This document shows positions 1-64,000 of a DNA stretch of 64,000 bases, piece after piece. This stretch comes from Omnitrophica bacterium GWA2_41_15 (lineage in GTDB: Bacteria; Omnitrophota; Gorgyraeia; Gygaellales; UBA12090). The position numbers were made by a program, and so were the translations under genes. The stretch spans positions 64,003 to 128,002 of the forward strand of contig CAKKRH010000001.1 in the NCBI GenBank assembly GCA_919902675.1, in the 5' to 3' direction. How positions within the stretch are numbered: position 1 is the first letter of the stretch; the number at the start of each line of letters is the position of its first letter. The notes below the pieces were generated by a model. The model ran no database searches. It was not told where the DNA came from and saw only the letters and a program-made list of their open reading frames with translations.

Positions 1-2
1 TC

Positions 3-1145
3 TTTTGGATTTTAGCCGGGAAAAGCTTTATCTTTGCCCTAACAGTCTTTATTACGGTCTTGATTATTGCCTGTCCCTGCAGTTTAGGTCTGGCAGTGCC
101 CACGGCGGTAATGGCCGGTACCGGAAGGGCCGCGGAGCGCGGCATTATCATCAAGAACGCCAAAAGCCTGCAAATCGCCCGGCAGATAAAGACCATAATC
201 TTTGACAAGACCGGCACCTTGACTATAGGTAAACCCAGGGTTAGCGATGTCTTTGGTTGCGCCGGGAGCGAGGATGAGATATTGAAGCTGTGCGCCTCCT
301 TAGAAAATAAATCCGAACACCCTTTGGCCGAGGCGGTGGTGGAGGCGGCGAACGCGAAAGGCATTTCCCTGACAGAGGTAGAGGCATTCGAGGCTGTCCC
401 GGGCAAAGGGCTGATTGGAAAAATAGCAGGCGGGAACCTTTTGCTGGGCAGCCGGAGGCTGATGGAGGAAAAAGGCGTCAATTTGCAGTCTGTTGATGAG
501 GGTATCAAGAAATTAGAAACCCAGGGCAAGACGCTGATGTTTTTAGCCAAAGACGGTAAGCTGGCCGGATTGATTGCCGTGAGGGATACCTTAAAAGAAT
601 TTTCTAAGGCGGCAATAGATGGTTTGAAGAAGATGGGTAAGCAGGTGATAATGCTTACCGGTGATAACCAGCGCACTGCCCAGGCTATCGCCGGGGAAGT
701 GGGGATAGCCCAGGTTCTGTCGGAAGTCCTGCCTCAAGATAAGCAGGATGAGATCAAGAAACTGCAAAGCTCAGGCAATAAGGTTGCCTTTGTGGGGGAT
801 GGGATAAACGATGCCCCGGCCCTGACCCAGGCGGATTTGGGCATTGCCATCGGCAGCGGCACGGATGTGGCTATTGAAGCCGGGGATATAATCTTGATTA
901 GAGATGATTTAAGGGATGTTATTTCGGCCCTGGACATCTCTAATTATTTACTGCGCAAGATAAAACAGAATTTATTCTTTTCCTTCTTTTATAACAGCAT
1001 CTCCATCCCTATTGCCGCGGGCCTCTTGTATCCCTTTACCGGATTTCTGCTCAATCCCCTAATAGCTGGAGCGGCAATGGCCTTGAGTTCAGTTTCGGTA
1101 GTAATAAATTCTCTCTTTATACGCCGCTACAAAAGAAATATTTAA
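3..1145 (+). CDS. copA: Heavy-metal (Cu/Ag-type) translocating P1B-type ATPase, C-terminal part; 5' end lies outside the window
   Basis: The frame is open from nt 3. TM6 CPC motif (VLIIACPCSLGLA), phosphorylation site FDKTGTLT, MLTGDN and GDGINDAPAL hinge motifs. Confidence 0.9.
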   Translation, partial: FWILAGKSFIFALTVFITVLIIACPCSLGLAVPTAVMAGTGRAAERGIIIKNAKSLQIARQIKTIIFDKTGTLTIGKPRVSDVFGCAGSEDEILKLCASLENKSEHPLAEAVVEAANAKGISLTEVEAFEAVPGKGLIGKIAGGNLLLGSRRLMEEKGVNLQSVDEGIKKLETQGKTLMFLAKDGKLAGLIAVRDTLKEFSKAAIDGLKKMGKQVIMLTGDNQRTAQAIAGEVGIAQVLSEVLPQDKQDEIKKLQSSGNKVAFVGDGINDAPALTQADLGIAIGSGTDVAIEAGDIILIRDDLRDVISALDISNYLLRKIKQNLFFSFFYNSISIPIAAGLLYPFTGFLLNPLIAGAAMALSSVSVVINSLFIRRYKRNI

Positions 1146-1181
1146 GTGGTCCTTCATAGTTCACAGGTATTCTCTCCCCAA

Positions 1182-1193
1182 GAAAGCGCTTTC
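1182..1193. promoter_or_regulatory. Perfect 12-bp palindrome GAAAGCGCTTTC (candidate operator), copy 1 of 2
   Basis: The identical 12-mer, inside a conserved block of about 40 nt (AGAAAGCGCTTTCC..AAACCCC.GTTTT.GCC.TGTTTT), recurs at 43981..43992 upstream of the paralogous giant gene. Confidence 0.6.
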
Positions 1194-1233
1194 CCCAAAC
1201 CCCGGTTTTAGCCTTGTTTTAGCTTTGTTTATG

Positions 1234-1242
1234 TGGCATACT
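1234..1242 (+). promoter_or_regulatory. Extended -10-like element TGgCATACT upstream of giant gene 1
   Basis: Aligns with TGgTATATT at 44033..44041 in the paralogous upstream region. Phased T-tracts (GTTTTAGCCT TGTTTTAGCT TTGTTTATG) lie just upstream. Confidence 0.45.
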
Positions 1243-1343
1243 TTATATAAGAAGTTGAGACCGTTGCAAAACCCTAAAAAACTCTAATCTTGAAACATTT
1301 CTGTATGAGATCCTTCGTCGGGACTTACGTCACTCCTCAGGAT

Positions 1344-1378
1344 GAGAGCGTTGAAAAGCAGGATTTTTCAACGCTCTC
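1344..1378 (+). other. Perfect 14-bp stem / 7-nt loop hairpin in the giant-gene-1 leader
   Basis: GAGAGCGTTGAAAA gcaggat TTTTCAACGCTCTC. It lies in about 150 nt of leader that the paralog at 44054 lacks. Confidence 0.6.
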
Positions 1379-1403
1379 AAGTTATAACTTCTTCAACAAC
1401 CTT

Positions 1404-4400
1404 ATGCTCCATAATCTTAACAAACTCATATCCCTCTTTATCTCCTTCTGCCTCATCCTTGAGCAGACAGCCTTTGCCCAAAGCCTAGACCTTTCCCGTT
1501 ACCTTGCCAATTCAACCAAGCCTCTCCTCCAAAGCGATAAGTTCCGCCCCTTACATCTAAGATACATCTCCTACGATAACAAAAGCAATGATTTTAAGCT
1601 GTTGTTAGACAAAGGCGATTTTCTGAAGAGCCCGCTGAAGGGACTATCCCCGCCTGCCCCGAGCAAAGCCGAGGGGCAGGGGACTGTCCCTGATGAAGCT
1701 GAAGCAAGGCTCAAAGAGGCCACCCAAGAGCTGATGAAATACTTCTTCATTGGATTGGCCTTACCCAACGAAAAGTTTTGGGTCAACCTAAGGCCGGACT
1801 CCCCCGACAATATCTTGGACCCGGACTTAGAAAAGACCGATATCGGAAGGATATTCTTAGAAGCTGACCTCCAGCTAAAAAAAGACACCTCAAGCCTTAC
1901 CTCCCCCCAGACCCCGGAAGGCAAGGCCTACTGGGATAAGCTCTACCAGAAGGCAGGGGAATTATACGGCACTGAGAATATCACTATTCCCACCCTAACC
2001 CGTCCCTGGATAGTCCCGGATGAAATCATTCTTAGGGAGTCTCCCGATACTAGCGCCTACATCTATAAAGCCACCTTAAAAGTGATGCTGGAAGAAGACT
2101 ATCTTAAGGGTTATCAGCCTTCAGCCTTCAGCTCTCAGCAATCTAGTCCAAACCTCCAACCTTTAACTTCTAACTACAACTTTTCCGATCCTAGGCTAAA
2201 AGAGCTAAATCAGTATTCTACCCAGTTAATCAGAGAAACCATGATCCCTAAACTTACCCGGGAGATCAACTCCTCCAGGAGATACGCTCCACTAAGACAA
2301 GTCTACTACTCTTTGATCTTAGCCCAGCATTTTAAAAAGAAGTTTATAAACAAATCCGGGCCCTATTCAAGCCTTATGGATTCAAGAGATCTCACTAATT
2401 TAACCTCTCCTGAACCCTGGGATAAGCGGACTTACTTTAAGGAATATCAAAAATCTTTCCAGGAGGGTGAATATAATCTCAAAGCCAGTCAGTCCACGAC
2501 CTATGGTCAGGTTATCCGCAGGTATATGAGCGGGGGAGTGGAACTGGGTAACGGTGGTTCTTCATCTCTGATTATTTCGGCGAAAGATAACAGAATTATA
2601 AATCATCCCGGGATATTAAAGGTTAGCAGTGCTATATTGCCCGGCGACCTTAAGGCGCTTGGCAGGCCAACCAGCAGTCCGGCGGTAGAATATGTGTCAA
2701 AATCTAAGGATTTGCAAATTAGCGATAATCCTAAAATTAAACGAATCTGGGGTGAGATGGTTGAGGAGAACCTAAAACTATATAAATTTGCTCAGGAATT
2801 AACCAAGCTTACCGGTGATTATAACTTTATTAATAAATTCCCTGATGAGGATCTGAATAATCTGCGCGTGTTCTATAATAGCCTGAATGAAAAAGATCAG
2901 GTTTATAATTTAGGTTTTATTACTTTTAATAGCGGCATAGGAAAAAGAAGCGGTTCACAATTAGCCGCACGGTTTAAATTCAACCTCATGTTTTTAGCGA
3001 GCATGGTGAATGCTAAAATAGAGCCTGCTGATATTTTTAATAAAGAAAGGAACAATACTTTATTGGATGATAAGGATATGGAAAAGATTGCTTCCGGAAG
3101 GAAACTTAAAGAAGGTGAAGAGCTTCACTATTTATGGAGACATTTTAAGGCAATGAGTGATATTGTCTGGAAGGGAGTTAATAAAAATAAAGTTGATAAA
3201 TTCTTTAGAAGATTTGAGGATTTGCTGGATATTTTTCAGCAAGAACGCCAGTCGTATGATGAGATCGCGCGGGTTCGCCATGCAGGAGAAAAACCATATA
3301 TGGCAATTTTAAAGCAATATCAAAGTCAGATTCCTGAGCTTATTAATTCTGATTCTCCGAGACAATGGATTGAGCGGCAAGAATTAGTTGGGCCAATCAC
3401 CCCTGAAGGAAAAATAGGGAATATAGGGGATTTTCCTAATCCGCGCTTACCGGGTGAATCTATGGGAAAGGTGAGAAAATTCAGGCTTCCCGATGGCCGG
3501 GAGGTTTACGCTAAGCGAGTTAATCCTTTACGCGCGCGATATCCTGAGGAAGAAATTATGATTTCGCTGGAAGTTGATAAAAGCTTAAAGAAGATCAGCC
3601 CTTATTTTGGCGTGCAGGAGTTTATCGGTATTGTGTATGACCATGGGGCTTTTTACTTATTGTCCCTGGCTATCACCGGAGAAAGATATTCGCCAGATAA
3701 AGAAGAAGCGAATGATCCATACCAATTTAAAGCGGAGGTCGAGAAAATTCTAGTGCCTTTAGGTTTGGGCGATATTGAACATTTATTTATTTATAAAGAC
3801 GGAAATATTCATTGTGTGTTCTTAGATTTTGAAACGTTTCCTTATCATTCAGCCAAAGAAGAGAATAAAGCCACGGAAGCCCTTAAAAGCAGTTTGTCAT
3901 TAGGAAGTGACAGAGAAGTCGGAGTGAGGAATATCGTTTCTTCGGCAACTGATGGCGATTCAGGTGAGTTAATTTTTAAAGGTTTTGAAGGTGAGTCTAA
4001 AGCGGAAATATTAACTAAGGTAATTGGATCGCTTCAGAAAACAGCAAAAGAAATAGAAAAAGCAGGAAAAGAGATGGAGGGTGTAGAAAATGAACAAGTA
4101 AATATTTTTGAAAGATATAAAGCATTTAAGGAGGAGATAGAAACCAATCCGAAATTAATAAAGGAAAAGATAGAAAAATTTGGAGAATTGTTGGATAAGT
4201 TTAGCGCGGAGGTGAGAAACATAGTGAAAAATAACAACAACAATGAAGAAAAAGTGTTTTTTTCAGAAGTATATGTTTCTGTATTTTACGATTTAATAGA
4301 TAAAATTAACAAAGCTAGGTGGTACCCGCATTATATTGAATATGGAGCGAAGGTGGATAACTTCATAAGGGTGATGGACGCTTATATAAAATTATTGTCA

Positions 4401-5639
4401 GATATTCAAAGCCCGGAGAAAATTGAGGAAAAATATGCAGAAAGGATGGCTCACCGATTGGCTGAGTCAGTGGGTGAGCCGAAATTGACCTATCGGTTAT
4501 TAAAAGAATACAACAAACTGCCTCAAGAAGAAAAATCATCCGCTATCCCTGGGCAAATAAAAGAAGCAGAAATAGAGGAGATATTAAAGAACTTTCCTTT
4601 AAATAACCCTGATTGGTTGGGCGGGAAATTAAAAAATAGAATAGCAGAGGATTATGGGAGGCTTTCTGTGCTTGAGCCGATTATTGCTGATCAGTATGGC
4701 CAATCGAATGATTTCTTGCGTTTACCCGATGAAACGATGGATAATCTTAAGGCGCAGTTTAAGGAAAAAGCAAATGAATACTTTTATCTGCCGATAATAA
4801 CTAAGCATTGGATAAAGGTATTAACTTATCAATATTGGGTAAATAGTTATAATTATAAGGTGATTATTGCTAAGAAGTCGGCTTTAGAAAAATCGCTTAA
4901 TTATACGTATAGGGATATTGTTGAAGGTAATGATGATATCTTGCTTTTATGGGAATTTACCTTAAGATCGGAGAATAATCCGCCTACCATAATTCTGGAA
5001 CAACAGGGACTTTATAAAGGGTTGAGGAGGCAGGGATTTATCTCTGAGGCGTATCCCTTGTTTGTTCAAGGCTTAGCTGAGAAATTTCCAGGATGGCAGG
5101 TGGAGGGAGAGTTTGAAAATCCTGAAAGACATGAAAACCCTCCCGCGCTTGTTCTTTTTAAGAACTATTTTCTTGATCCACAACCATTAGATGCAAGAAA
5201 AGACGAAGTGCCGGATTACACAGAACCTGCAATATGGAAGGCGAGAATACCGCCATTTAATCCTCCCTCTTCTCCTGTAAACAACCCCGGAGGTATAGAC
5301 TTGAGCGCCTTGCCCGTTACTATTCAATCCGCTTTAAACCAGCCTTTGACGGCCAATATGCCTATGGCCGGCTCAGCTTTAAATCTCAACCTTAATTTAG
5401 ATAAGGAACTCCGGGATATCCAGGATATGCTTAATGCCGGGATTATGCCTGCAAGCGAAAGGATTAGAGAATATGCCTTGGCCTCCTCATCCCTAAAACC
5501 GGAAGACCACAGCCGGGAAATTGACCGGCTGTTGGGCTGTATTGCCGATATCTTCCGCTTGGAGGAGGAAAAGGCCAAACCCACCCCCCAGGCCTTAAAA
5601 GACGCGCTTATTCTGTTGGAATCGGATCTGGCCGCCTAA
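1404..5639 (+). CDS. Giant exported multidomain protein, paralog of 44054..47620 (shared N and C modules; centre has kinase-like and GNAT-like regions)
   Basis: Long ORF 1290..5639. I moved the start to ATG 1404 because the paralog starts at the equivalent Met (MLHNLNKLISLFISFCLILEQTAFA/QS versus MSTRLIKLISSFLSFCLIFEHGVFA/QS, both signal-peptide-like). The alternative start is TTG 1290. Confidence 0.85.
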   Translation: MLHNLNKLISLFISFCLILEQTAFAQSLDLSRYLANSTKPLLQSDKFRPLHLRYISYDNKSNDFKLLLDKGDFLKSPLKGLSPPAPSKAEGQGTVPDEAEARLKEATQELMKYFFIGLALPNEKFWVNLRPDSPDNILDPDLEKTDIGRIFLEADLQLKKDTSSLTSPQTPEGKAYWDKLYQKAGELYGTENITIPTLTRPWIVPDEIILRESPDTSAYIYKATLKVMLEEDYLKGYQPSAFSSQQSSPNLQPLTSNYNFSDPRLKELNQYSTQLIRETMIPKLTREINSSRRYAPLRQVYYSLILAQHFKKKFINKSGPYSSLMDSRDLTNLTSPEPWDKRTYFKEYQKSFQEGEYNLKASQSTTYGQVIRRYMSGGVELGNGGSSSLIISAKDNRIINHPGILKVSSAILPGDLKALGRPTSSPAVEYVSKSKDLQISDNPKIKRIWGEMVEENLKLYKFAQELTKLTGDYNFINKFPDEDLNNLRVFYNSLNEKDQVYNLGFITFNSGIGKRSGSQLAARFKFNLMFLASMVNAKIEPADIFNKERNNTLLDDKDMEKIASGRKLKEGEELHYLWRHFKAMSDIVWKGVNKNKVDKFFRRFEDLLDIFQQERQSYDEIARVRHAGEKPYMAILKQYQSQIPELINSDSPRQWIERQELVGPITPEGKIGNIGDFPNPRLPGESMGKVRKFRLPDGREVYAKRVNPLRARYPEEEIMISLEVDKSLKKISPYFGVQEFIGIVYDHGAFYLLSLAITGERYSPDKEEANDPYQFKAEVEKILVPLGLGDIEHLFIYKDGNIHCVFLDFETFPYHSAKEENKATEALKSSLSLGSDREVGVRNIVSSATDGDSGELIFKGFEGESKAEILTKVIGSLQKTAKEIEKAGKEMEGVENEQVNIFERYKAFKEEIETNPKLIKEKIEKFGELLDKFSAEVRNIVKNNNNNEEKVFFSEVYVSVFYDLIDKINKARWYPHYIEYGAKVDNFIRVMDAYIKLLSDIQSPEKIEEKYAERMAHRLAESVGEPKLTYRLLKEYNKLPQEEKSSAIPGQIKEAEIEEILKNFPLNNPDWLGGKLKNRIAEDYGRLSVLEPIIADQYGQSNDFLRLPDETMDNLKAQFKEKANEYFYLPIITKHWIKVLTYQYWVNSYNYKVIIAKKSALEKSLNYTYRDIVEGNDDILLLWEFTLRSENNPPTIILEQQGLYKGLRRQGFISEAYPLFVQGLAEKFPGWQVEGEFENPERHENPPALVLFKNYFLDPQPLDARKDEVPDYTEPAIWKARIPPFNPPSSPVNNPGGIDLSALPVTIQSALNQPLTANMPMAGSALNLNLNLDKELRDIQDMLNAGIMPASERIREYALASSSLKPEDHSREIDRLLGCIADIFRLEEEKAKPTPQALKDALILLESDLAA
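2115..2177 (+). repeat. Nine heptamer-periodic units (63 nt = 21 codons) inside giant gene 1
   Basis: cagcctt cagcctt cagctct cagcaat ctagtcc aaacctc caacctt taacttc taactac; encodes QPSAFSSQQSSPNLQPLTSNY. Confidence 0.75.
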
Positions 5640-5691
5640 GAGATATATTCTGTTTTAACCAACCAACTATTACATTGTTACAGAAGTTTTT

Positions 5692-5769
5692 GAACAATTG
5701 AACAATAGAAAATAGACCGCAATTGAGCTTTTTTCTTGTCTATTGTTCTATTGTCGATTGCTCAATTGC
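5692..5769. repeat. Nested or alternative inverted repeats built from CAATTG/CTATTG heptamer units
   Basis: 5702..5717 (acaatagaaaatagac) pairs with 5738..5754 (gtctattgttctattgt, 1-nt bulge). 5719..5728 (gcaattgagc) is the exact reverse complement of 5760..5769 (gctcaattgc). A T-run, cttttttctt, lies between them. Confidence 0.7.
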
Positions 5770-5843
5770 TCTGGGCGCTGTTATTAAAAATTTTATGTAA
5801 CAGCGCACTATAGGTGATAGGTGTGAATTATTTCACAAAACGC

Positions 5844-5871
5844 TTGACAGCATAGGATTTGTGTGTTAAAT
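5844..5871 (+). promoter_or_regulatory. Sigma70-type promoter for the nuo operon
   Basis: TTGACA (5844..5849), 16-nt spacer ending in tgtg, TTAAAT (5866..5871), about 60 nt upstream of the nuoA ATG. Confidence 0.6.
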
Positions 5872-5929
5872 TTTGGTTTTCTTGGCTTAAAAGGGATTTT
5901 AAAAGAGTTAAAACCGAATACAGGGTAAT

Positions 5930-6289
5930 ATGTTAGTTAATACCTATAGCAGTGTGCTTTTGTTTTTAGCGGCCTCAACCGTGTTTGTCCTGGCCTCTTT
6001 TGTTACCTCCTGGGTTCTAAGGCCGCACAAGCCCAGCCCTCAGAAGCTCTCTACCTATGAATGCGGCGAACCGACCAAGGGAACCAGCTTTATCCAGTAT
6101 AATGTCCGCTATTACTTGTTTGCCTTAGCCTTTGTTATTTTTGACGTGGAGGCGGTATTTTTACTGCCCTGGGCCGTGGTCTGCAAAGACTTCGGCCTTT
6201 TTGGCTTTATTGAGGCAGTGGTTTTTATCTTTATCCTTTTGGCCGGTTTAGTTTATGCCTGGAAAAAGAAGGTATTGGAATGGCTTTAA
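5930..6289 (+). CDS. nuoA: NADH-quinone oxidoreductase subunit A
   Basis: 119-aa three-TM protein with the YECGE motif; first gene of a colinear nuo cluster. Confidence 0.9.
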
Positions 6290-6786
6290 TCAATAAGCTT
6301 CCTATAATTACCGAGAAATTGCCCGGCGGCCAGATTATCCTGTCTTCGGTAGATTTTATCCTGAACTGGTCCAAGGAATCCAGCCTTTGGCCGATGAGCT
6401 TTGGTTTGGCCTGTTGCGCTATTGAGATGATGGCCACCGGAGCCGCCCGATACGATATGGACCGTTTTGGGGCCGGAGTTTTTCGGGCTTCTCCCCGGCA
6501 GTGCGATCTGATGATTGTTGCCGGCACCGTTAATGAGAAAATGTCTAAGCGGCTCAGGTTGTTATATGACCAGATGCCTGAGCCTAAGTATGTGATGGCT
6601 ATGGGCAGTTGCGCTATTTCCGGCGGGCCGTATTATTATGATAGCTATAATGTGGTTAAAGGGGTGGATTTAATTGTTCCGGTGGATGTGCATATTCCGG
6701 GCTGCCCTCCTCGGCCCGAGGCTTTGCTTTTCGGCCTGATGCAGTTACAGAAAAAAATCAAGAAGGAAAGTATTAGAAATGGCTGA
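6280..6786 (+). CDS. nuoB: NADH-quinone oxidoreductase subunit B
   Basis: N2-cluster cysteines: [23 protein letters not shown]. Confidence 0.93.
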
Positions 6787-7228
6787 TACGGATTGGGTTT
6801 TGGCCCTGAAAAATAAATTTTCTGATGCAGTTGATGAGGTCTTCAGCGGCTGTTTGGTTCTGCCCGGGGAAGATATTTTTAGGGCTATTAGTTTCTTAAA
6901 AAGAGAATACGGTTTTGATTATTTGATGAATCTGGCGGCTTTGGATTATAAGGATAGATTGGCCGTGGTCTATAATTTGTATTCGTTTAAGCTTAAAGGG
7001 AAAGTCTGCCTGAAGGCATTCTTGCCCCGGGATAATCCTGTAATTGAGAGCATAACCGGGATTTTCGCGGCGGCCAATTGGCAGGAAAGGGAGGCCTTTG
7101 ATTTAATGGGAATAAATTTTACCGGCCATCCGGATTTAAGAAGAATCCTCCTGCCGGATGATTATGCCGGCCACCCATTAAGGAAAGATTATACTAAAGA
7201 AGGCCTTCTTCCCATGCCCGCGGTTTAA
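6779..7228 (+). CDS. nuoC: NADH-quinone oxidoreductase subunit C
   Basis: 30-kDa subunit motifs ([23 protein letters not shown]); sits between nuoB and nuoD. Confidence 0.9.
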
Positions 7229-7230
7229 CT

Positions 7231-8337
7231 ATGCCTACCTTAGAGACTCAACAATTTAGCGTAAGTTTCGGCCCTCAGCATCCCTCCACCCACGGAGTTT
7301 TGCATCTGCAGATGGATTTGGACGGTGAGGTAATTGTCAATTGCACGCCCCATATTGGCTATCTCCACCGCGATTTTGAGAAAATCTGTGAAAATAGAAC
7401 CTATACCCAGATTATCCCTTTTACCGACCGCCTGGATTATATTGGGGCGATGAATAATAATTTTGGATACTGTTTGACGGTAGAAAAATTACTGGGAGTG
7501 GTTATTCCGGAGCGGGCCGAATACATCCGGGTGATTATTGCCGAGCTAAACCGGATTGCCAGCCACTTATTGGCCGTAGGCACCTTTGTCCAGGACTTAG
7601 GGGCCTTTGGCACGCCTCTTTTATATTGCTTCCGGGAAAGGGAGATGATCCTGGATATCTTTGAGATGACCTGCGGAGCCCGGCTTACCTATAATTACTA
7701 TCGTCTGGGAGGAGTTTCCGCGGATATCCCGGAGGGGTTTGTTCAAAAGGTCAAGGATTTTATCCGCTATTTCCGGCCGAAGTTAACCGACTATCACCGC
7801 CTAATTACCAATAATGCCATTTTTCTTATCCGCACCAAGGATATTGGGGTTTTGAGTAAGGAAAAGGCGCTTAACTATGCCATCAGCGGCCCCAGCCTAA
7901 GGGCCAGCGGAATAAAGTTTGATTTAAGAAAAGAAGAGCCTTATTCCATTTATCCGCGTTTGGAGTTTGATATTCCCACCAGAGATAGCGGCGACTGCTG
8001 GGATAGGTATATCGTCAGGATGGAAGAGATGGAACAGTCTCTGCGCATAGTGGAACAGGCCATAGATAAGATTCCCGAAGGGGATTTTATCGCCAAACTG
8101 CCCAAGATTATCAAGGTGCCGCCGGCTGAGTTGTATTTCAGGACTGAATCTCCCCGCGGGGAGCTGGGTTTTTATTTAATCAGCGACGGCTCAACCAAGC
8201 CTTACCGTTTGAAATGCCGGGCGCCTTCATTTTCCAATTTAAGCGTTATCGCGGAATTAGTCAAAGGGGTAAAGATAGCCGATGTAATCGCTATCCTGGG
8301 AAGCCTGGATATTGTTTTGGGTGAAATAGACCGATGA
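7231..8337 (+). CDS. nuoD: NADH-quinone oxidoreductase subunit D
   Basis: FGPQHPSTHGVLHL near the N-terminus and DIVLGEIDR at the C-terminus, both typical of the 49-kDa subunit. Confidence 0.93.
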   Translation: MPTLETQQFSVSFGPQHPSTHGVLHLQMDLDGEVIVNCTPHIGYLHRDFEKICENRTYTQIIPFTDRLDYIGAMNNNFGYCLTVEKLLGVVIPERAEYIRVIIAELNRIASHLLAVGTFVQDLGAFGTPLLYCFREREMILDIFEMTCGARLTYNYYRLGGVSADIPEGFVQKVKDFIRYFRPKLTDYHRLITNNAIFLIRTKDIGVLSKEKALNYAISGPSLRASGIKFDLRKEEPYSIYPRLEFDIPTRDSGDCWDRYIVRMEEMEQSLRIVEQAIDKIPEGDFIAKLPKIIKVPPAELYFRTESPRGELGFYLISDGSTKPYRLKCRAPSFSNLSVIAELVKGVKIADVIAILGSLDIVLGEIDR

Positions 8338-9323
8338 TATTTAAAATATCCCCGGAAAACTGGGCTTTTTTAATTGAGTTTGCCTGGCTTTGCGCCAAGG
8401 CGGCCGGGCTTTTAGGTTTTGTCAGCCTTTCGGTTATGTTTTTAATCTGGTGGGAGAGAAAAGTCAGCGCCCATATCCAGTCGCGCCTGGGGCCGATGCG
8501 GGTGGGTTGGCACGGGGCTTTGCAGACCATTGCCGACACACTCAAGCTTTTGCTTAAAGAAAATATCGTGGCCAAGGATACGGATAAAATTTCTTTCTGG
8601 CTGGCTCCATTGGTGTCTTTTGTGGCGGCCTTTCTGCCTTTCGCGGCCATACCTTTTGCCAAAAATTTGGTGGTTCAGGATTTTGGGTTAGGCCTGCTCT
8701 ATATCTTCGCGGTGAGTAGTCTGGGGGTAATCGGGGTGTTTATGGCCGGTTGGGGCTCCGGGAATAAATATTCTCTGCTGGGGGCGATGCGGGCCTCGGC
8801 CCAGATTATCAGCTATGAGATTCCTCTGGTGCTTTCAGTCTTAAGTATCGTGATGCTCACCGGAAGCCTGAATATGGTTAAGATTGTGGAGGCTCAAGGG
8901 CGGATGTGGTTTGCCTTTAGCCAACCGATAGCCTTTTTGATTTATTTTATTTCCGCTCTGGCTGAGACCAACCGGGCCCCTTTTGATATCTCCGAGGCCG
9001 AGTCCGAATTAGTGGCCGGATTTCACACCGAATACAGCGGGATGAAATTTTCTATGTTTTTTCTGGCCGAATACACCAATATGTTTGTCGTTTCAGCCAT
9101 AGCCGCCGCGCTTTTTTTGGGCGGCTGGCAGGGGCCGTTTTTACCGGGAATATTCTGGTTTCTGGCCAAGGTTTATTTTATCATATTTTTAATGATGTGG
9201 ATACGCTGGACCTTTCCCCGTTTTAGGGTGGATCAGCTGATGAATTTTGCCTGGAAATTTTTAGTCCCGCTGGCTTTCCTGAATATCTTAGCCACGGCAT
9301 TATTTCTGGTAGTAAAAAAATAG
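8334..9323 (+). CDS. nuoH: NADH-quinone oxidoreductase subunit H
   Basis: Polytopic membrane protein with the ETNRAPFD..EAESELV.G...EYSG motif. Confidence 0.93.
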   Translation: MIFKISPENWAFLIEFAWLCAKAAGLLGFVSLSVMFLIWWERKVSAHIQSRLGPMRVGWHGALQTIADTLKLLLKENIVAKDTDKISFWLAPLVSFVAAFLPFAAIPFAKNLVVQDFGLGLLYIFAVSSLGVIGVFMAGWGSGNKYSLLGAMRASAQIISYEIPLVLSVLSIVMLTGSLNMVKIVEAQGRMWFAFSQPIAFLIYFISALAETNRAPFDISEAESELVAGFHTEYSGMKFSMFFLAEYTNMFVVSAIAAALFLGGWQGPFLPGIFWFLAKVYFIIFLMMWIRWTFPRFRVDQLMNFAWKFLVPLAFLNILATALFLVVKK

Positions 9324-9325
9324 AG

Positions 9326-9745
9326 ATGTTAAAAAGAATAAAAAGAATATTTTCTGATAGTTTCAGCCTCATTCAGGGTTTAGCGGTTACCGCCAAGTAT
9401 TTATTCAAACCGGCGGTTACCATGCAATATCCCACAGAGCGCTGGACGCCTCCGGCGCGTTACCGGGGGAGGGTGGCTTTGCGGCCTAAAAAATGCGTTT
9501 CTTGCCAGATGTGCGCGCGGGCCTGTCCGAATTATTCCTTAGAGGTGAAGTTTAGCCTGGGAGAAGATAAAAAGAGAAAGCTCAATGGTTTTATTTATCA
9601 TTTGGATACCTGTTTGTTCTGCGGCTTGTGCGTTGAACCCTGTCCTACCGCGGCGATATTTATGAATCAGGAGTATGAGTTGGCGGTGTATCAGCGCCAG
9701 AAGTTAGTGATGGACTTGACTGAGGCGGATAAAAATGTGGAGTAA
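9326..9745 (+). CDS. nuoI: NADH-quinone oxidoreductase subunit I (2x[4Fe-4S])
   Basis: CVSCQMCARACP and CLFCGLCVEPCP ferredoxin motifs. Confidence 0.92.
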   Translation: MLKRIKRIFSDSFSLIQGLAVTAKYLFKPAVTMQYPTERWTPPARYRGRVALRPKKCVSCQMCARACPNYSLEVKFSLGEDKKRKLNGFIYHLDTCLFCGLCVEPCPTAAIFMNQEYELAVYQRQKLVMDLTEADKNVE

Positions 9746-10235
9746 TCTTCTTAGCGCGTCAATTTTTTATCTGATAGCTATAGCCAGTATTATTTTCGCC
9801 ATACTCTCGGTTACCCTGAAGAATATGTTTCACAGTGCCCTGGCCCTGATCGTGATGCTTTTGGGTGTAGCGGCGGTCTATATCTATTTAGACGCGGAGT
9901 TTCTGGCTCTGGTCCAGATTTTGATTTACGTGGGGGCGATTATGACCCTGGTTATCTTTGCCATAATGCTTACCGCGGAAATTTATAATAAAAACATCAA
10001 GCGTCAGAACCAGCAGAAGCTGATTTCTCTTATCATTGCCTCCAGTATGGCCGGTTTCCTAATTTTTGTCTTGAGCCGCTTTAAGGCCCAGGGGGGAGTA
10101 AGTTTTTTTGAGCCGCTGACTTTAGCCATGATTGGGAAGGAATTATTAACCAAGTATGTTTTGCCTTTTGAACTGATTTCAATAATTCTGCTGGCGGCCC
10201 TGGTGGGCTCGGCGGCCATAAGCAAGAAAGAATGA
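9735..10235 (+). CDS. nuoJ: NADH-quinone oxidoreductase subunit J
   Basis: Hydrophobic 166-aa protein at the conserved operon position, with a YVGAIMTL-type motif. Confidence 0.85.
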   Translation: MWSNLLSASIFYLIAIASIIFAILSVTLKNMFHSALALIVMLLGVAAVYIYLDAEFLALVQILIYVGAIMTLVIFAIMLTAEIYNKNIKRQNQQKLISLIIASSMAGFLIFVLSRFKAQGGVSFFEPLTLAMIGKELLTKYVLPFELISIILLAALVGSAAISKKE

Positions 10236-10540
10236 TACCTTTAAGCCACTATTTGATTTTATCGGCCATCTTATTTTCTATCGGACTTTACGGTGTTTTT
10301 ACCCGCCGCAGCGCGATAGGGATTTTATTGTCTTTGGAAATTATGCTTAACGCCGTGAATATTAATTTTGTGGCTTTCGCCAAATTTATGGCTCCCCACA
10401 GCCTCGCCGGGCAGATTTTTGTCATCTTTACTATCGGCGTAGCCGCGGCCTCCACCGTGGTGGGCCTGGCCATAATTGTGGCTATCTACCATAATTACAA
10501 GACTATTTTTGTGGATGAGATAGATGTGATGAAATGGTAA
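10232..10540 (+). CDS. nuoK: NADH-quinone oxidoreductase subunit K
   Basis: 102-aa three-TM protein with LSLEIMLNAVN. Confidence 0.88.
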   Translation: MIPLSHYLILSAILFSIGLYGVFTRRSAIGILLSLEIMLNAVNINFVAFAKFMAPHSLAGQIFVIFTIGVAAASTVVGLAIIVAIYHNYKTIFVDEIDVMKW

Positions 10541-12453
10541 ACTACGCGTATCTAATTCCTTTGTTTCCTTTGGCCGCCTTTGTGGTCAATGTTTTCTGGG
10601 GCCGCAGGCTAAAGTCTAAGAGCGCGCCGGTGGCTATTCTGGCTATGCTGGGCTCTTTGGTTATCTCCTGTCTGATTCTTAAGGAAGTTATTTCCGGGAA
10701 AACTCTGGAGCAGAGCATAGAGTGGTTTAAGGTCGGCCGCTATTCTTTTGAGGCCGGATTTTTGGTTGATTCTTTAAGCGCGATGATGTTGTGCGTGGTT
10801 ACCCTGGTGGGGCTTTTGGTTGAGGTATACTCCATCGGCTATATGCACGGGGACGCGCGATATCATCTTTTCTTCGCCTATCTGTCTTTATTTATTTTTT
10901 CAATGCTGGGCCTGGTGTTATCCAACAATCTTATTCAGACGTATATATTCTGGGAATTAGTGGGGGTGTGTTCGTATTTATTAATCAGCTTTTGGTTTGA
11001 GAAGAAGTCCGCCGCTGACGCCGGGAAAAAGGCTTTTATCACTAACCGGATCGGGGATGCCGGATTCTTCTTAGGCCTGTCTACTTTGTTTTACTATTTA
11101 GGCACGGCAAACTTCGCGCAAATCAGTCAAAGATTAGCCCATCATCCTGAGGGCTTAAGCCAGGGTGTTTTGGCCCTTTCGGCAGTGCTGATTTTCTGCG
11201 GGGCAGTGGGCAAGTCGGCCCAGTTCCCTTTGCATGTCTGGCTGCCGGACGCGATGGAGGGCCCTACCCCGGTAAGCGCTTTGATTCATGCCGCTACCAT
11301 GGTTGCCGCCGGAGTGTATCTGGTCGCCCGAAGCTACGCGGTTTTTGCCGCGGGACATCTCTCTTTGGAAGTGGTTTCCTATATCGGAATCATCACCTCA
11401 TTTATGGCCGGCTCAATTGCCCTGGTGCAGACCGATATCAAACGCATCCTGGCTTATTCCACGGTTAGCCAGTTAGGCTATATGATGATTGCCTTAGGCA
11501 CCGGCGGTTACAGCGCCGGGGTATTTCATCTGATGACTCACGCCTTTTTTAAGGCCCTACTTTTCCTATGCGCCGGAAGCGTAATCCATGCCTGCGGGGT
11601 CCAGGACATCCGCCAGATGGGCGGTTTATTTGGGAAGATGAAGGTAACCGCGACTACTTGTCTGATCGGCTGTCTGGCTATTTCCGGGGTTCCGCCCTTA
11701 AGCGGATTCTGGAGCAAGGATGAGATTTTAGTATCGGTGTATAACAGCGGAAACATGGTGCTTTACGGCCTGACTTTGACCGTGGCCTTTATGACCGCCT
11801 TTTATATGTTCCGGCTTTTATTCTTGACCTTTTTCGGAAAACCCAGAGAGAAACTGCATATTCACAAACCGGCTCCAACCATGGATTGGCCGTTGATTAT
11901 TTTAGCCATATTCAGCATATTTTCCGGATTTGTCGGCTCGCCTTTAATGGGCCATGCCTTTTCTAATTTTATCTATTTTCATCCTGAGCATATTGAGCCG
12001 AATTATATGGTGATGGTTTCTTCCATTATCGTGGGGTTAGCCGGAATAACCTTGGCCTGGGTATTTTATATTTTATCTCCGGGAATACCCGCGGCCCTGG
12101 CCAGGAATTTCAGCCCGGTGTATAATCTCCTGCTGAATAAATACTGGATTGATGAGATTTACGACAGGTTTATTATCCGGCCGTTTTTGCGCCTGACCAA
12201 ATTCGCCTTTTCTTTTGATCGCTATCTAATTGATGGGGCGGTGAATCTTACCGGAACATCCTGCGTGGCGGTCAGCCGGGTCAAGGGTTGGATTGATAAA
12301 TATATCGTTGACGGCCTGGTTAATTTGATTGCCCTGATGGTGGGGGCGCTGGGTGAGGTTTTCCGCCGCTTACAGACCGGGCTCATTCAAAACTATATTC
12401 TGTTGATTTTCACCGGTGTGATAGCAATAGTCATTTTATTGAGGTTTGTCTAA
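10534..12453 (+). CDS. nuoL: NADH-quinone oxidoreductase subunit L
   Basis: Antiporter-like subunit, WLPDAMEGPTPVSALIHAATMV, 639 aa. Confidence 0.92.
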   Translation: MVNYAYLIPLFPLAAFVVNVFWGRRLKSKSAPVAILAMLGSLVISCLILKEVISGKTLEQSIEWFKVGRYSFEAGFLVDSLSAMMLCVVTLVGLLVEVYSIGYMHGDARYHLFFAYLSLFIFSMLGLVLSNNLIQTYIFWELVGVCSYLLISFWFEKKSAADAGKKAFITNRIGDAGFFLGLSTLFYYLGTANFAQISQRLAHHPEGLSQGVLALSAVLIFCGAVGKSAQFPLHVWLPDAMEGPTPVSALIHAATMVAAGVYLVARSYAVFAAGHLSLEVVSYIGIITSFMAGSIALVQTDIKRILAYSTVSQLGYMMIALGTGGYSAGVFHLMTHAFFKALLFLCAGSVIHACGVQDIRQMGGLFGKMKVTATTCLIGCLAISGVPPLSGFWSKDEILVSVYNSGNMVLYGLTLTVAFMTAFYMFRLLFLTFFGKPREKLHIHKPAPTMDWPLIILAIFSIFSGFVGSPLMGHAFSNFIYFHPEHIEPNYMVMVSSIIVGLAGITLAWVFYILSPGIPAALARNFSPVYNLLLNKYWIDEIYDRFIIRPFLRLTKFAFSFDRYLIDGAVNLTGTSCVAVSRVKGWIDKYIVDGLVNLIALMVGALGEVFRRLQTGLIQNYILLIFTGVIAIVILLRFV

Positions 12454-12488
12454 AGTAAATTCCGCGTTACATCATTTGAGGAGGCAGT

Positions 12489-13973
12489 ATGTCATTAAAT
12501 TTTCCGCTTTTAAGTTTAGCCGTATTCTTGCCGATTTTAGGGATTTTAGTTTTGTTTTTCATCCCTAAAAATAAAACCGCTCTAATCCGGGTAACCAGCG
12601 GCATCGTTACCTTTATCACCCTGATTGTCTCGCTGATAATCTTTGCCAACTTTAATATAAATGACCCCAGCCCGCAATTACAGGAACGCTTAAGCTGGAT
12701 ACCCCAGGTAAATATTAATTATCATTTGGGAGTTGACGGCTTAAGCTATTCTATGGTTTTCCTGACCGCGCTTTTATGTTTTCTGGCCTGCGTTGCCTCT
12801 AATTCCATCAAAGAGAGGATTAAGGAGTATTACATCTTTTTTCTGCTTTTAGAAGCCGGGATGATGGGGACATTCCTGGCTTTGGACCTGTTTTTGTTTT
12901 ATGTCTTCTGGGAGATAACCCTGGTTCCGATGTATTTTTTAATCGGTATCTGGGGCGGGCCGAGAAAGGAATACGCGGCCATAAAGTTTTTCCTCTATAC
13001 TTTGGCCGGAAGCGTCTTTATGCTCCTGGGTATTTTAGCCTTGTATTTTACTAGCACCCCGCATACCTTTAATATCTTAGAGTTGACCCAACAGTCTAAG
13101 TTTTTCGCCCTGGCCTTTCAGAATATTGTCTTCTTGGCCTTGTTTTTCGGCTTCGCGGTCAAGGTGCCGGTGTTTCCTTTTCATACCTGGCTTCCTGATG
13201 CCCATGTGGAGGCCCCGACTCCGATAAGCGTGCTTTTGGCCGGGGTTTTGCTGAAGATGGGCGCGTATGGTTTTTTTAGGATAAGTTATCCTATATTACC
13301 CCAGGCCGCCAATTATTTCGCTTTCGCCATCGCGGTGCTGGCGGTAATTAATATCGTTTACGGGGCTTTTGTGGCCATGGCCCAGACGGATTTCAAGAAG
13401 ATGGTGGCCTATTCCAGCGTCAGCCATATGGGTTTTGTAATGCTGGGCCTTGCGGCGTTGAGTCCGGTGGGCTTCAGCGGCGCGGCAATGCAGATGTTTA
13501 ACCACGGGGTAATCACCGGGGCAATGTTTTTATTGGTCGGGGTTCTTTATGACCGGGCGCACACCCGGGAGATGGGCGCTTTTGGCGGCTTAAGGGTTAA
13601 TTTGCCGGTTTTTTCGGCAGTGTTGATTTTCTTTTCTATGGCTTCTTTAGGGCTTCCCGGATTAAGTGGTTTTATCGGTGAGTTTTTATCTTTGTTGGGC
13701 GGCTTTAAGGCTTTTAAGGTAATAACGGTGATCTCGGTTGTGGGTATTGTGATTACCGCCGGGTATATCCTGATTATGATTCAAAAGGTTCTCTTGGGGC
13801 CGATGAACGACAAATGGAAGGGCTTAAGCGAAATCAGCTTTCGGGAATTGGTAACCGTGGTGCCGCTATTAGTTATTGTCTTGGTTCTGGGGGTTTATCC
13901 CAAGCTGGCCCTGGACATTATCAATCCCGCCTTAAATCTTATTCTGAATAATATGGGAGCAGTCTTACCTTGA
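12489..13973 (+). CDS. nuoM: NADH-quinone oxidoreductase subunit M
   Basis: WLPDAHVEAPTPISVLLAG; GAGGAGG RBS upstream. Confidence 0.92.
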   Translation: MSLNFPLLSLAVFLPILGILVLFFIPKNKTALIRVTSGIVTFITLIVSLIIFANFNINDPSPQLQERLSWIPQVNINYHLGVDGLSYSMVFLTALLCFLACVASNSIKERIKEYYIFFLLLEAGMMGTFLALDLFLFYVFWEITLVPMYFLIGIWGGPRKEYAAIKFFLYTLAGSVFMLLGILALYFTSTPHTFNILELTQQSKFFALAFQNIVFLALFFGFAVKVPVFPFHTWLPDAHVEAPTPISVLLAGVLLKMGAYGFFRISYPILPQAANYFAFAIAVLAVINIVYGAFVAMAQTDFKKMVAYSSVSHMGFVMLGLAALSPVGFSGAAMQMFNHGVITGAMFLLVGVLYDRAHTREMGAFGGLRVNLPVFSAVLIFFSMASLGLPGLSGFIGEFLSLLGGFKAFKVITVISVVGIVITAGYILIMIQKVLLGPMNDKWKGLSEISFRELVTVVPLLVIVLVLGVYPKLALDIINPALNLILNNMGAVLP

Positions 13974-15409
13974 TGGACTTATTGCTTGATTTAAAATTCA
14001 TCCAGCCGGAGATTATCTTAATTATTGCCTCCATTCTGGTATTAATGCTGGATTTTATGTTTAAATCCAAGCGTCTCTTGGCCTATTTTTCCCTGTTTTC
14101 TTTATGTTCGGCCTTGCTGGTTTTGTTCCGGGGAAGCCTATCGGCCCACAGCCTGTTTTCGGGGATGCTGGTCAGCGACCCACTGGCTTTGTTTTTGCGG
14201 ATACTTTCGGTTTTTATTACGGCAGTGGTAATTTTGATTTCCATTGATTATCAGGAGATAGGCCCGGGGATGAGGTCGGAGCTTTATTCCCTGCTTTTGA
14301 TGTCGGCCTCGGCAATGATGTTTCTTTCCGGAGCCAATAATCTCTTGATGATTTATTTGGGGATAGAGTTTATCAGTTTGATTTCTTATATCCTGGCCGC
14401 CTACTGGAAGGGGAATCTTAAATCCAGCGAGGCCGGACTTAAATATTTTCTCTTTGGCACTGCTTGTTCCATCACTATGCTTTATGGTATGTCAATTATC
14501 TACGGCATAACCGGCACCCTGGACCTGCCCCAAATGAACCAGGCCTTGTTTAACAATCAATTCAGTCCGGTAGTGATATTTATCGCTATCCTGATGGTTT
14601 CAGTGGGCCTGGCCTTTAAAGTAGCGATGGTGCCTTTTCACTTCTGGTGCCCGGATGTCTACGAGGGAGCGCCCACGCCGGTAACCGCCTTTTTTTCAGT
14701 GGGCCCTAAGTTGTTGGGCTTCGCGGTGTTATTGAGATTTTTGCTCGGAGGCAGTGCTTTATTTTATCAGCATTGGATGCATCTTCTGGGGATTCTGGCC
14801 ATCGCCACTATGGTGGTGGGAAACTTGACCGCCCTGGCCCAGACCAATATTAAGAGATTATTGGCCTATTCTTCAATTGCCCACGCCGGATATGCCTTAA
14901 TCGGCTTAGTGGTAAATACCACTGCCGGATATGTCAGCCTGTTTATTTATTTATCTACCTATATCGTGATGAATCTGGGGGCCTTTGCCGTAGTCATTGC
15001 GGTCTCGAACCAGACCAAAAGCGATGAGATCAAGGATTACGCCGGCTTATCGGCAAACTCACCCTATTTAGCCGCCATGCTCAGCCTGTTTTTAATTTCT
15101 TTGGCCGGTATTCCGCCTTTGGCCGGCTTTATCGGCAAGTTTTATATCTTTAGCTCAGCCTTAAAAGAAGGATTTATCTATCTGGCTATTGCCGCGGTCC
15201 TCAACAGCGTCATTGCCGCTTACTATTATTTCAATATCATCCGCGTAATGTATCTATCCCCTGCTTCAAGTTCAGCCGTGAAAATTAAGCCTTCCCCGGC
15301 ATTAAACCTGGCCCTGGTTTTAAGCCTGCTCCTGGTTTTAGCTATAGGCCTATATCCCAAACCGGTTATAGACTGGGTCAGCGCCGCCTTAGCCTTTCCC
15401 TCGCCTTAA
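13970..15409 (+). CDS. nuoN: NADH-quinone oxidoreductase subunit N
   Basis: HFWCPDVYEGAPTPVTAFF; last gene of the cluster. Confidence 0.92.
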   Translation: MMDLLLDLKFIQPEIILIIASILVLMLDFMFKSKRLLAYFSLFSLCSALLVLFRGSLSAHSLFSGMLVSDPLALFLRILSVFITAVVILISIDYQEIGPGMRSELYSLLLMSASAMMFLSGANNLLMIYLGIEFISLISYILAAYWKGNLKSSEAGLKYFLFGTACSITMLYGMSIIYGITGTLDLPQMNQALFNNQFSPVVIFIAILMVSVGLAFKVAMVPFHFWCPDVYEGAPTPVTAFFSVGPKLLGFAVLLRFLLGGSALFYQHWMHLLGILAIATMVVGNLTALAQTNIKRLLAYSSIAHAGYALIGLVVNTTAGYVSLFIYLSTYIVMNLGAFAVVIAVSNQTKSDEIKDYAGLSANSPYLAAMLSLFLISLAGIPPLAGFIGKFYIFSSALKEGFIYLAIAAVLNSVIAAYYYFNIIRVMYLSPASSSAVKIKPSPALNLALVLSLLLVLAIGLYPKPVIDWVSAALAFPSP

Positions 15410-15534
15410 AATTCAAGCCAATCTGGATTGCCCGATTGTGTTTTTGTAGTACTTGATTAAGATATATCACACCAGTCAAACTATCCACGCAGTATATAAC
15501 TTAGCATACGCAGTGTACAGTTATGAAAAAAAGC

Positions 15535-15562
15535 TTGCAAATAAAGCCGTTTATGGTATATT
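15535..15562 (+). promoter_or_regulatory. Sigma70-type promoter of the abiE-radC-RM operon
   Basis: TTGCAA (15535..15540), 16-nt spacer, TGgTATATT extended -10 (15554..15562). Flanked by ACGCA(G)T motifs at 15487, 15508 and 15567. Confidence 0.55.
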
Positions 15563-15613
15563 AGGTACGCATAGTTATTCACCTTGTTTACAATAAAGCA
15601 GATAGGATATACA

Positions 15614-16417
15614 ATGAATAAAATATCAGGAATCGGTGGAAAAAACAGAATACTCTTGGATACGCTTAGTCGATCTATGAAGAATCTATTCTCTGTTAAA
15701 GACGCCGCAAAAATTTTGGGATTGCCGGTAAAGAATGCGCGCCTATATCTTGCCTATTTCGCGCGCCGCGGATGGCTTTCAAGAATAAAGCCGGGATTAT
15801 ATATTGCGGTTCCTCTTGGCACGGTTAATCCTCAGGAATACAAAGAAAATCCTTGGATTGTGGCAAACCGAATTTTCTCGCCTTGCTATATCGGCGGTTG
15901 GAGCGCGGCAGAACATTGGGGACTGACCGATCAAATATTCAGCAGCATATTTGTTTTCACTACGCGTATGTTTAGAAAAAAAGAAATAACGATTCAGGGG
16001 ACGGATTATGTTTTGAAATTAGTTCGCAAGAAAAATATTGGCCATACCAAGGGCGTTTGGATTGAAAATGTTAAGGTGCAGATTTCCGATCCAACACAGA
16101 CAGTAGTAGATGTTTTGGACGACCCTATAACAGGCGCGGGGATACGCCATATTGCCGAGATCGTTGTGAATTACTTTGGCTCGGAACATCGAAGCGATTC
16201 TGACCTGATGAAGTATGCCGCAGAAAAGAAGAATCGCACCGTATACAAGCGTCTTGGGTTTATTCTTGAAACCATTAATATTCAGTCACCGGAGATTATT
16301 GAGACATGCCGGAAGAATATCAGTGCCGGATATTCAGTGCTCGATCCCGCGATTAAGAATAAAGGCACGTTTAACCGTAAATGGAATTTGCGGATTAACG
16401 CGGAGATTCAGAAATGA
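15614..16417 (+). CDS. abiEi: AbiEi-family type IV TA antitoxin / transcriptional regulator (N-terminal wHTH)
   Basis: wHTH-like segment FSVKDAAKILGLPVKNARLYLAYFARRGWLSRIKPGLY. ATGA overlap with the downstream AbiEii gene. Start taken at ATG 15614 (the track ORF starts at TTG 15584). Confidence 0.75.
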   Translation: MNKISGIGGKNRILLDTLSRSMKNLFSVKDAAKILGLPVKNARLYLAYFARRGWLSRIKPGLYIAVPLGTVNPQEYKENPWIVANRIFSPCYIGGWSAAEHWGLTDQIFSSIFVFTTRMFRKKEITIQGTDYVLKLVRKKNIGHTKGVWIENVKVQISDPTQTVVDVLDDPITGAGIRHIAEIVVNYFGSEHRSDSDLMKYAAEKKNRTVYKRLGFILETINIQSPEIIETCRKNISAGYSVLDPAIKNKGTFNRKWNLRINAEIQK

Positions 16418-17850
16418 TCACTAATCAAGAACTGCGGAATTTAGTTACGGAGTGGCAACTTCGCGATGATGTAATCGAAAAAGATTATGTTATCGGATGG
16501 CTTTTATGGGGTATTGGTTCCGATCCCGATTTAGGCGTTCACTGGGCGTTTAAAGGCGGCACCTCTCTTAAAAAGTGTTATGTTGAAACGTGGCGGTTTT
16601 CAGAGGATTTGGACTTTACGATAATTCCCGGCGGGCCTGATAAACCTGAAACCATTGAGCCGGTTATTAAGCGAATCCTTGAGCGCGTTCATGATGAATC
16701 GGGGATTGATTTTTCAATGAAACTGCCCGCGTTTAAACACGCGGATAAATATCTTTATACCGAAGGAAGTATTTACTATCGCGGGCCCCGCAACGCGCCC
16801 TCTCCGGCAAAGGTTAAATTAGACATAAGCGGATCAGAAAAGATTGTGCGGCCAACCGTATTAAGAGAAATATCCCATTCTTATAGCGATACGTTGCCTC
16901 GGCCCGCGCAAGTGCGTTGCTATGCTTTCGAAGAGGTTTTCGCAGAAAAGCTACGCGCTATGGGCGAACGCGGCCGCCCGCGCGATTTATATGATATTGT
17001 TCTATTGTTTAGGCGCCGCGATCTTCAGTCAGCGCCGCAGATAATAAAAGAGGTGCTGATTAGCAAATGTTCTTCAAAAGGCGTTCCGGTTCCCACTCTT
17101 GATTCAATACAGAACGCTACGACAAAAAACGAGCTTATTAGTGAATGGGAAAATATGTTGGGGCATCAATTACAAACGTTGCCTCCTTTTGAAGATTTCT
17201 GGGATGAGTTGCCTAACATATTTGGCTGGCTTAATGAAACCCTTAAACCGTCTGTTCTTGCTGATATTCCGGTTAAAGCGGAACAGAAAACCGTTTGGGC
17301 CCCGCCGCCTACCATCTGGCAATGGGGACTTGGCATTCCGCTTGAATCAATCCGGTTTGCGGCAGTCAACCATTTATGTGTTGAATTGGGGTATAGAAAA
17401 GAAAACGGGGAATTTTCTAATCCTGTCATTGAACCATACTCATTACGCCAGGCGCAGGACGGGAATAAGATCGTTTATGGAGTAAAAACCGAAACAGGTG
17501 AAGTCCGGGCGTATCGAGTCGATCGTATACAAAGCATTAAAGTAACGACAAGAGTTTTTAGGCCGAGATATAGGATCGAGTTTTCATCGTCAGGAGGCAT
17601 TCACGCAATACCTACTGAACGAAAAAGCGGGCTTAGTTCTTTTAGCGGGTATGGATTATCTGGGCGCTCGCATCGAACATCCAGCAGGTCAAGGACAGCA
17701 AATCCATTCGGCGTGAAATATATTTTTCAGTGCAATATGTGTATGAAAAAGTCTACTAAATCGACGAATGACCCAACGTTACGCGCGCACAAGAATTCAT
17801 TTGGAATGCAGTGTTCGGGCAGGCATGGATATCTTGTTGGGAATAAGTGA
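16414..17850 (+). CDS. abiEii: AbiEii/AbiGii-family nucleotidyltransferase toxin fused to a WYL-like domain and a C-terminal Zn-ribbon-like tail
   Basis: NTase motif FKGGTSLKKCY...RFSEDLDF. WYL-like block VIEPYSL...IVYGV...VRAYRVDRIQSI (aa 308-390). Tail has CNMC...HK...C.GRH (aa 434-478). Confidence 0.75.
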   Translation: MITNQELRNLVTEWQLRDDVIEKDYVIGWLLWGIGSDPDLGVHWAFKGGTSLKKCYVETWRFSEDLDFTIIPGGPDKPETIEPVIKRILERVHDESGIDFSMKLPAFKHADKYLYTEGSIYYRGPRNAPSPAKVKLDISGSEKIVRPTVLREISHSYSDTLPRPAQVRCYAFEEVFAEKLRAMGERGRPRDLYDIVLLFRRRDLQSAPQIIKEVLISKCSSKGVPVPTLDSIQNATTKNELISEWENMLGHQLQTLPPFEDFWDELPNIFGWLNETLKPSVLADIPVKAEQKTVWAPPPTIWQWGLGIPLESIRFAAVNHLCVELGYRKENGEFSNPVIEPYSLRQAQDGNKIVYGVKTETGEVRAYRVDRIQSIKVTTRVFRPRYRIEFSSSGGIHAIPTERKSGLSSFSGYGLSGRSHRTSSRSRTANPFGVKYIFQCNMCMKKSTKSTNDPTLRAHKNSFGMQCSGRHGYLVGNK

Positions 17851-18548
17851 TGAAAGAAAAGAAGAAATTGTCAGGTATAAAAAGTTGGCCGGAGGATGAC
17901 AGGCCGAGAGAGAAACTCCTTAAAAAAGGTGCGGGAGTTTTGAGTAATTCCGAGCTTCTGGCGATTCTTCTTCGTACCGGCACCCATGGCACCAGTGCAA
18001 TCGACCTTGCACGCAAGGTTTTGAAGAAGTTTGGCACATTCAGGAATATGGCCCACACCGACGCCCGGGACTGGCAAGAGCTCAAGGGTTTAGGCGGGGC
18101 CAAGATCGCCCATATTCAGGCCGCGCTTGAAATCGGGAGGCGCTTTCGACAGGACGATGTGTCCACCGGGAAGCAGAAGATCGCCTCTGCCAAGGATGTC
18201 GTGGATATCGTTATGCCACAGCTTCGAGATCTTAAGACAGAGGTTTTTAAGGTCGTTTGTCTTGACTCAAGTAATCGGATCATAGATATAACAGATGCGG
18301 CTTGTGGCACAGTTAACCGCGTAACGCCGATAGTCAGAGAGATTATTCACTGCGCCTTGCAAAAGTTCGCGGTGTCAATCATCTGTCTGCATAATCATCC
18401 ATCAGGGGATCCAAAGCCAAGCAAGGAAGACAGAGATTTCACAAGAGAACTTTGCCAAGCAGGCAATGTTATGCAGGTCAAAGTTTTAGACCATTTGATT
18501 ATAGGGGATAACTTGTACTATAGTTTCTATGATGAGGGTTTAATTTGA
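17850..18548 (+). CDS. radC: RadC-family JAB/MPN domain protein
   Basis: HhH-like LSNSELLAILLRTG and the JAMM motif HNHPSGDPKPSKED. The start (GTG 17847 or ATG 17850) overlaps the abiEii stop. Confidence 0.85.
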   Translation: MKEKKKLSGIKSWPEDDRPREKLLKKGAGVLSNSELLAILLRTGTHGTSAIDLARKVLKKFGTFRNMAHTDARDWQELKGLGGAKIAHIQAALEIGRRFRQDDVSTGKQKIASAKDVVDIVMPQLRDLKTEVFKVVCLDSSNRIIDITDAACGTVNRVTPIVREIIHCALQKFAVSIICLHNHPSGDPKPSKEDRDFTRELCQAGNVMQVKVLDHLIIGDNLYYSFYDEGLI

Positions 18549-18558
18549 AGGAGATGCG

Positions 18559-20634
18559 ATGACAAATTCAAATAAGACAGCGCTCATTTCCATTCTCAAA
18601 GATTCCAGCTACAACCTGTTGCTTTTTGCACAGGAAGATATTAAGGCGCTTGAATCAAAAATCAAGATTGTGAAGAACAAGCCTTATGTCAATTGTATTA
18701 TCCGGGAAAGAGAGGTCCAACTAAAACCGGAAGAAGTCGTCCGTCAGCTTTATGCTGCCAAGCTCATTAACGATTACGGCTATCCCAAAAAACGAGTAGG
18801 CTTTGAGCATTCTGTCCAGTTTGGCCGAGAGACTAAATCTGCAGATATCGTTGTTTTCGATCAAGATAGACCTACTGTCGAATATATTATCGTTGAAGTC
18901 AAAAAGCCAAAACTTAAAGATGGTAAAGATCAGCTAAAGTCTTACTGTAACGCCACCGGCGCGCCCATCGGCGTTTGGTTAAACGGCGGGCAGATTTCGC
19001 ACTATAACCGCAAAGATCCAAATTTTTTTGAGGATATTACCGATATCCCCAAGGCGGATCAGACGCTTGAAGATATACTCAAGGAGCGCTTTACGTGGCG
19101 GGAGTTAATCGTTAAGGATGCCCTCTTAAACGACAGAATTACGCTGAAGGCCAAGATCGAGGACATGGAAGATGAAGTCTTGGCGAATGCGGGTGTTGAT
19201 GTCTTTGAAGAGGTTTTCAAACTTATTTTTACCAAATTGTACGACGAGCATAAGAGCCATCAGGATAGAGCGGTCATCAATTATTTTCTGAAAAAGAAAA
19301 ATTTACCTATGGTTGCTGAACCAGCCGCAGCCTATGGCAAGGCAAAGGAACGATCTTTTGACGACGTTAAGGCGGCGCTTGGGCAAGTGGATGATTCATC
19401 TTTCCGTTTGCTTGAATTCAGAAACACAGGACAGACAGATGCTCAATTAAAAGAGAAGATTCAGCGATTATTCAATGAAGCCAAGAAAAAATGGCCCGGT
19501 GTTTTTCCTGGGGAGAGCCGCATTGATCTTTCGCCTTCGCATTTATCAATCTGCGTTTCCAGTCTTCAGGACGTAAAGCTTTTTAATTCCAATCTGCAAG
19601 TTATTGATGAGGCGTTTGAATACTTGGTCAGCAAGTCTTCTAAAGGCGAAAAGGGACAGTATTTCACGCCTCGGCACGTTATAGATATGTGCGTTAAGAT
19701 GCTTAATCCCCAGCGCGGCGAATACATGATTGATACTGCCTCGGGTTCCTGCGGGTTTACCGTGCATACGATCTTTCAGCTTACCGGGCATTTGTTTGAA
19801 AATACCGAGATTTCAGCCGAAGAAAAAGACGACGTGTTAAAGGTTTTTGGCATTGACTTTGACGAAAAGGTAGTGCGTGTGGCCCGCACGCTCAATCTTA
19901 TTGCCGGTGACGGCGAGACAAACGTGCTTCATCTTAACACCCTTGATTATGACCGCTGGAATGAAAAAGTTAATAACCCCGACTGGCGGGATACCTATGG
20001 CGCAGGATTCAGGCGTCTTGAAGCGTTAAAAGCGGATCGCAATTCAAACAAGGAATTTCTCTTTGATATTCTAATGGCCAATCCGCCTTTTGCTGGGGAT
20101 ATTAAAGAATCAAATATCATCCACAAATACGATCTTGGTTTTAATGAGAAAAAAAAGCCCAAGTCAAAGGTTGGCCGGGATATTCTTTTCATTGAGCGCA
20201 ATCTTGATTTCTTAAAGCCCGGTGGCCGCTTGGCCATAGTTTTGCCCCAAGGAAGATTTAATAACACATCGGACAAAGACATTCGTGAATTTGTCGCAGA
20301 TAAAGCCCGTATCTTGGCGGTCGTGGGCCTGCACGGCAACACCTTTAAGCCTCATACCGGCACAAAGACCAGTGTTTTATTCCTGCAAAAATGGGATTCC
20401 AAGCTCTGCCCGAAAAATGACGATTATCCTATTTTCTTTGGGGTCTCCGAGAAGTCAGGCAAAGACAATTCCGGCGATTATGTTTATGTCAAAAACGGCG
20501 ACGGTAAGCCCAAACTGGATAAATACGGCCACTTAATCGTTGACCACGATCTGCATAATCACAAAGGCGAGCTTCCGGACGGGATAGCAGAGGCGTTTAT
20601 TGACTGGGCGAAGAAAGAGAAATTGAGTTTTTGA
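18559..20634 (+). CDS. N6-adenine DNA methyltransferase (HsdM-like) with an N-terminal HsdR-N/PD-(D/E)xK-like nuclease domain
   Basis: N-terminus: ADIVVFD...EYIIVEVKKPK (D96...E113-x-K115). Methyltransferase motifs QYFTPRHV, DTASGSCGF and NPPFAG. AAGGAG RBS. Confidence 0.8.
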   Translation: MTNSNKTALISILKDSSYNLLLFAQEDIKALESKIKIVKNKPYVNCIIREREVQLKPEEVVRQLYAAKLINDYGYPKKRVGFEHSVQFGRETKSADIVVFDQDRPTVEYIIVEVKKPKLKDGKDQLKSYCNATGAPIGVWLNGGQISHYNRKDPNFFEDITDIPKADQTLEDILKERFTWRELIVKDALLNDRITLKAKIEDMEDEVLANAGVDVFEEVFKLIFTKLYDEHKSHQDRAVINYFLKKKNLPMVAEPAAAYGKAKERSFDDVKAALGQVDDSSFRLLEFRNTGQTDAQLKEKIQRLFNEAKKKWPGVFPGESRIDLSPSHLSICVSSLQDVKLFNSNLQVIDEAFEYLVSKSSKGEKGQYFTPRHVIDMCVKMLNPQRGEYMIDTASGSCGFTVHTIFQLTGHLFENTEISAEEKDDVLKVFGIDFDEKVVRVARTLNLIAGDGETNVLHLNTLDYDRWNEKVNNPDWRDTYGAGFRRLEALKADRNSNKEFLFDILMANPPFAGDIKESNIIHKYDLGFNEKKKPKSKVGRDILFIERNLDFLKPGGRLAIVLPQGRFNNTSDKDIREFVADKARILAVVGLHGNTFKPHTGTKTSVLFLQKWDSKLCPKNDDYPIFFGVSEKSGKDNSGDYVYVKNGDGKPKLDKYGHLIVDHDLHNHKGELPDGIAEAFIDWAKKEKLSF

Positions 20635-20648
20635 AGATAGGATAAAAA

Positions 20649-22043
20649 ATGCAGATCTCGGTCGTTACGCATAGTAAAGTCAAAAATGACTCTAAAGATT
20701 TTAGAATAGACGCGGAGTTTTATCTTCCTGTATATTTAAAATATGAAAAGCAAATAGGCAAACACAAAAATGAGATTTTGCGTAATTTAGCAGATAATTG
20801 CTATAAGACTTTTCGAAGAAAAGAGGGTGTATTTGAATATATTGAAATTTCAAATGTAGACTTAGAAATCGGGGAATATTATACGGAAATTTTGAATTCG
20901 GATAATCCTCCTTCAAGGGCCAAAAAAATTCTCAAGAAGTCAGATATCATTATATCTACAGTCAGACCTAACAGGAACGCAGTCTCAATTATTCTCGATG
21001 AAAGAAAAGATTTAGTTGCTAGCACTGGTTTCTGTAAACTAACGGCTAAAAGAATAAATCCAAAATTCTTATTTATTCTGTTTAAAACCTCAGTTTATAG
21101 GGATTTGCTTGTAAGATTTACAACAGCAACAATGTATCCGGCCGTTAACGAAGACGATATATTAAATCTCAGAATACCTATCTTTGATGATAAATTTCAA
21201 ACACTAATTGAATCTATAGTTGATTATTCTTATTCCTTCATCAATAAATCAAAATCTTTCTACTCTCAAGCCGAGCAAATGCTTCTTTCCGAGCTTGGCC
21301 TTTTGAGTTGGAAGCCGAAGCATCGCCTTTCTTTTGTCAAGAACTTCTCCGACACGCAGGCCAGCGGGCGCATTGATGCGGAATACTTTCAGCCAAAATA
21401 CGACGAGGTTGTGGAGCGCATTAAGCAATATAAAAAAGGCTATAAGTCTTTGGGAGAAATTGTCAGGGTAAAAAACAATAATTTCCAGCCAAAGGATGAA
21501 GTAACTTACCGCTATATCGAACTTGCTAATATCTCGGCGAACGGAAACATTAACGGATTTATCGAAGCGCAAGGCAAAGAATTACCTACTCGGGCGAGAC
21601 GTATGGTTAATGCCGGAGATGTCATTGTTTCGACTATTGAAGGGGCTCTTTCAAGTGTTGCTTTGATAAATGATGATTTAGATAATGCTTTATGCTCAAC
21701 AGGTTTTTTTGTTGTTAATTCAGAAAAGATAAATTCCGAAACATTGCTTGTTTTGTTTAAGTCGCCGGTTGGACAATTACAGCTTAAAAAGGGTTGCTCT
21801 GGCACGATCTTAACTGCTATTGGTGACGACGAATTTAAACGGATTATTCTGCCGGATTTGTTCGCTGGGATTCAGAGTGATATTAAGAGGAAAATTACGG
21901 AGATGTATGACGCTAAGGCATTGTCAAAACGATTACTCGACATTGCCAAGCGGGGCGTTGAAATGGCGATCGAGAAGAGCGAAAAAGACGCGCAAAATTG
22001 GATTGAAGCGGAATCAGAGAAATTAAAAATCGCTACCGCGTAA
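20649..22043 (+). CDS. hsdS: Restriction-modification specificity subunit (HsdS-like, two target-recognition domains)
   Basis: Bipartite layout with conserved spacer helices (SQAEQMLLSELGL; ITEMYDAKALSKRLLDIAKRG). Lies directly after the methylase. Confidence 0.8.
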   Translation: MQISVVTHSKVKNDSKDFRIDAEFYLPVYLKYEKQIGKHKNEILRNLADNCYKTFRRKEGVFEYIEISNVDLEIGEYYTEILNSDNPPSRAKKILKKSDIIISTVRPNRNAVSIILDERKDLVASTGFCKLTAKRINPKFLFILFKTSVYRDLLVRFTTATMYPAVNEDDILNLRIPIFDDKFQTLIESIVDYSYSFINKSKSFYSQAEQMLLSELGLLSWKPKHRLSFVKNFSDTQASGRIDAEYFQPKYDEVVERIKQYKKGYKSLGEIVRVKNNNFQPKDEVTYRYIELANISANGNINGFIEAQGKELPTRARRMVNAGDVIVSTIEGALSSVALINDDLDNALCSTGFFVVNSEKINSETLLVLFKSPVGQLQLKKGCSGTILTAIGDDEFKRIILPDLFAGIQSDIKRKITEMYDAKALSKRLLDIAKRGVEMAIEKSEKDAQNWIEAESEKLKIATA

Positions 22044-22045
22044 TT

Positions 22046-22090
22046 TTAGCCAAAGCCTTTCGCGGTGATCTTGTTTCGCAGGAGACTTAA
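22046..22090 (+). pseudogene. Out-of-frame fossil of an HsdS C-terminal conserved motif
   Basis: Translates to LAKAFRGDLVSQET*, resembling the (ILQ)KAF.G(E/D)LV ending typical of HsdS. Starts 3 nt after the current hsdS stop, in another frame. Confidence 0.35.
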
Positions 22091-22143
22091 TTAGGCATTA
22101 TTCTTGATTAGACGAATAAGAACACCAAAGGATTAAAGTATGT

Positions 22144-23754
22144 ATGAAAAAGATTGGCCGAAATGACCCTTGCTTTTGTGGTAGCGGGAAAAAATTCAAA
22201 AAGTGCTGTTATGGAAAAACCGAAGTGATCCATCCAGAGGTTCATCTCCAATTCGAACGCCTAAAAGCCAAACAATTACAGATTGAGAAACAACAAGGGT
22301 TGGGCAGATCTATAATATCCCTTGAGCATAAAGGGTATCGTCTTGTAGCTGTAGGCAATCGCATGTACTATTCGCAAAAATGGAAGACATTTCACGACTT
22401 CCTCCTTGAATATATAAGAATGATGTTTGGCAAAGACTGGGGACAGTCGGAATTCAAGAAACCGTTTGAAGAAAGGCATCCTGTGGTTCAATGGCACGAA
22501 ATGGCGCACAAATATATGAGAGAACACCAAAAAGGAAACGATACGATTAATACTGCGCTAATGACGGGCGCTATGTCAGCTTACATAAATCTTTCATATA
22601 ATTTATATCTTTTGGCGCATAATGTAGAAGTCCAAGAACGACTAATTAGACGGTTGAAAGGTATATCCCAATTTCGCGGTGCCCAATATGAAACATATGT
22701 AGCCGCAGAATTCATTAAGGCGGGTTTTAAGTTAGAGATTGAAAATGAAGAAGACAATCAGACTACGCACTGTGAGTTTAGCGTTGTCTCAAAGACTACG
22801 GGTAGAAAGTATTCCATTGAAGCAAAAGCGCGGCAACCTCACAAAGAAAATGTAGCTATCGGCAACCAGTTATATAATGCTTTGAAAAAGAAAGCAAAGC
22901 ATGAGCGGATTGTTTTCATTGATATTAACATTGCTAATTTTATGAAAGAGGTGGCTAATATAGTCAATGAGATAAAAAGTAAAGAGCCAATTTTAAAAAT
23001 CGATGGGTGTCCAGCACCATCGGCATATGTTTTTGTTACCAATCACCCTTTTGAATATGATTTAGAAGGTATGTGTGAACATCGTGCGGGATTTGCGCAT
23101 GGGTTTAAAATTCCGGATTTTGACTTTGATTTTTGTTTTACAAACATTCGAGACGTCCTAAAGGCTCGCGAAAAGCACAATGATATGTTTGACTTAGTGA
23201 AATCGATTTGTGAACATGAAGAGATTCCTTCAACTTTTGATGGAGAAACTCCTGAATTTGCCTTTGCGGGAAAAGATGCTCCGCCAAGATTAACTATCGG
23301 TGAGAAATATGCTATTCCTGGACATGAAGGCAAAGTTATGGAGGGAGTCCTTGTCAATGCAACGGTATCAGAGGAAGAAAAGAAGATATTCGGCGCCTAT
23401 CGCACAAAAGAAGGAACGCAGGTTATTTGTACGAATCCTCTGACCGATGAAGAGTTAATAGCTTACAAGAGGCAACCAGATACATTTTTTGGTGTTCATC
23501 TGAAACAGGGAAAGAGGGCATGGGATCCATTAGATTTGTTTGATTTCTTTTACGGAAGTTACAAAAATTGCCCCAGGGAAAAGCTATTGAGTTTTCTGGA
23601 AAATAGGCCAGATTTTGAAAAAATTAAAACTTTGGACACGCAAGAATTACTTATTACATGTTGTGAAGGGTGGGCATACTCAGCAGTTGATAGTTTCAAT
23701 AAGGGAGAAAAGATTAAGGAGGGGATGAATGAGCAATACGATGTTCATGATTAG
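22144..23754 (+). CDS. SEC-C motif protein with a central PD-(D/E)xK-like nuclease core candidate
   Basis: N-terminal GRNDPCFCGSGKKFKKCC (SEC-C Zn motif). aa 180-230: QYETYVAAEF...HCEFSVV...YSIEAKAR (E...E...E-x-K pattern). Confidence 0.7.
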   Translation: MKKIGRNDPCFCGSGKKFKKCCYGKTEVIHPEVHLQFERLKAKQLQIEKQQGLGRSIISLEHKGYRLVAVGNRMYYSQKWKTFHDFLLEYIRMMFGKDWGQSEFKKPFEERHPVVQWHEMAHKYMREHQKGNDTINTALMTGAMSAYINLSYNLYLLAHNVEVQERLIRRLKGISQFRGAQYETYVAAEFIKAGFKLEIENEEDNQTTHCEFSVVSKTTGRKYSIEAKARQPHKENVAIGNQLYNALKKKAKHERIVFIDINIANFMKEVANIVNEIKSKEPILKIDGCPAPSAYVFVTNHPFEYDLEGMCEHRAGFAHGFKIPDFDFDFCFTNIRDVLKAREKHNDMFDLVKSICEHEEIPSTFDGETPEFAFAGKDAPPRLTIGEKYAIPGHEGKVMEGVLVNATVSEEEKKIFGAYRTKEGTQVICTNPLTDEELIAYKRQPDTFFGVHLKQGKRAWDPLDLFDFFYGSYKNCPREKLLSFLENRPDFEKIKTLDTQELLITCCEGWAYSAVDSFNKGEKIKEGMNEQYDVHD

Positions 23755-24010
23755 TAGTGTTATTACTGCAATTGCCACAACAGTGATAGCCTTATTTTCT
23801 TGGCGAAGTTTTTGTTTGTCTGGAGAAATCAAGAAGGCGACGGAAAACCAGTGTAAGAAAGAAGAAGACTTTAAAAGCCAGACTAAAGACCTTTATCAGG
23901 CTATTGTCATATCAAATATTCTTTCTGGGCCGAGTAGTTATGGTGCGTTGACTCAAGCTATAGACGCTTTTAAGTCTCAATACAAAGGCACATTTAAGAT
24001 ATTTGATTAG
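23729..24010 (+). CDS. Small single-TM protein (93 aa)
   Basis: AAGGAGGGG RBS 4-5 nt upstream. N-terminal TM segment MFMISSVITAIATTVIALFSW. Overlaps the SEC-C gene by 26 nt and the next gene by 8 nt. Confidence 0.55.
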   Translation: MSNTMFMISSVITAIATTVIALFSWRSFCLSGEIKKATENQCKKEEDFKSQTKDLYQAIVISNILSGPSSYGALTQAIDAFKSQYKGTFKIFD

Positions 24011-24020
24011 GACATTTAAT

Positions 24021-24653
24021 ATGCAAAGACGCGAAACTTTGTCAATAATCTGCTTAACTTTTTCTCTTTTGATTTTCAGCGTTATAATTCCTATTTCCCG
24101 AAACAAAGTAGATAGAGTGAAAGAAAGGAGAGAAACGTATTTTCGCAACCTATTGAGTGCACAATTTCATCAGGCCATTGGAACTATTTCAACAAATCTT
24201 TGGTCAGCTCTCGATGTCTTAAAAAAATCAAAAGGCATAGAGAATGTCGAATTAAAGGCATCTATTGAAGAAATCCAAAAGATTTATTTCGAACAGGCTG
24301 AAAATTCCGCCACCAATTTTTATTTTTTACAGACCGAGCCAGTCACAGATGATAATAAACCGGATAAAAGGCGATATAACAAAATAAAACAGGACATTAA
24401 ACAAAAATCAAAAATGCTCAACATATATTCGGACTCATTTTTAGCAGATTTTAATCAGAAGTATATTAAGGAGCTTACTTTCTGGAATCTAATTGAGATG
24501 TCGGGATATATTTTTGCCATTTTCTTGCAAATTCTCGGGGTCTGGTTAGGGCTCATAACAAAGAACAACTCTACCGAAAGCATCCTAAAAGAAATAAGAT
24601 CTATAAATAGTAGACTTAACATGTTCCAGCTTCGTAAGAAGCAGGCTCCATAA
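24021..24653 (+). CDS. Two-TM membrane protein (about 210 aa) with a helical middle
   Basis: TM1 LSIICLTFSLLIFSVIIPI and TM2 YIFAIFLQILGVWLGLI. The alternative TTG start at 24003 overlaps the upstream gene. Confidence 0.55.
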   Translation: MQRRETLSIICLTFSLLIFSVIIPISRNKVDRVKERRETYFRNLLSAQFHQAIGTISTNLWSALDVLKKSKGIENVELKASIEEIQKIYFEQAENSATNFYFLQTEPVTDDNKPDKRRYNKIKQDIKQKSKMLNIYSDSFLADFNQKYIKELTFWNLIEMSGYIFAIFLQILGVWLGLITKNNSTESILKEIRSINSRLNMFQLRKKQAP

Positions 24654-24674
24654 ATTTTTTACGAAAGTTTCTTT

Positions 24675-25463
24675 ATGAAAATATCGATATACCCTCTTCA
24701 CGAACTTGATTCAGATGTAACTCTGCCAGTAGAAATAGCAAATGGGGTTACCGTTATTTCAAATAATATCGATATTCGTAAAATAAAGAAAATAAATGTT
24801 TCAAAAGAAGATGCACATCACCTTGTTGACCCTAAATTATGCTTACAGGTTAATGAGAAGATTGTTTCTCCTGAGAAAGCGTCCATTGTTTTTATTATTT
24901 CCTGTCGCCTGCTGAAACGCACGAAAGTTTTCATACGTTATAGAGTGGATTCCTCAAGCGAAGTAAGAAAAATTAGAGATGATTATCCTTTTGTTACCTC
25001 TAGAAATGTTACAACAGAAATTAAAGGGCAAGAATTTAAGAAAATTGCTAAATTATACCTAGGATTAAATGAGTTTAAGGATATCAACAAAAGAACTGGA
25101 AATGCGGCTTATTTTCTAGGTATGGCATATAGATCAAGAGGTTGGTTAGAATCCTTAATATTTCACGTATGTGCGCTGGAAACATTAACATTGGCATCAA
25201 ATAGAGAAAGTAGTATTACGCAAAAATTTAAAGAAAGGATTCATAATTTTATTGGCTACGATAAAGACAAGCTGGAAAAAATTTATAATATACGTTCCGA
25301 ACTAGTCCATGGAAGATACAGCTATAGCTCTGCAAAGCAGAATCTAAGGTTATTTAGAATTGCCGAAGATGTTAGCAGAAGGATGTTTAAGAAAATATTA
25401 CTAAATCCAAAACATTTAAAAGCTTTCATAAATGATAGCTCTCGCATGAAATTATTTTTATAA
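24675..25463 (+). CDS. HEPN-domain protein (R-x4-H RNase motif), Apea/MAE_28990-like
   Basis: IYNIRSELVHGRY (R207-x4-H212, nt 25293..25310) in a C-terminal helical domain. The N-terminal half is unrecognised. Confidence 0.65.
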   Translation: MKISIYPLHELDSDVTLPVEIANGVTVISNNIDIRKIKKINVSKEDAHHLVDPKLCLQVNEKIVSPEKASIVFIISCRLLKRTKVFIRYRVDSSSEVRKIRDDYPFVTSRNVTTEIKGQEFKKIAKLYLGLNEFKDINKRTGNAAYFLGMAYRSRGWLESLIFHVCALETLTLASNRESSITQKFKERIHNFIGYDKDKLEKIYNIRSELVHGRYSYSSAKQNLRLFRIAEDVSRRMFKKILLNPKHLKAFINDSSRMKLFL

Positions 25464-42742: not shown

Positions 42743-43930
42743 GTGATAAATTTTAAAGAAGAATTATCCGCGCTGGAAGCCAAAGGCTTAAGGCGCAGGA
42801 TGCGCTTTGCCTCTTCGGCCTGCGGCAGGCAGATCATTATTGACGGCAAAAAGCTCTTAAACTTCTGCTCTAATAATTATCTGGGGCTAGCTAATGACTC
42901 CCGCCTGAAAAAAGCGGCAATCGCGGCAATCAATAGGTTCGGAACAGGCTCAGGGGCCTCGCGATTGGTTTCCGGCAGTAACATTTCGCATAAGCGTTTA
43001 GAAGAAAAACTGGCGGATTTTAAGAAACAGGAAGCCTGTTTAGTTTATCCCAGCGGTTACAGCGCCAATTTGGGGATTATTTCCGCGTTGGCGGGCAGGG
43101 GTGATATTGTCTTTTCTGATCGCCTGAATCACGCCTCCATTATTGACGGAATTATCTTAAGCCGGGCCCAACTGGTGAGGTATCCGCATAAAGATATTAA
43201 AGAATTAGAAAGACTTCTGGAGCGTAACAACGCCGCTGTAGGGGCAGACCTCTGTGTCTGCCCGAAACAGCGCCAGAAAAAACTGATAGTTACCGACAGC
43301 TTATTCAGTATGGACGGAGATATTGCCCCGCTTCCGGAGCTTTCGCGTTTAGCCGAGAAATACGATTGCCTGTTGATGATTGATGAAGCCCACTCAACCG
43401 GAGTTTTGGGTAAGAGCGGCAGAGGGGCTTTGGAACACTTCGGCCTCAAGGCCGATAAGCGGATAATCCAGATGGGCACCTTGAGTAAGGCCTTAGGAGG
43501 CTTGGGGGGTTTTGTCTGCGGGAGCCGGGATTTGATTGACTATTTAGTTAACCGCTCGCGCTCTTTTATCTTTAGCACCGCCTTGCCCGCGGCCCTCTGC
43601 GCCAGCGCCTTAGAGGCTGTCAAAATAATTGAAAAAGATAAATCGCGTATCCAGCGGCTTAAAGAGAATGCCGACTTTTTGCGCGATGGCCTGCGCTCAT
43701 TAGGCTTTGATACTTTAAATTCTCAAACCCCGATTATCCCTATTCTCACCCAAGACCCCCGCCGGACAATGGAATTAAGCCAAAAGCTGTTTGAAAAAGG
43801 CATCTTTGTCCAGGGCATCCGTCCGCCGGCTGTTCCCGATAACCTCTGCCGCCTCAGGGTTACGGCGATGGCAACACATACCAAGAAGGATTTGGAGTTC
43901 GCCTTAAGTGTATTTAAAGAGATAAGATAA
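42743..43930 (+). CDS. bioF: 8-amino-7-oxononanoate synthase
   Basis: DEAHSTGVLG and TLSKALG (PLP lysine). Start chosen at GTG 42743, behind a GGAAGGAG RBS; the track ORF starts at TTG 42725. Confidence 0.85.
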   Translation: MINFKEELSALEAKGLRRRMRFASSACGRQIIIDGKKLLNFCSNNYLGLANDSRLKKAAIAAINRFGTGSGASRLVSGSNISHKRLEEKLADFKKQEACLVYPSGYSANLGIISALAGRGDIVFSDRLNHASIIDGIILSRAQLVRYPHKDIKELERLLERNNAAVGADLCVCPKQRQKKLIVTDSLFSMDGDIAPLPELSRLAEKYDCLLMIDEAHSTGVLGKSGRGALEHFGLKADKRIIQMGTLSKALGGLGGFVCGSRDLIDYLVNRSRSFIFSTALPAALCASALEAVKIIEKDKSRIQRLKENADFLRDGLRSLGFDTLNSQTPIIPILTQDPRRTMELSQKLFEKGIFVQGIRPPAVPDNLCRLRVTAMATHTKKDLEFALSVFKEIR

Positions 43931-43980
43931 TGGCCTATGCCGCGCCTACCGTCAGGCAGGCATAAGTTGTGGCCTCATTA

Positions 43981-43992
43981 GAAAGCGCTTTC
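43981..43992. promoter_or_regulatory. Perfect 12-bp palindrome GAAAGCGCTTTC (candidate operator), copy 2 of 2
   Basis: Identical to 1182..1193 and lies in the same conserved upstream block. Confidence 0.6.
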
Positions 43993-44032
43993 CTGAAACC
44001 CCTGTTTTGCCCTGTTTTTTGGTCAATTCATA

Positions 44033-44041
44033 TGGTATATT
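44033..44041 (+). promoter_or_regulatory. Extended -10 element TGgTATATT for giant gene 2
   Basis: The -10 ends 12 nt before ATG 44054, implying a very short leader. The same 9-mer serves the abiE promoter at 15554..15562. Confidence 0.5.
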
Positions 44042-44053
44042 TTAAGTAGCCAT

Positions 44054-47000
44054 ATGTCTACCAGATTGATCAAACTTATATCTTCTTTTCTCTCTTTCTG
44101 CCTAATTTTTGAGCATGGTGTTTTTGCTCAGAGTATAGACCTCTCGCATTATTTTGCCCATAGTCCTGCTCAAGCAATTCCCCAGAGTGATAAATTCCGC
44201 CCCTTACATTTAAGGTATATCTCCTATGACAGCCAGGCTAATGATTTCAAACTGCTCTTAGATAAAGGTGACTTTATGAAGGGACTGTCCCCGAAGGTAA
44301 CTGTCCCTGATGAGAGACTACAAGAGGAAACCCAAACCCTGATGAAATATTTCTTTATCGTCCTATCCTTGCCCAATGAGAAGTTCTGGGTCAACCTGAG
44401 GCCGGATTCTCCGGATAATATCTTAGATCCGGACCTGGAGAAGACAGACATCGGAAGGATATTTTTGGAAGCTGATGTCCAGCTAAAGAAAGACACCGCA
44501 GGAATGACCTCACCTCAAACCCCGGAAGGCAAGGTCTATTGGGATAAGCTCTATAAGAAGGCAGGGGAATTATTCGGCAGCGAAAACATCACCATCCCCA
44601 CCCTAACCCGGCCCTGGATAGTGCCCAATGAGATAATCATCCGAGAAGCCCCGGATAATGCCTATATCTATAAGGCCACCCTCAAAGTAATGCTGGAGGA
44701 AGACTATCTCAAGGGCTATCAGCCTTCAGCCTTCAGCTCTCAGCAATCTAGCCCAAACTTCCAACCTCTAACTTCAAACTACAGTTTCTCTGACCCCAGG
44801 TTAAAGGAACTTAATAAGTATTCTACCCAGCTGATCAAGGAAACAATCATCCCGAAGCTCACCTATGCGGTGAACACCTCAAAGAGATACGCCCCCTTAA
44901 GGCAGGTGTATTATTCACTGATCCTGGCCCAGTGGTTTAAACAAAAATATGGTCCCCAGTCCCCGGTCTCGGGTCTGCGGTCAGCAGAGCAAAATAATCC
45001 CTATATCAAGCTTATAGATTCCGGCAGCCTAACCTCAAACTTCCAACTTCTAACTTCCCAAAGTCCTTATTCTAAAGAGACCTACTTCCAGCAATACCAG
45101 AAGTCATTTAAGGACGGCGAATACAACCTCCAGGAGCCGGTGTATACGCCAATGGGGCAGAGTATCAGGAGGTATATAAGCGGGGGGATGCAGATAGATT
45201 GTTCTTCGGCGATTGAGGCAGGAAAAATAAAGGCTACCCTAAAGCCATTTTTCAGTAAAATATCCTTGCCGTTTTTTATTGCAGTAACCGCTATCTACTC
45301 AAGCATAGTTTTTAAAGAAAAAATTAAGCCAAATCCTAAGGTAGTAAAAGAATTGATTTCGGCAATAAATGAAAAAGGCGGAAAAATAAATTTTGCTGAT
45401 TATATGTCTATATGCCTATATGGCGATGGAGGATATTATACCAGCGGAACAGTAAATATAGGTGATGGGAGAGTTAATGGTCAGCGATATAAAGGCGATT
45501 TCAGCACTTTTCCGGAAAGTTCTCCACATGCATTCGGCTATGGCCTTGCCGAAAAGATCTATGAAATGTGGAATAATATGGAGAACCCAAACAATTTCCA
45601 GGTAGTGGAAATGGGAGCCGGAAACGGAACAACGGCAAAAATTATTTTAGAATATATTCAGCAGAAATATCCTGAATTTATGAATAGTCTTACTTATACT
45701 ATAGTGGAAATAAGCCCGGCATTGATTGAGAGACAGAAGAAGACTATGCAAGGTATGGCTTATCCTGTAAGATGGATTTTAGGATCCGCAATAGAGATGC
45801 CGTTAAAGAATGTGGTGGGCGTATTTCTTTCTAATGAGCTTCCAGATGCTTTTCCTGTTCGCTTAGTAAGAAAAGACCCCAATGACAGGATAAAAGAAGT
45901 ATTCGTGACTTATAAGAATGGGGTTTTTATGGAAGAGCTCGGAGATATTTTAGACCCAGGAATTAATAAGTATATCAATATGTTGCGAAATAACACTATC
46001 TCAAATGAGGTAAAATATTTATTTTTAAAGAATACCCCTATAAATCTAAATATGATTAAATGGCAGAAAGATATTTATGATAGCCTTAAAAGAGGATACA
46101 TGATTACCTTCGATTACGGCTACAATGGTCCTGCTGGCGCGGGAGATCTCGGTTTACGTGTATACGGCGATAAGCATAAATTTAAATTCAGAGATTCGCT
46201 TCTAAATTCGGGGGAATACATTTATACTTTACCTGGTCAATTTGATATTACGGCAAATGTAAATCTCAAAACATTGCTACAGAATGGGGAAGAAAAAGGA
46301 TTTTCTGGCAGCCAATTAATTGAACAAGGAGAATTCTTTGCGCAAATCCCCGAAAAAGTATTTAAAGGGTATTTACAGGAAAGAGCAAATCTCGCGCATA
46401 AAGATTTTTATGTTCTTACGCAAGGTAAGGATGTTCTTCCAATAGGTTCATTGCCTGCGCGACAATCATTCTCCAGCTCGGCGGTGGAGGGAGGAGAGAA
46501 GAAATTAAGGGAATTGTTATCTAAGCATCCAAAACTGAAGATAGAGTATGACCTTTTTAAAGAGTTTGGGGTTGGCCTGGGAACTAATATTTTAGAAATT
46601 GGTATTGGATCTGAGCATAGAGGAACTGTAGCGGCGGCAATGGGAGCGCATTATCGTCAGTATGAAATATCAGGGGAGATATACGGATTCTCATTCAAAG
46701 AATACATTGATTCTATTGAAATCCCAGGATACAAATATGAGTTCCCTCTTAAGAATAATTTATCCAGCCATAATGGACATGTGGGTGAGGGAACATACAA
46801 TTATATCAGAGGTGAGTTTTCGGGAGGTAATAAATCAGTATCAAATAAGATTGGAAGAGAAGGCTATGTTGAGAACAAGAGTCAAGATATAATTATAGCA
46901 ATGACGGGAGCGTTATCCGACCCTATTCCAGAATCAAACGCACACGATGTTCTTAGAGAAATGTTACGAGTGCTCAAGCCGGGAGGAATGCTCGTGGTAG

Positions 47001-47620
47001 GAACTTACGGTTTATGGGGCAAGGATATAGGGTTGAGTATGCCGCATCCTGAATTGCATGGTTATGAATTTCATAAGTTTAGGAAAGTTGTGAGCGATGT
47101 ATTGAAAGAGCCTGAATGGAGAGGAAAGGTTTTGTTCTCTCAGAGGGAAGAGTTAAGCAGGCAGGATTTTGATCATTTTTTTTCCTTTGACGTATATAAG
47201 ATAGATTTTATCAATTCGTCTCCGTTTGAAAATAACAATAGTAATACGGTTAATAGTTCGTCAAGCTCACTATTAGCAAGTAGCGACAAAGGCGGCATTG
47301 ACTTCCACGCCCTGCCTATTCAAACCGAATCCGTTGCTTCGTCTGCTTTAGGTCTTTTTTCTGCTTTGGGCGCGTTTAAAGGCGATCTTGACGCCGAATG
47401 GTCCCAGATTCAAGCCATCTTTAACTCCGGGATCCGGCCGTCTATCCAGCGTTTGAGTGAATATACCGCCGCGGCCGCCGCCAGTCCTCTGGGCGAAGGT
47501 AAAATTGATCAGGTCAGGGTTATGCTTGCTGACATCCTGCGCCGCGATGAAGAAAGTCAAAAGTCCGCTCCCGCCGAAGAATCCTGCAAGCAGCTACTTA
47601 GACTGCTTGAATCGGGATAA
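44054..47620 (+). CDS. Giant signal-peptide multidomain protein, paralog of 1404..5639; centre holds a MidA/NDUFAF7-like methyltransferase and a second class I SAM methyltransferase
   Basis: MidA-like: YMSICLYGDGGYYTSG, GDFSTFPESSPHAFG, VVEMGAGNGT, FLSNELPDAFPV (aa 430-790). Second MTase: ILEIGIGSE, LRVLKPGGMLVVGTYG (aa 815-1050). N and C modules are shared with giant gene 1. Confidence 0.88.
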   Translation: MSTRLIKLISSFLSFCLIFEHGVFAQSIDLSHYFAHSPAQAIPQSDKFRPLHLRYISYDSQANDFKLLLDKGDFMKGLSPKVTVPDERLQEETQTLMKYFFIVLSLPNEKFWVNLRPDSPDNILDPDLEKTDIGRIFLEADVQLKKDTAGMTSPQTPEGKVYWDKLYKKAGELFGSENITIPTLTRPWIVPNEIIIREAPDNAYIYKATLKVMLEEDYLKGYQPSAFSSQQSSPNFQPLTSNYSFSDPRLKELNKYSTQLIKETIIPKLTYAVNTSKRYAPLRQVYYSLILAQWFKQKYGPQSPVSGLRSAEQNNPYIKLIDSGSLTSNFQLLTSQSPYSKETYFQQYQKSFKDGEYNLQEPVYTPMGQSIRRYISGGMQIDCSSAIEAGKIKATLKPFFSKISLPFFIAVTAIYSSIVFKEKIKPNPKVVKELISAINEKGGKINFADYMSICLYGDGGYYTSGTVNIGDGRVNGQRYKGDFSTFPESSPHAFGYGLAEKIYEMWNNMENPNNFQVVEMGAGNGTTAKIILEYIQQKYPEFMNSLTYTIVEISPALIERQKKTMQGMAYPVRWILGSAIEMPLKNVVGVFLSNELPDAFPVRLVRKDPNDRIKEVFVTYKNGVFMEELGDILDPGINKYINMLRNNTISNEVKYLFLKNTPINLNMIKWQKDIYDSLKRGYMITFDYGYNGPAGAGDLGLRVYGDKHKFKFRDSLLNSGEYIYTLPGQFDITANVNLKTLLQNGEEKGFSGSQLIEQGEFFAQIPEKVFKGYLQERANLAHKDFYVLTQGKDVLPIGSLPARQSFSSSAVEGGEKKLRELLSKHPKLKIEYDLFKEFGVGLGTNILEIGIGSEHRGTVAAAMGAHYRQYEISGEIYGFSFKEYIDSIEIPGYKYEFPLKNNLSSHNGHVGEGTYNYIRGEFSGGNKSVSNKIGREGYVENKSQDIIIAMTGALSDPIPESNAHDVLREMLRVLKPGGMLVVGTYGLWGKDIGLSMPHPELHGYEFHKFRKVVSDVLKEPEWRGKVLFSQREELSRQDFDHFFSFDVYKIDFINSSPFENNNSNTVNSSSSSLLASSDKGGIDFHALPIQTESVASSALGLFSALGAFKGDLDAEWSQIQAIFNSGIRPSIQRLSEYTAAAAASPLGEGKIDQVRVMLADILRRDEESQKSAPAEESCKQLLRLLESG
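44720..44782 (+). repeat. Nine heptamer-periodic units (63 nt) inside giant gene 2; ortholog of 2115..2177
   Basis: cagcctt cagcctt cagctct cagcaat ctagccc aaacttc caacctc taacttc aaactac. Confidence 0.75.
45025..45059 (+). repeat. Second heptamer tract (5 units ACYTCYA) in giant gene 2
   Basis: cagccta acctcaa acttcca acttcta acttccc; encodes SLTSNFQLLTSQ. Confidence 0.65.
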
Positions 47621-47758
47621 GTAAACAATTCTCTTGGCATTAACACAGTCTTTGGAATGTGGTATATCTGTTTCATTTAGTCTGCCTTTAGGTTGACCTA
47701 TTGAAACAAATCCGCCCCTTTTTCAGCGTGACATAAATAGGGATGAAAAAACGGGAAC

Positions 47759-47786
47759 TTGACACTCGTCTTTAAGTGTGATACTT
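47759..47786 (+). promoter_or_regulatory. Sigma70-type promoter of the TA cassette
   Basis: TTGACA (47759..47764), 16-nt spacer ending in tgtg, then ATACTT. A GGAGGTG RBS precedes ATG 47825. Confidence 0.5.
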
Positions 47787-47824
47787 TTGTAAATGTACGG
47801 TATAACCCATTCGGAGGTGAAAAT

Positions 47825-48037
47825 ATGTCGCCAGCAACAACAGTTATCTCTAAGGCATTACATTTAAAGCCATCGGAGCGTTTTTTCGTCATTGAGGCCT
47901 TAATAAAAAGCCTTGATAATCCTGATCCGGCAATTGATAAGGCTTGGGCTGTTGAGGCGGAAAAAAGGCTTAAGGCATATAAGTCTGGGAAGGCAAGAAC
48001 TGTTTCTTTTGAGGGGATGTTCGAGAAACATTCATGA
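47825..48037 (+). CDS. Addiction-module antitoxin (putative addiction module component family)
   Basis: 70 aa, ...LHLKPSERFFVIEALIKSLD..D..IDKAW..EAEKR...YKSGK. 4-nt overlap with the toxin gene. Confidence 0.7.
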   Translation: MSPATTVISKALHLKPSERFFVIEALIKSLDNPDPAIDKAWAVEAEKRLKAYKSGKARTVSFEGMFEKHS

Positions 48038-48324
48038 AAATCGAGATCCTTGAAATCGCCGGCAAGGAGTTTATATCCGCCAAAGAGTTCTACGAATTAG
48101 AACAGTCTGATTTAGGCGCCACATTTGAAAATGAGATAAAACATGCCTTGTTTCGTATACAACGCTATCCCACAGCTTGGTTATGCGAACGAAAAGAAAT
48201 CCGCCGTTATTTTGTCCATCGCTTCCCTTACAAAATTCTTTACTCAATTCAAAAGGAAATTATTATCGTCCTTGCCTTTGCCCATCTGCACAGAAAGCCT
48301 GAATATTGGATTGGCAGGATTTAG
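48034..48324 (+). CDS. RelE/ParE-family toxin
   Basis: 96 aa, ...RYFVHRFPYKILYSIQKEIIIVLAFAHLHRKPEYW, a typical ParE/RelE C-terminal core. Confidence 0.72.
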   Translation: MKIEILEIAGKEFISAKEFYELEQSDLGATFENEIKHALFRIQRYPTAWLCERKEIRRYFVHRFPYKILYSIQKEIIIVLAFAHLHRKPEYWIGRI

Positions 48325-48365
48325 ATCCCGCAAGCAAGCTCCTTAGACTGCTTGTATCGCTATCC
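48325..48365 (+). repeat. Direct repeat of the last 40 nt of giant gene 2 (47581..47620)
   Basis: atcccgcaagcaagctccttagactgcttgtatcgctatcc versus atcctgcaagca-gctacttagactgcttgaatcgggataa, about 31/35 identical over the core. Starts right after the toxin stop codon. Confidence 0.75.
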
Positions 48366-48422
48366 CATGCGCCCAGAAAAAGTCGGAAACCCACTTTGCG
48401 CGTTTCCTTAGCCGAGGCGGTG

Positions 48423-48591
48423 TTAAACCCGGAATTTGCAATAGTAATGGCATTCGCCGCCAAATAAGGGCGCATCTTCGTCAGAAAAAAGCGCTTACAT
48501 ACTAAAAGTATGCGCGCACTTTTTTCTGCCAAATCTACACCCTTCTTTGGCGCCCTCGGTGTCCGCATTCCTATTGCAAAATCCGGGTTAA
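48423..48591. repeat. Long imperfect palindrome of about 170 bp (MITE-like or structured RNA) with roughly 26-bp terminal inverted repeats
   Basis: Left end AACCCGGAATTTGCAATAGTAATG versus the reverse complement of the right end AACCCGGATTTTGCAATAGGAATG (22/24). Internal arms CCAAATAAGGG / CCAAAGAAGGG. Centre at about 48505. Confidence 0.6.
48482..48528 (+). terminator. Bidirectional rho-independent terminator at the core of the palindrome
   Basis: CAGAAAAAAGCGC...CATACT aaa AGTATG...GCGCacTTTTTTCTG, with an A6 run on the 5' side and a T6 run on the 3' side. Confidence 0.65.
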
Positions 48592-48618
48592 AGGGATATG
48601 AGCTAATCTGCAAGAGAT

Positions 48619-49323
48619 ATGAGAAGTGAAATTTTAGTCTTCATCCACGGCTGGGCCAGTGTGCCGGATATATGGGAAACGCAGAAGGAGTATTTTTCCA
48701 GAAATTATGAGGTAATTTTGCCGGATATAGGCCCGGCCCGGGATATTCAGGAAGCGGCGGGATTAGTCAGGGACGCGATTCAGGGTAGCGATGATTTTGT
48801 CCTGGCCGGCTGGTCCTTGGGGTGGCTGGCAGTCTTAGAGGGGCTTAAGAGTTTTTCTTTAAAGCCCAAGGCTGTGGTGGCGGTGAATTCTACCCCTAAA
48901 TTCTGCTCTCACGAATATCTGGGGGCAGGTTCCACCAAAACTCACCTGGATAAGATGATTCGGGATTGTAGGCGCGACCCGCGAAAAACTATGGAGAATT
49001 TTTATAAGGGTATGCTTACGGATAATGGAAAGAGTATGGCAAATAGTTTTCAATTTAAAAACATAGATTATAGCAAGCTGATGTATGGCTTGTCCATGCT
49101 TAGGGACGCTGATTATCGGGATTTTATCGGCACTATAGATATCCCGGCGCTGATTATTACCGGGGCAAGGGATAATATTTGTGTTCCCCAGGTATCCGAA
49201 TATATGCGTCAGAGGATTAAGCAGTCGGATTTAAAGGTTTTTGACTGCGGGCATCTGCCGTTTCTGGATAAGGCGGATGAATTTAATTCTGCCGTAGATG
49301 ATTTTATTAAAAAGTTAAAATGA
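48619..49323 (+). CDS. bioH: Pimeloyl-ACP methyl ester carboxylesterase (alpha/beta hydrolase)
   Basis: HGWA..., GWSLGW nucleophile elbow, C-terminal GHLPF. Adjacent to and overlapping bioC. Confidence 0.75.
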   Translation: MRSEILVFIHGWASVPDIWETQKEYFSRNYEVILPDIGPARDIQEAAGLVRDAIQGSDDFVLAGWSLGWLAVLEGLKSFSLKPKAVVAVNSTPKFCSHEYLGAGSTKTHLDKMIRDCRRDPRKTMENFYKGMLTDNGKSMANSFQFKNIDYSKLMYGLSMLRDADYRDFIGTIDIPALIITGARDNICVPQVSEYMRQRIKQSDLKVFDCGHLPFLDKADEFNSAVDDFIKKLK

Positions 49324-50069
49324 TTTCCACTCAAAAAATAAGAGATAACTTTTCCCGCAGCGCTGTTTATTACGAGAAATACGCGGATATTCAGCTCAAG
49401 CTTGCCCAGGAATTGCTTGAGGAAGTCATTGGTGGCGACTACACAGCGAATAAGGTTTTGGATATCGGCTGCGGCACCGGCTGGCTCTTGGCTGAATTAA
49501 AGAGATTCCTGCCCCAAGCTCGGCTCTGGGGCCTGGATATCAGCTTAGAGATGGCCCGTAAGACAAGGGAACGGTTTGCGGATGTCCTGGCCGGGGATGC
49601 CGTTTCTTTGCCGTTTAAGGACAATACACTGGACCTGGTTTTATCCAATGCCGTCTATCAATGGGTGGCGGATTTGGAGGCAGCCTTTAAAGAGGCGCGC
49701 CGGATTCTTCGGCCCGGAGGTTGTTTTATCTTCAATTGTTTCGGGGCCCGGACCTTGCGAGAACTGCGCCAGTGTTTCGGGATAGAGGAAACCTTTCTTC
49801 CTAAGGCGGAAGATATAAGAGAGGATCTGAGGGGGGCAGGTTTTTCCTGCCTGGAGTTTAAGGTCAGGGATTGCAACCGGAATTTTGATAATTTAGCCGA
49901 TATCTTAAGCTGGCTGAAATATATCGGGGTAAACCGGATTAATCAACATCAGGGGTTTTTAACCCCCTCCAGGCTGGCCAAGGCTGACCATTTCTACCGC
50001 GTTAACTTTCGCAGTAACGGCCAGGTCTATGCCACTTTTGAGGTTATCACGGTAAAGGTAAAGAAATAG
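49320..50069 (+). CDS. bioC: Malonyl-ACP O-methyltransferase
   Basis: NFSRSAVYYEKYADIQ, LDIGCGTGW. Confidence 0.82.
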   Translation: MISTQKIRDNFSRSAVYYEKYADIQLKLAQELLEEVIGGDYTANKVLDIGCGTGWLLAELKRFLPQARLWGLDISLEMARKTRERFADVLAGDAVSLPFKDNTLDLVLSNAVYQWVADLEAAFKEARRILRPGGCFIFNCFGARTLRELRQCFGIEETFLPKAEDIREDLRGAGFSCLEFKVRDCNRNFDNLADILSWLKYIGVNRINQHQGFLTPSRLAKADHFYRVNFRSNGQVYATFEVITVKVKK

Positions 50070-50070
50070 A

Positions 50071-50105
50071 TAGTTGGTAGTTAGAGGTTAGAAGTTGGTA
50101 GTTAG
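50071..50105. repeat. Five tandem heptamers WRGTTRG in the bioC-bioD spacer
   Basis: tagttgg tagttag aggttag aagttgg tagttag. The reverse complement (ctaacta ccaactt ctaacct ...) matches the CYAACYW units inside the giant genes. Confidence 0.75.
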
Positions 50106-50137
50106 AAAGCGAAAAAATAGTTCTTATAAATAAAGAG

Positions 50138-64000: not shown

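Follow-up and report, generated by a model that had tools for sequence, protein, structure and literature searches.

The question raised by this locus is why one kind of heptamer repeat occurs both inside protein-coding genes and between genes, and at which level, DNA or protein, it is maintained. The stretch analysed, here called the window, comprises 64,000 nucleotides of a groundwater-metagenome contig whose host is not a cyanobacterium, all named homologues being from Candidatus Omnitrophota. The comparisons presented here reveal a fast DNA-level copying process inside working genes, by which the repeat unit is rewritten in each lineage at a fixed site and with a fixed length; the copying itself would proceed by slippage or conversion.

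The tracts at 2115–2177, 44720–44782, 45025–45059 and 50071–50105, which were described in an earlier note on this DNA, have the sequences given there and a 7-nt periodicity far beyond chance. Lag-7 self-matches amounted to 35/56 in the first tract (binomial p ~1e-8) and also in the second, 18/28 in the third (p ~2e-5) and 21/28 in the fourth (p ~8e-8), and the score of 35 at 2115–2177 exceeded the highest value, 33, reached when the entire window was shuffled 200 times in codon blocks. A sliding-window census of periods 4 to 16 found 7–9 period-7 tracts in the window and 0–3 tracts for each of the other periods, with the exception of period 14 (2–4 tracts), a harmonic of 7. Among the relatives (1.29 Mb, 78 Omnitrophota loci), 106 period-7 tracts were found versus at most 38 for any non-harmonic period, and shuffling of these loci left only 1–6; roughly half of the loci had none at all. 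Near-perfect arrays of the window and relatives numbered 14 for period 7, 6 for period 8 and 0–2 for each of the other periods from 5 to 11. In a control of 370 kb from other phyla, period 7 was represented by 4 tracts and multiples of 3 dominated. The excess of period-7 tracts that the earlier note had proposed to look for is thus present in the window and in the relatives and absent from the other phyla, within a census that covers the window and a sample of related genomes rather than the whole genome. An artefact of chance or composition was rejected on the basis of the shuffles and the other-phyla control.

As in generic heptanucleotide long SSRs and STRR-like repeats, the units are arranged head to tail in at least 3 copies, above chance, at many dispersed loci. 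Three more arrays, missed earlier, were found in larE, in gene 2 (the GTCCCCA-like tract) and in mnmA (Table 1), and two of the three are cleaner than the arrays first cited. A scan of the whole window against Rfam at gathering thresholds gave zero matches, so the array in the spacer belongs to no RNA family described there.

Table 1. Host genes and heptamer arrays of the window, in window coordinates
Feature	Coordinates	Strand	Description
Host gene 1	1290..5639	+	1449 aa
Array A, gene 1	2114..2145	+	TCAGCCT-type heptamers, ~4.5 units
Array B, gene 1	2146..2177	+	NAACYTY heptamers, ~4.5 units
Host gene larE	39583..40515	+	TIGR00268, 312 bits
larE array	40390..40424	+	ATCGCCA ATCACCA ATCCCCA ATCACCA ATCGCCT (ATCNCCA x5), peptide IANHQSPITNR
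Host gene 2	44054..47620	+	1188 aa
Paralogous copy of arrays A and B, gene 2	44719..44782	+	59/63 nt identical to gene 1
GTCCCCA-like heptamer tract, gene 2	44949..44987	+	GTCCCCA GTCCCCG GTCTCGG GTCTGCG GTCAGCA
Array-B-type tract, gene 2 loop 3	45025..45059	+	five units
Intergenic array	50071..50105	+	five units, TAGTTGG TAGTTAG AGGTTAG AAGTTGG TAGTTAG
Host gene mnmA	57675..58787	+	tRNA 2-thiouridine synthase; NF001138, 433 bits
mnmA array	58064..58094	+	AGTCCAC x4.4, perfect, peptide VHSPQSTVHS

Gene 1 encodes a signal peptide at its N-terminus, a domain of ~380 aa specific to Omnitrophota and, at the C-terminus, a shared domain of ~110 aa; in gene 2, methyltransferase modules (PF02636) are located between N- and C-terminal domains common to gene 1. 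When the model of the N-terminal domain was compared with PDB folds, nothing was returned with E ≤0.001, so this domain stays unannotated. The N-terminal domains of the two giant genes are paralogues with 70% amino acid identity. The 63-nt tract, presented earlier as occurring twice, is real in both genes but lies at the same position of the two paralogous domains, and the two tracts therefore represent one event, not two independent ones. Its nine consecutive units are periodic, as claimed, but composite: units 1–4 are of the CAGCNNT type (array A: CAGCCTT CAGCCTT CAGCTCT CAGCAAT, peptide QPSAFSSQQS), units 6–9 are of the NAACYTY type (array B: AAACCTC CAACCTT TAACTTC TAACTAC, peptide SPNLQPLTSNY), and a junction unit stands between them. 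TRF gives only 2.7 perfect copies for the whole tract. The unit family of array A also fills the homologous loop in L006, L011, L018, L046, L054, L073 and L078. In array B, the in-frame NAA is CAA (2157–2159) and the out-of-frame ones are TAA.

The arrays of gene 2 coincide with segments of pLDDT below 50 between confidently predicted elements, and with gaps relative to its paralogue. Arrays A and B of gene 2 occupy a loop predicted to be disordered (residues 221–242, pLDDT below 50); the GTCCCCA-like tract coincides with another loop of low confidence (residues 303–313) and with a gap of 33 nt with respect to gene 1; and the tract of loop 3 overlaps a 12-nt gap and includes a 21-nt block identical to 44755–44775. 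The loop that carries the 63-nt tract has only 5 aa in 25 of 69 homologues. In the others, the expanded loop presents at least nine unrelated 7-nt unit families (CAGCYNT, GACGARG, AACCAGW, CAGACCR, AAATCCG, AATGGCM, AGAGWAC, CAGGGRA and CAGTCTA) or an 8-nt unit, with a lag-7 identity mostly of 0.6–0.77, which supports the proposal that the tracts are DNA-level features and not conserved peptides. Several homologues at 57–64% identity carry the motif QPLTSNY.

The intergenic array begins 1 nt past the stop codon of a BioC-like gene and ends 32 nt before the start of a BioD-BioA fusion, which agrees with the bioC and bioD neighbours named previously. It belongs to the reverse-complement family of array B, with TAG on the + strand and TAA on the other, and an identical copy is present in a second assembly of the same strain. 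The 21-mer AAACTTCCAACYTCTAACTTC occurs with 0 mismatches at 44755 and 45037, with 2 mismatches at 2150 and, on the minus strand, with 3 mismatches each at 50077 and 50084; shuffles give none. This 21-mer links gene 1, gene 2 and the spacer, and bears out the claim that one unit family is both translated and intergenic. The further suggestion that the element spreads is supported in part, a 21-nt block being common to two loops of gene 2 and, as reverse complement with 3 mismatches, to the intergenic array. Arrays in spacers are found near the ends of genes, in either orientation, and carry TAG, TAA or TGA. In genes, the in-frame NAA reads CAA at 2157 and 45044, as read directly from the sequence. 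Six of the seven window tracts lie in open frames, in a window with a coding fraction of 0.91, as do 11 of the 14 near-perfect arrays of window and relatives pooled, and the placement of arrays in ORFs or spacers roughly follows coding density.

The comparison of orthologues, also proposed in the earlier note, was possible for larE and mnmA, and showed the same sites with different units, the coding tracts not being conserved as protein. In larE, the array leaves the length unchanged in relation to the solved LarE, with zero net insertion, in a segment that we take to be helical in that structure. Seven larE orthologues have arrays in register across 21 codons, all of 5 units, built from ATCNCCA, GTTACCA, GTCACAA, ATCGCAA, ATTACGG, GTCACAG and GTTRCCA; in four of the seven the array contains four identical units, and it is perfect in L160–L163. 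The four-fold-site divergence between close orthologues is just 0.13–0.24, yet their units differ at 2–4 of 7 positions, and five different units are found in the clade of 84–92% identity. The array persists across lineages with saturated four-fold sites (identity ~0.40), which is long for a neutral microsatellite and weighs against the slippage explanation; LarE proteins at ≤57% identity present no repeat at the array site. The unit does not cleanly track the gene tree, with ATCGCAA and GTCACAA each recurring in a ~73%-identity outgroup, and neither simple descent nor simple replacement was proven. A 28-aa (84-nt) N-terminal insertion of larE, present or absent among near-identical strains, has a weak lag-7 signal (0.36) and so was not counted as an array.

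The array of mnmA is located in a hairpin between GHYAR and KDQSYFL, and its copy number is the same in the second assembly of the window strain. The mnmA of L080–82 (84% amino acid identity) carries AGCTCTC x4.4 at the same position and with the same length as the AGTCCAC x4.4 of the window, and that of L084 (61% identical) carries a CAGTCCA array. The gene of L083 is without array and its loop is 21 nt shorter; mnmA of other phyla has a 19-aa loop, also without array. A 204-aa MnmA fragment (P0242, which heads a 90% cluster) looked like a gene split at the array and was rejected as evidence of phase variation. Its 2.16-Mb contig belongs to the same strain (99.5% identity) and has many genes broken by indels, and the one difference shown in its mnmA is a homopolymer change outside the array, which is intact. 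Another protein, P0249, looks recombinant.

The identical site and length in the larE and mnmA orthologues, together with lineage-specific and mostly perfect units, indicate concerted evolution: the array at a given site is inherited, and its unit is homogenised in each lineage faster than point mutations accumulate. The coding arrays occupy segments tolerated by the proteins, among them disordered loops, a hairpin at the protein surface and a variable segment. These observations bear on the idea that the tracts are selected as protein, in the form of low-complexity, disordered or heptad-repeat linkers, with the DNA periodicity as a by-product. The location in disordered loops and the motif QPLTSNY common to several homologues would agree with it, as would the Borg elements, where tandem repeats creating disordered regions are selected (PMC9879509), but selection on a peptide repeat would give a 21-nt and not a 7-nt periodicity. 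In addition, the peptides are chemically unrelated across lineages at the larE site (IANHQSP, VTSYQLP, ITDYGLR) and at the mnmA site (VHSPQST vs ALSSQLS), the unit families are also found in non-coding spacers, and the tract is wholly absent from many homologues. The unit comparisons in the giant-gene loop, mnmA and larE have already largely refuted this explanation, which we regard as very improbable.

The rule that tracts are tolerated in ORFs when their length is a multiple of 21 nt does not hold generally, either for the arrays, which are typically of 31–35 nt, or for paralogue gaps and loop lengths. The insertions of gene 2 in relation to gene 1 are of 33 and 12 nt, the larE array causes 0 length change, and an exact 21-nt difference occurs in one case only, between the mnmA of the window and that of L083. 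The requirement on coding arrays is that the net frame is preserved and that no in-frame stop codon is present. Since 7 and 3 have no common factor, successive units of an array fall in all three frames, and the encoded peptide has a period of 7 aa. Near-perfect coding arrays have 28–48 nt, with a mode of 31–35 nt (4.4–5 units). Over coding and non-coding sites, the size distribution is bimodal, with a trough at 21–27 nt (3–4 copies) and a mode at 30–34 nt, and period-8 arrays cluster at the same total length as period-7 arrays. This distribution is unlike the monotonic decay expected of simple slippage birth and death, and weighs against it. No length polymorphism was found at the consensus level between the two assemblies of the window strain or among the three L080–82 contigs. 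The larE arrays all have 5 units and single-unit slips shift the frame, so that constant-length homogenisation needs conversion-like events or transient out-of-frame intermediates. The composition of the units looks non-random, with YAG present in 18 of 25 long arrays versus 28 of the 91 two-copy repeats that represent chance. This was a post hoc test, in which none of the trinucleotide classes taken singly stays significant after correction for all 32, and the enrichment of a YAG core is suggestive only.

We lean, with modest confidence, towards the reading that these are STRR-like heptanucleotide simple-sequence arrays of a Candidatus Omnitrophota clade, in which slippage or conversion homogenises the units and selection filters the outcome. 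Homogenisation would occur through slipped-strand mispairing or intra-array conversion at replication or repair, and selection would purge the variants that shift the frame, create in-frame stops or lengthen the loop too much. Units containing stop codons may persist only in spacers, in the orientation that is free of stops, or where CAA has replaced the in-frame TAA. An array that is no longer homogenised would decay, and the 63-nt tract of the giant genes is probably a decayed composite of two arrays, carried along in the gene duplication.

The same arrays could be phase-variation contingency loci, in which off-on frame cycling homogenises the units, the 'on' length is fixed and selection for switchability keeps the repeats perfect; we consider this unlikely. 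Uninterrupted non-triplet repeats are present within the ORFs of window mnmA and of larE in L160–L163, at conserved sites and with a constant in-frame length despite saturated synonymous divergence, and off-on cycling predicts such constant-length homogenisation. Out-of-frame alleles, however, were found in 0 of 7 larE arrays, 0 of 3 L080–82 contigs and 0 of 2 assemblies of the window strain. The mnmA of L085 changes frame exactly inside its array, but the contig with this sole out-of-frame case is of low quality and contains 11 Ns. Two of the host proteins carry signal peptides and are of a secreted or surface type, although the arrays of these giant genes are degenerate and hence poorly mutable, while mnmA and larE are unusual switching targets and 4–5 copies are few if a switch is to be efficient. 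A host-dependent way of life, as generally assumed for Omnitrophota, also counts towards this explanation. Long SSRs have been linked to host-adapted bacteria and phase variation (PMC4679880; PMC2651432).

It is likewise improbable, in our judgement, that a dedicated or templated mechanism writes the arrays, for example by inserting or overwriting pre-formed blocks of ~31–35 nt or by ectopic conversion of one array by another, with a restricted repertoire of YAG-core units. The size mode of ~30–34 nt, found alike for units of 7 and of 8 nt and at coding as well as non-coding sites, and the trough at 3–4 copies would fit such writing, but a slippage threshold with contraction bias could also yield the mode. 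Sequences do recur between sites: the 21-nt block identical in two loops of gene 2 recurs among the other paralogues, either in loop 1 or in loop 3, CAGCTCT is present both in L080 mnmA and in giant-gene loops, and CAGTCCA both in the window and in L084. The recurring larE units, however, differ mainly by transitions in a small state space, so that convergence is plausible. The different units of close proteins within one 90% cluster and the YAG enrichment, with the limits given above, also point to writing, but neither a candidate enzyme nor a signature at the flanks, in the form of a target-site duplication or an inverted repeat, was seen. A non-passive reading, which seems doubtful to us, takes the arrays as maintained units of a lineage-wide system, continually rewritten at fixed sites in conserved genes as ~31–35 nt blocks of 7- or 8-nt repeats with YAG(T)-biased units; it would fit reversible frameshift switches in ultra-small host-dependent bacteria or a dedicated templated mechanism across phyla.

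The reading that we prefer, that of slippage or conversion under selection, can be compared with known repeat systems. Mazel and coworkers are said to have described the STRR heptamers of heterocystous cyanobacteria in 1990. The units of STRR1–3 are CCCCAGT, TTGGTCA and CAACAGT. The window unit GTCCCCA is, as we take it, a rotation of STRR1, and the YAG(T) core is presumably also contained in STRR1 and STRR3. With these sequences taken as the STRR units, no tandem pair of them was found on either strand of the window, and a single exact CCCCAGT is followed by CCCCGGT at ~44952. The resemblance to STRR proposed earlier thus holds for the kind of repeat but not for the family, the host being a Candidatus Omnitrophota with no tandem STRR or TAACTGA unit. 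Like the STRR of heterocystous cyanobacteria (PMC2670836), the Omnitrophota arrays are short tandem 7-nt arrays at many dispersed loci, with several unit families per genome, and both can occupy a tolerant position inside a functional gene, as does the STRR inside the RNase P RNA gene (Vioque 1997, as cited in PMC2858038). STRR are predominantly non-coding, whereas the Omnitrophota arrays are mostly inside protein-coding ORFs and read in three frames. Our literature search found no report of orthologous STRR arrays with lineage-specific homogenised units and no paper connecting Omnitrophota with such heptamer repeats; the described heptamer families are chiefly intergenic (PMC4692102, PMC4679880).

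TAACTGA direct repeats are present in marine Beggiatoaceae, some Cyanobacteria and some Bacteroidetes, as heptamer arrays of 2–6 copies with 7-nt-step indels between close strains; the 'forward' arrays carry stop codons, so that only 'reverse' arrays occur in ORFs, as 7-aa repeats LSVISYQ (MacGregor 2015, PMC4679880). The intergenic family of the window (TAGTTRG, ATAGTTK) resembles TCAGTTA, the reverse complement of TAACTGA. The YAG(T) core is also contained in that reverse complement. The window has no TAACTGA tandem repeat and one single copy in 64 kb. The TAACTGA system has one dominant unit, whereas Omnitrophota have many; its arrays are mainly just upstream of start codons and in one orientation, whereas those of Omnitrophota occur in both orientations near gene ends and mostly in ORFs; and its ORF cases are at the periphery of hypothetical proteins, unlike the Omnitrophota arrays that lie well within conserved enzymes such as those of mnmA and larE.

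Heptamers are the most abundant class of long SSRs in many bacteria, for which polymerase slippage has been proposed (Mrazek 2007, as cited in PMC4679880 and PMC4692102), and the G-rich heptamer SSRs GGGAATC and GGGGAYT occur in Xanthomonas and Nostoc (Rehm 2015, PMC4692102; Mrazek 2007, as cited in PMC4679880). The preferred copy number of heptameric long SSRs is four, versus ~4.4–5 in the Omnitrophota arrays, and both show extensive sequence variation at conserved positions between related genomes. The G-rich families are intergenic, under-represented in coding regions and G-quadruplex-capable, whereas the Omnitrophota arrays lie in ORFs approximately by coding density; 0 of 5 G4 motifs of the window overlap an array, and in none of the window arrays do four or more G3+ tracts follow one another. 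Perfect non-triplet in-ORF repeats in which a one-unit change shifts the frame are shared with contingency loci of the Haemophilus type (PMC2651432). The Omnitrophota arrays differ from these in presenting no copy-number or frame polymorphism at the consensus level, in including housekeeping hosts and in their low copy number. In the Borg paper, the unit lengths of in-ORF repeats are said to be divisible by 3, which is not so in the Omnitrophota arrays (7 nt, less often 8), where a peptide repeat arises only via three-frame reading. The likeness is that both kinds of repeat evolve rapidly, arise independently and create disordered protein segments (PMC9879509).

For heptamer repeats, known in bacteria since 1990, the Omnitrophota arrays represent an unusually clean natural experiment. 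The flanking codons of mnmA and larE supply an exact register and a neutral clock, and existing metagenome reads would allow one to measure slippage or conversion rates, the part played by frame selection and a set-point of size that may lie at ~31–35 nt. The arrays are likely hotspots of assembly and frameshift errors, and their 7-aa periodic peptides could be mistaken for protein motifs. Non-triplet repeats read in three frames can create or overwrite protein loops, and heptamer arrays could thereby supply the proteins of an uncultured phylum with new disordered segments.

The four heptamer tracts of an earlier note are present as described, as read directly in the sequence: two 63-nt tracts in the large paralogous genes 1 and 2, a shorter tract in gene 2, and an intergenic array. 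When the window was shuffled 200 times in codon blocks, no 56-nt stretch had as many lag-7 matches as either 63-nt tract (shuffle maximum 33). A sliding census of the whole window gave 7–9 period-7 tracts, including three beyond that list, and 0–3 tracts for each other period from 4 to 16, except for 14, a harmonic of 7, with 2–4. All plausible genes of the window are on the + strand, along which the GC skew stays positive (+0.07 to +0.16); on the same strand most coding arrays are rich in C, and the intergenic array in G and T.

Table. Heptamer arrays and related features in the window and in genomic loci of relatives (L numbers)
Feature	Locus	Position	Array or remark
Gene 1, 63-nt tract	window	2115-2177	lag-7 self-identity 35/56
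Gene 2, 63-nt tract	window	44720-44782	lag-7 self-identity 35/56
Gene 2 tract	window	45025-45059	lag-7 self-identity 18/28
Gene 2 tract (new)	window	44949-44987	GTCCCCA-like
Genes 1/2, N-terminal domain	window	1290-2560, 44054-45310	
Period-14 tract	window	24648-24691	flagged by census; just upstream of ORF starting at 24675
larE insertion (codons 23-50)	window	39649-39732	28 aa (84 nt)
larE array (new)	window	40390-40424	ATCNCCA x5: ATCGCCA ATCACCA ATCCCCA ATCACCA ATCGCCT
larE array	L160		GTTACCA x4, GTTACCT
larE array	L161		GTCACAA x4, GTCATTT
larE array	L162		ATCGCAA x4, ATCGTCT
larE array	L163		ATTACGG x4, ATTATCT
larE array	L164		GTCACAG GTCACAA GTCACAG GTCACAG, GTCATTT
larE array	L165		GTTGCCA GTTACCA GTTGGCA GTTGCCA, GTTACCT
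mnmA array (new)	window	58064-58094	AGTCCAC x4.4, perfect, at hairpin
mnmA array	L080-82 (84% aa identity)		AGCTCTC x4.4, place and length as in window
mnmA array	L084 (61%)		CAGTCCA, different phase
mnmA array	L085 (92% aa identity, 86% nt)		8-nt unit
mnmA, no array	L083 (67%)		loop shorter by 21 nt
Intergenic array, BioC-like gene to BioD-BioA fusion	window	50071-50105	ATAGTTK/TAGTTRG; lag-7 self-identity 21/28
BioD-BioA fusion	window	50138-52177	679 aa
Intergenic arrays	L009	1604-1642, 17357-17384	ATAGTTK/TAGTTRG
Intergenic array	L046	20624-20651	ATAGTTK/TAGTTRG
Intergenic arrays	L073	5066-5095, 17611-17632	ATAGTTK/TAGTTRG
Intergenic array	L078	1928-1948	ATAGTTK/TAGTTRG

By exact protein match, the window belongs to a 114-kb contig from a groundwater metagenome of Hainich. 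The named homologues of the window proteins all belong to Candidatus Omnitrophota. A sample of 78 Omnitrophota loci (1.29 Mb) showed the same period-7 excess as the window, with 106 tracts of period 7, 38 of period 8 and 31 of period 6 (1–6 in shuffles). Near-perfect arrays, window and relatives pooled, numbered 14 for period 7 (11 of them in open frames), six for period 8 and 0–2 for other periods. About half of the 78 loci lack period-7 arrays, so the trait is lineage-dependent. A control of 370 kb of mnmA loci (at most 54% amino acid identity, mixed metagenome sources) presented four period-7 tracts and was dominated by multiples of three, as expected for coding DNA. The genome of the window's strain is essentially complete in locus L166 (ERZ1286166 contig_28, 2.16 Mb; 99.5% identity over 15.8 kb), but many genes there are broken by indels typical of long-read assemblies.

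Genes 1 and 2 encode large secreted-type proteins. Both have a signal peptide, and they share an N-terminal domain of ~380 aa without annotation (70% identity between the paralogues) and a C-terminal domain of ~110 aa. Neither Pfam nor a PDB fold search gave a match for the N-terminal domain, seen also in loci L002-L079; species-representative genomes contain 398 confirmed copies, of which at least 13 are in one MAG (JAUSCZ), and the C-terminal modules to which it is fused vary (methyltransferase, HD, HEAT, phosphoglucomutase-type). Each 63-nt tract is composite, with four CAGCNNT units, a junction unit and four NAACYTY units; the two are one event, sharing their position in the paralogous domains and 59 of 63 nt. 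The remaining two gene 2 tracts coincide exactly with alignment gaps of 33 and 12 nt relative to gene 1, and two loops of gene 2 share an identical 21-nt block. After alignment of 33 homologues, the loop between KVMLEEDYL and Y-F-DPRLKELN was taken from 69 genomic copies. It comprises only 5 aa (KDSxx) in 25 copies; expanded loops have 11–41 aa, with lag-7 identity mostly 0.6–0.77, and different copies hold unrelated units (CAGCYNT, GACGARG, AACCAGW, CAGACCR, AAATCCG, AATGGCM, AGAGWAC, CAGGGRA, CAGTCTA and one 8-nt unit). In the AlphaFold model (pTM 0.63), pLDDT falls below 50 at residues 221–242 and 303–313, exactly the tract-bearing loops. Because homologous loops hold unrelated units and have low pLDDT, the coding tracts are not conserved peptides. 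Conservation as protein was what the earlier note had set against its DNA-level element, and a DNA-level process is favoured; that protein-level selection keeps the arrays is very improbable.

In larE (TIGR00268, 312 bits), the array region aligns to a solved LarE without gap. All LarE orthologues at 62–97% identity have a 2 x 7-aa repeat at the array site, and no repeat was found there in more distant LarEs. Across 21 codons the DNA of seven orthologues aligns without any shift of register. Within each array the units are near-identical, yet lineages differ at 2–4 of 7 unit positions, and unit sequence does not track the larE tree. Four-fold-site divergence is 0.13–0.24 among close orthologues, and four-fold identity to L163 and L164 is ~0.40, saturated. 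Separately, near-identical LarE proteins differ in whether they have a 28-aa insertion (one of them, P0245, lacks it); its 7-nt periodicity is weak (lag-7 0.36), and it may be an old decayed array. The mnmA gene (profile score 433 bits) repeats the larE pattern, with an array at a hairpin whose unit differs by orthologue. In both genes, homogenisation thus outpaces point mutation at constant array length.

In L085 mnmA, at ~500–560, the reading frame shifts from 0 to 1 exactly within the 8-nt array (GGTCACAA x3); with 11 Ns in the contig, the shift may reflect a true out-of-frame allele, the consensus of a mixed population or faulty assembly. No copy-number polymorphism was found between two assemblies of the window strain or among the three L080-82 contigs. 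We consider it unlikely that the arrays are phase-variable switches.

Translation of a heptamer array passes through all three frames. In tracts of the NAACYTY type the in-frame NAA is CAA (2157-2159, 45044-45046) and the out-of-frame ones are TAA; intergenic arrays contain TAG, TAA or TGA. The intergenic family ATAGTTK/TAGTTRG recurs in several Omnitrophota genomes, near gene ends and in both orientations, and coding arrays often hold its stop-free counterpart (CAGTTGA at 10838 of L035, for example). The window's BioD (dethiobiotin synthetase)-BioA (aminotransferase) fusion is preceded by a BioH-like hydrolase and a BioC-like methyltransferase, the latter scoring just under the NCBIfam cut-off. 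The observation in the earlier note is confirmed and its interpretation is supported in part: the DNA-level origin that it proposed is supported, while tolerance in ORFs at multiples of 21 nt fails as a general rule. Arrays span 28–48 nt (mode 31–35 nt), and net frame is the only thing that coding arrays preserve. In the TRF census of L002-L079 and the window, array sizes are bimodal, with a chance background at 14–20 nt, a trough at 21–27 nt and a mode at 30–34 nt. Arrays of 8-nt units cluster at the total length of 7-nt arrays (26–37 nt), suggesting that total length, not copy number, has a set-point.

We regard it as somewhat probable that these are heptanucleotide arrays of the STRR kind, kept homogeneous by slippage or conversion, with selection on frame and stop codons as a filter. 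A simple slippage model leaves unexplained the bimodal sizes, the period-8 arrays of equal total size, the larE units off the tree, the block shared by two gene 2 loops, the missing copy-number polymorphism and the frame change within the L085 array, on a contig with Ns. Also unexplained by it are identical units that recur at unrelated sites and the enrichment of YAG-containing units in long arrays (a post-hoc test). A dedicated or templated mechanism that writes the arrays is improbable.

Among long SSRs, heptamers form the most abundant class in many bacteria, with slippage as the proposed cause (Mrazek 2007, as cited in PMC4679880 and PMC4692102). Filamentous cyanobacteria have STRRs, 7-bp repeats of unknown function (PMC2670836); TAACTGA repeats lie mostly between genes, and those in ORFs are oriented so as to contain no stop codon and sit peripherally in hypothetical proteins (PMC4679880); the heptamers of Xanthomonas and Nostoc form G4 structures and are depleted in coding DNA (PMC4692102). 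The Omnitrophota arrays belong to the same generic class, and to that extent the proposed likeness to STRRs stands; on the other hand, the host phylum is different, and the STRR and TAACTGA unit sequences form no tandem repeats in the window. A literature search found no paper tying Omnitrophota to heptamer arrays of this sort. The generic class is already known; what is new here, unlike in the known heptamers, is the occurrence of such arrays in Omnitrophota, inside conserved enzymes and with demonstrable concerted evolution at orthologous sites.

Follow-up and report, generated by a model that had tools for sequence, protein, structure and literature searches.

A giant-gene end repeated behind a toxin–antitoxin cassette in an interrupted biotin cluster: a probable scar of recombination

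What interrupts the biotin genes in this DNA, and why does the end of the interrupting gene recur immediately behind a toxin gene? In the window (the whole 64-kb stretch that was analysed), the biotin genes break off with bioF and resume 4.7 kb further on with bioH. All features described here lie on the plus strand unless stated otherwise. An earlier reading made from the sequence alone (hereafter the sequence-only reading) had named the genes on either side, and Pfam bears its calls out: a PP-loop/LarE-like protein, a NifS-like protein, BioB (Radical_SAM and BATS domains) and BioF up to 43930, and downstream BioC and a BioD-BioA fusion, preceded by a BioH-like hydrolase that starts at 48619. 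Both border genes are intact: bioF (8-amino-7-oxononanoate synthase; 42725–43930; Aminotran_1_2, 221 bits) on the left and a bioH-like pimeloyl-ACP methyl ester esterase gene (48619–49323; Abhydrolase_1/6) on the right. The window BioF shares 75% and 61% amino acid identity with the BioF of L001 and L002, and BioH, which has 53 close homologues, is 64% identical to that of L001. In L001, L002 and L022 bioF and bioH are contiguous, abutting or overlapping, so the 4.7 kb found here are an insertion, as had been supposed. Positions 43931–48618 form an accessory island in a junction where the two genes ancestrally overlapped. The accessory nature of the giant gene, also proposed before, is supported by its variability at this site among relatives, some of which carry at the same junction different giant-family genes followed by other small modules. 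An 8-nt repeat (AAGAGATA; 43918–43925 and 48612–48619) was considered as a duplication flanking the whole island and rejected, because alignment with L022 places the copies at different ancestral positions, one in FKKM codons and the other at the start of bioH.

Within the island, giant gene 2 (44054–47620) encodes a protein of 1188 aa with a Methyltransf_28 core (Pfam). Its layout comprises a signal peptide and a conserved N-terminal domain of ~380 aa, a variable middle containing Methyltransf_28, and a conserved C-terminal tail of ~110 aa. It has 772 homologues, nearly all from Omnitrophota, the majority of which align over only ~32% of the query, and its N-terminal ~380 aa are 70% identical to those of giant gene 1, a paralogue in the same window. 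Between loci, giant-family genes retain 71–74% nucleotide identity over ~1.1 kb at the 5′ end and 78–81% over ~0.33 kb at the 3′ end, and conserved regions able to anchor recombination are hence present in this multi-copy family. The giant genes of the window and L011 have N and C termini in common but unrelated middles, which shows recombination inside the family. Giant gene 2 belongs to a large, multi-copy Omnitrophota family whose members have in common the N-terminal domain, predicted to be secreted, and the C-terminal tail, with a swappable enzymatic middle between them. Neither terminal domain of giant gene 2 matched Pfam or NCBIfam, a model of the N-terminal domain (pLDDT 73.6) matched no fold in the PDB (best E = 0.96), and we found no description of the family in the literature. 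A conserved promoter-like block (43980–44050) moves with these genes, being 76–80% identical by blastn to what immediately precedes the giant genes of L011, L012 and L013, which stand at different loci; its role as a promoter is presumed, and promoter and terminator scans gave site numbers no higher than in shuffles. TA-like modules of six kinds directly adjoin giant-family genes in 7 of the 10 loci examined.

The module that adjoins giant gene 2 is an antitoxin–toxin pair. The antitoxin gene (70 aa; PF09720/TIGR02574, 'putative addiction module component') runs from 47825 to 48037, and not from 47759 as had been read; it scores 57.9 bits with PF09720 (cut-off 23.3) and 34.5 bits with TIGR02574 (cut-off 31.9), both above cut-off. 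The toxin gene (48034–48324; 96 aa) is RelE/ParE superfamily-like: its PF05016 score of 19.1 bits falls under the cut-off of 23, and homologues at 62–83% identity carry PF05016. Its 131 homologues mostly contain this domain, bear RelE/ParE as source names and have a wide, patchy spread across phyla. The antitoxin comes first, co-oriented with the toxin, and the genes overlap by 4 nt (ATGA). Upstream lies a promoter/operator-like leader (47758–47824) with TTGACA at 47759 and an ACACT..AGTGT inverted repeat; it is conserved in L011, L012, L014 and L016, where it accompanies the TA genes at two different loci, and presumably acts as their promoter. In all of this the pair resembles known type II RelE/ParE modules with TIGR02574/PF09720 antitoxins, which share the antitoxin-first two-gene operon, the 4-nt overlap, the palindromic operator-like leader, the small size, the patchy occurrence across phyla and the residence in accessory DNA. 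On domain matches and gene order it would be an unremarkable, ordinary type II module with its own predicted promoter and predicted toxin activity, with a toxin just under the Pfam cut-off. Whether it stabilises the giant gene as an addiction module, as the sequence-only reading had it, is a separate matter: such a role is plausible and may bias retention of the island.

At the spoVG locus, in L012 and L015–L017, a giant paralogue is followed by the same cassette (86.7% nucleotide identity). There, as at the bio locus, the left edge of the cassette comes directly after the giant stop codon, and no copy of the repeat follows it; the sister locus L013 is without the cassette. A search for a transposase or terminal repeats bounding the cassette gave none, only the antitoxin and toxin ORFs standing between the repeats, and no inverted repeats marking its ends were found. 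Between the giant gene and the TA leader, a 121-nt insertion (47636–47756) is present only in the window and L014 and corresponds to an alignment gap in L011, L012 and L016. Its left part (47638–47675) matches the AbiEi promoter region of L011 at 33 of 38 positions (score 51; shuffle maximum 24); its right half gave no significant match, and this includes the L011 AbiEii 3′ flank, which was tested as its origin.

The direct repeat that brackets this cassette is real. Copy A (47581–47614), the 3′ coding end of the giant gene (..SCKQLLRLLES) and part of its hairpin-forming 3′ terminus, aligns with copy B (48325–48359) through 31 matches and 3 mismatches, with a 1-nt insertion in copy B. The local alignment scores 48, against 26 for the best of 2000 shuffles and 25 for the best match elsewhere in the 64-kb window, where the 13-nt core of the repeat has exactly two occurrences. 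The repeat had been thought to cover the last 40 nt of the giant gene; positions 47581–47614 are indeed repeated, but GGATAA (47615–47620), the last 6 nt of the gene, lies outside. That copy B adjoins the toxin stop stands, its first base coming directly after the TAG (48322–48324). The cassette had accordingly been described as precisely flanked, which is right for its right edge at the toxin stop but not for its left: the A/B homology ends 6 nt before it, so the boundaries do not coincide. Likewise, the loss of frame reported for copy B is true of the window lineage only, as the L011 homologue is free of the indel and keeps the frame (SCKQFLRLLASLSH..*).

Copy A is the native end of the gene, since the closest giant-gene homologues finish with ..AEESCKQLL.LE.G* and have their stop codon in the same place. 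Copy B agrees with every subfamily 3′ end at 25–31 of 34 positions and is therefore related to them by family homology: it is most likely an orphan, decaying 3′-terminal giant-family fragment (a pseudogene remnant). This favours the second of two explanations offered by the sequence-only reading, that copy B is the relic of another giant-gene copy, and a further relic in L011 points the same way. There a second orphan 3′ end (relic-1, 4098–4217), 111 nt long with its stop codon, lies immediately behind bioF, with an AbiE TA downstream of it. Truncated 3′ family fragments beside an intact gene are thus seen as copy B, which is known from three sequences only, two of them near-identical (window, L014 and L011), and as relic-1; a tblastn and blastn search of 31 loci for further orphan 3′ ends returned these two alone. 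At the bio locus copy A resembles copy B (CTGCTTG.ATCG) more than it does the spoVG-locus ends (GCGCTGGAGGCG); local duplication or A/B gene conversion would explain this closer similarity equally well. The subfamily 3′ ends form a terminal hairpin (ATCCTGC...GCGGGAT) that finishes at the stop codon and is confined to this one subfamily. In copy A it folds at −16.7 kcal/mol (z = −3.65), and across the subfamily the z-scores are modest (−1.1 to −3.6).

Copy B is old as well as family-derived. The bio locus of L011 has the same order as the window (giant gene, TA, copy B, bioH), with flanking bio genes 77–82% identical to those of the window. Identity along the locus is a mosaic: between window and L011 it is 96–97% for the TA genes, 88–92% for copy B and the tail that follows it, 80% for the giant C terminus and 79–82% for bioH, and between window and L014 it is 99–100% for the TA genes and 93–94% for the giant gene. 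The TA and copy B block, at 96–100% against flanks of 80–94%, would hence have been exchanged recently. Part of this excess identity in the TA block could, however, be due to constraint and not to recent transfer. The tail (48360–48427; 92.5% identical to L011 and 100% to L014) is non-coding here; in L011 the frame of copy B continues through it to a stop ~25 nt before bioH. The indel between window and L011 argues against a present coding function, and the tail resembles no known C-terminal extension of the giant family.

The explanation we prefer, and to which we give somewhat better than an even chance, is that recombination resembling C-terminal displacement left copy B behind as an orphaned giant-family 3′ fragment. 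Copy B would represent the last ~35 nt of a giant-family gene, orphaned together with a ~70-nt tail once a segment ending in a giant-gene 3′ end and the ParE/TIGR02574 TA cassette had been linked to its 5′ side. The incoming DNA would have carried at least the giant-gene end and not the TA alone, since copy A is followed by GGATAA and the cassette exactly as at the spoVG locus. A first crossover would have been homologous, within the conserved giant-gene body, and the second join illegitimate, falling exactly at the toxin stop codon, that is, at the 5′ base of the subfamily 3′ hairpin. The logic would be that of C-terminal displacement combined with homology-facilitated illegitimate recombination. 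The event would be older than the split between the window lineage and L011; copy B would have decayed since, gaining its 1-nt insertion in the window lineage, and the block of TA, copy B and tail would have passed between lineages by homologous recombination. Against this history, an exact-pattern metagenome scan for the pre-event allele, a bio-locus giant gene with a copy B-type end, gave one near-identical strain only. The tail unlike any family extension, the closeness of copy A to copy B, the small number of sequences with copy B and the share that constraint may have in the TA identity also weigh against it.

Such displacement is established for rhs genes and T6SS effector–immunity arrays (Kirchberger et al. 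2017, PMC5361080), and that paper, with Jackson et al. 2009 as cited in it, covers C-terminal displacement and orphan modules in rhs, CDI and T6SS effector–immunity loci. The likeness lies in a multi-copy family whose long conserved regions serve as recombination anchors, in incoming DNA that replaces the 3′ part of a gene and pushes the old end downstream as a truncated orphan, in homology-facilitated illegitimate recombination as the proposed mechanism, and in small protective gene modules that separate the orphan from the live end of the gene. There are differences too. In those systems the displaced piece is the variable toxin tip, whereas here it is a conserved tail and the variable part is the middle of the protein; the genes in between are not a cognate immunity gene but an autonomous ParE-type TA with its own predicted promoter; and nothing marks the giant proteins as toxins or as delivered to other cells.

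The same relic could have been produced by deletion, as the sequence-only reading had it in its alternative. A second giant gene, standing in tandem between the TA and bioH, would have been lost from just behind the toxin stop up to a point 35 nt short of its end, the remainder being copy B. The 111-nt stub in L011 shows that a giant gene can be lost with its 3′ end kept beside a TA cassette, various subfamily members occupy the bioF/bioH site in different genomes, and copy B of L011 is open in frame to a stop just before bioH. On the other hand, no tandem intact giant genes were seen among the 10 giant-gene loci examined, and the endpoint of the deletion would need to fall exactly at the toxin stop codon. 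We consider this history unlikely. Deletion and displacement both make copy B a relic, and the present data do not separate them.

Integrative elements that enter at gene 3′ ends, for example those of tRNA genes, also leave their inserted DNA between an intact gene end and a displaced partial copy, and the length of the repeat is within the range of att sites. Copies A and B might then be the attL and attR of a decayed element that entered site-specifically at the giant-gene 3′ hairpin, brought a replacement end and later lost most of its content, leaving TA modules between the att copies. Direct repeats of ~35 nt do flank an insert, the giant gene has a restored end, the first base of copy B is also that of the conserved 3′ hairpin, and the AbiEi promoter homology between A and B may be the scar of a second TA cassette, which fits a once larger insert. 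Yet neither the window nor L011 holds an integrase or recombinase in or beside the island from bioF to bioH, the insert is only ~0.7 kb, the repeats are diverged, the same TA follows the L012 paralogue with no second repeat, and the hairpin is limited to one subfamily with modest z-scores. Taken together, this makes the att reading quite improbable.

The main explanation of the sequence-only reading, that the TA cassette inserted duplicatively as a mobile element and that the repeat is its target-site duplication, fares worse, and we regard it as very unlikely. It is true that the cassette has the same ends in two contexts (its left edge directly follows the giant stop, its right edge falls at the toxin stop), that AAAAATAA stands on either side of the L012 cassette and once in the L013 empty site, and that copies A and B are each other's closest relatives. 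However, known duplications caused by transposition are far shorter than 35 nt. The repeat is imperfect (34 and 35 nt), differing by 3 mismatches and 1 indel, and is shared with L011; a repeat with four differences, present in genomes ~20% diverged in their flanks, does not bear the mark of a discrete recent event. Moreover, a transposase and terminal inverted repeats are absent, the bio locus yielded no empty site, the A/B homology stops at GGATAA before the left edge, and the spoVG-locus cassette, as in L012, lacks such a repeat. As improbable is the idea that the subfamily hairpin is a dedicated recombination site capturing small cassettes (ParE, AbiE, Phd/YoeB, Fic); giant genes would then be chromosomal 'docking platforms' that spread with TA/defence cassettes into operon junctions such as bioF/bioH, in an integron- or displacement-like manner and with no recognised recombinase.

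Hardly credible is a functional hairpin, a terminator or RNA-stability element of the TA operon similar to copy A by convergence or chance: copy B does fold (−12.2 kcal/mol in the window; −15 kcal/mol, z = −4.3, in L011), but its outer stem is lost, it has no U-tract and no Rfam match, the terminator scan gave none at either copy, chance falls far short of explaining its 31/35 identity to coding sequence, and the L012 cassette does without it.

Copy B is thus most likely a fairly ordinary kind of genome scar. The repeat, the TA pair and the MITE-like element described below are ordinary, all of kinds already known, and it is the giant family that is uncharacterised. The interest of the repeat is that it is a datable recombination scar in a giant family of Omnitrophota shuffled by recombination, which has colonised the bioF/bioH junction in several lineages, the small TA-like companion differing from case to case. 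A general link of giant genes with TA modules, if there is one, would show how accessory genes are retained within essential operons in the small genomes of uncultivated bacteria, and would make the giant family a candidate polymorphic, possibly host-directed, protein set.

The last part of the island, between the tail and bioH, holds a 160-bp MITE-like insertion (48428–48587), to which no strand is assigned. It has 17-nt terminal inverted repeats (CCCGGAATTTGCAATAG, 1 mismatch) and is flanked by a TTAAA duplication (48423–48427 and 48588–48592), while L014 and L011 carry the empty site GGTGTTAAAGGGATATG with a single TTAAA. It has no coding capacity, folds at −63.7 kcal/mol and contains the single match of an Rfam search of 43800–48800, a chance miRNA match under the gathering score. 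In its terminal inverted repeats, 5-bp target duplication, non-coding sequence and empty sites in two relatives, this element, present in one copy in the window, agrees with MITEs.

ORF listing and Pfam scans bore out the gene map of the sequence-only reading. Genes for a PP-loop/LarE-like protein (39583-40515), a NifS-like class-V aminotransferase (40517-41680), BioB (41677-42687) and BioF (42725-43930) precede giant gene 2, an ORF of 1188 aa (44054-47620), and those for a BioH-like hydrolase (48619-49323), BioC (49320-50069) and a BioD-BioA fusion (50138-52177) lie beyond the toxin-antitoxin (TA) cassette. The cassette encodes a 70-aa antitoxin (47825-48037; PF09720/TIGR02574, also recovered in further domain searches) and, overlapping it, a 96-aa RelE/ParE-like toxin (48034-48324), whose own PF05016 match falls below the cut-off although close homologues carry that domain. 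Relatives with contiguous bio genes, which that reading proposed to look for, do exist: bioH directly follows or overlaps bioF in L001 (Omnitrophica WOR_2 GWF2_43_52; BioF 74-75% identical to that of the window), L002 (BioF 58-61% identical) and L022 (BioH 81% identical), where the junction reads ...AGATATGATTAA. Since both genes are intact in the window, 43931-48618 is inserted DNA, and the proposal of an accessory island interrupting the bio cluster is supported. Moreover, the bioF/bioH junction is a recurrent integration or replacement site for giant-family islands, because other relatives carry different giant-family genes there: in L023-L025 a gene with an acetyltransferase middle, ending ..LLSALELR-stop and followed by a 102-aa winged-helix gene, and in L026, L027 and L031 a gene with a different type of tail, behind which lies an HTH_3-Fic gene, with an additional IS (DDE transposase) in L026.

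Giant gene 2 has 772 detectable homologues, almost all in Omnitrophota metagenome bins and most covering only about one third of the query (family members are listed as P0002-P0120). The family combines a signal peptide and a highly conserved, roughly 380-aa N-terminal domain with a conserved C-terminal tail of about 110 aa (GGIDF...DILRRDEE...LK.LL..LES), regions that in giant gene 2 correspond to 44054-45253 and 47261-47617. The middle domains are mutually unrelated and include methyltransferases, acetyltransferases, radical SAM, M23 peptidase and HPr, among others. Giant gene 1 (1290-5639) is a paralogue whose N- and C-termini are 70% and 34% identical to those of giant gene 2. Neither conserved domain matched Pfam or NCBIfam, and Foldseek found no PDB match for the N-terminal domain as modelled by AlphaFold (pLDDT 73.6, pTM 0.71). 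The family is large, Omnitrophota-specific and multi-copy, and may represent polymorphic secreted proteins or effectors. The elements of the island are of kinds already known (type II TA, recombination scar, MITE), and the uncharacterised giant gene family hosting them is the more interesting lead. Giant gene 1 sits after the 3′ portion of a P-type ATPase gene (region 60-5639), as does P0012 in L028, which suggests that some members keep conserved chromosomal positions; no adjoining TA is present there. Giant gene 2 contains a T8 homopolymer (47176-47183), at which the public protein P0001, from the same 2.155-Mb ENA contig, shifts frame after 1043 identical residues and ends 6 residues on, losing the conserved tail; the cause is a homopolymer error of long-read sequencing or else phase variation.

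The repeat of the 3′ end of giant gene 2 (copy A) after the toxin gene (copy B) is real. When aligned, 47581-47614 and 48325-48359 agree at 31 positions and differ at 3, and copy B has one additional base; the score is 48, against a maximum of 26 in 2000 shuffles and 25 for the best match elsewhere in the window; the repeat core occurs only twice in the 64 kb. Of the 40 nt first thought to be repeated, however, the final six bases of the gene (GGATAA) fall outside the match, and copy B does adjoin the toxin stop codon, but its first base immediately follows the TAG rather than standing one nucleotide further on. Copy A is the native end of giant gene 2, since the nearest homologues share its terminal peptide, ...AEESCKQLL(R/K)(A/L)LE(S/A)(G/E), and terminate at that position. 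When copy B is compared with the final 34 coding nucleotides of the subfamily members, 25-31 of the 34 positions agree in every case, and its nearest sequence is copy A of the bio locus. A resident gene from the same sub-lineage, gene conversion (the copies lie 745 bp apart) or local duplication could each account for this closeness. In this subfamily the 3′ terminus (..ESCKQLL..LE.G-stop) folds as a stable hairpin, ATCCTGC...GCGGGAT, ending at the stop codon (47575-47620 in the window, 3670-3715 in L012, 4170-4217 in L011), with MFE of -11 to -21 kcal/mol and z of -1.1 to -3.6, against z near 0 (range -2.1 to +1.6) for the 3′ ends of 16 other window genes. A terminator reading is weak, as the hairpin has no U-tract and no Rfam match. 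The first base of copy B is also the first base of this hairpin, which suggests structure-associated breakage or template switching.

Two related bio loci also carry the TA with copy B. L011, from a MAG of assembly GCA_040960315.1 with flanking bio genes 77-82% identical to the window (nt), reads larE, nifS, bioB, bioF, a 111-nt orphan giant-gene 3′ end, AbiEi/AbiEii, a giant gene, the same TA, copy B and bioH. Its giant gene shares the N- and C-termini of giant gene 2 around an unrelated middle. The presence of copy B in L011 makes the repeat older than the divergence of the two lineages; there it has no indel and reads in frame as SCKQFLRLLASLSHTPRKSRKPILCVSWPGRC to a stop about 25 nt before bioH, and copy B resembles a gene end that decayed later. 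The orphan (4098-4217), ending ..DQVRVMLADILRRDEESERLSPAEESCKQLLRVLEAG-stop (..LLRVLEAG), lies directly after bioF and upstream of AbiEi/AbiEii, shows its highest similarity (89%) to the genes at the spoVG locus in L012 and L016, and is a further, independent remnant of a giant-gene 3′ end beside a TA cassette. The near-strain contig L014 contains copy A, the TA and copy B, and its copy B shows the 1-nt insertion seen in the window. Nucleotide identities to the window form a mosaic. In L011 the antitoxin (97.2%), toxin (96.2%), copy B (88%) and the tail after it (92.5%) exceed the C-terminal region of the giant gene (80%) and bioH (79-82%); in L014 the same segments reach 100%, 99%, 97% and 100%, against 93-94% for the giant gene 3′ part, the contig ending 42 nt into bioH. 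The TA, copy B and tail thus seem to share a more recent common ancestor than their flanks, which indicates that lineages exchanged this block through homologous recombination.

The same cassette (86.7% nt identity) lies behind a paralogous giant gene at the spoVG locus in L012 and L015-L017. It starts right after the giant stop codon, GGGATAA being followed by AAATAACATTCTTCC...CTTGACACTCG, as also in L011, and this conserved junction implies that the cassette moved together with a giant-gene end comprising at least the final codons. Nothing resembling copy B follows the toxin stop in these spoVG-locus cassettes, and at L013, the corresponding locus of the L011 genome, giant gene and spoVG are present and the cassette is missing. 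The L012 cassette is bordered on both sides by AAAAATAA (3710-3725 and 4300-4320), which occurs once in L013 (9583-9610); the motif may reflect microhomology at the insertion point, or a short duplication there, although the region is A-rich and chance may also account for it. A 74%-identical TA in another Omnitrophota genome is located after greA with no giant gene nearby, so the cassette is not obligately tied to giant genes.

The most economical account of the window is replacement of the 3′ part of a resident giant gene by recombination. Paralogous giant genes would provide long homology, and an incoming segment of gene 3′ end plus TA would enter through a homologous first crossover and an illegitimate second join at the toxin stop codon, leaving the resident's last ~35 nt and tail downstream as copy B. 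The same logic, illegitimate recombination facilitated by homology, has been proposed for rhs C-terminal displacement and T6SS effector-immunity arrays (PMC5361080). Deletion of a tandem giant paralogue, which would likewise leave copy B as a gene end, is less probable, as is a decayed integrative element with att sites within the giant-gene end. Duplicative insertion of the TA, the first proposal for the repeat, also has a lower probability: in a target duplication, repeat and cassette boundaries should coincide, whereas here the homology between the copies ends at ...ATCG, 6 nt short of the shared GGATAA-cassette junction. The boundaries therefore differ, and a relic gene end produced through recombination accounts better for the repeat.

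TA-like modules directly flank giant-family genes at 7 of 10 loci examined, a small and non-random sample. These neighbours are ParE/TIGR02574 (window, L011, L012 with L015-L017), AbiE (L011), MazE/PIN (L013), Phd/YoeB (L029 as well as L030, which belongs to the genome of the window) and HTH-Fic (L026, L031), with a lone winged-helix gene in L023; the Phd-YoeB, MazE/PIN and AbiE cases show that diverse TA families adjoin giant-family genes. In L030 (6646-7300), comparable to L029, a giant paralogue located after glmS precedes a Phd/YefM antitoxin and a YoeB/Txe-like toxin ORF that is missing from the gene calls. This adjacency counts in favour of the idea that the TA may stabilise the island by addiction. 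The small ORFs of the 64-kb window yielded no further TA.

Two other insertions lie within the interval. A 121-nt insertion in the TA leader (47636-47756) occurs in the window and L014 alone; over its first 38 nt (47638-47675) it matches the AbiEi promoter region of L011 at 33 of 38 positions, and it looks like a further scar, left by the loss of an AbiE cassette. Between copy B and bioH, a 160-bp MITE-like hairpin (48428-48587) with 17-nt terminal inverted repeats is flanked by a 5-bp TTAAA duplication (48423-48427 and 48588-48592) and is absent from L014 and L011, which have the empty site. Its centre forms an A6-stem-T6 structure, a possible bidirectional terminator lying between the TA and bioH, which might end read-through into bioH.

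Follow-up and report, generated by a model that had tools for sequence, protein, structure and literature searches.

In the searchable text of two studies, members of the Omnitrophota are described as ultra-small episymbionts or predators and, for Candidatus Velamenicoccus archaeovorus, micrographs with open cytoplasmic contact are presented together with predator intron RNA detected in prey (PMC13153191; PMC10066038). Giant proteins of at least 10 and up to 147 kAA have also been studied and, in the text that can be searched, the emphasis lies on Pfam content, C39/S8 peptidase and SecA-like domains, and T2SS/Tad/pilZ neighbours (West-Roberts et al. 2023, 10.1101/2023.11.21.568195; 10.64898/2026.06.07.730766; Seymour et al. 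2023, PMC10066038). The same sources portray 'Archaeovorin'-type giants of this phylum as combining signal peptides or transmembrane (TM) helices with methyltransferase, GNAT, radical SAM, HAD and kinase-type domains, with predation or episymbiosis as the suggested role, and the searchable parts of two of them catalogue long Omnitrophota proteins that join signal peptides or TM helices to methyltransferase, GNAT or HATPase domains (10.64898/2026.06.07.730766; 10.1101/2023.11.21.568195).

Polymorphic toxins such as Rhs and CdiA consist of a constant trafficking part and a variable enzymatic part at the C-terminal tip, and they occur as many paralogs per genome. A markedly higher AT content in the variable than in the constant part is characteristic of polymorphic toxin genes that recombine, Rhs among them. 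The cargo proteins of the T9SS of Bacteroidota carry an N-terminal Sec signal, variable domains and, in many paralogs, a conserved C-terminal domain of ~100 aa, and Gln is frequent after the signal-peptidase site in this phylum (the 'Q-rule'). Known MidA/NDUFAF7 proteins (COG1565; 4F3N, 1ZKD, 5ZTZ/5ZZW) are stand-alone enzymes of ~380-450 aa in the cytoplasm or mitochondrial matrix, and NDUFAF7 dimethylates a conserved arginine of NDUFS2.

The gene considered here lies in a 64,000-nucleotide stretch of DNA from an uncultured Omnitrophota bacterium (the window), and it encodes a domain with MidA family motifs and a strong profile match that, unlike known MidA, is preceded by a signal peptide and a module of 350 aa and followed by a second methyltransferase-like domain and a conserved tail. 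The protein shares with the Omnitrophota giants the phylum and the paradox of a signal peptide or TM helix joined to such enzyme domains. At 1188 aa, and with no secretion genes nearby, it differs from them, and neither its shared N module of ~350 aa nor its GGIDF/four-helix tail is mentioned in the searchable text of the giant-protein studies (10.1101/2023.11.21.568195; 10.64898/2026.06.07.730766; PMC10066038). Like Rhs and CdiA, it joins constant parts to a variable enzymatic part and has many paralogs per genome. Unlike in Rhs and CdiA, the variable part is located mid-protein between two constant ends, it comprises protein-modifying and regulatory enzymes rather than nucleases, deaminases or pore formers, and a downstream immunity gene is not conserved; moreover, the constant ends do not resemble Rhs, haemagglutinin-repeat, PAAR, LXG or related domains. 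With T9SS cargo the protein has in common the order of Sec signal, variable domains and a conserved C-terminal domain found in many paralogs, and Gln frequently follows the signal-peptidase site in this family too, but T9SS cargo occurs in a different phylum, lacks a large conserved N module and ends in a beta-sandwich, whereas the tail found here is a four-helix, PPR/TPR-like domain.

Organisation of the Gene

44054..47620, + strand: whole open reading frame, 1188 aa, confirmed real
47176..47183, + strand: T8 homopolymer, T7 in the ENA copy
1404..5639, + strand: paralog in the same window, with the same signal peptide, N module and C tail and ~900 aa of different cargo

The closest relatives of the 1188-aa protein are from Omnitrophota, and a near-identical copy of the gene occurs in ENA ERZ1286166 contig_28 (2.155 Mb, 99.96% identity). 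There the T7 tract shortens the gene call to 1049 aa and separates the tail as an 84-aa ORF, whereas T8 in the window restores the conserved tail to the reading frame. An earlier note on this DNA had delimited the methyltransferase protein region as 45260-47204, a span that does contain the MidA region but which stops short of the conserved C-terminal tail. The full order is signal peptide, N module, linker, MidA methyltransferase, second methyltransferase-like domain, Ser-rich linker and C tail, such that the ~350-aa N module and the ~110-aa C tail (GGIDF motif and four helices) bracket the cargo. The paralog, for which homology favours a start at ATG 1404 over the TTG 1290 of the ORF list, is 70% identical in the N module and 34% in the C tail, and its ~900-aa cargo has no Pfam match.

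Conserved Head and Tail

44054..44128, + strand: Sec/SPase-I-type signal peptide, aa 1-25, MSTRLIK / LISSFLSFCLIF / EHGVFA, then QS
44129..45187, + strand: conserved N module, aa 26-378, with an invariant S-G-G at its end
44281..44291, no strand: 11-nt palindrome GGGACTGTCCC in variable loop 1 of the N module, encoding GLSP
47291..47305, + strand: GGIDF motif, aa 1080-1084, with an invariant Gly-Gly, opening the C tail
47387..47614, + strand: C-terminal four-helix domain, aa 1112-1187

The N-terminus has the geometry of the signal peptide claimed earlier, and this geometry is uniform across family members. Among 189 of them the net charge of the n-region lies between +1 and +6, 172 have an uncharged run of exactly 12 aa, and the putative cleavage site follows the pattern x-F-A|Q (GFAQ in 102, VFAQ in 19 and AFAQ in 17). 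AlphaFold places a helix at residues 3-23 of the 1188-aa protein. A 12-residue uncharged core is too short for a stable membrane span and, together with the positive n-region and the small residues at -3/-1, it would indicate a cleavable signal peptide rather than an anchor.

Hundreds of proteins whose downstream domains are unrelated share the N module (motifs DKFRP, FWVNLRPD, IPTLTRPWI and RYAPLRQVYYSL) at their N-termini, with 55-77% identity. No match was obtained in Pfam, NCBIfam, PADLOC or PHROG, and a Foldseek search of the AlphaFold model (pLDDT 72, pTM 0.69) against PDB and BFVD found nothing. The C tail, which is preceded by a Ser-rich linker containing NSSPF, also lacks a Pfam or NCBIfam match. 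Its four-helix domain (AlphaFold pLDDT ~90) holds a PPR/TPR-like hairpin motif, EW.QIQ..F.NAGI.PS, and forms the extreme C-terminus in about 100 of 120 family members. A fold comparison with the PDB gave no significant match, the best weak ones being PPR proteins, and the C-tail profile scores only 2-6 bits per repeat against the PPR consensus helix. Of envelope-anchoring motifs, the protein has no lipobox, no C-terminal TM helix and no beta-barrel.

Methyltransferase Domains

45335..46423, + strand: MidA/NDUFAF7-type SAM-dependent methyltransferase domain (PF02636, COG1565), aa ~428-790
46556..47188, + strand: second, divergent class-I-methyltransferase-like domain, aa ~835-1045

The assignment of the first domain to MidA/DUF185, proposed earlier from three motifs, is borne out since all three were located (GDFSTFPE at aa 481-488, VEMGAGNGT at aa 518-526 and NELPDAFPV at aa 594-602), the core matches Pfam PF02636 Methyltransf_28 (aa 498-749, nt 45545-46300, E=4e-43, 148 bits against a cut-off of 23.3), and phmmer yields solved MidA-family structures (4f3n at E=1e-10, 1zkd and the NDUFAF7 homolog 5ztz). 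A failed profile search had been named as grounds for abandoning the MidA region; the 148-bit score disposes of that concern. Intact catalytic motifs argue for probable enzyme activity. The embedded domain is 33-37% identical to stand-alone bacterial MidA, and in the phylogenetic comparison that the note had proposed, a neighbour-joining tree without support values, the family-embedded domains form a single clade separate from the stand-alone proteins.

A second class I SAM-methyltransferase core had also been claimed and here the resemblance holds, while a firm call does not. A four-sequence profile retrieves only class I methyltransferases from the PDB (E=0.002-0.005), but the domain scanned alone reaches 18 bits, under the Pfam cut-off of 27. 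Its motifs are ILEIGIGSE, GEFSGG, TGALSDPIPES, LRVLKPGG and EPEWRGK, of which the glycine loop ILEIGIGSE is not kept in its three homologs, P0003 (52% identity), P0145 and P0051.

The Hydrophobic Stretch

45260..45313, + strand: moderately hydrophobic stretch ISLPFFIAVTAIYSSIVF, aa 403-420, in a Lys-rich linker at the start of the low-GC3 cargo

The earlier note placed a strongly hydrophobic segment at exactly this position and stated that the paralog at 1404..5639 lacks it. Comparison confirms the position and the absence from the paralog, but not the strength, because the Kyte-Doolittle score KD(19) is 1.70 and comparable segments occur once per ~820 aa, with KD 1.66-1.93, in soluble enzymes of the same window. 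The stretch includes Pro, Thr, Tyr and three Ser, the AT-rich sequence around it (GC3 0.27) favours Phe, Ile and Tyr codons, and the positive flanks on both sides provide no orientation signal. AlphaFold renders aa 378-425 as coil (pLDDT ~40), from an alignment in which no homolog covers this part.

None of the seven other full-length relatives that bear MidA (P0031, P0036, P0043, P0045, P0046, P0049 and P0207) has the hydrophobic stretch. P0026, whose cargo differs, has a homologous stretch, and hydrophobic segments occupy the matching position in P0011, P0019 and P0055. Among 220 family members, 170 lack such a segment over the entire sequence that follows the N module and only 10 have one of KD>=1.6 within 70 aa of the module end, some of them strong (KD 1.9-2.15). 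We consider aa 403-420 to be a weak, lineage-specific linker element and not the membrane anchor of the family.

Family Size, Cargo and Base Composition

The N module matches 7,279 cluster representatives at E<=1e-3 and 3,863 at E<=1e-30, and it heads proteins of up to 7,391 aa. In about 100 of 120 relatives it is N-terminal with the C tail C-terminal, whatever lies between. Cargo types include PrmA-like, CheR, GNAT, radical SAM, RIO1, HPr kinase, HPr, LMW phosphatase, metallophosphatase, M23 and M48 peptidases, DnaJ, HEAT and PPDK_N. Of 412 loci in GTDB species representatives, the best 80 all belong to Omnitrophota or to unclassified or mislabelled MAGs and, among the loci listed, at least 13 copies come from one MAG and at least nine from another. 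The family is apparently limited to Omnitrophota, very large and multi-copy. Neighbouring genes are housekeeping, with biotin-synthesis genes around the gene at 44054..47620 and glmS-rsmI in about 20 loci; no secretion-system, immunity or other conserved partner gene was found next to family members.

Within the gene, GC3 is 0.55 in the N module, 0.32 in MidA, 0.37 in the second methyltransferase and 0.49 in the tail. For 38 complete family genes from other genomes the mean is 0.35 for cargo against 0.52 for ends and neighbours combined, with 0.53 for the N module, 0.51 for the tail and 0.51 for neighbouring genes; the cargo lies below the N module in all 38, below the tail in 37, and below the neighbours' mean (Wilcoxon p~8e-8). 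The cargo is thus compositionally foreign relative to the ends and the neighbours, and its markedly higher AT content, as in Rhs, suggests that cassettes are exchanged by recombination. Taken together, these data establish how the proteins are built, the size of the family and its copy number, the geometry of the signal peptide and the mosaic base composition.

Possible Modes of Action

The topology puzzle raised in the earlier note, a signal peptide ahead of cofactor-dependent, cytoplasm-type enzymes, is upheld and extends to a very large family. Two options had been offered, and export of the whole protein with action in another cell would fit the family-level evidence better, given the uniform signal-peptide geometry, the constant ends with swappable, foreign cargo, a repertoire rich in protein-modifying enzymes, and an episymbiotic or predatory phylum. 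Our preferred reading is an enzyme carrier that is exported and swaps cassettes, and that may be an effector; we rank it above a signal-anchored sensor, and assign a probability of about 0.4 to membership of a large modular carrier family with constant ends and exchangeable enzyme cargo that would function in export and as a polymorphic effector. The canonical Sec-type signal peptide would carry the protein over the cytoplasmic membrane; the remaining head, the ~350-aa N module of unrecognised fold, and the tail of GGIDF motif and four-helix domain would serve to handle the protein, by sorting it, anchoring it or passing it on to a partner or target. The working part would be the cargo, in this protein an intact MidA/NDUFAF7-type (protein arginine) methyltransferase and then the divergent class-I-methyltransferase-like domain. 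As the cargo needs SAM, its site of action would be the cytoplasm of a host or prey cell to which the producer is attached, or an interface at which cells have fused, and, acting there, it would constitute a polymorphic enzymatic effector. Against this stand the lack of a secretion, immunity or conserved partner gene beside family members, and radical SAM cargo whose Fe-S clusters are hard to square with unfolded Sec export. A minority of members also have a hydrophobic helix just past the N module, some with KD 2.1, and these helices, with the stretch common to P0026, make a split topology possible for the 1188-aa protein.

Unlikely, though conceivable, is a scaffold at the cytoplasmic face, with the N-terminal helix uncleaved or export aborted and the N module and C tail serving as assembly or oligomerisation handles, so that many regulatory enzymes are tethered at the producer's inner membrane face and MidA methylates its own proteins. 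Every cargo type being cytoplasm-type and cofactor-dependent (radical SAM, HPr, HPr kinase, PrmA-like) suits such a scaffold, as does the failure to find secretion genes nearby, and ends that are 55-77% identical fit self-assembly or a common partner; long proteins rich in methyltransferase, GNAT and HATPase domains are also read, in the searchable text of one study, as compatible with inner-membrane-anchored, cytoplasm-facing architectures (10.64898/2026.06.07.730766). However, the N-terminus is built like a signal peptide that can be cleaved, an N-in orientation would leave most of the protein translocated, and the foreign, swappable cargo is left unexplained. The other option of the earlier note, in which aa 403-420 stops transfer, leaving the N module outside as sensor or anchor and both methyltransferase domains and the tail in the cytoplasm, would give the enzymes SAM and draws on a real 18-aa stretch with Lys-rich flanks, on its retention in P0026 and on the similarly placed segments of other members. 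It is nevertheless distinctly unlikely and poorly supported, the stretch being no more hydrophobic than segments of soluble enzymes, a low-confidence coil of mixed composition and absent from the seven MidA-bearing relatives and from 95% of the family; since close relatives lack it, this topology would put the same domains on opposite sides of the membrane.

Quite improbable, in our judgement, is a surface coat or display protein, exported by Sec and fixed by the N module and/or C tail in the envelope or an extracellular coat, where the enzyme domains would act on prey surfaces or have structural or binding roles. The signal peptide, the envelope-active nature of some cargo (e.g., M23 and M48 peptidases) and a likeness to filament or coat subunits such as flagellin, with its conserved ends and variable middle, are in line with it, but domains dependent on SAM, ATP, PEP or acetyl-CoA would be without cofactor outside the cell, the intact MidA motifs suggest activity, and an anchoring motif was not found. 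Coat and cell-wall-degrading roles are proposed for giant Omnitrophota proteins in searchable portions of the literature (PMC10066038; 10.1101/2023.11.21.568195), the extracellular coat specifically for a giant protein of Ca. Velamenicoccus (PMC10066038). We regard as very improbable a housekeeping complex I assembly factor whose MidA dimethylates the organism's own NuoD arginine, the extra modules being incidental. The window does contain a nuo operon (nuoB, D, H, J, L and M by Pfam, and likely nuoN at 13970..15409), its NuoD retains the HRGXE-motif arginine as LHRDFEK, so that the sequence leaves room for such a role, and the modification is present in Paracoccus complex I (PMC8042128), but this arginine is conserved even where unmethylated, as in E. 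coli (PMC8042128). The link to nuo, which the earlier note had voiced as speculation, is unsupported: the gene lies 29 kb away in a biotin-synthesis cluster, with a defence island and unrelated metabolism genes in between, MidA is one among dozens of interchangeable cargo types, and the signal peptide would take it out of the compartment where NuoD is assembled.

For the exported carrier that we prefer, the sharing of one head and one tail around differing enzymes points to an undescribed route of enzyme export, anchoring or delivery in the Omnitrophota.

Constant Ends and Exchangeable Cargo

The first approximately 380 amino acids (aa) of the focal protein share 55-77% sequence identity with the N-termini of hundreds of proteins that have unrelated downstream parts, while a tail of about 110 aa, homologous to aa 1075-1188, ends about 100 of the 120 relatives listed. 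Family members thus show a bookend architecture in which two constant ends, the N module and the C tail, enclose an exchangeable block of enzymes, here termed cargo. The cargo includes PrmA-like, CheR and other methyltransferases, GNAT and radical SAM/B12 domains, as well as RIO1, HPr kinase, HPr, LMW and metallo-phosphatases, M23 and M48 peptidases, DnaJ, HEAT, PPDK_N and HD domains. In the focal protein it comprises a MidA domain followed by a second, methyltransferase-like domain. Features of the focal gene are listed below.

44054..47620, + strand: focal ORF, 1188 aa
45260-45313, + strand: hydrophobic stretch, aa 403-420
47176-47183: T8 homopolymer, T7 in the ENA copy
47213-47227, + strand: [AS]SSP[VLAIM] motif, aa 1054-1058

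In an exhaustive HMMER scan, aa 1-385 matched 7,279 cluster representatives with E<=1e-3, and 3,863 of these reach E<=1e-30. The module begins within the first approximately 60 residues in nearly all of the 150 matches listed, and the proteins range from 356 to 7,391 aa in length. Among GTDB species representatives the module occurs at 412 loci, the best 80 of which all belong to Omnitrophota or to MAGs labelled 'bacterium' or 'Planctomycetales', and all named close relatives of the focal protein derive from Candidatus Omnitrophota. Multiple copies are present, with at least 13 loci in one MAG, at least 9 in another and two copies in the window, where the cargo of the paralog (1404..5639, + strand) extends over about 900 aa and has no Pfam match. 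The mechanical TTG start of the paralog at 1290 is probably wrong, the ATG at 1404 being indicated by homology and, by eye, its region aa ~720-860 (VYAKRV ... LDFETF) resembles an atypical kinase.

Neither the N module nor the C tail produced a match in Pfam, NCBIfam, PADLOC or PHROGs, and for the focal protein PADLOC and PHROGs gave generic methyltransferase-fold matches only. In the AlphaFold2 model (pLDDT 72, pTM 0.69), the N module folds as an alpha/beta domain that combines three beta-hairpins with long helices, and Foldseek found nothing significant for it in PDB or BFVD. The sole match of its profile to PDB sequences, an adenovirus-type penton protein at E=0.1 over 70 residues, was judged to be due to chance. 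For the C tail, a disordered GGIDF.ALP segment is predicted to precede a confident four-helix domain (pLDDT ~90). This fold gave no significant match, the weak best ones being to PPR proteins, and searches for tail homologs yielded only short, unnamed fragments. The tail motif EW.QI..M..AGI.PS resembles a PPR consensus helix at only 2-6 bits per repeat; an E value of 6e-12 was inflated by ten identical designed repeats, each scoring in that range, and assignment as a PPR domain was rejected in favour of a resemblance of motif only.

The cargo is bracketed by two invariant Gly-Gly dipeptides, one in the SGG that closes the N module and the other in GGIDF. Leaders of the double-glycine type cleaved by C39 peptidases carry hydrophobic residues at positions -7, -12 and -15. 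By inspection against this consensus, the residues upstream from both dipeptides misfit, with no hydrophobic residue at any of the three positions, and no C39 peptidase was found in the window; C39-type cleavage at these sites is speculation.

The Methyltransferase Domains

The earlier note had recognised a MidA domain from three motifs, and this identification was borne out. PF02636 matches aa 498-749 with 148.1 bits against a cut-off of 23.3 (E=4e-43), over profile positions 2-242 of 249, and the motifs are intact at aa 481-488 (GDFSTFPE), 518-526 (VEMGAGNGT, the SAM-binding glycine loop) and 594-602 (NELPDAFPV). A phmmer search recovered the solved MidA-family structures 4f3n, 1zkd and 5ztz in alignments running through these motifs, which also occur in 4f3n and 1zkd. 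By every sequence criterion tested, the domain belongs to the MidA family. It departs from the stand-alone, single-domain form of that family in architecture, not in fold, being embedded in an 1188-aa signal-peptide protein, and the focal protein differs in architecture and probable location from all characterised MidA members.

The 120 matches listed in a search with the MidA domain only range from 66 to 566 aa, most being of about 380 aa, and the closest relatives outside the family are stand-alone proteins of about 380 aa from diverse bacteria (33-37% identity). A phylogeny of embedded and stand-alone domains had been proposed in the earlier note and, when a tree was built by neighbour joining, without support values, the MidA domains of all eight family proteins fell into a single clade together with one contig-end fragment, which suggests that the domain was captured once and then spread within the family.

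The second domain (aa ~835-1045) had been described as a further class I SAM-methyltransferase core, a call that is weaker. A profile built from four sequences (the query and the relatives P0003, P0051 and P0145) matched only class I methyltransferases in PDB, from motif I to motif post-III, at E=0.002-0.005. PF13649 scored 29.6 bits against a cut-off of 27 in the whole-protein scan, covering only profile positions 61-97, and 18.2 bits, under the cut-off, when the domain was scanned alone; moreover, the glycine loop is not conserved, reading ILEIGIGSE in the query and GPLTRK and GTRNNP in two homologs. We regard it as a diverged, class-I-like domain whose activity is uncertain.

Composition Mosaic and Sequence Motifs

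The cargo is compositionally foreign to its constant ends. In the focal gene, GC3 falls from 0.55 in the N module to 0.32 in the MidA domain and 0.37 in the second domain and then rises to 0.49 in the tail; the fall coincides with the module boundary, shortly before the hydrophobic stretch, and in the paralog the values for N module, cargo and tail are 0.56, 0.35 and 0.55. Among complete family genes from other genomes (loci L002-L076), GC3 of the cargo (mean 0.35) is below that of the N module (0.53) in 38/38 genes and below that of the tail (0.51) in 37/38, and it is also lower than the mean of neighbouring genes (0.51; Wilcoxon p~8e-8). The constant ends match the genome GC3 of about 0.5-0.55, and the switch to about 0.35 falls at module boundaries. 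In Rhs-type polymorphic toxins such a composition contrast accompanies cassette recombination and, by analogy, cargo cassettes of this family may move horizontally and recombine between constant ends; alternatively, the cargo may be under far weaker constraint than the ends.

The linker motif [AS]SSP[VLAIM] occurs 158 times in family proteins P0001-P0223, compared with 3.6 times in shuffles, an enrichment of about 45-fold. It marks domain boundaries, lies 4-47 residues ahead of GGIDF in about 50 proteins and may constitute a processing or modification site.

A separate observation concerns an 11-nt palindrome, GGGAC(A/T)GTCCC, encoding GLSP or GTVP, which is present 37 times in 889 kb of family loci (L002-L080) against 0-3 times in shuffles. 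Within family ORFs, which hold 31 of the 37 copies, it clusters at codons ~75-111 and ~283-328 of the N module, each range corresponding to a variable loop, and copies often pair into hairpins whose peptide reads, for example, GLSPKGTVP. The only copies in the window are those of the two paralogs, at 44281-44291 and 1680-1690. It looks like a small palindromic element inserted in-frame, or a recombination signal.

Signal Peptide and Hydrophobic Stretch

The N-terminus of the focal protein carries R4 and K7, a 12-residue core and the sequence V-F-A|Q, which fits a positive n-region, a hydrophobic core of 7-15 residues and small residues at -3 and -1. The same geometry is family-wide: in 189 members with complete N-termini the net charge of the n-region lies between +1 and +6, and the uncharged core, exactly 12 residues long in 172, precedes (E/Q)Q.(G/V/A)FA|Q. 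The assignment is rule-based and rests on geometry, by which the family N-terminus corresponds to a cleavable signal peptide of the Sec type; its core is too short for a membrane anchor. One preprint reports a DeepTMHMM signal-peptide call for 48% of long Omnitrophota proteins, a figure that is not specific to the family (10.64898/2026.06.07.730766).

The hydrophobic stretch at aa 403-420 was correctly positioned in the earlier note and is indeed absent from the paralog, but the description 'strongly' hydrophobic was too generous. Its KD value is 1.70, with a composition that includes Pro, Thr, Tyr and three Ser, and this is not clearly above the soluble-protein background, since soluble enzymes of the window contain seven segments at KD 1.66-1.93 in 5,739 residues (one per ~820); the median for Nuo membrane helices is 1.89. 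Structure prediction, suggested at the same time, yielded a model for the N module and rendered the stretch as low-confidence coil, not helix, in a region where the alignment has no homolog rows. All seven other full-length MidA-bearing relatives, including P0031, P0036, P0043, P0045, P0046 and P0049, lack the stretch and carry low-complexity linkers instead. Downstream of the N module, 170/220 members have no 19-residue window with KD>=1.6, and the family rate of such segments, one per ~3,100 residues, is lower than that of the soluble enzymes of the window.

The stretch is nevertheless not pure noise: a homologous stretch is kept in P0026, ahead of a different cargo, and 10/220 members carry some hydrophobic segment 25-65 residues past the module end. 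In one of these ten, P0087, an internal Tat-like TRREFLK signal (SQTRREFLKMIGIGAVATAVTVSSF) lies directly after the N module at aa ~395-430, and it looks as if a captured cargo gene kept its own export signal.

Genomic Context

A contig of an ENA metagenome (ERZ1286166 contig_28, 2.155 Mb) is 99.96% identical to the sequence here, and the two copies are separated by three indels and one mismatch over 9.15 kb, a pattern typical of long-read homopolymer errors. With T7 in the homopolymer, the ENA gene call ends at 1049 aa and the C tail becomes a separate 84-aa ORF. T8 is probably the correct length because this reading continues into the tail that is conserved across the family.

The focal gene is surrounded by biotin-synthesis genes (bioB-, bioF-, bioC- and bioA/D-like), and elsewhere the window carries nuo genes, a defence island and genes of central metabolism and cofactors. 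No secretion genes were found in the window, and promoter and terminator scans around the focal gene gave nothing above background. At 79 family loci no neighbours recur other than housekeeping genes (glmS, an rsmI-like gene and an intein-containing gene), and the recurrence of glmS and the rsmI-like gene stems from a single group of syntenic orthologs. No gene for secretion, immunity or a peptidase recurs as a partner of family genes at these loci.

Between the focal gene and the next gene of the biotin cluster (47620-48619; 6771-7270 of L001, the ENA copy of the locus), the ENA annotation shows two small ORFs, one with Unstab_antitox (PF09720), which probably form a toxin-antitoxin pair. The defence or mobile island at 15584-29137 has a low GC3 (0.26-0.45 in most ORFs, the exceptions being RadC at 0.52 and an N6-methylase at 0.49). 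It encodes AbiEi/AbiEii, RadC, a type I restriction-modification methylase and specificity subunit, a SEC-C-motif protein and a TOTE-system primase-helicase, together with three ORFs lacking a Pfam match.

Possible Location and Function

On our preferred reading, the focal protein would be exported via Sec, its constant ends would serve as handling parts, and the methyltransferase would act where SAM exists, most plausibly inside an attached host or prey cell. To these steps jointly we assign a probability of about 0.4. Omnitrophota are episymbiotic or predatory, and reports on one member describe micrographs with open cytoplasmic contact as well as intron RNA of the predator within cells of its prey (PMC10066038, PMC13153191). 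The main weaknesses of the export reading are that no partner genes were found adjoining the family loci and that radical SAM and similar cargo suit Sec export poorly. A bolder version, which we regard as doubtful, is that N module and C tail form a bipartite export or translocation handle of an unrecognised, phylum-wide Omnitrophota delivery system. The handle would possibly be cut at the two Gly-Gly sites, and the system would send thousands of recombination-shuffled enzymes (protein methyltransferases such as MidA, kinases, phosphatases, acetyltransferases and radical SAM) into the cytoplasm of the bacteria or archaea to which Omnitrophota are attached, which would thereby be reprogrammed or killed.

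The split topology put forward in the earlier note, a signal-anchored protein with the N module outside and the enzymes inside, appears unlikely. It would keep the enzymes within the producing cell and could draw on the stretch after the N module; we read the post-module hydrophobic segments as optional or relic linker elements and not as the family's anchor. Surface or coat display seems distinctly improbable. A housekeeping role in complex I, towards which a speculative nuo link had pointed, we consider very improbable indeed. The nuo operon lies 29 kb from the focal gene, and its NuoD (7231-8337) carries HRDFE (LHRDFEK) in place of the canonical HRGXE, with Arg kept and Gly replaced by Asp. 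NDUFAF7 methylates the arginine of this motif, the family's known reaction being symmetric dimethylation of that residue in NuoD/NDUFS2, and the kept residue is uninformative on the link either way because it is conserved even where unmethylated (PMC8042128).

Relation to Known Systems and Significance

In its logic the family comes closest to polymorphic toxins and T9SS cargo, but defining features of both proved to be absent. The family resembles polymorphic toxins in combining a constant region with a variable, compositionally distinct enzymatic region and in its many paralogs, but it has no recurrent downstream neighbour, and no immunity gene, at 79 loci, and its constant parts contain no known trafficking domain (no Pfam match). 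The C-terminal sorting domain of T9SS cargo is a beta-sandwich, whereas the family tail is modelled as four helices (pLDDT ~90).

Omnitrophota are abundant, uncultured nanobacteria, and work on them has reportedly focused on giant genes with hard-to-interpret content. The 'Archaeovorin'-type giants are of at least 10 kAA and have secretion, pilus or pilZ genes nearby, in contrast to the focal protein of 1188 aa beside biotin-synthesis genes. Signal peptides or TM helices together with cytoplasm-type enzymes have already been described for long Omnitrophota proteins in two preprints (10.1101/2023.11.21.568195; 10.64898/2026.06.07.730766); term searches of these texts, and searches of other open-access text, did not turn up the N module and tail that the family has in common.

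The fixed signal peptide and N module, together with the GGIDF/four-helix tail, provide a simple, searchable signature by which over 7,000 protein clusters can be recognised, at a dozen or more per genome, and which sets the 'handle' apart from the 'cargo'. Should the handle act as a signal for export or delivery, the signature would directly list candidate effectors, supply substrates on which secretion and topology can be assayed, and add a new example of cassette-type effector diversification. If true, the focal protein would also be the first instance in which the MidA family of protein arginine methyltransferases has been put to use beyond the assembly of complex I. Should the proteins remain in the producing cell instead, a scaffold tethering dozens of regulatory enzymes to the membrane would still represent uncommon cell biology.
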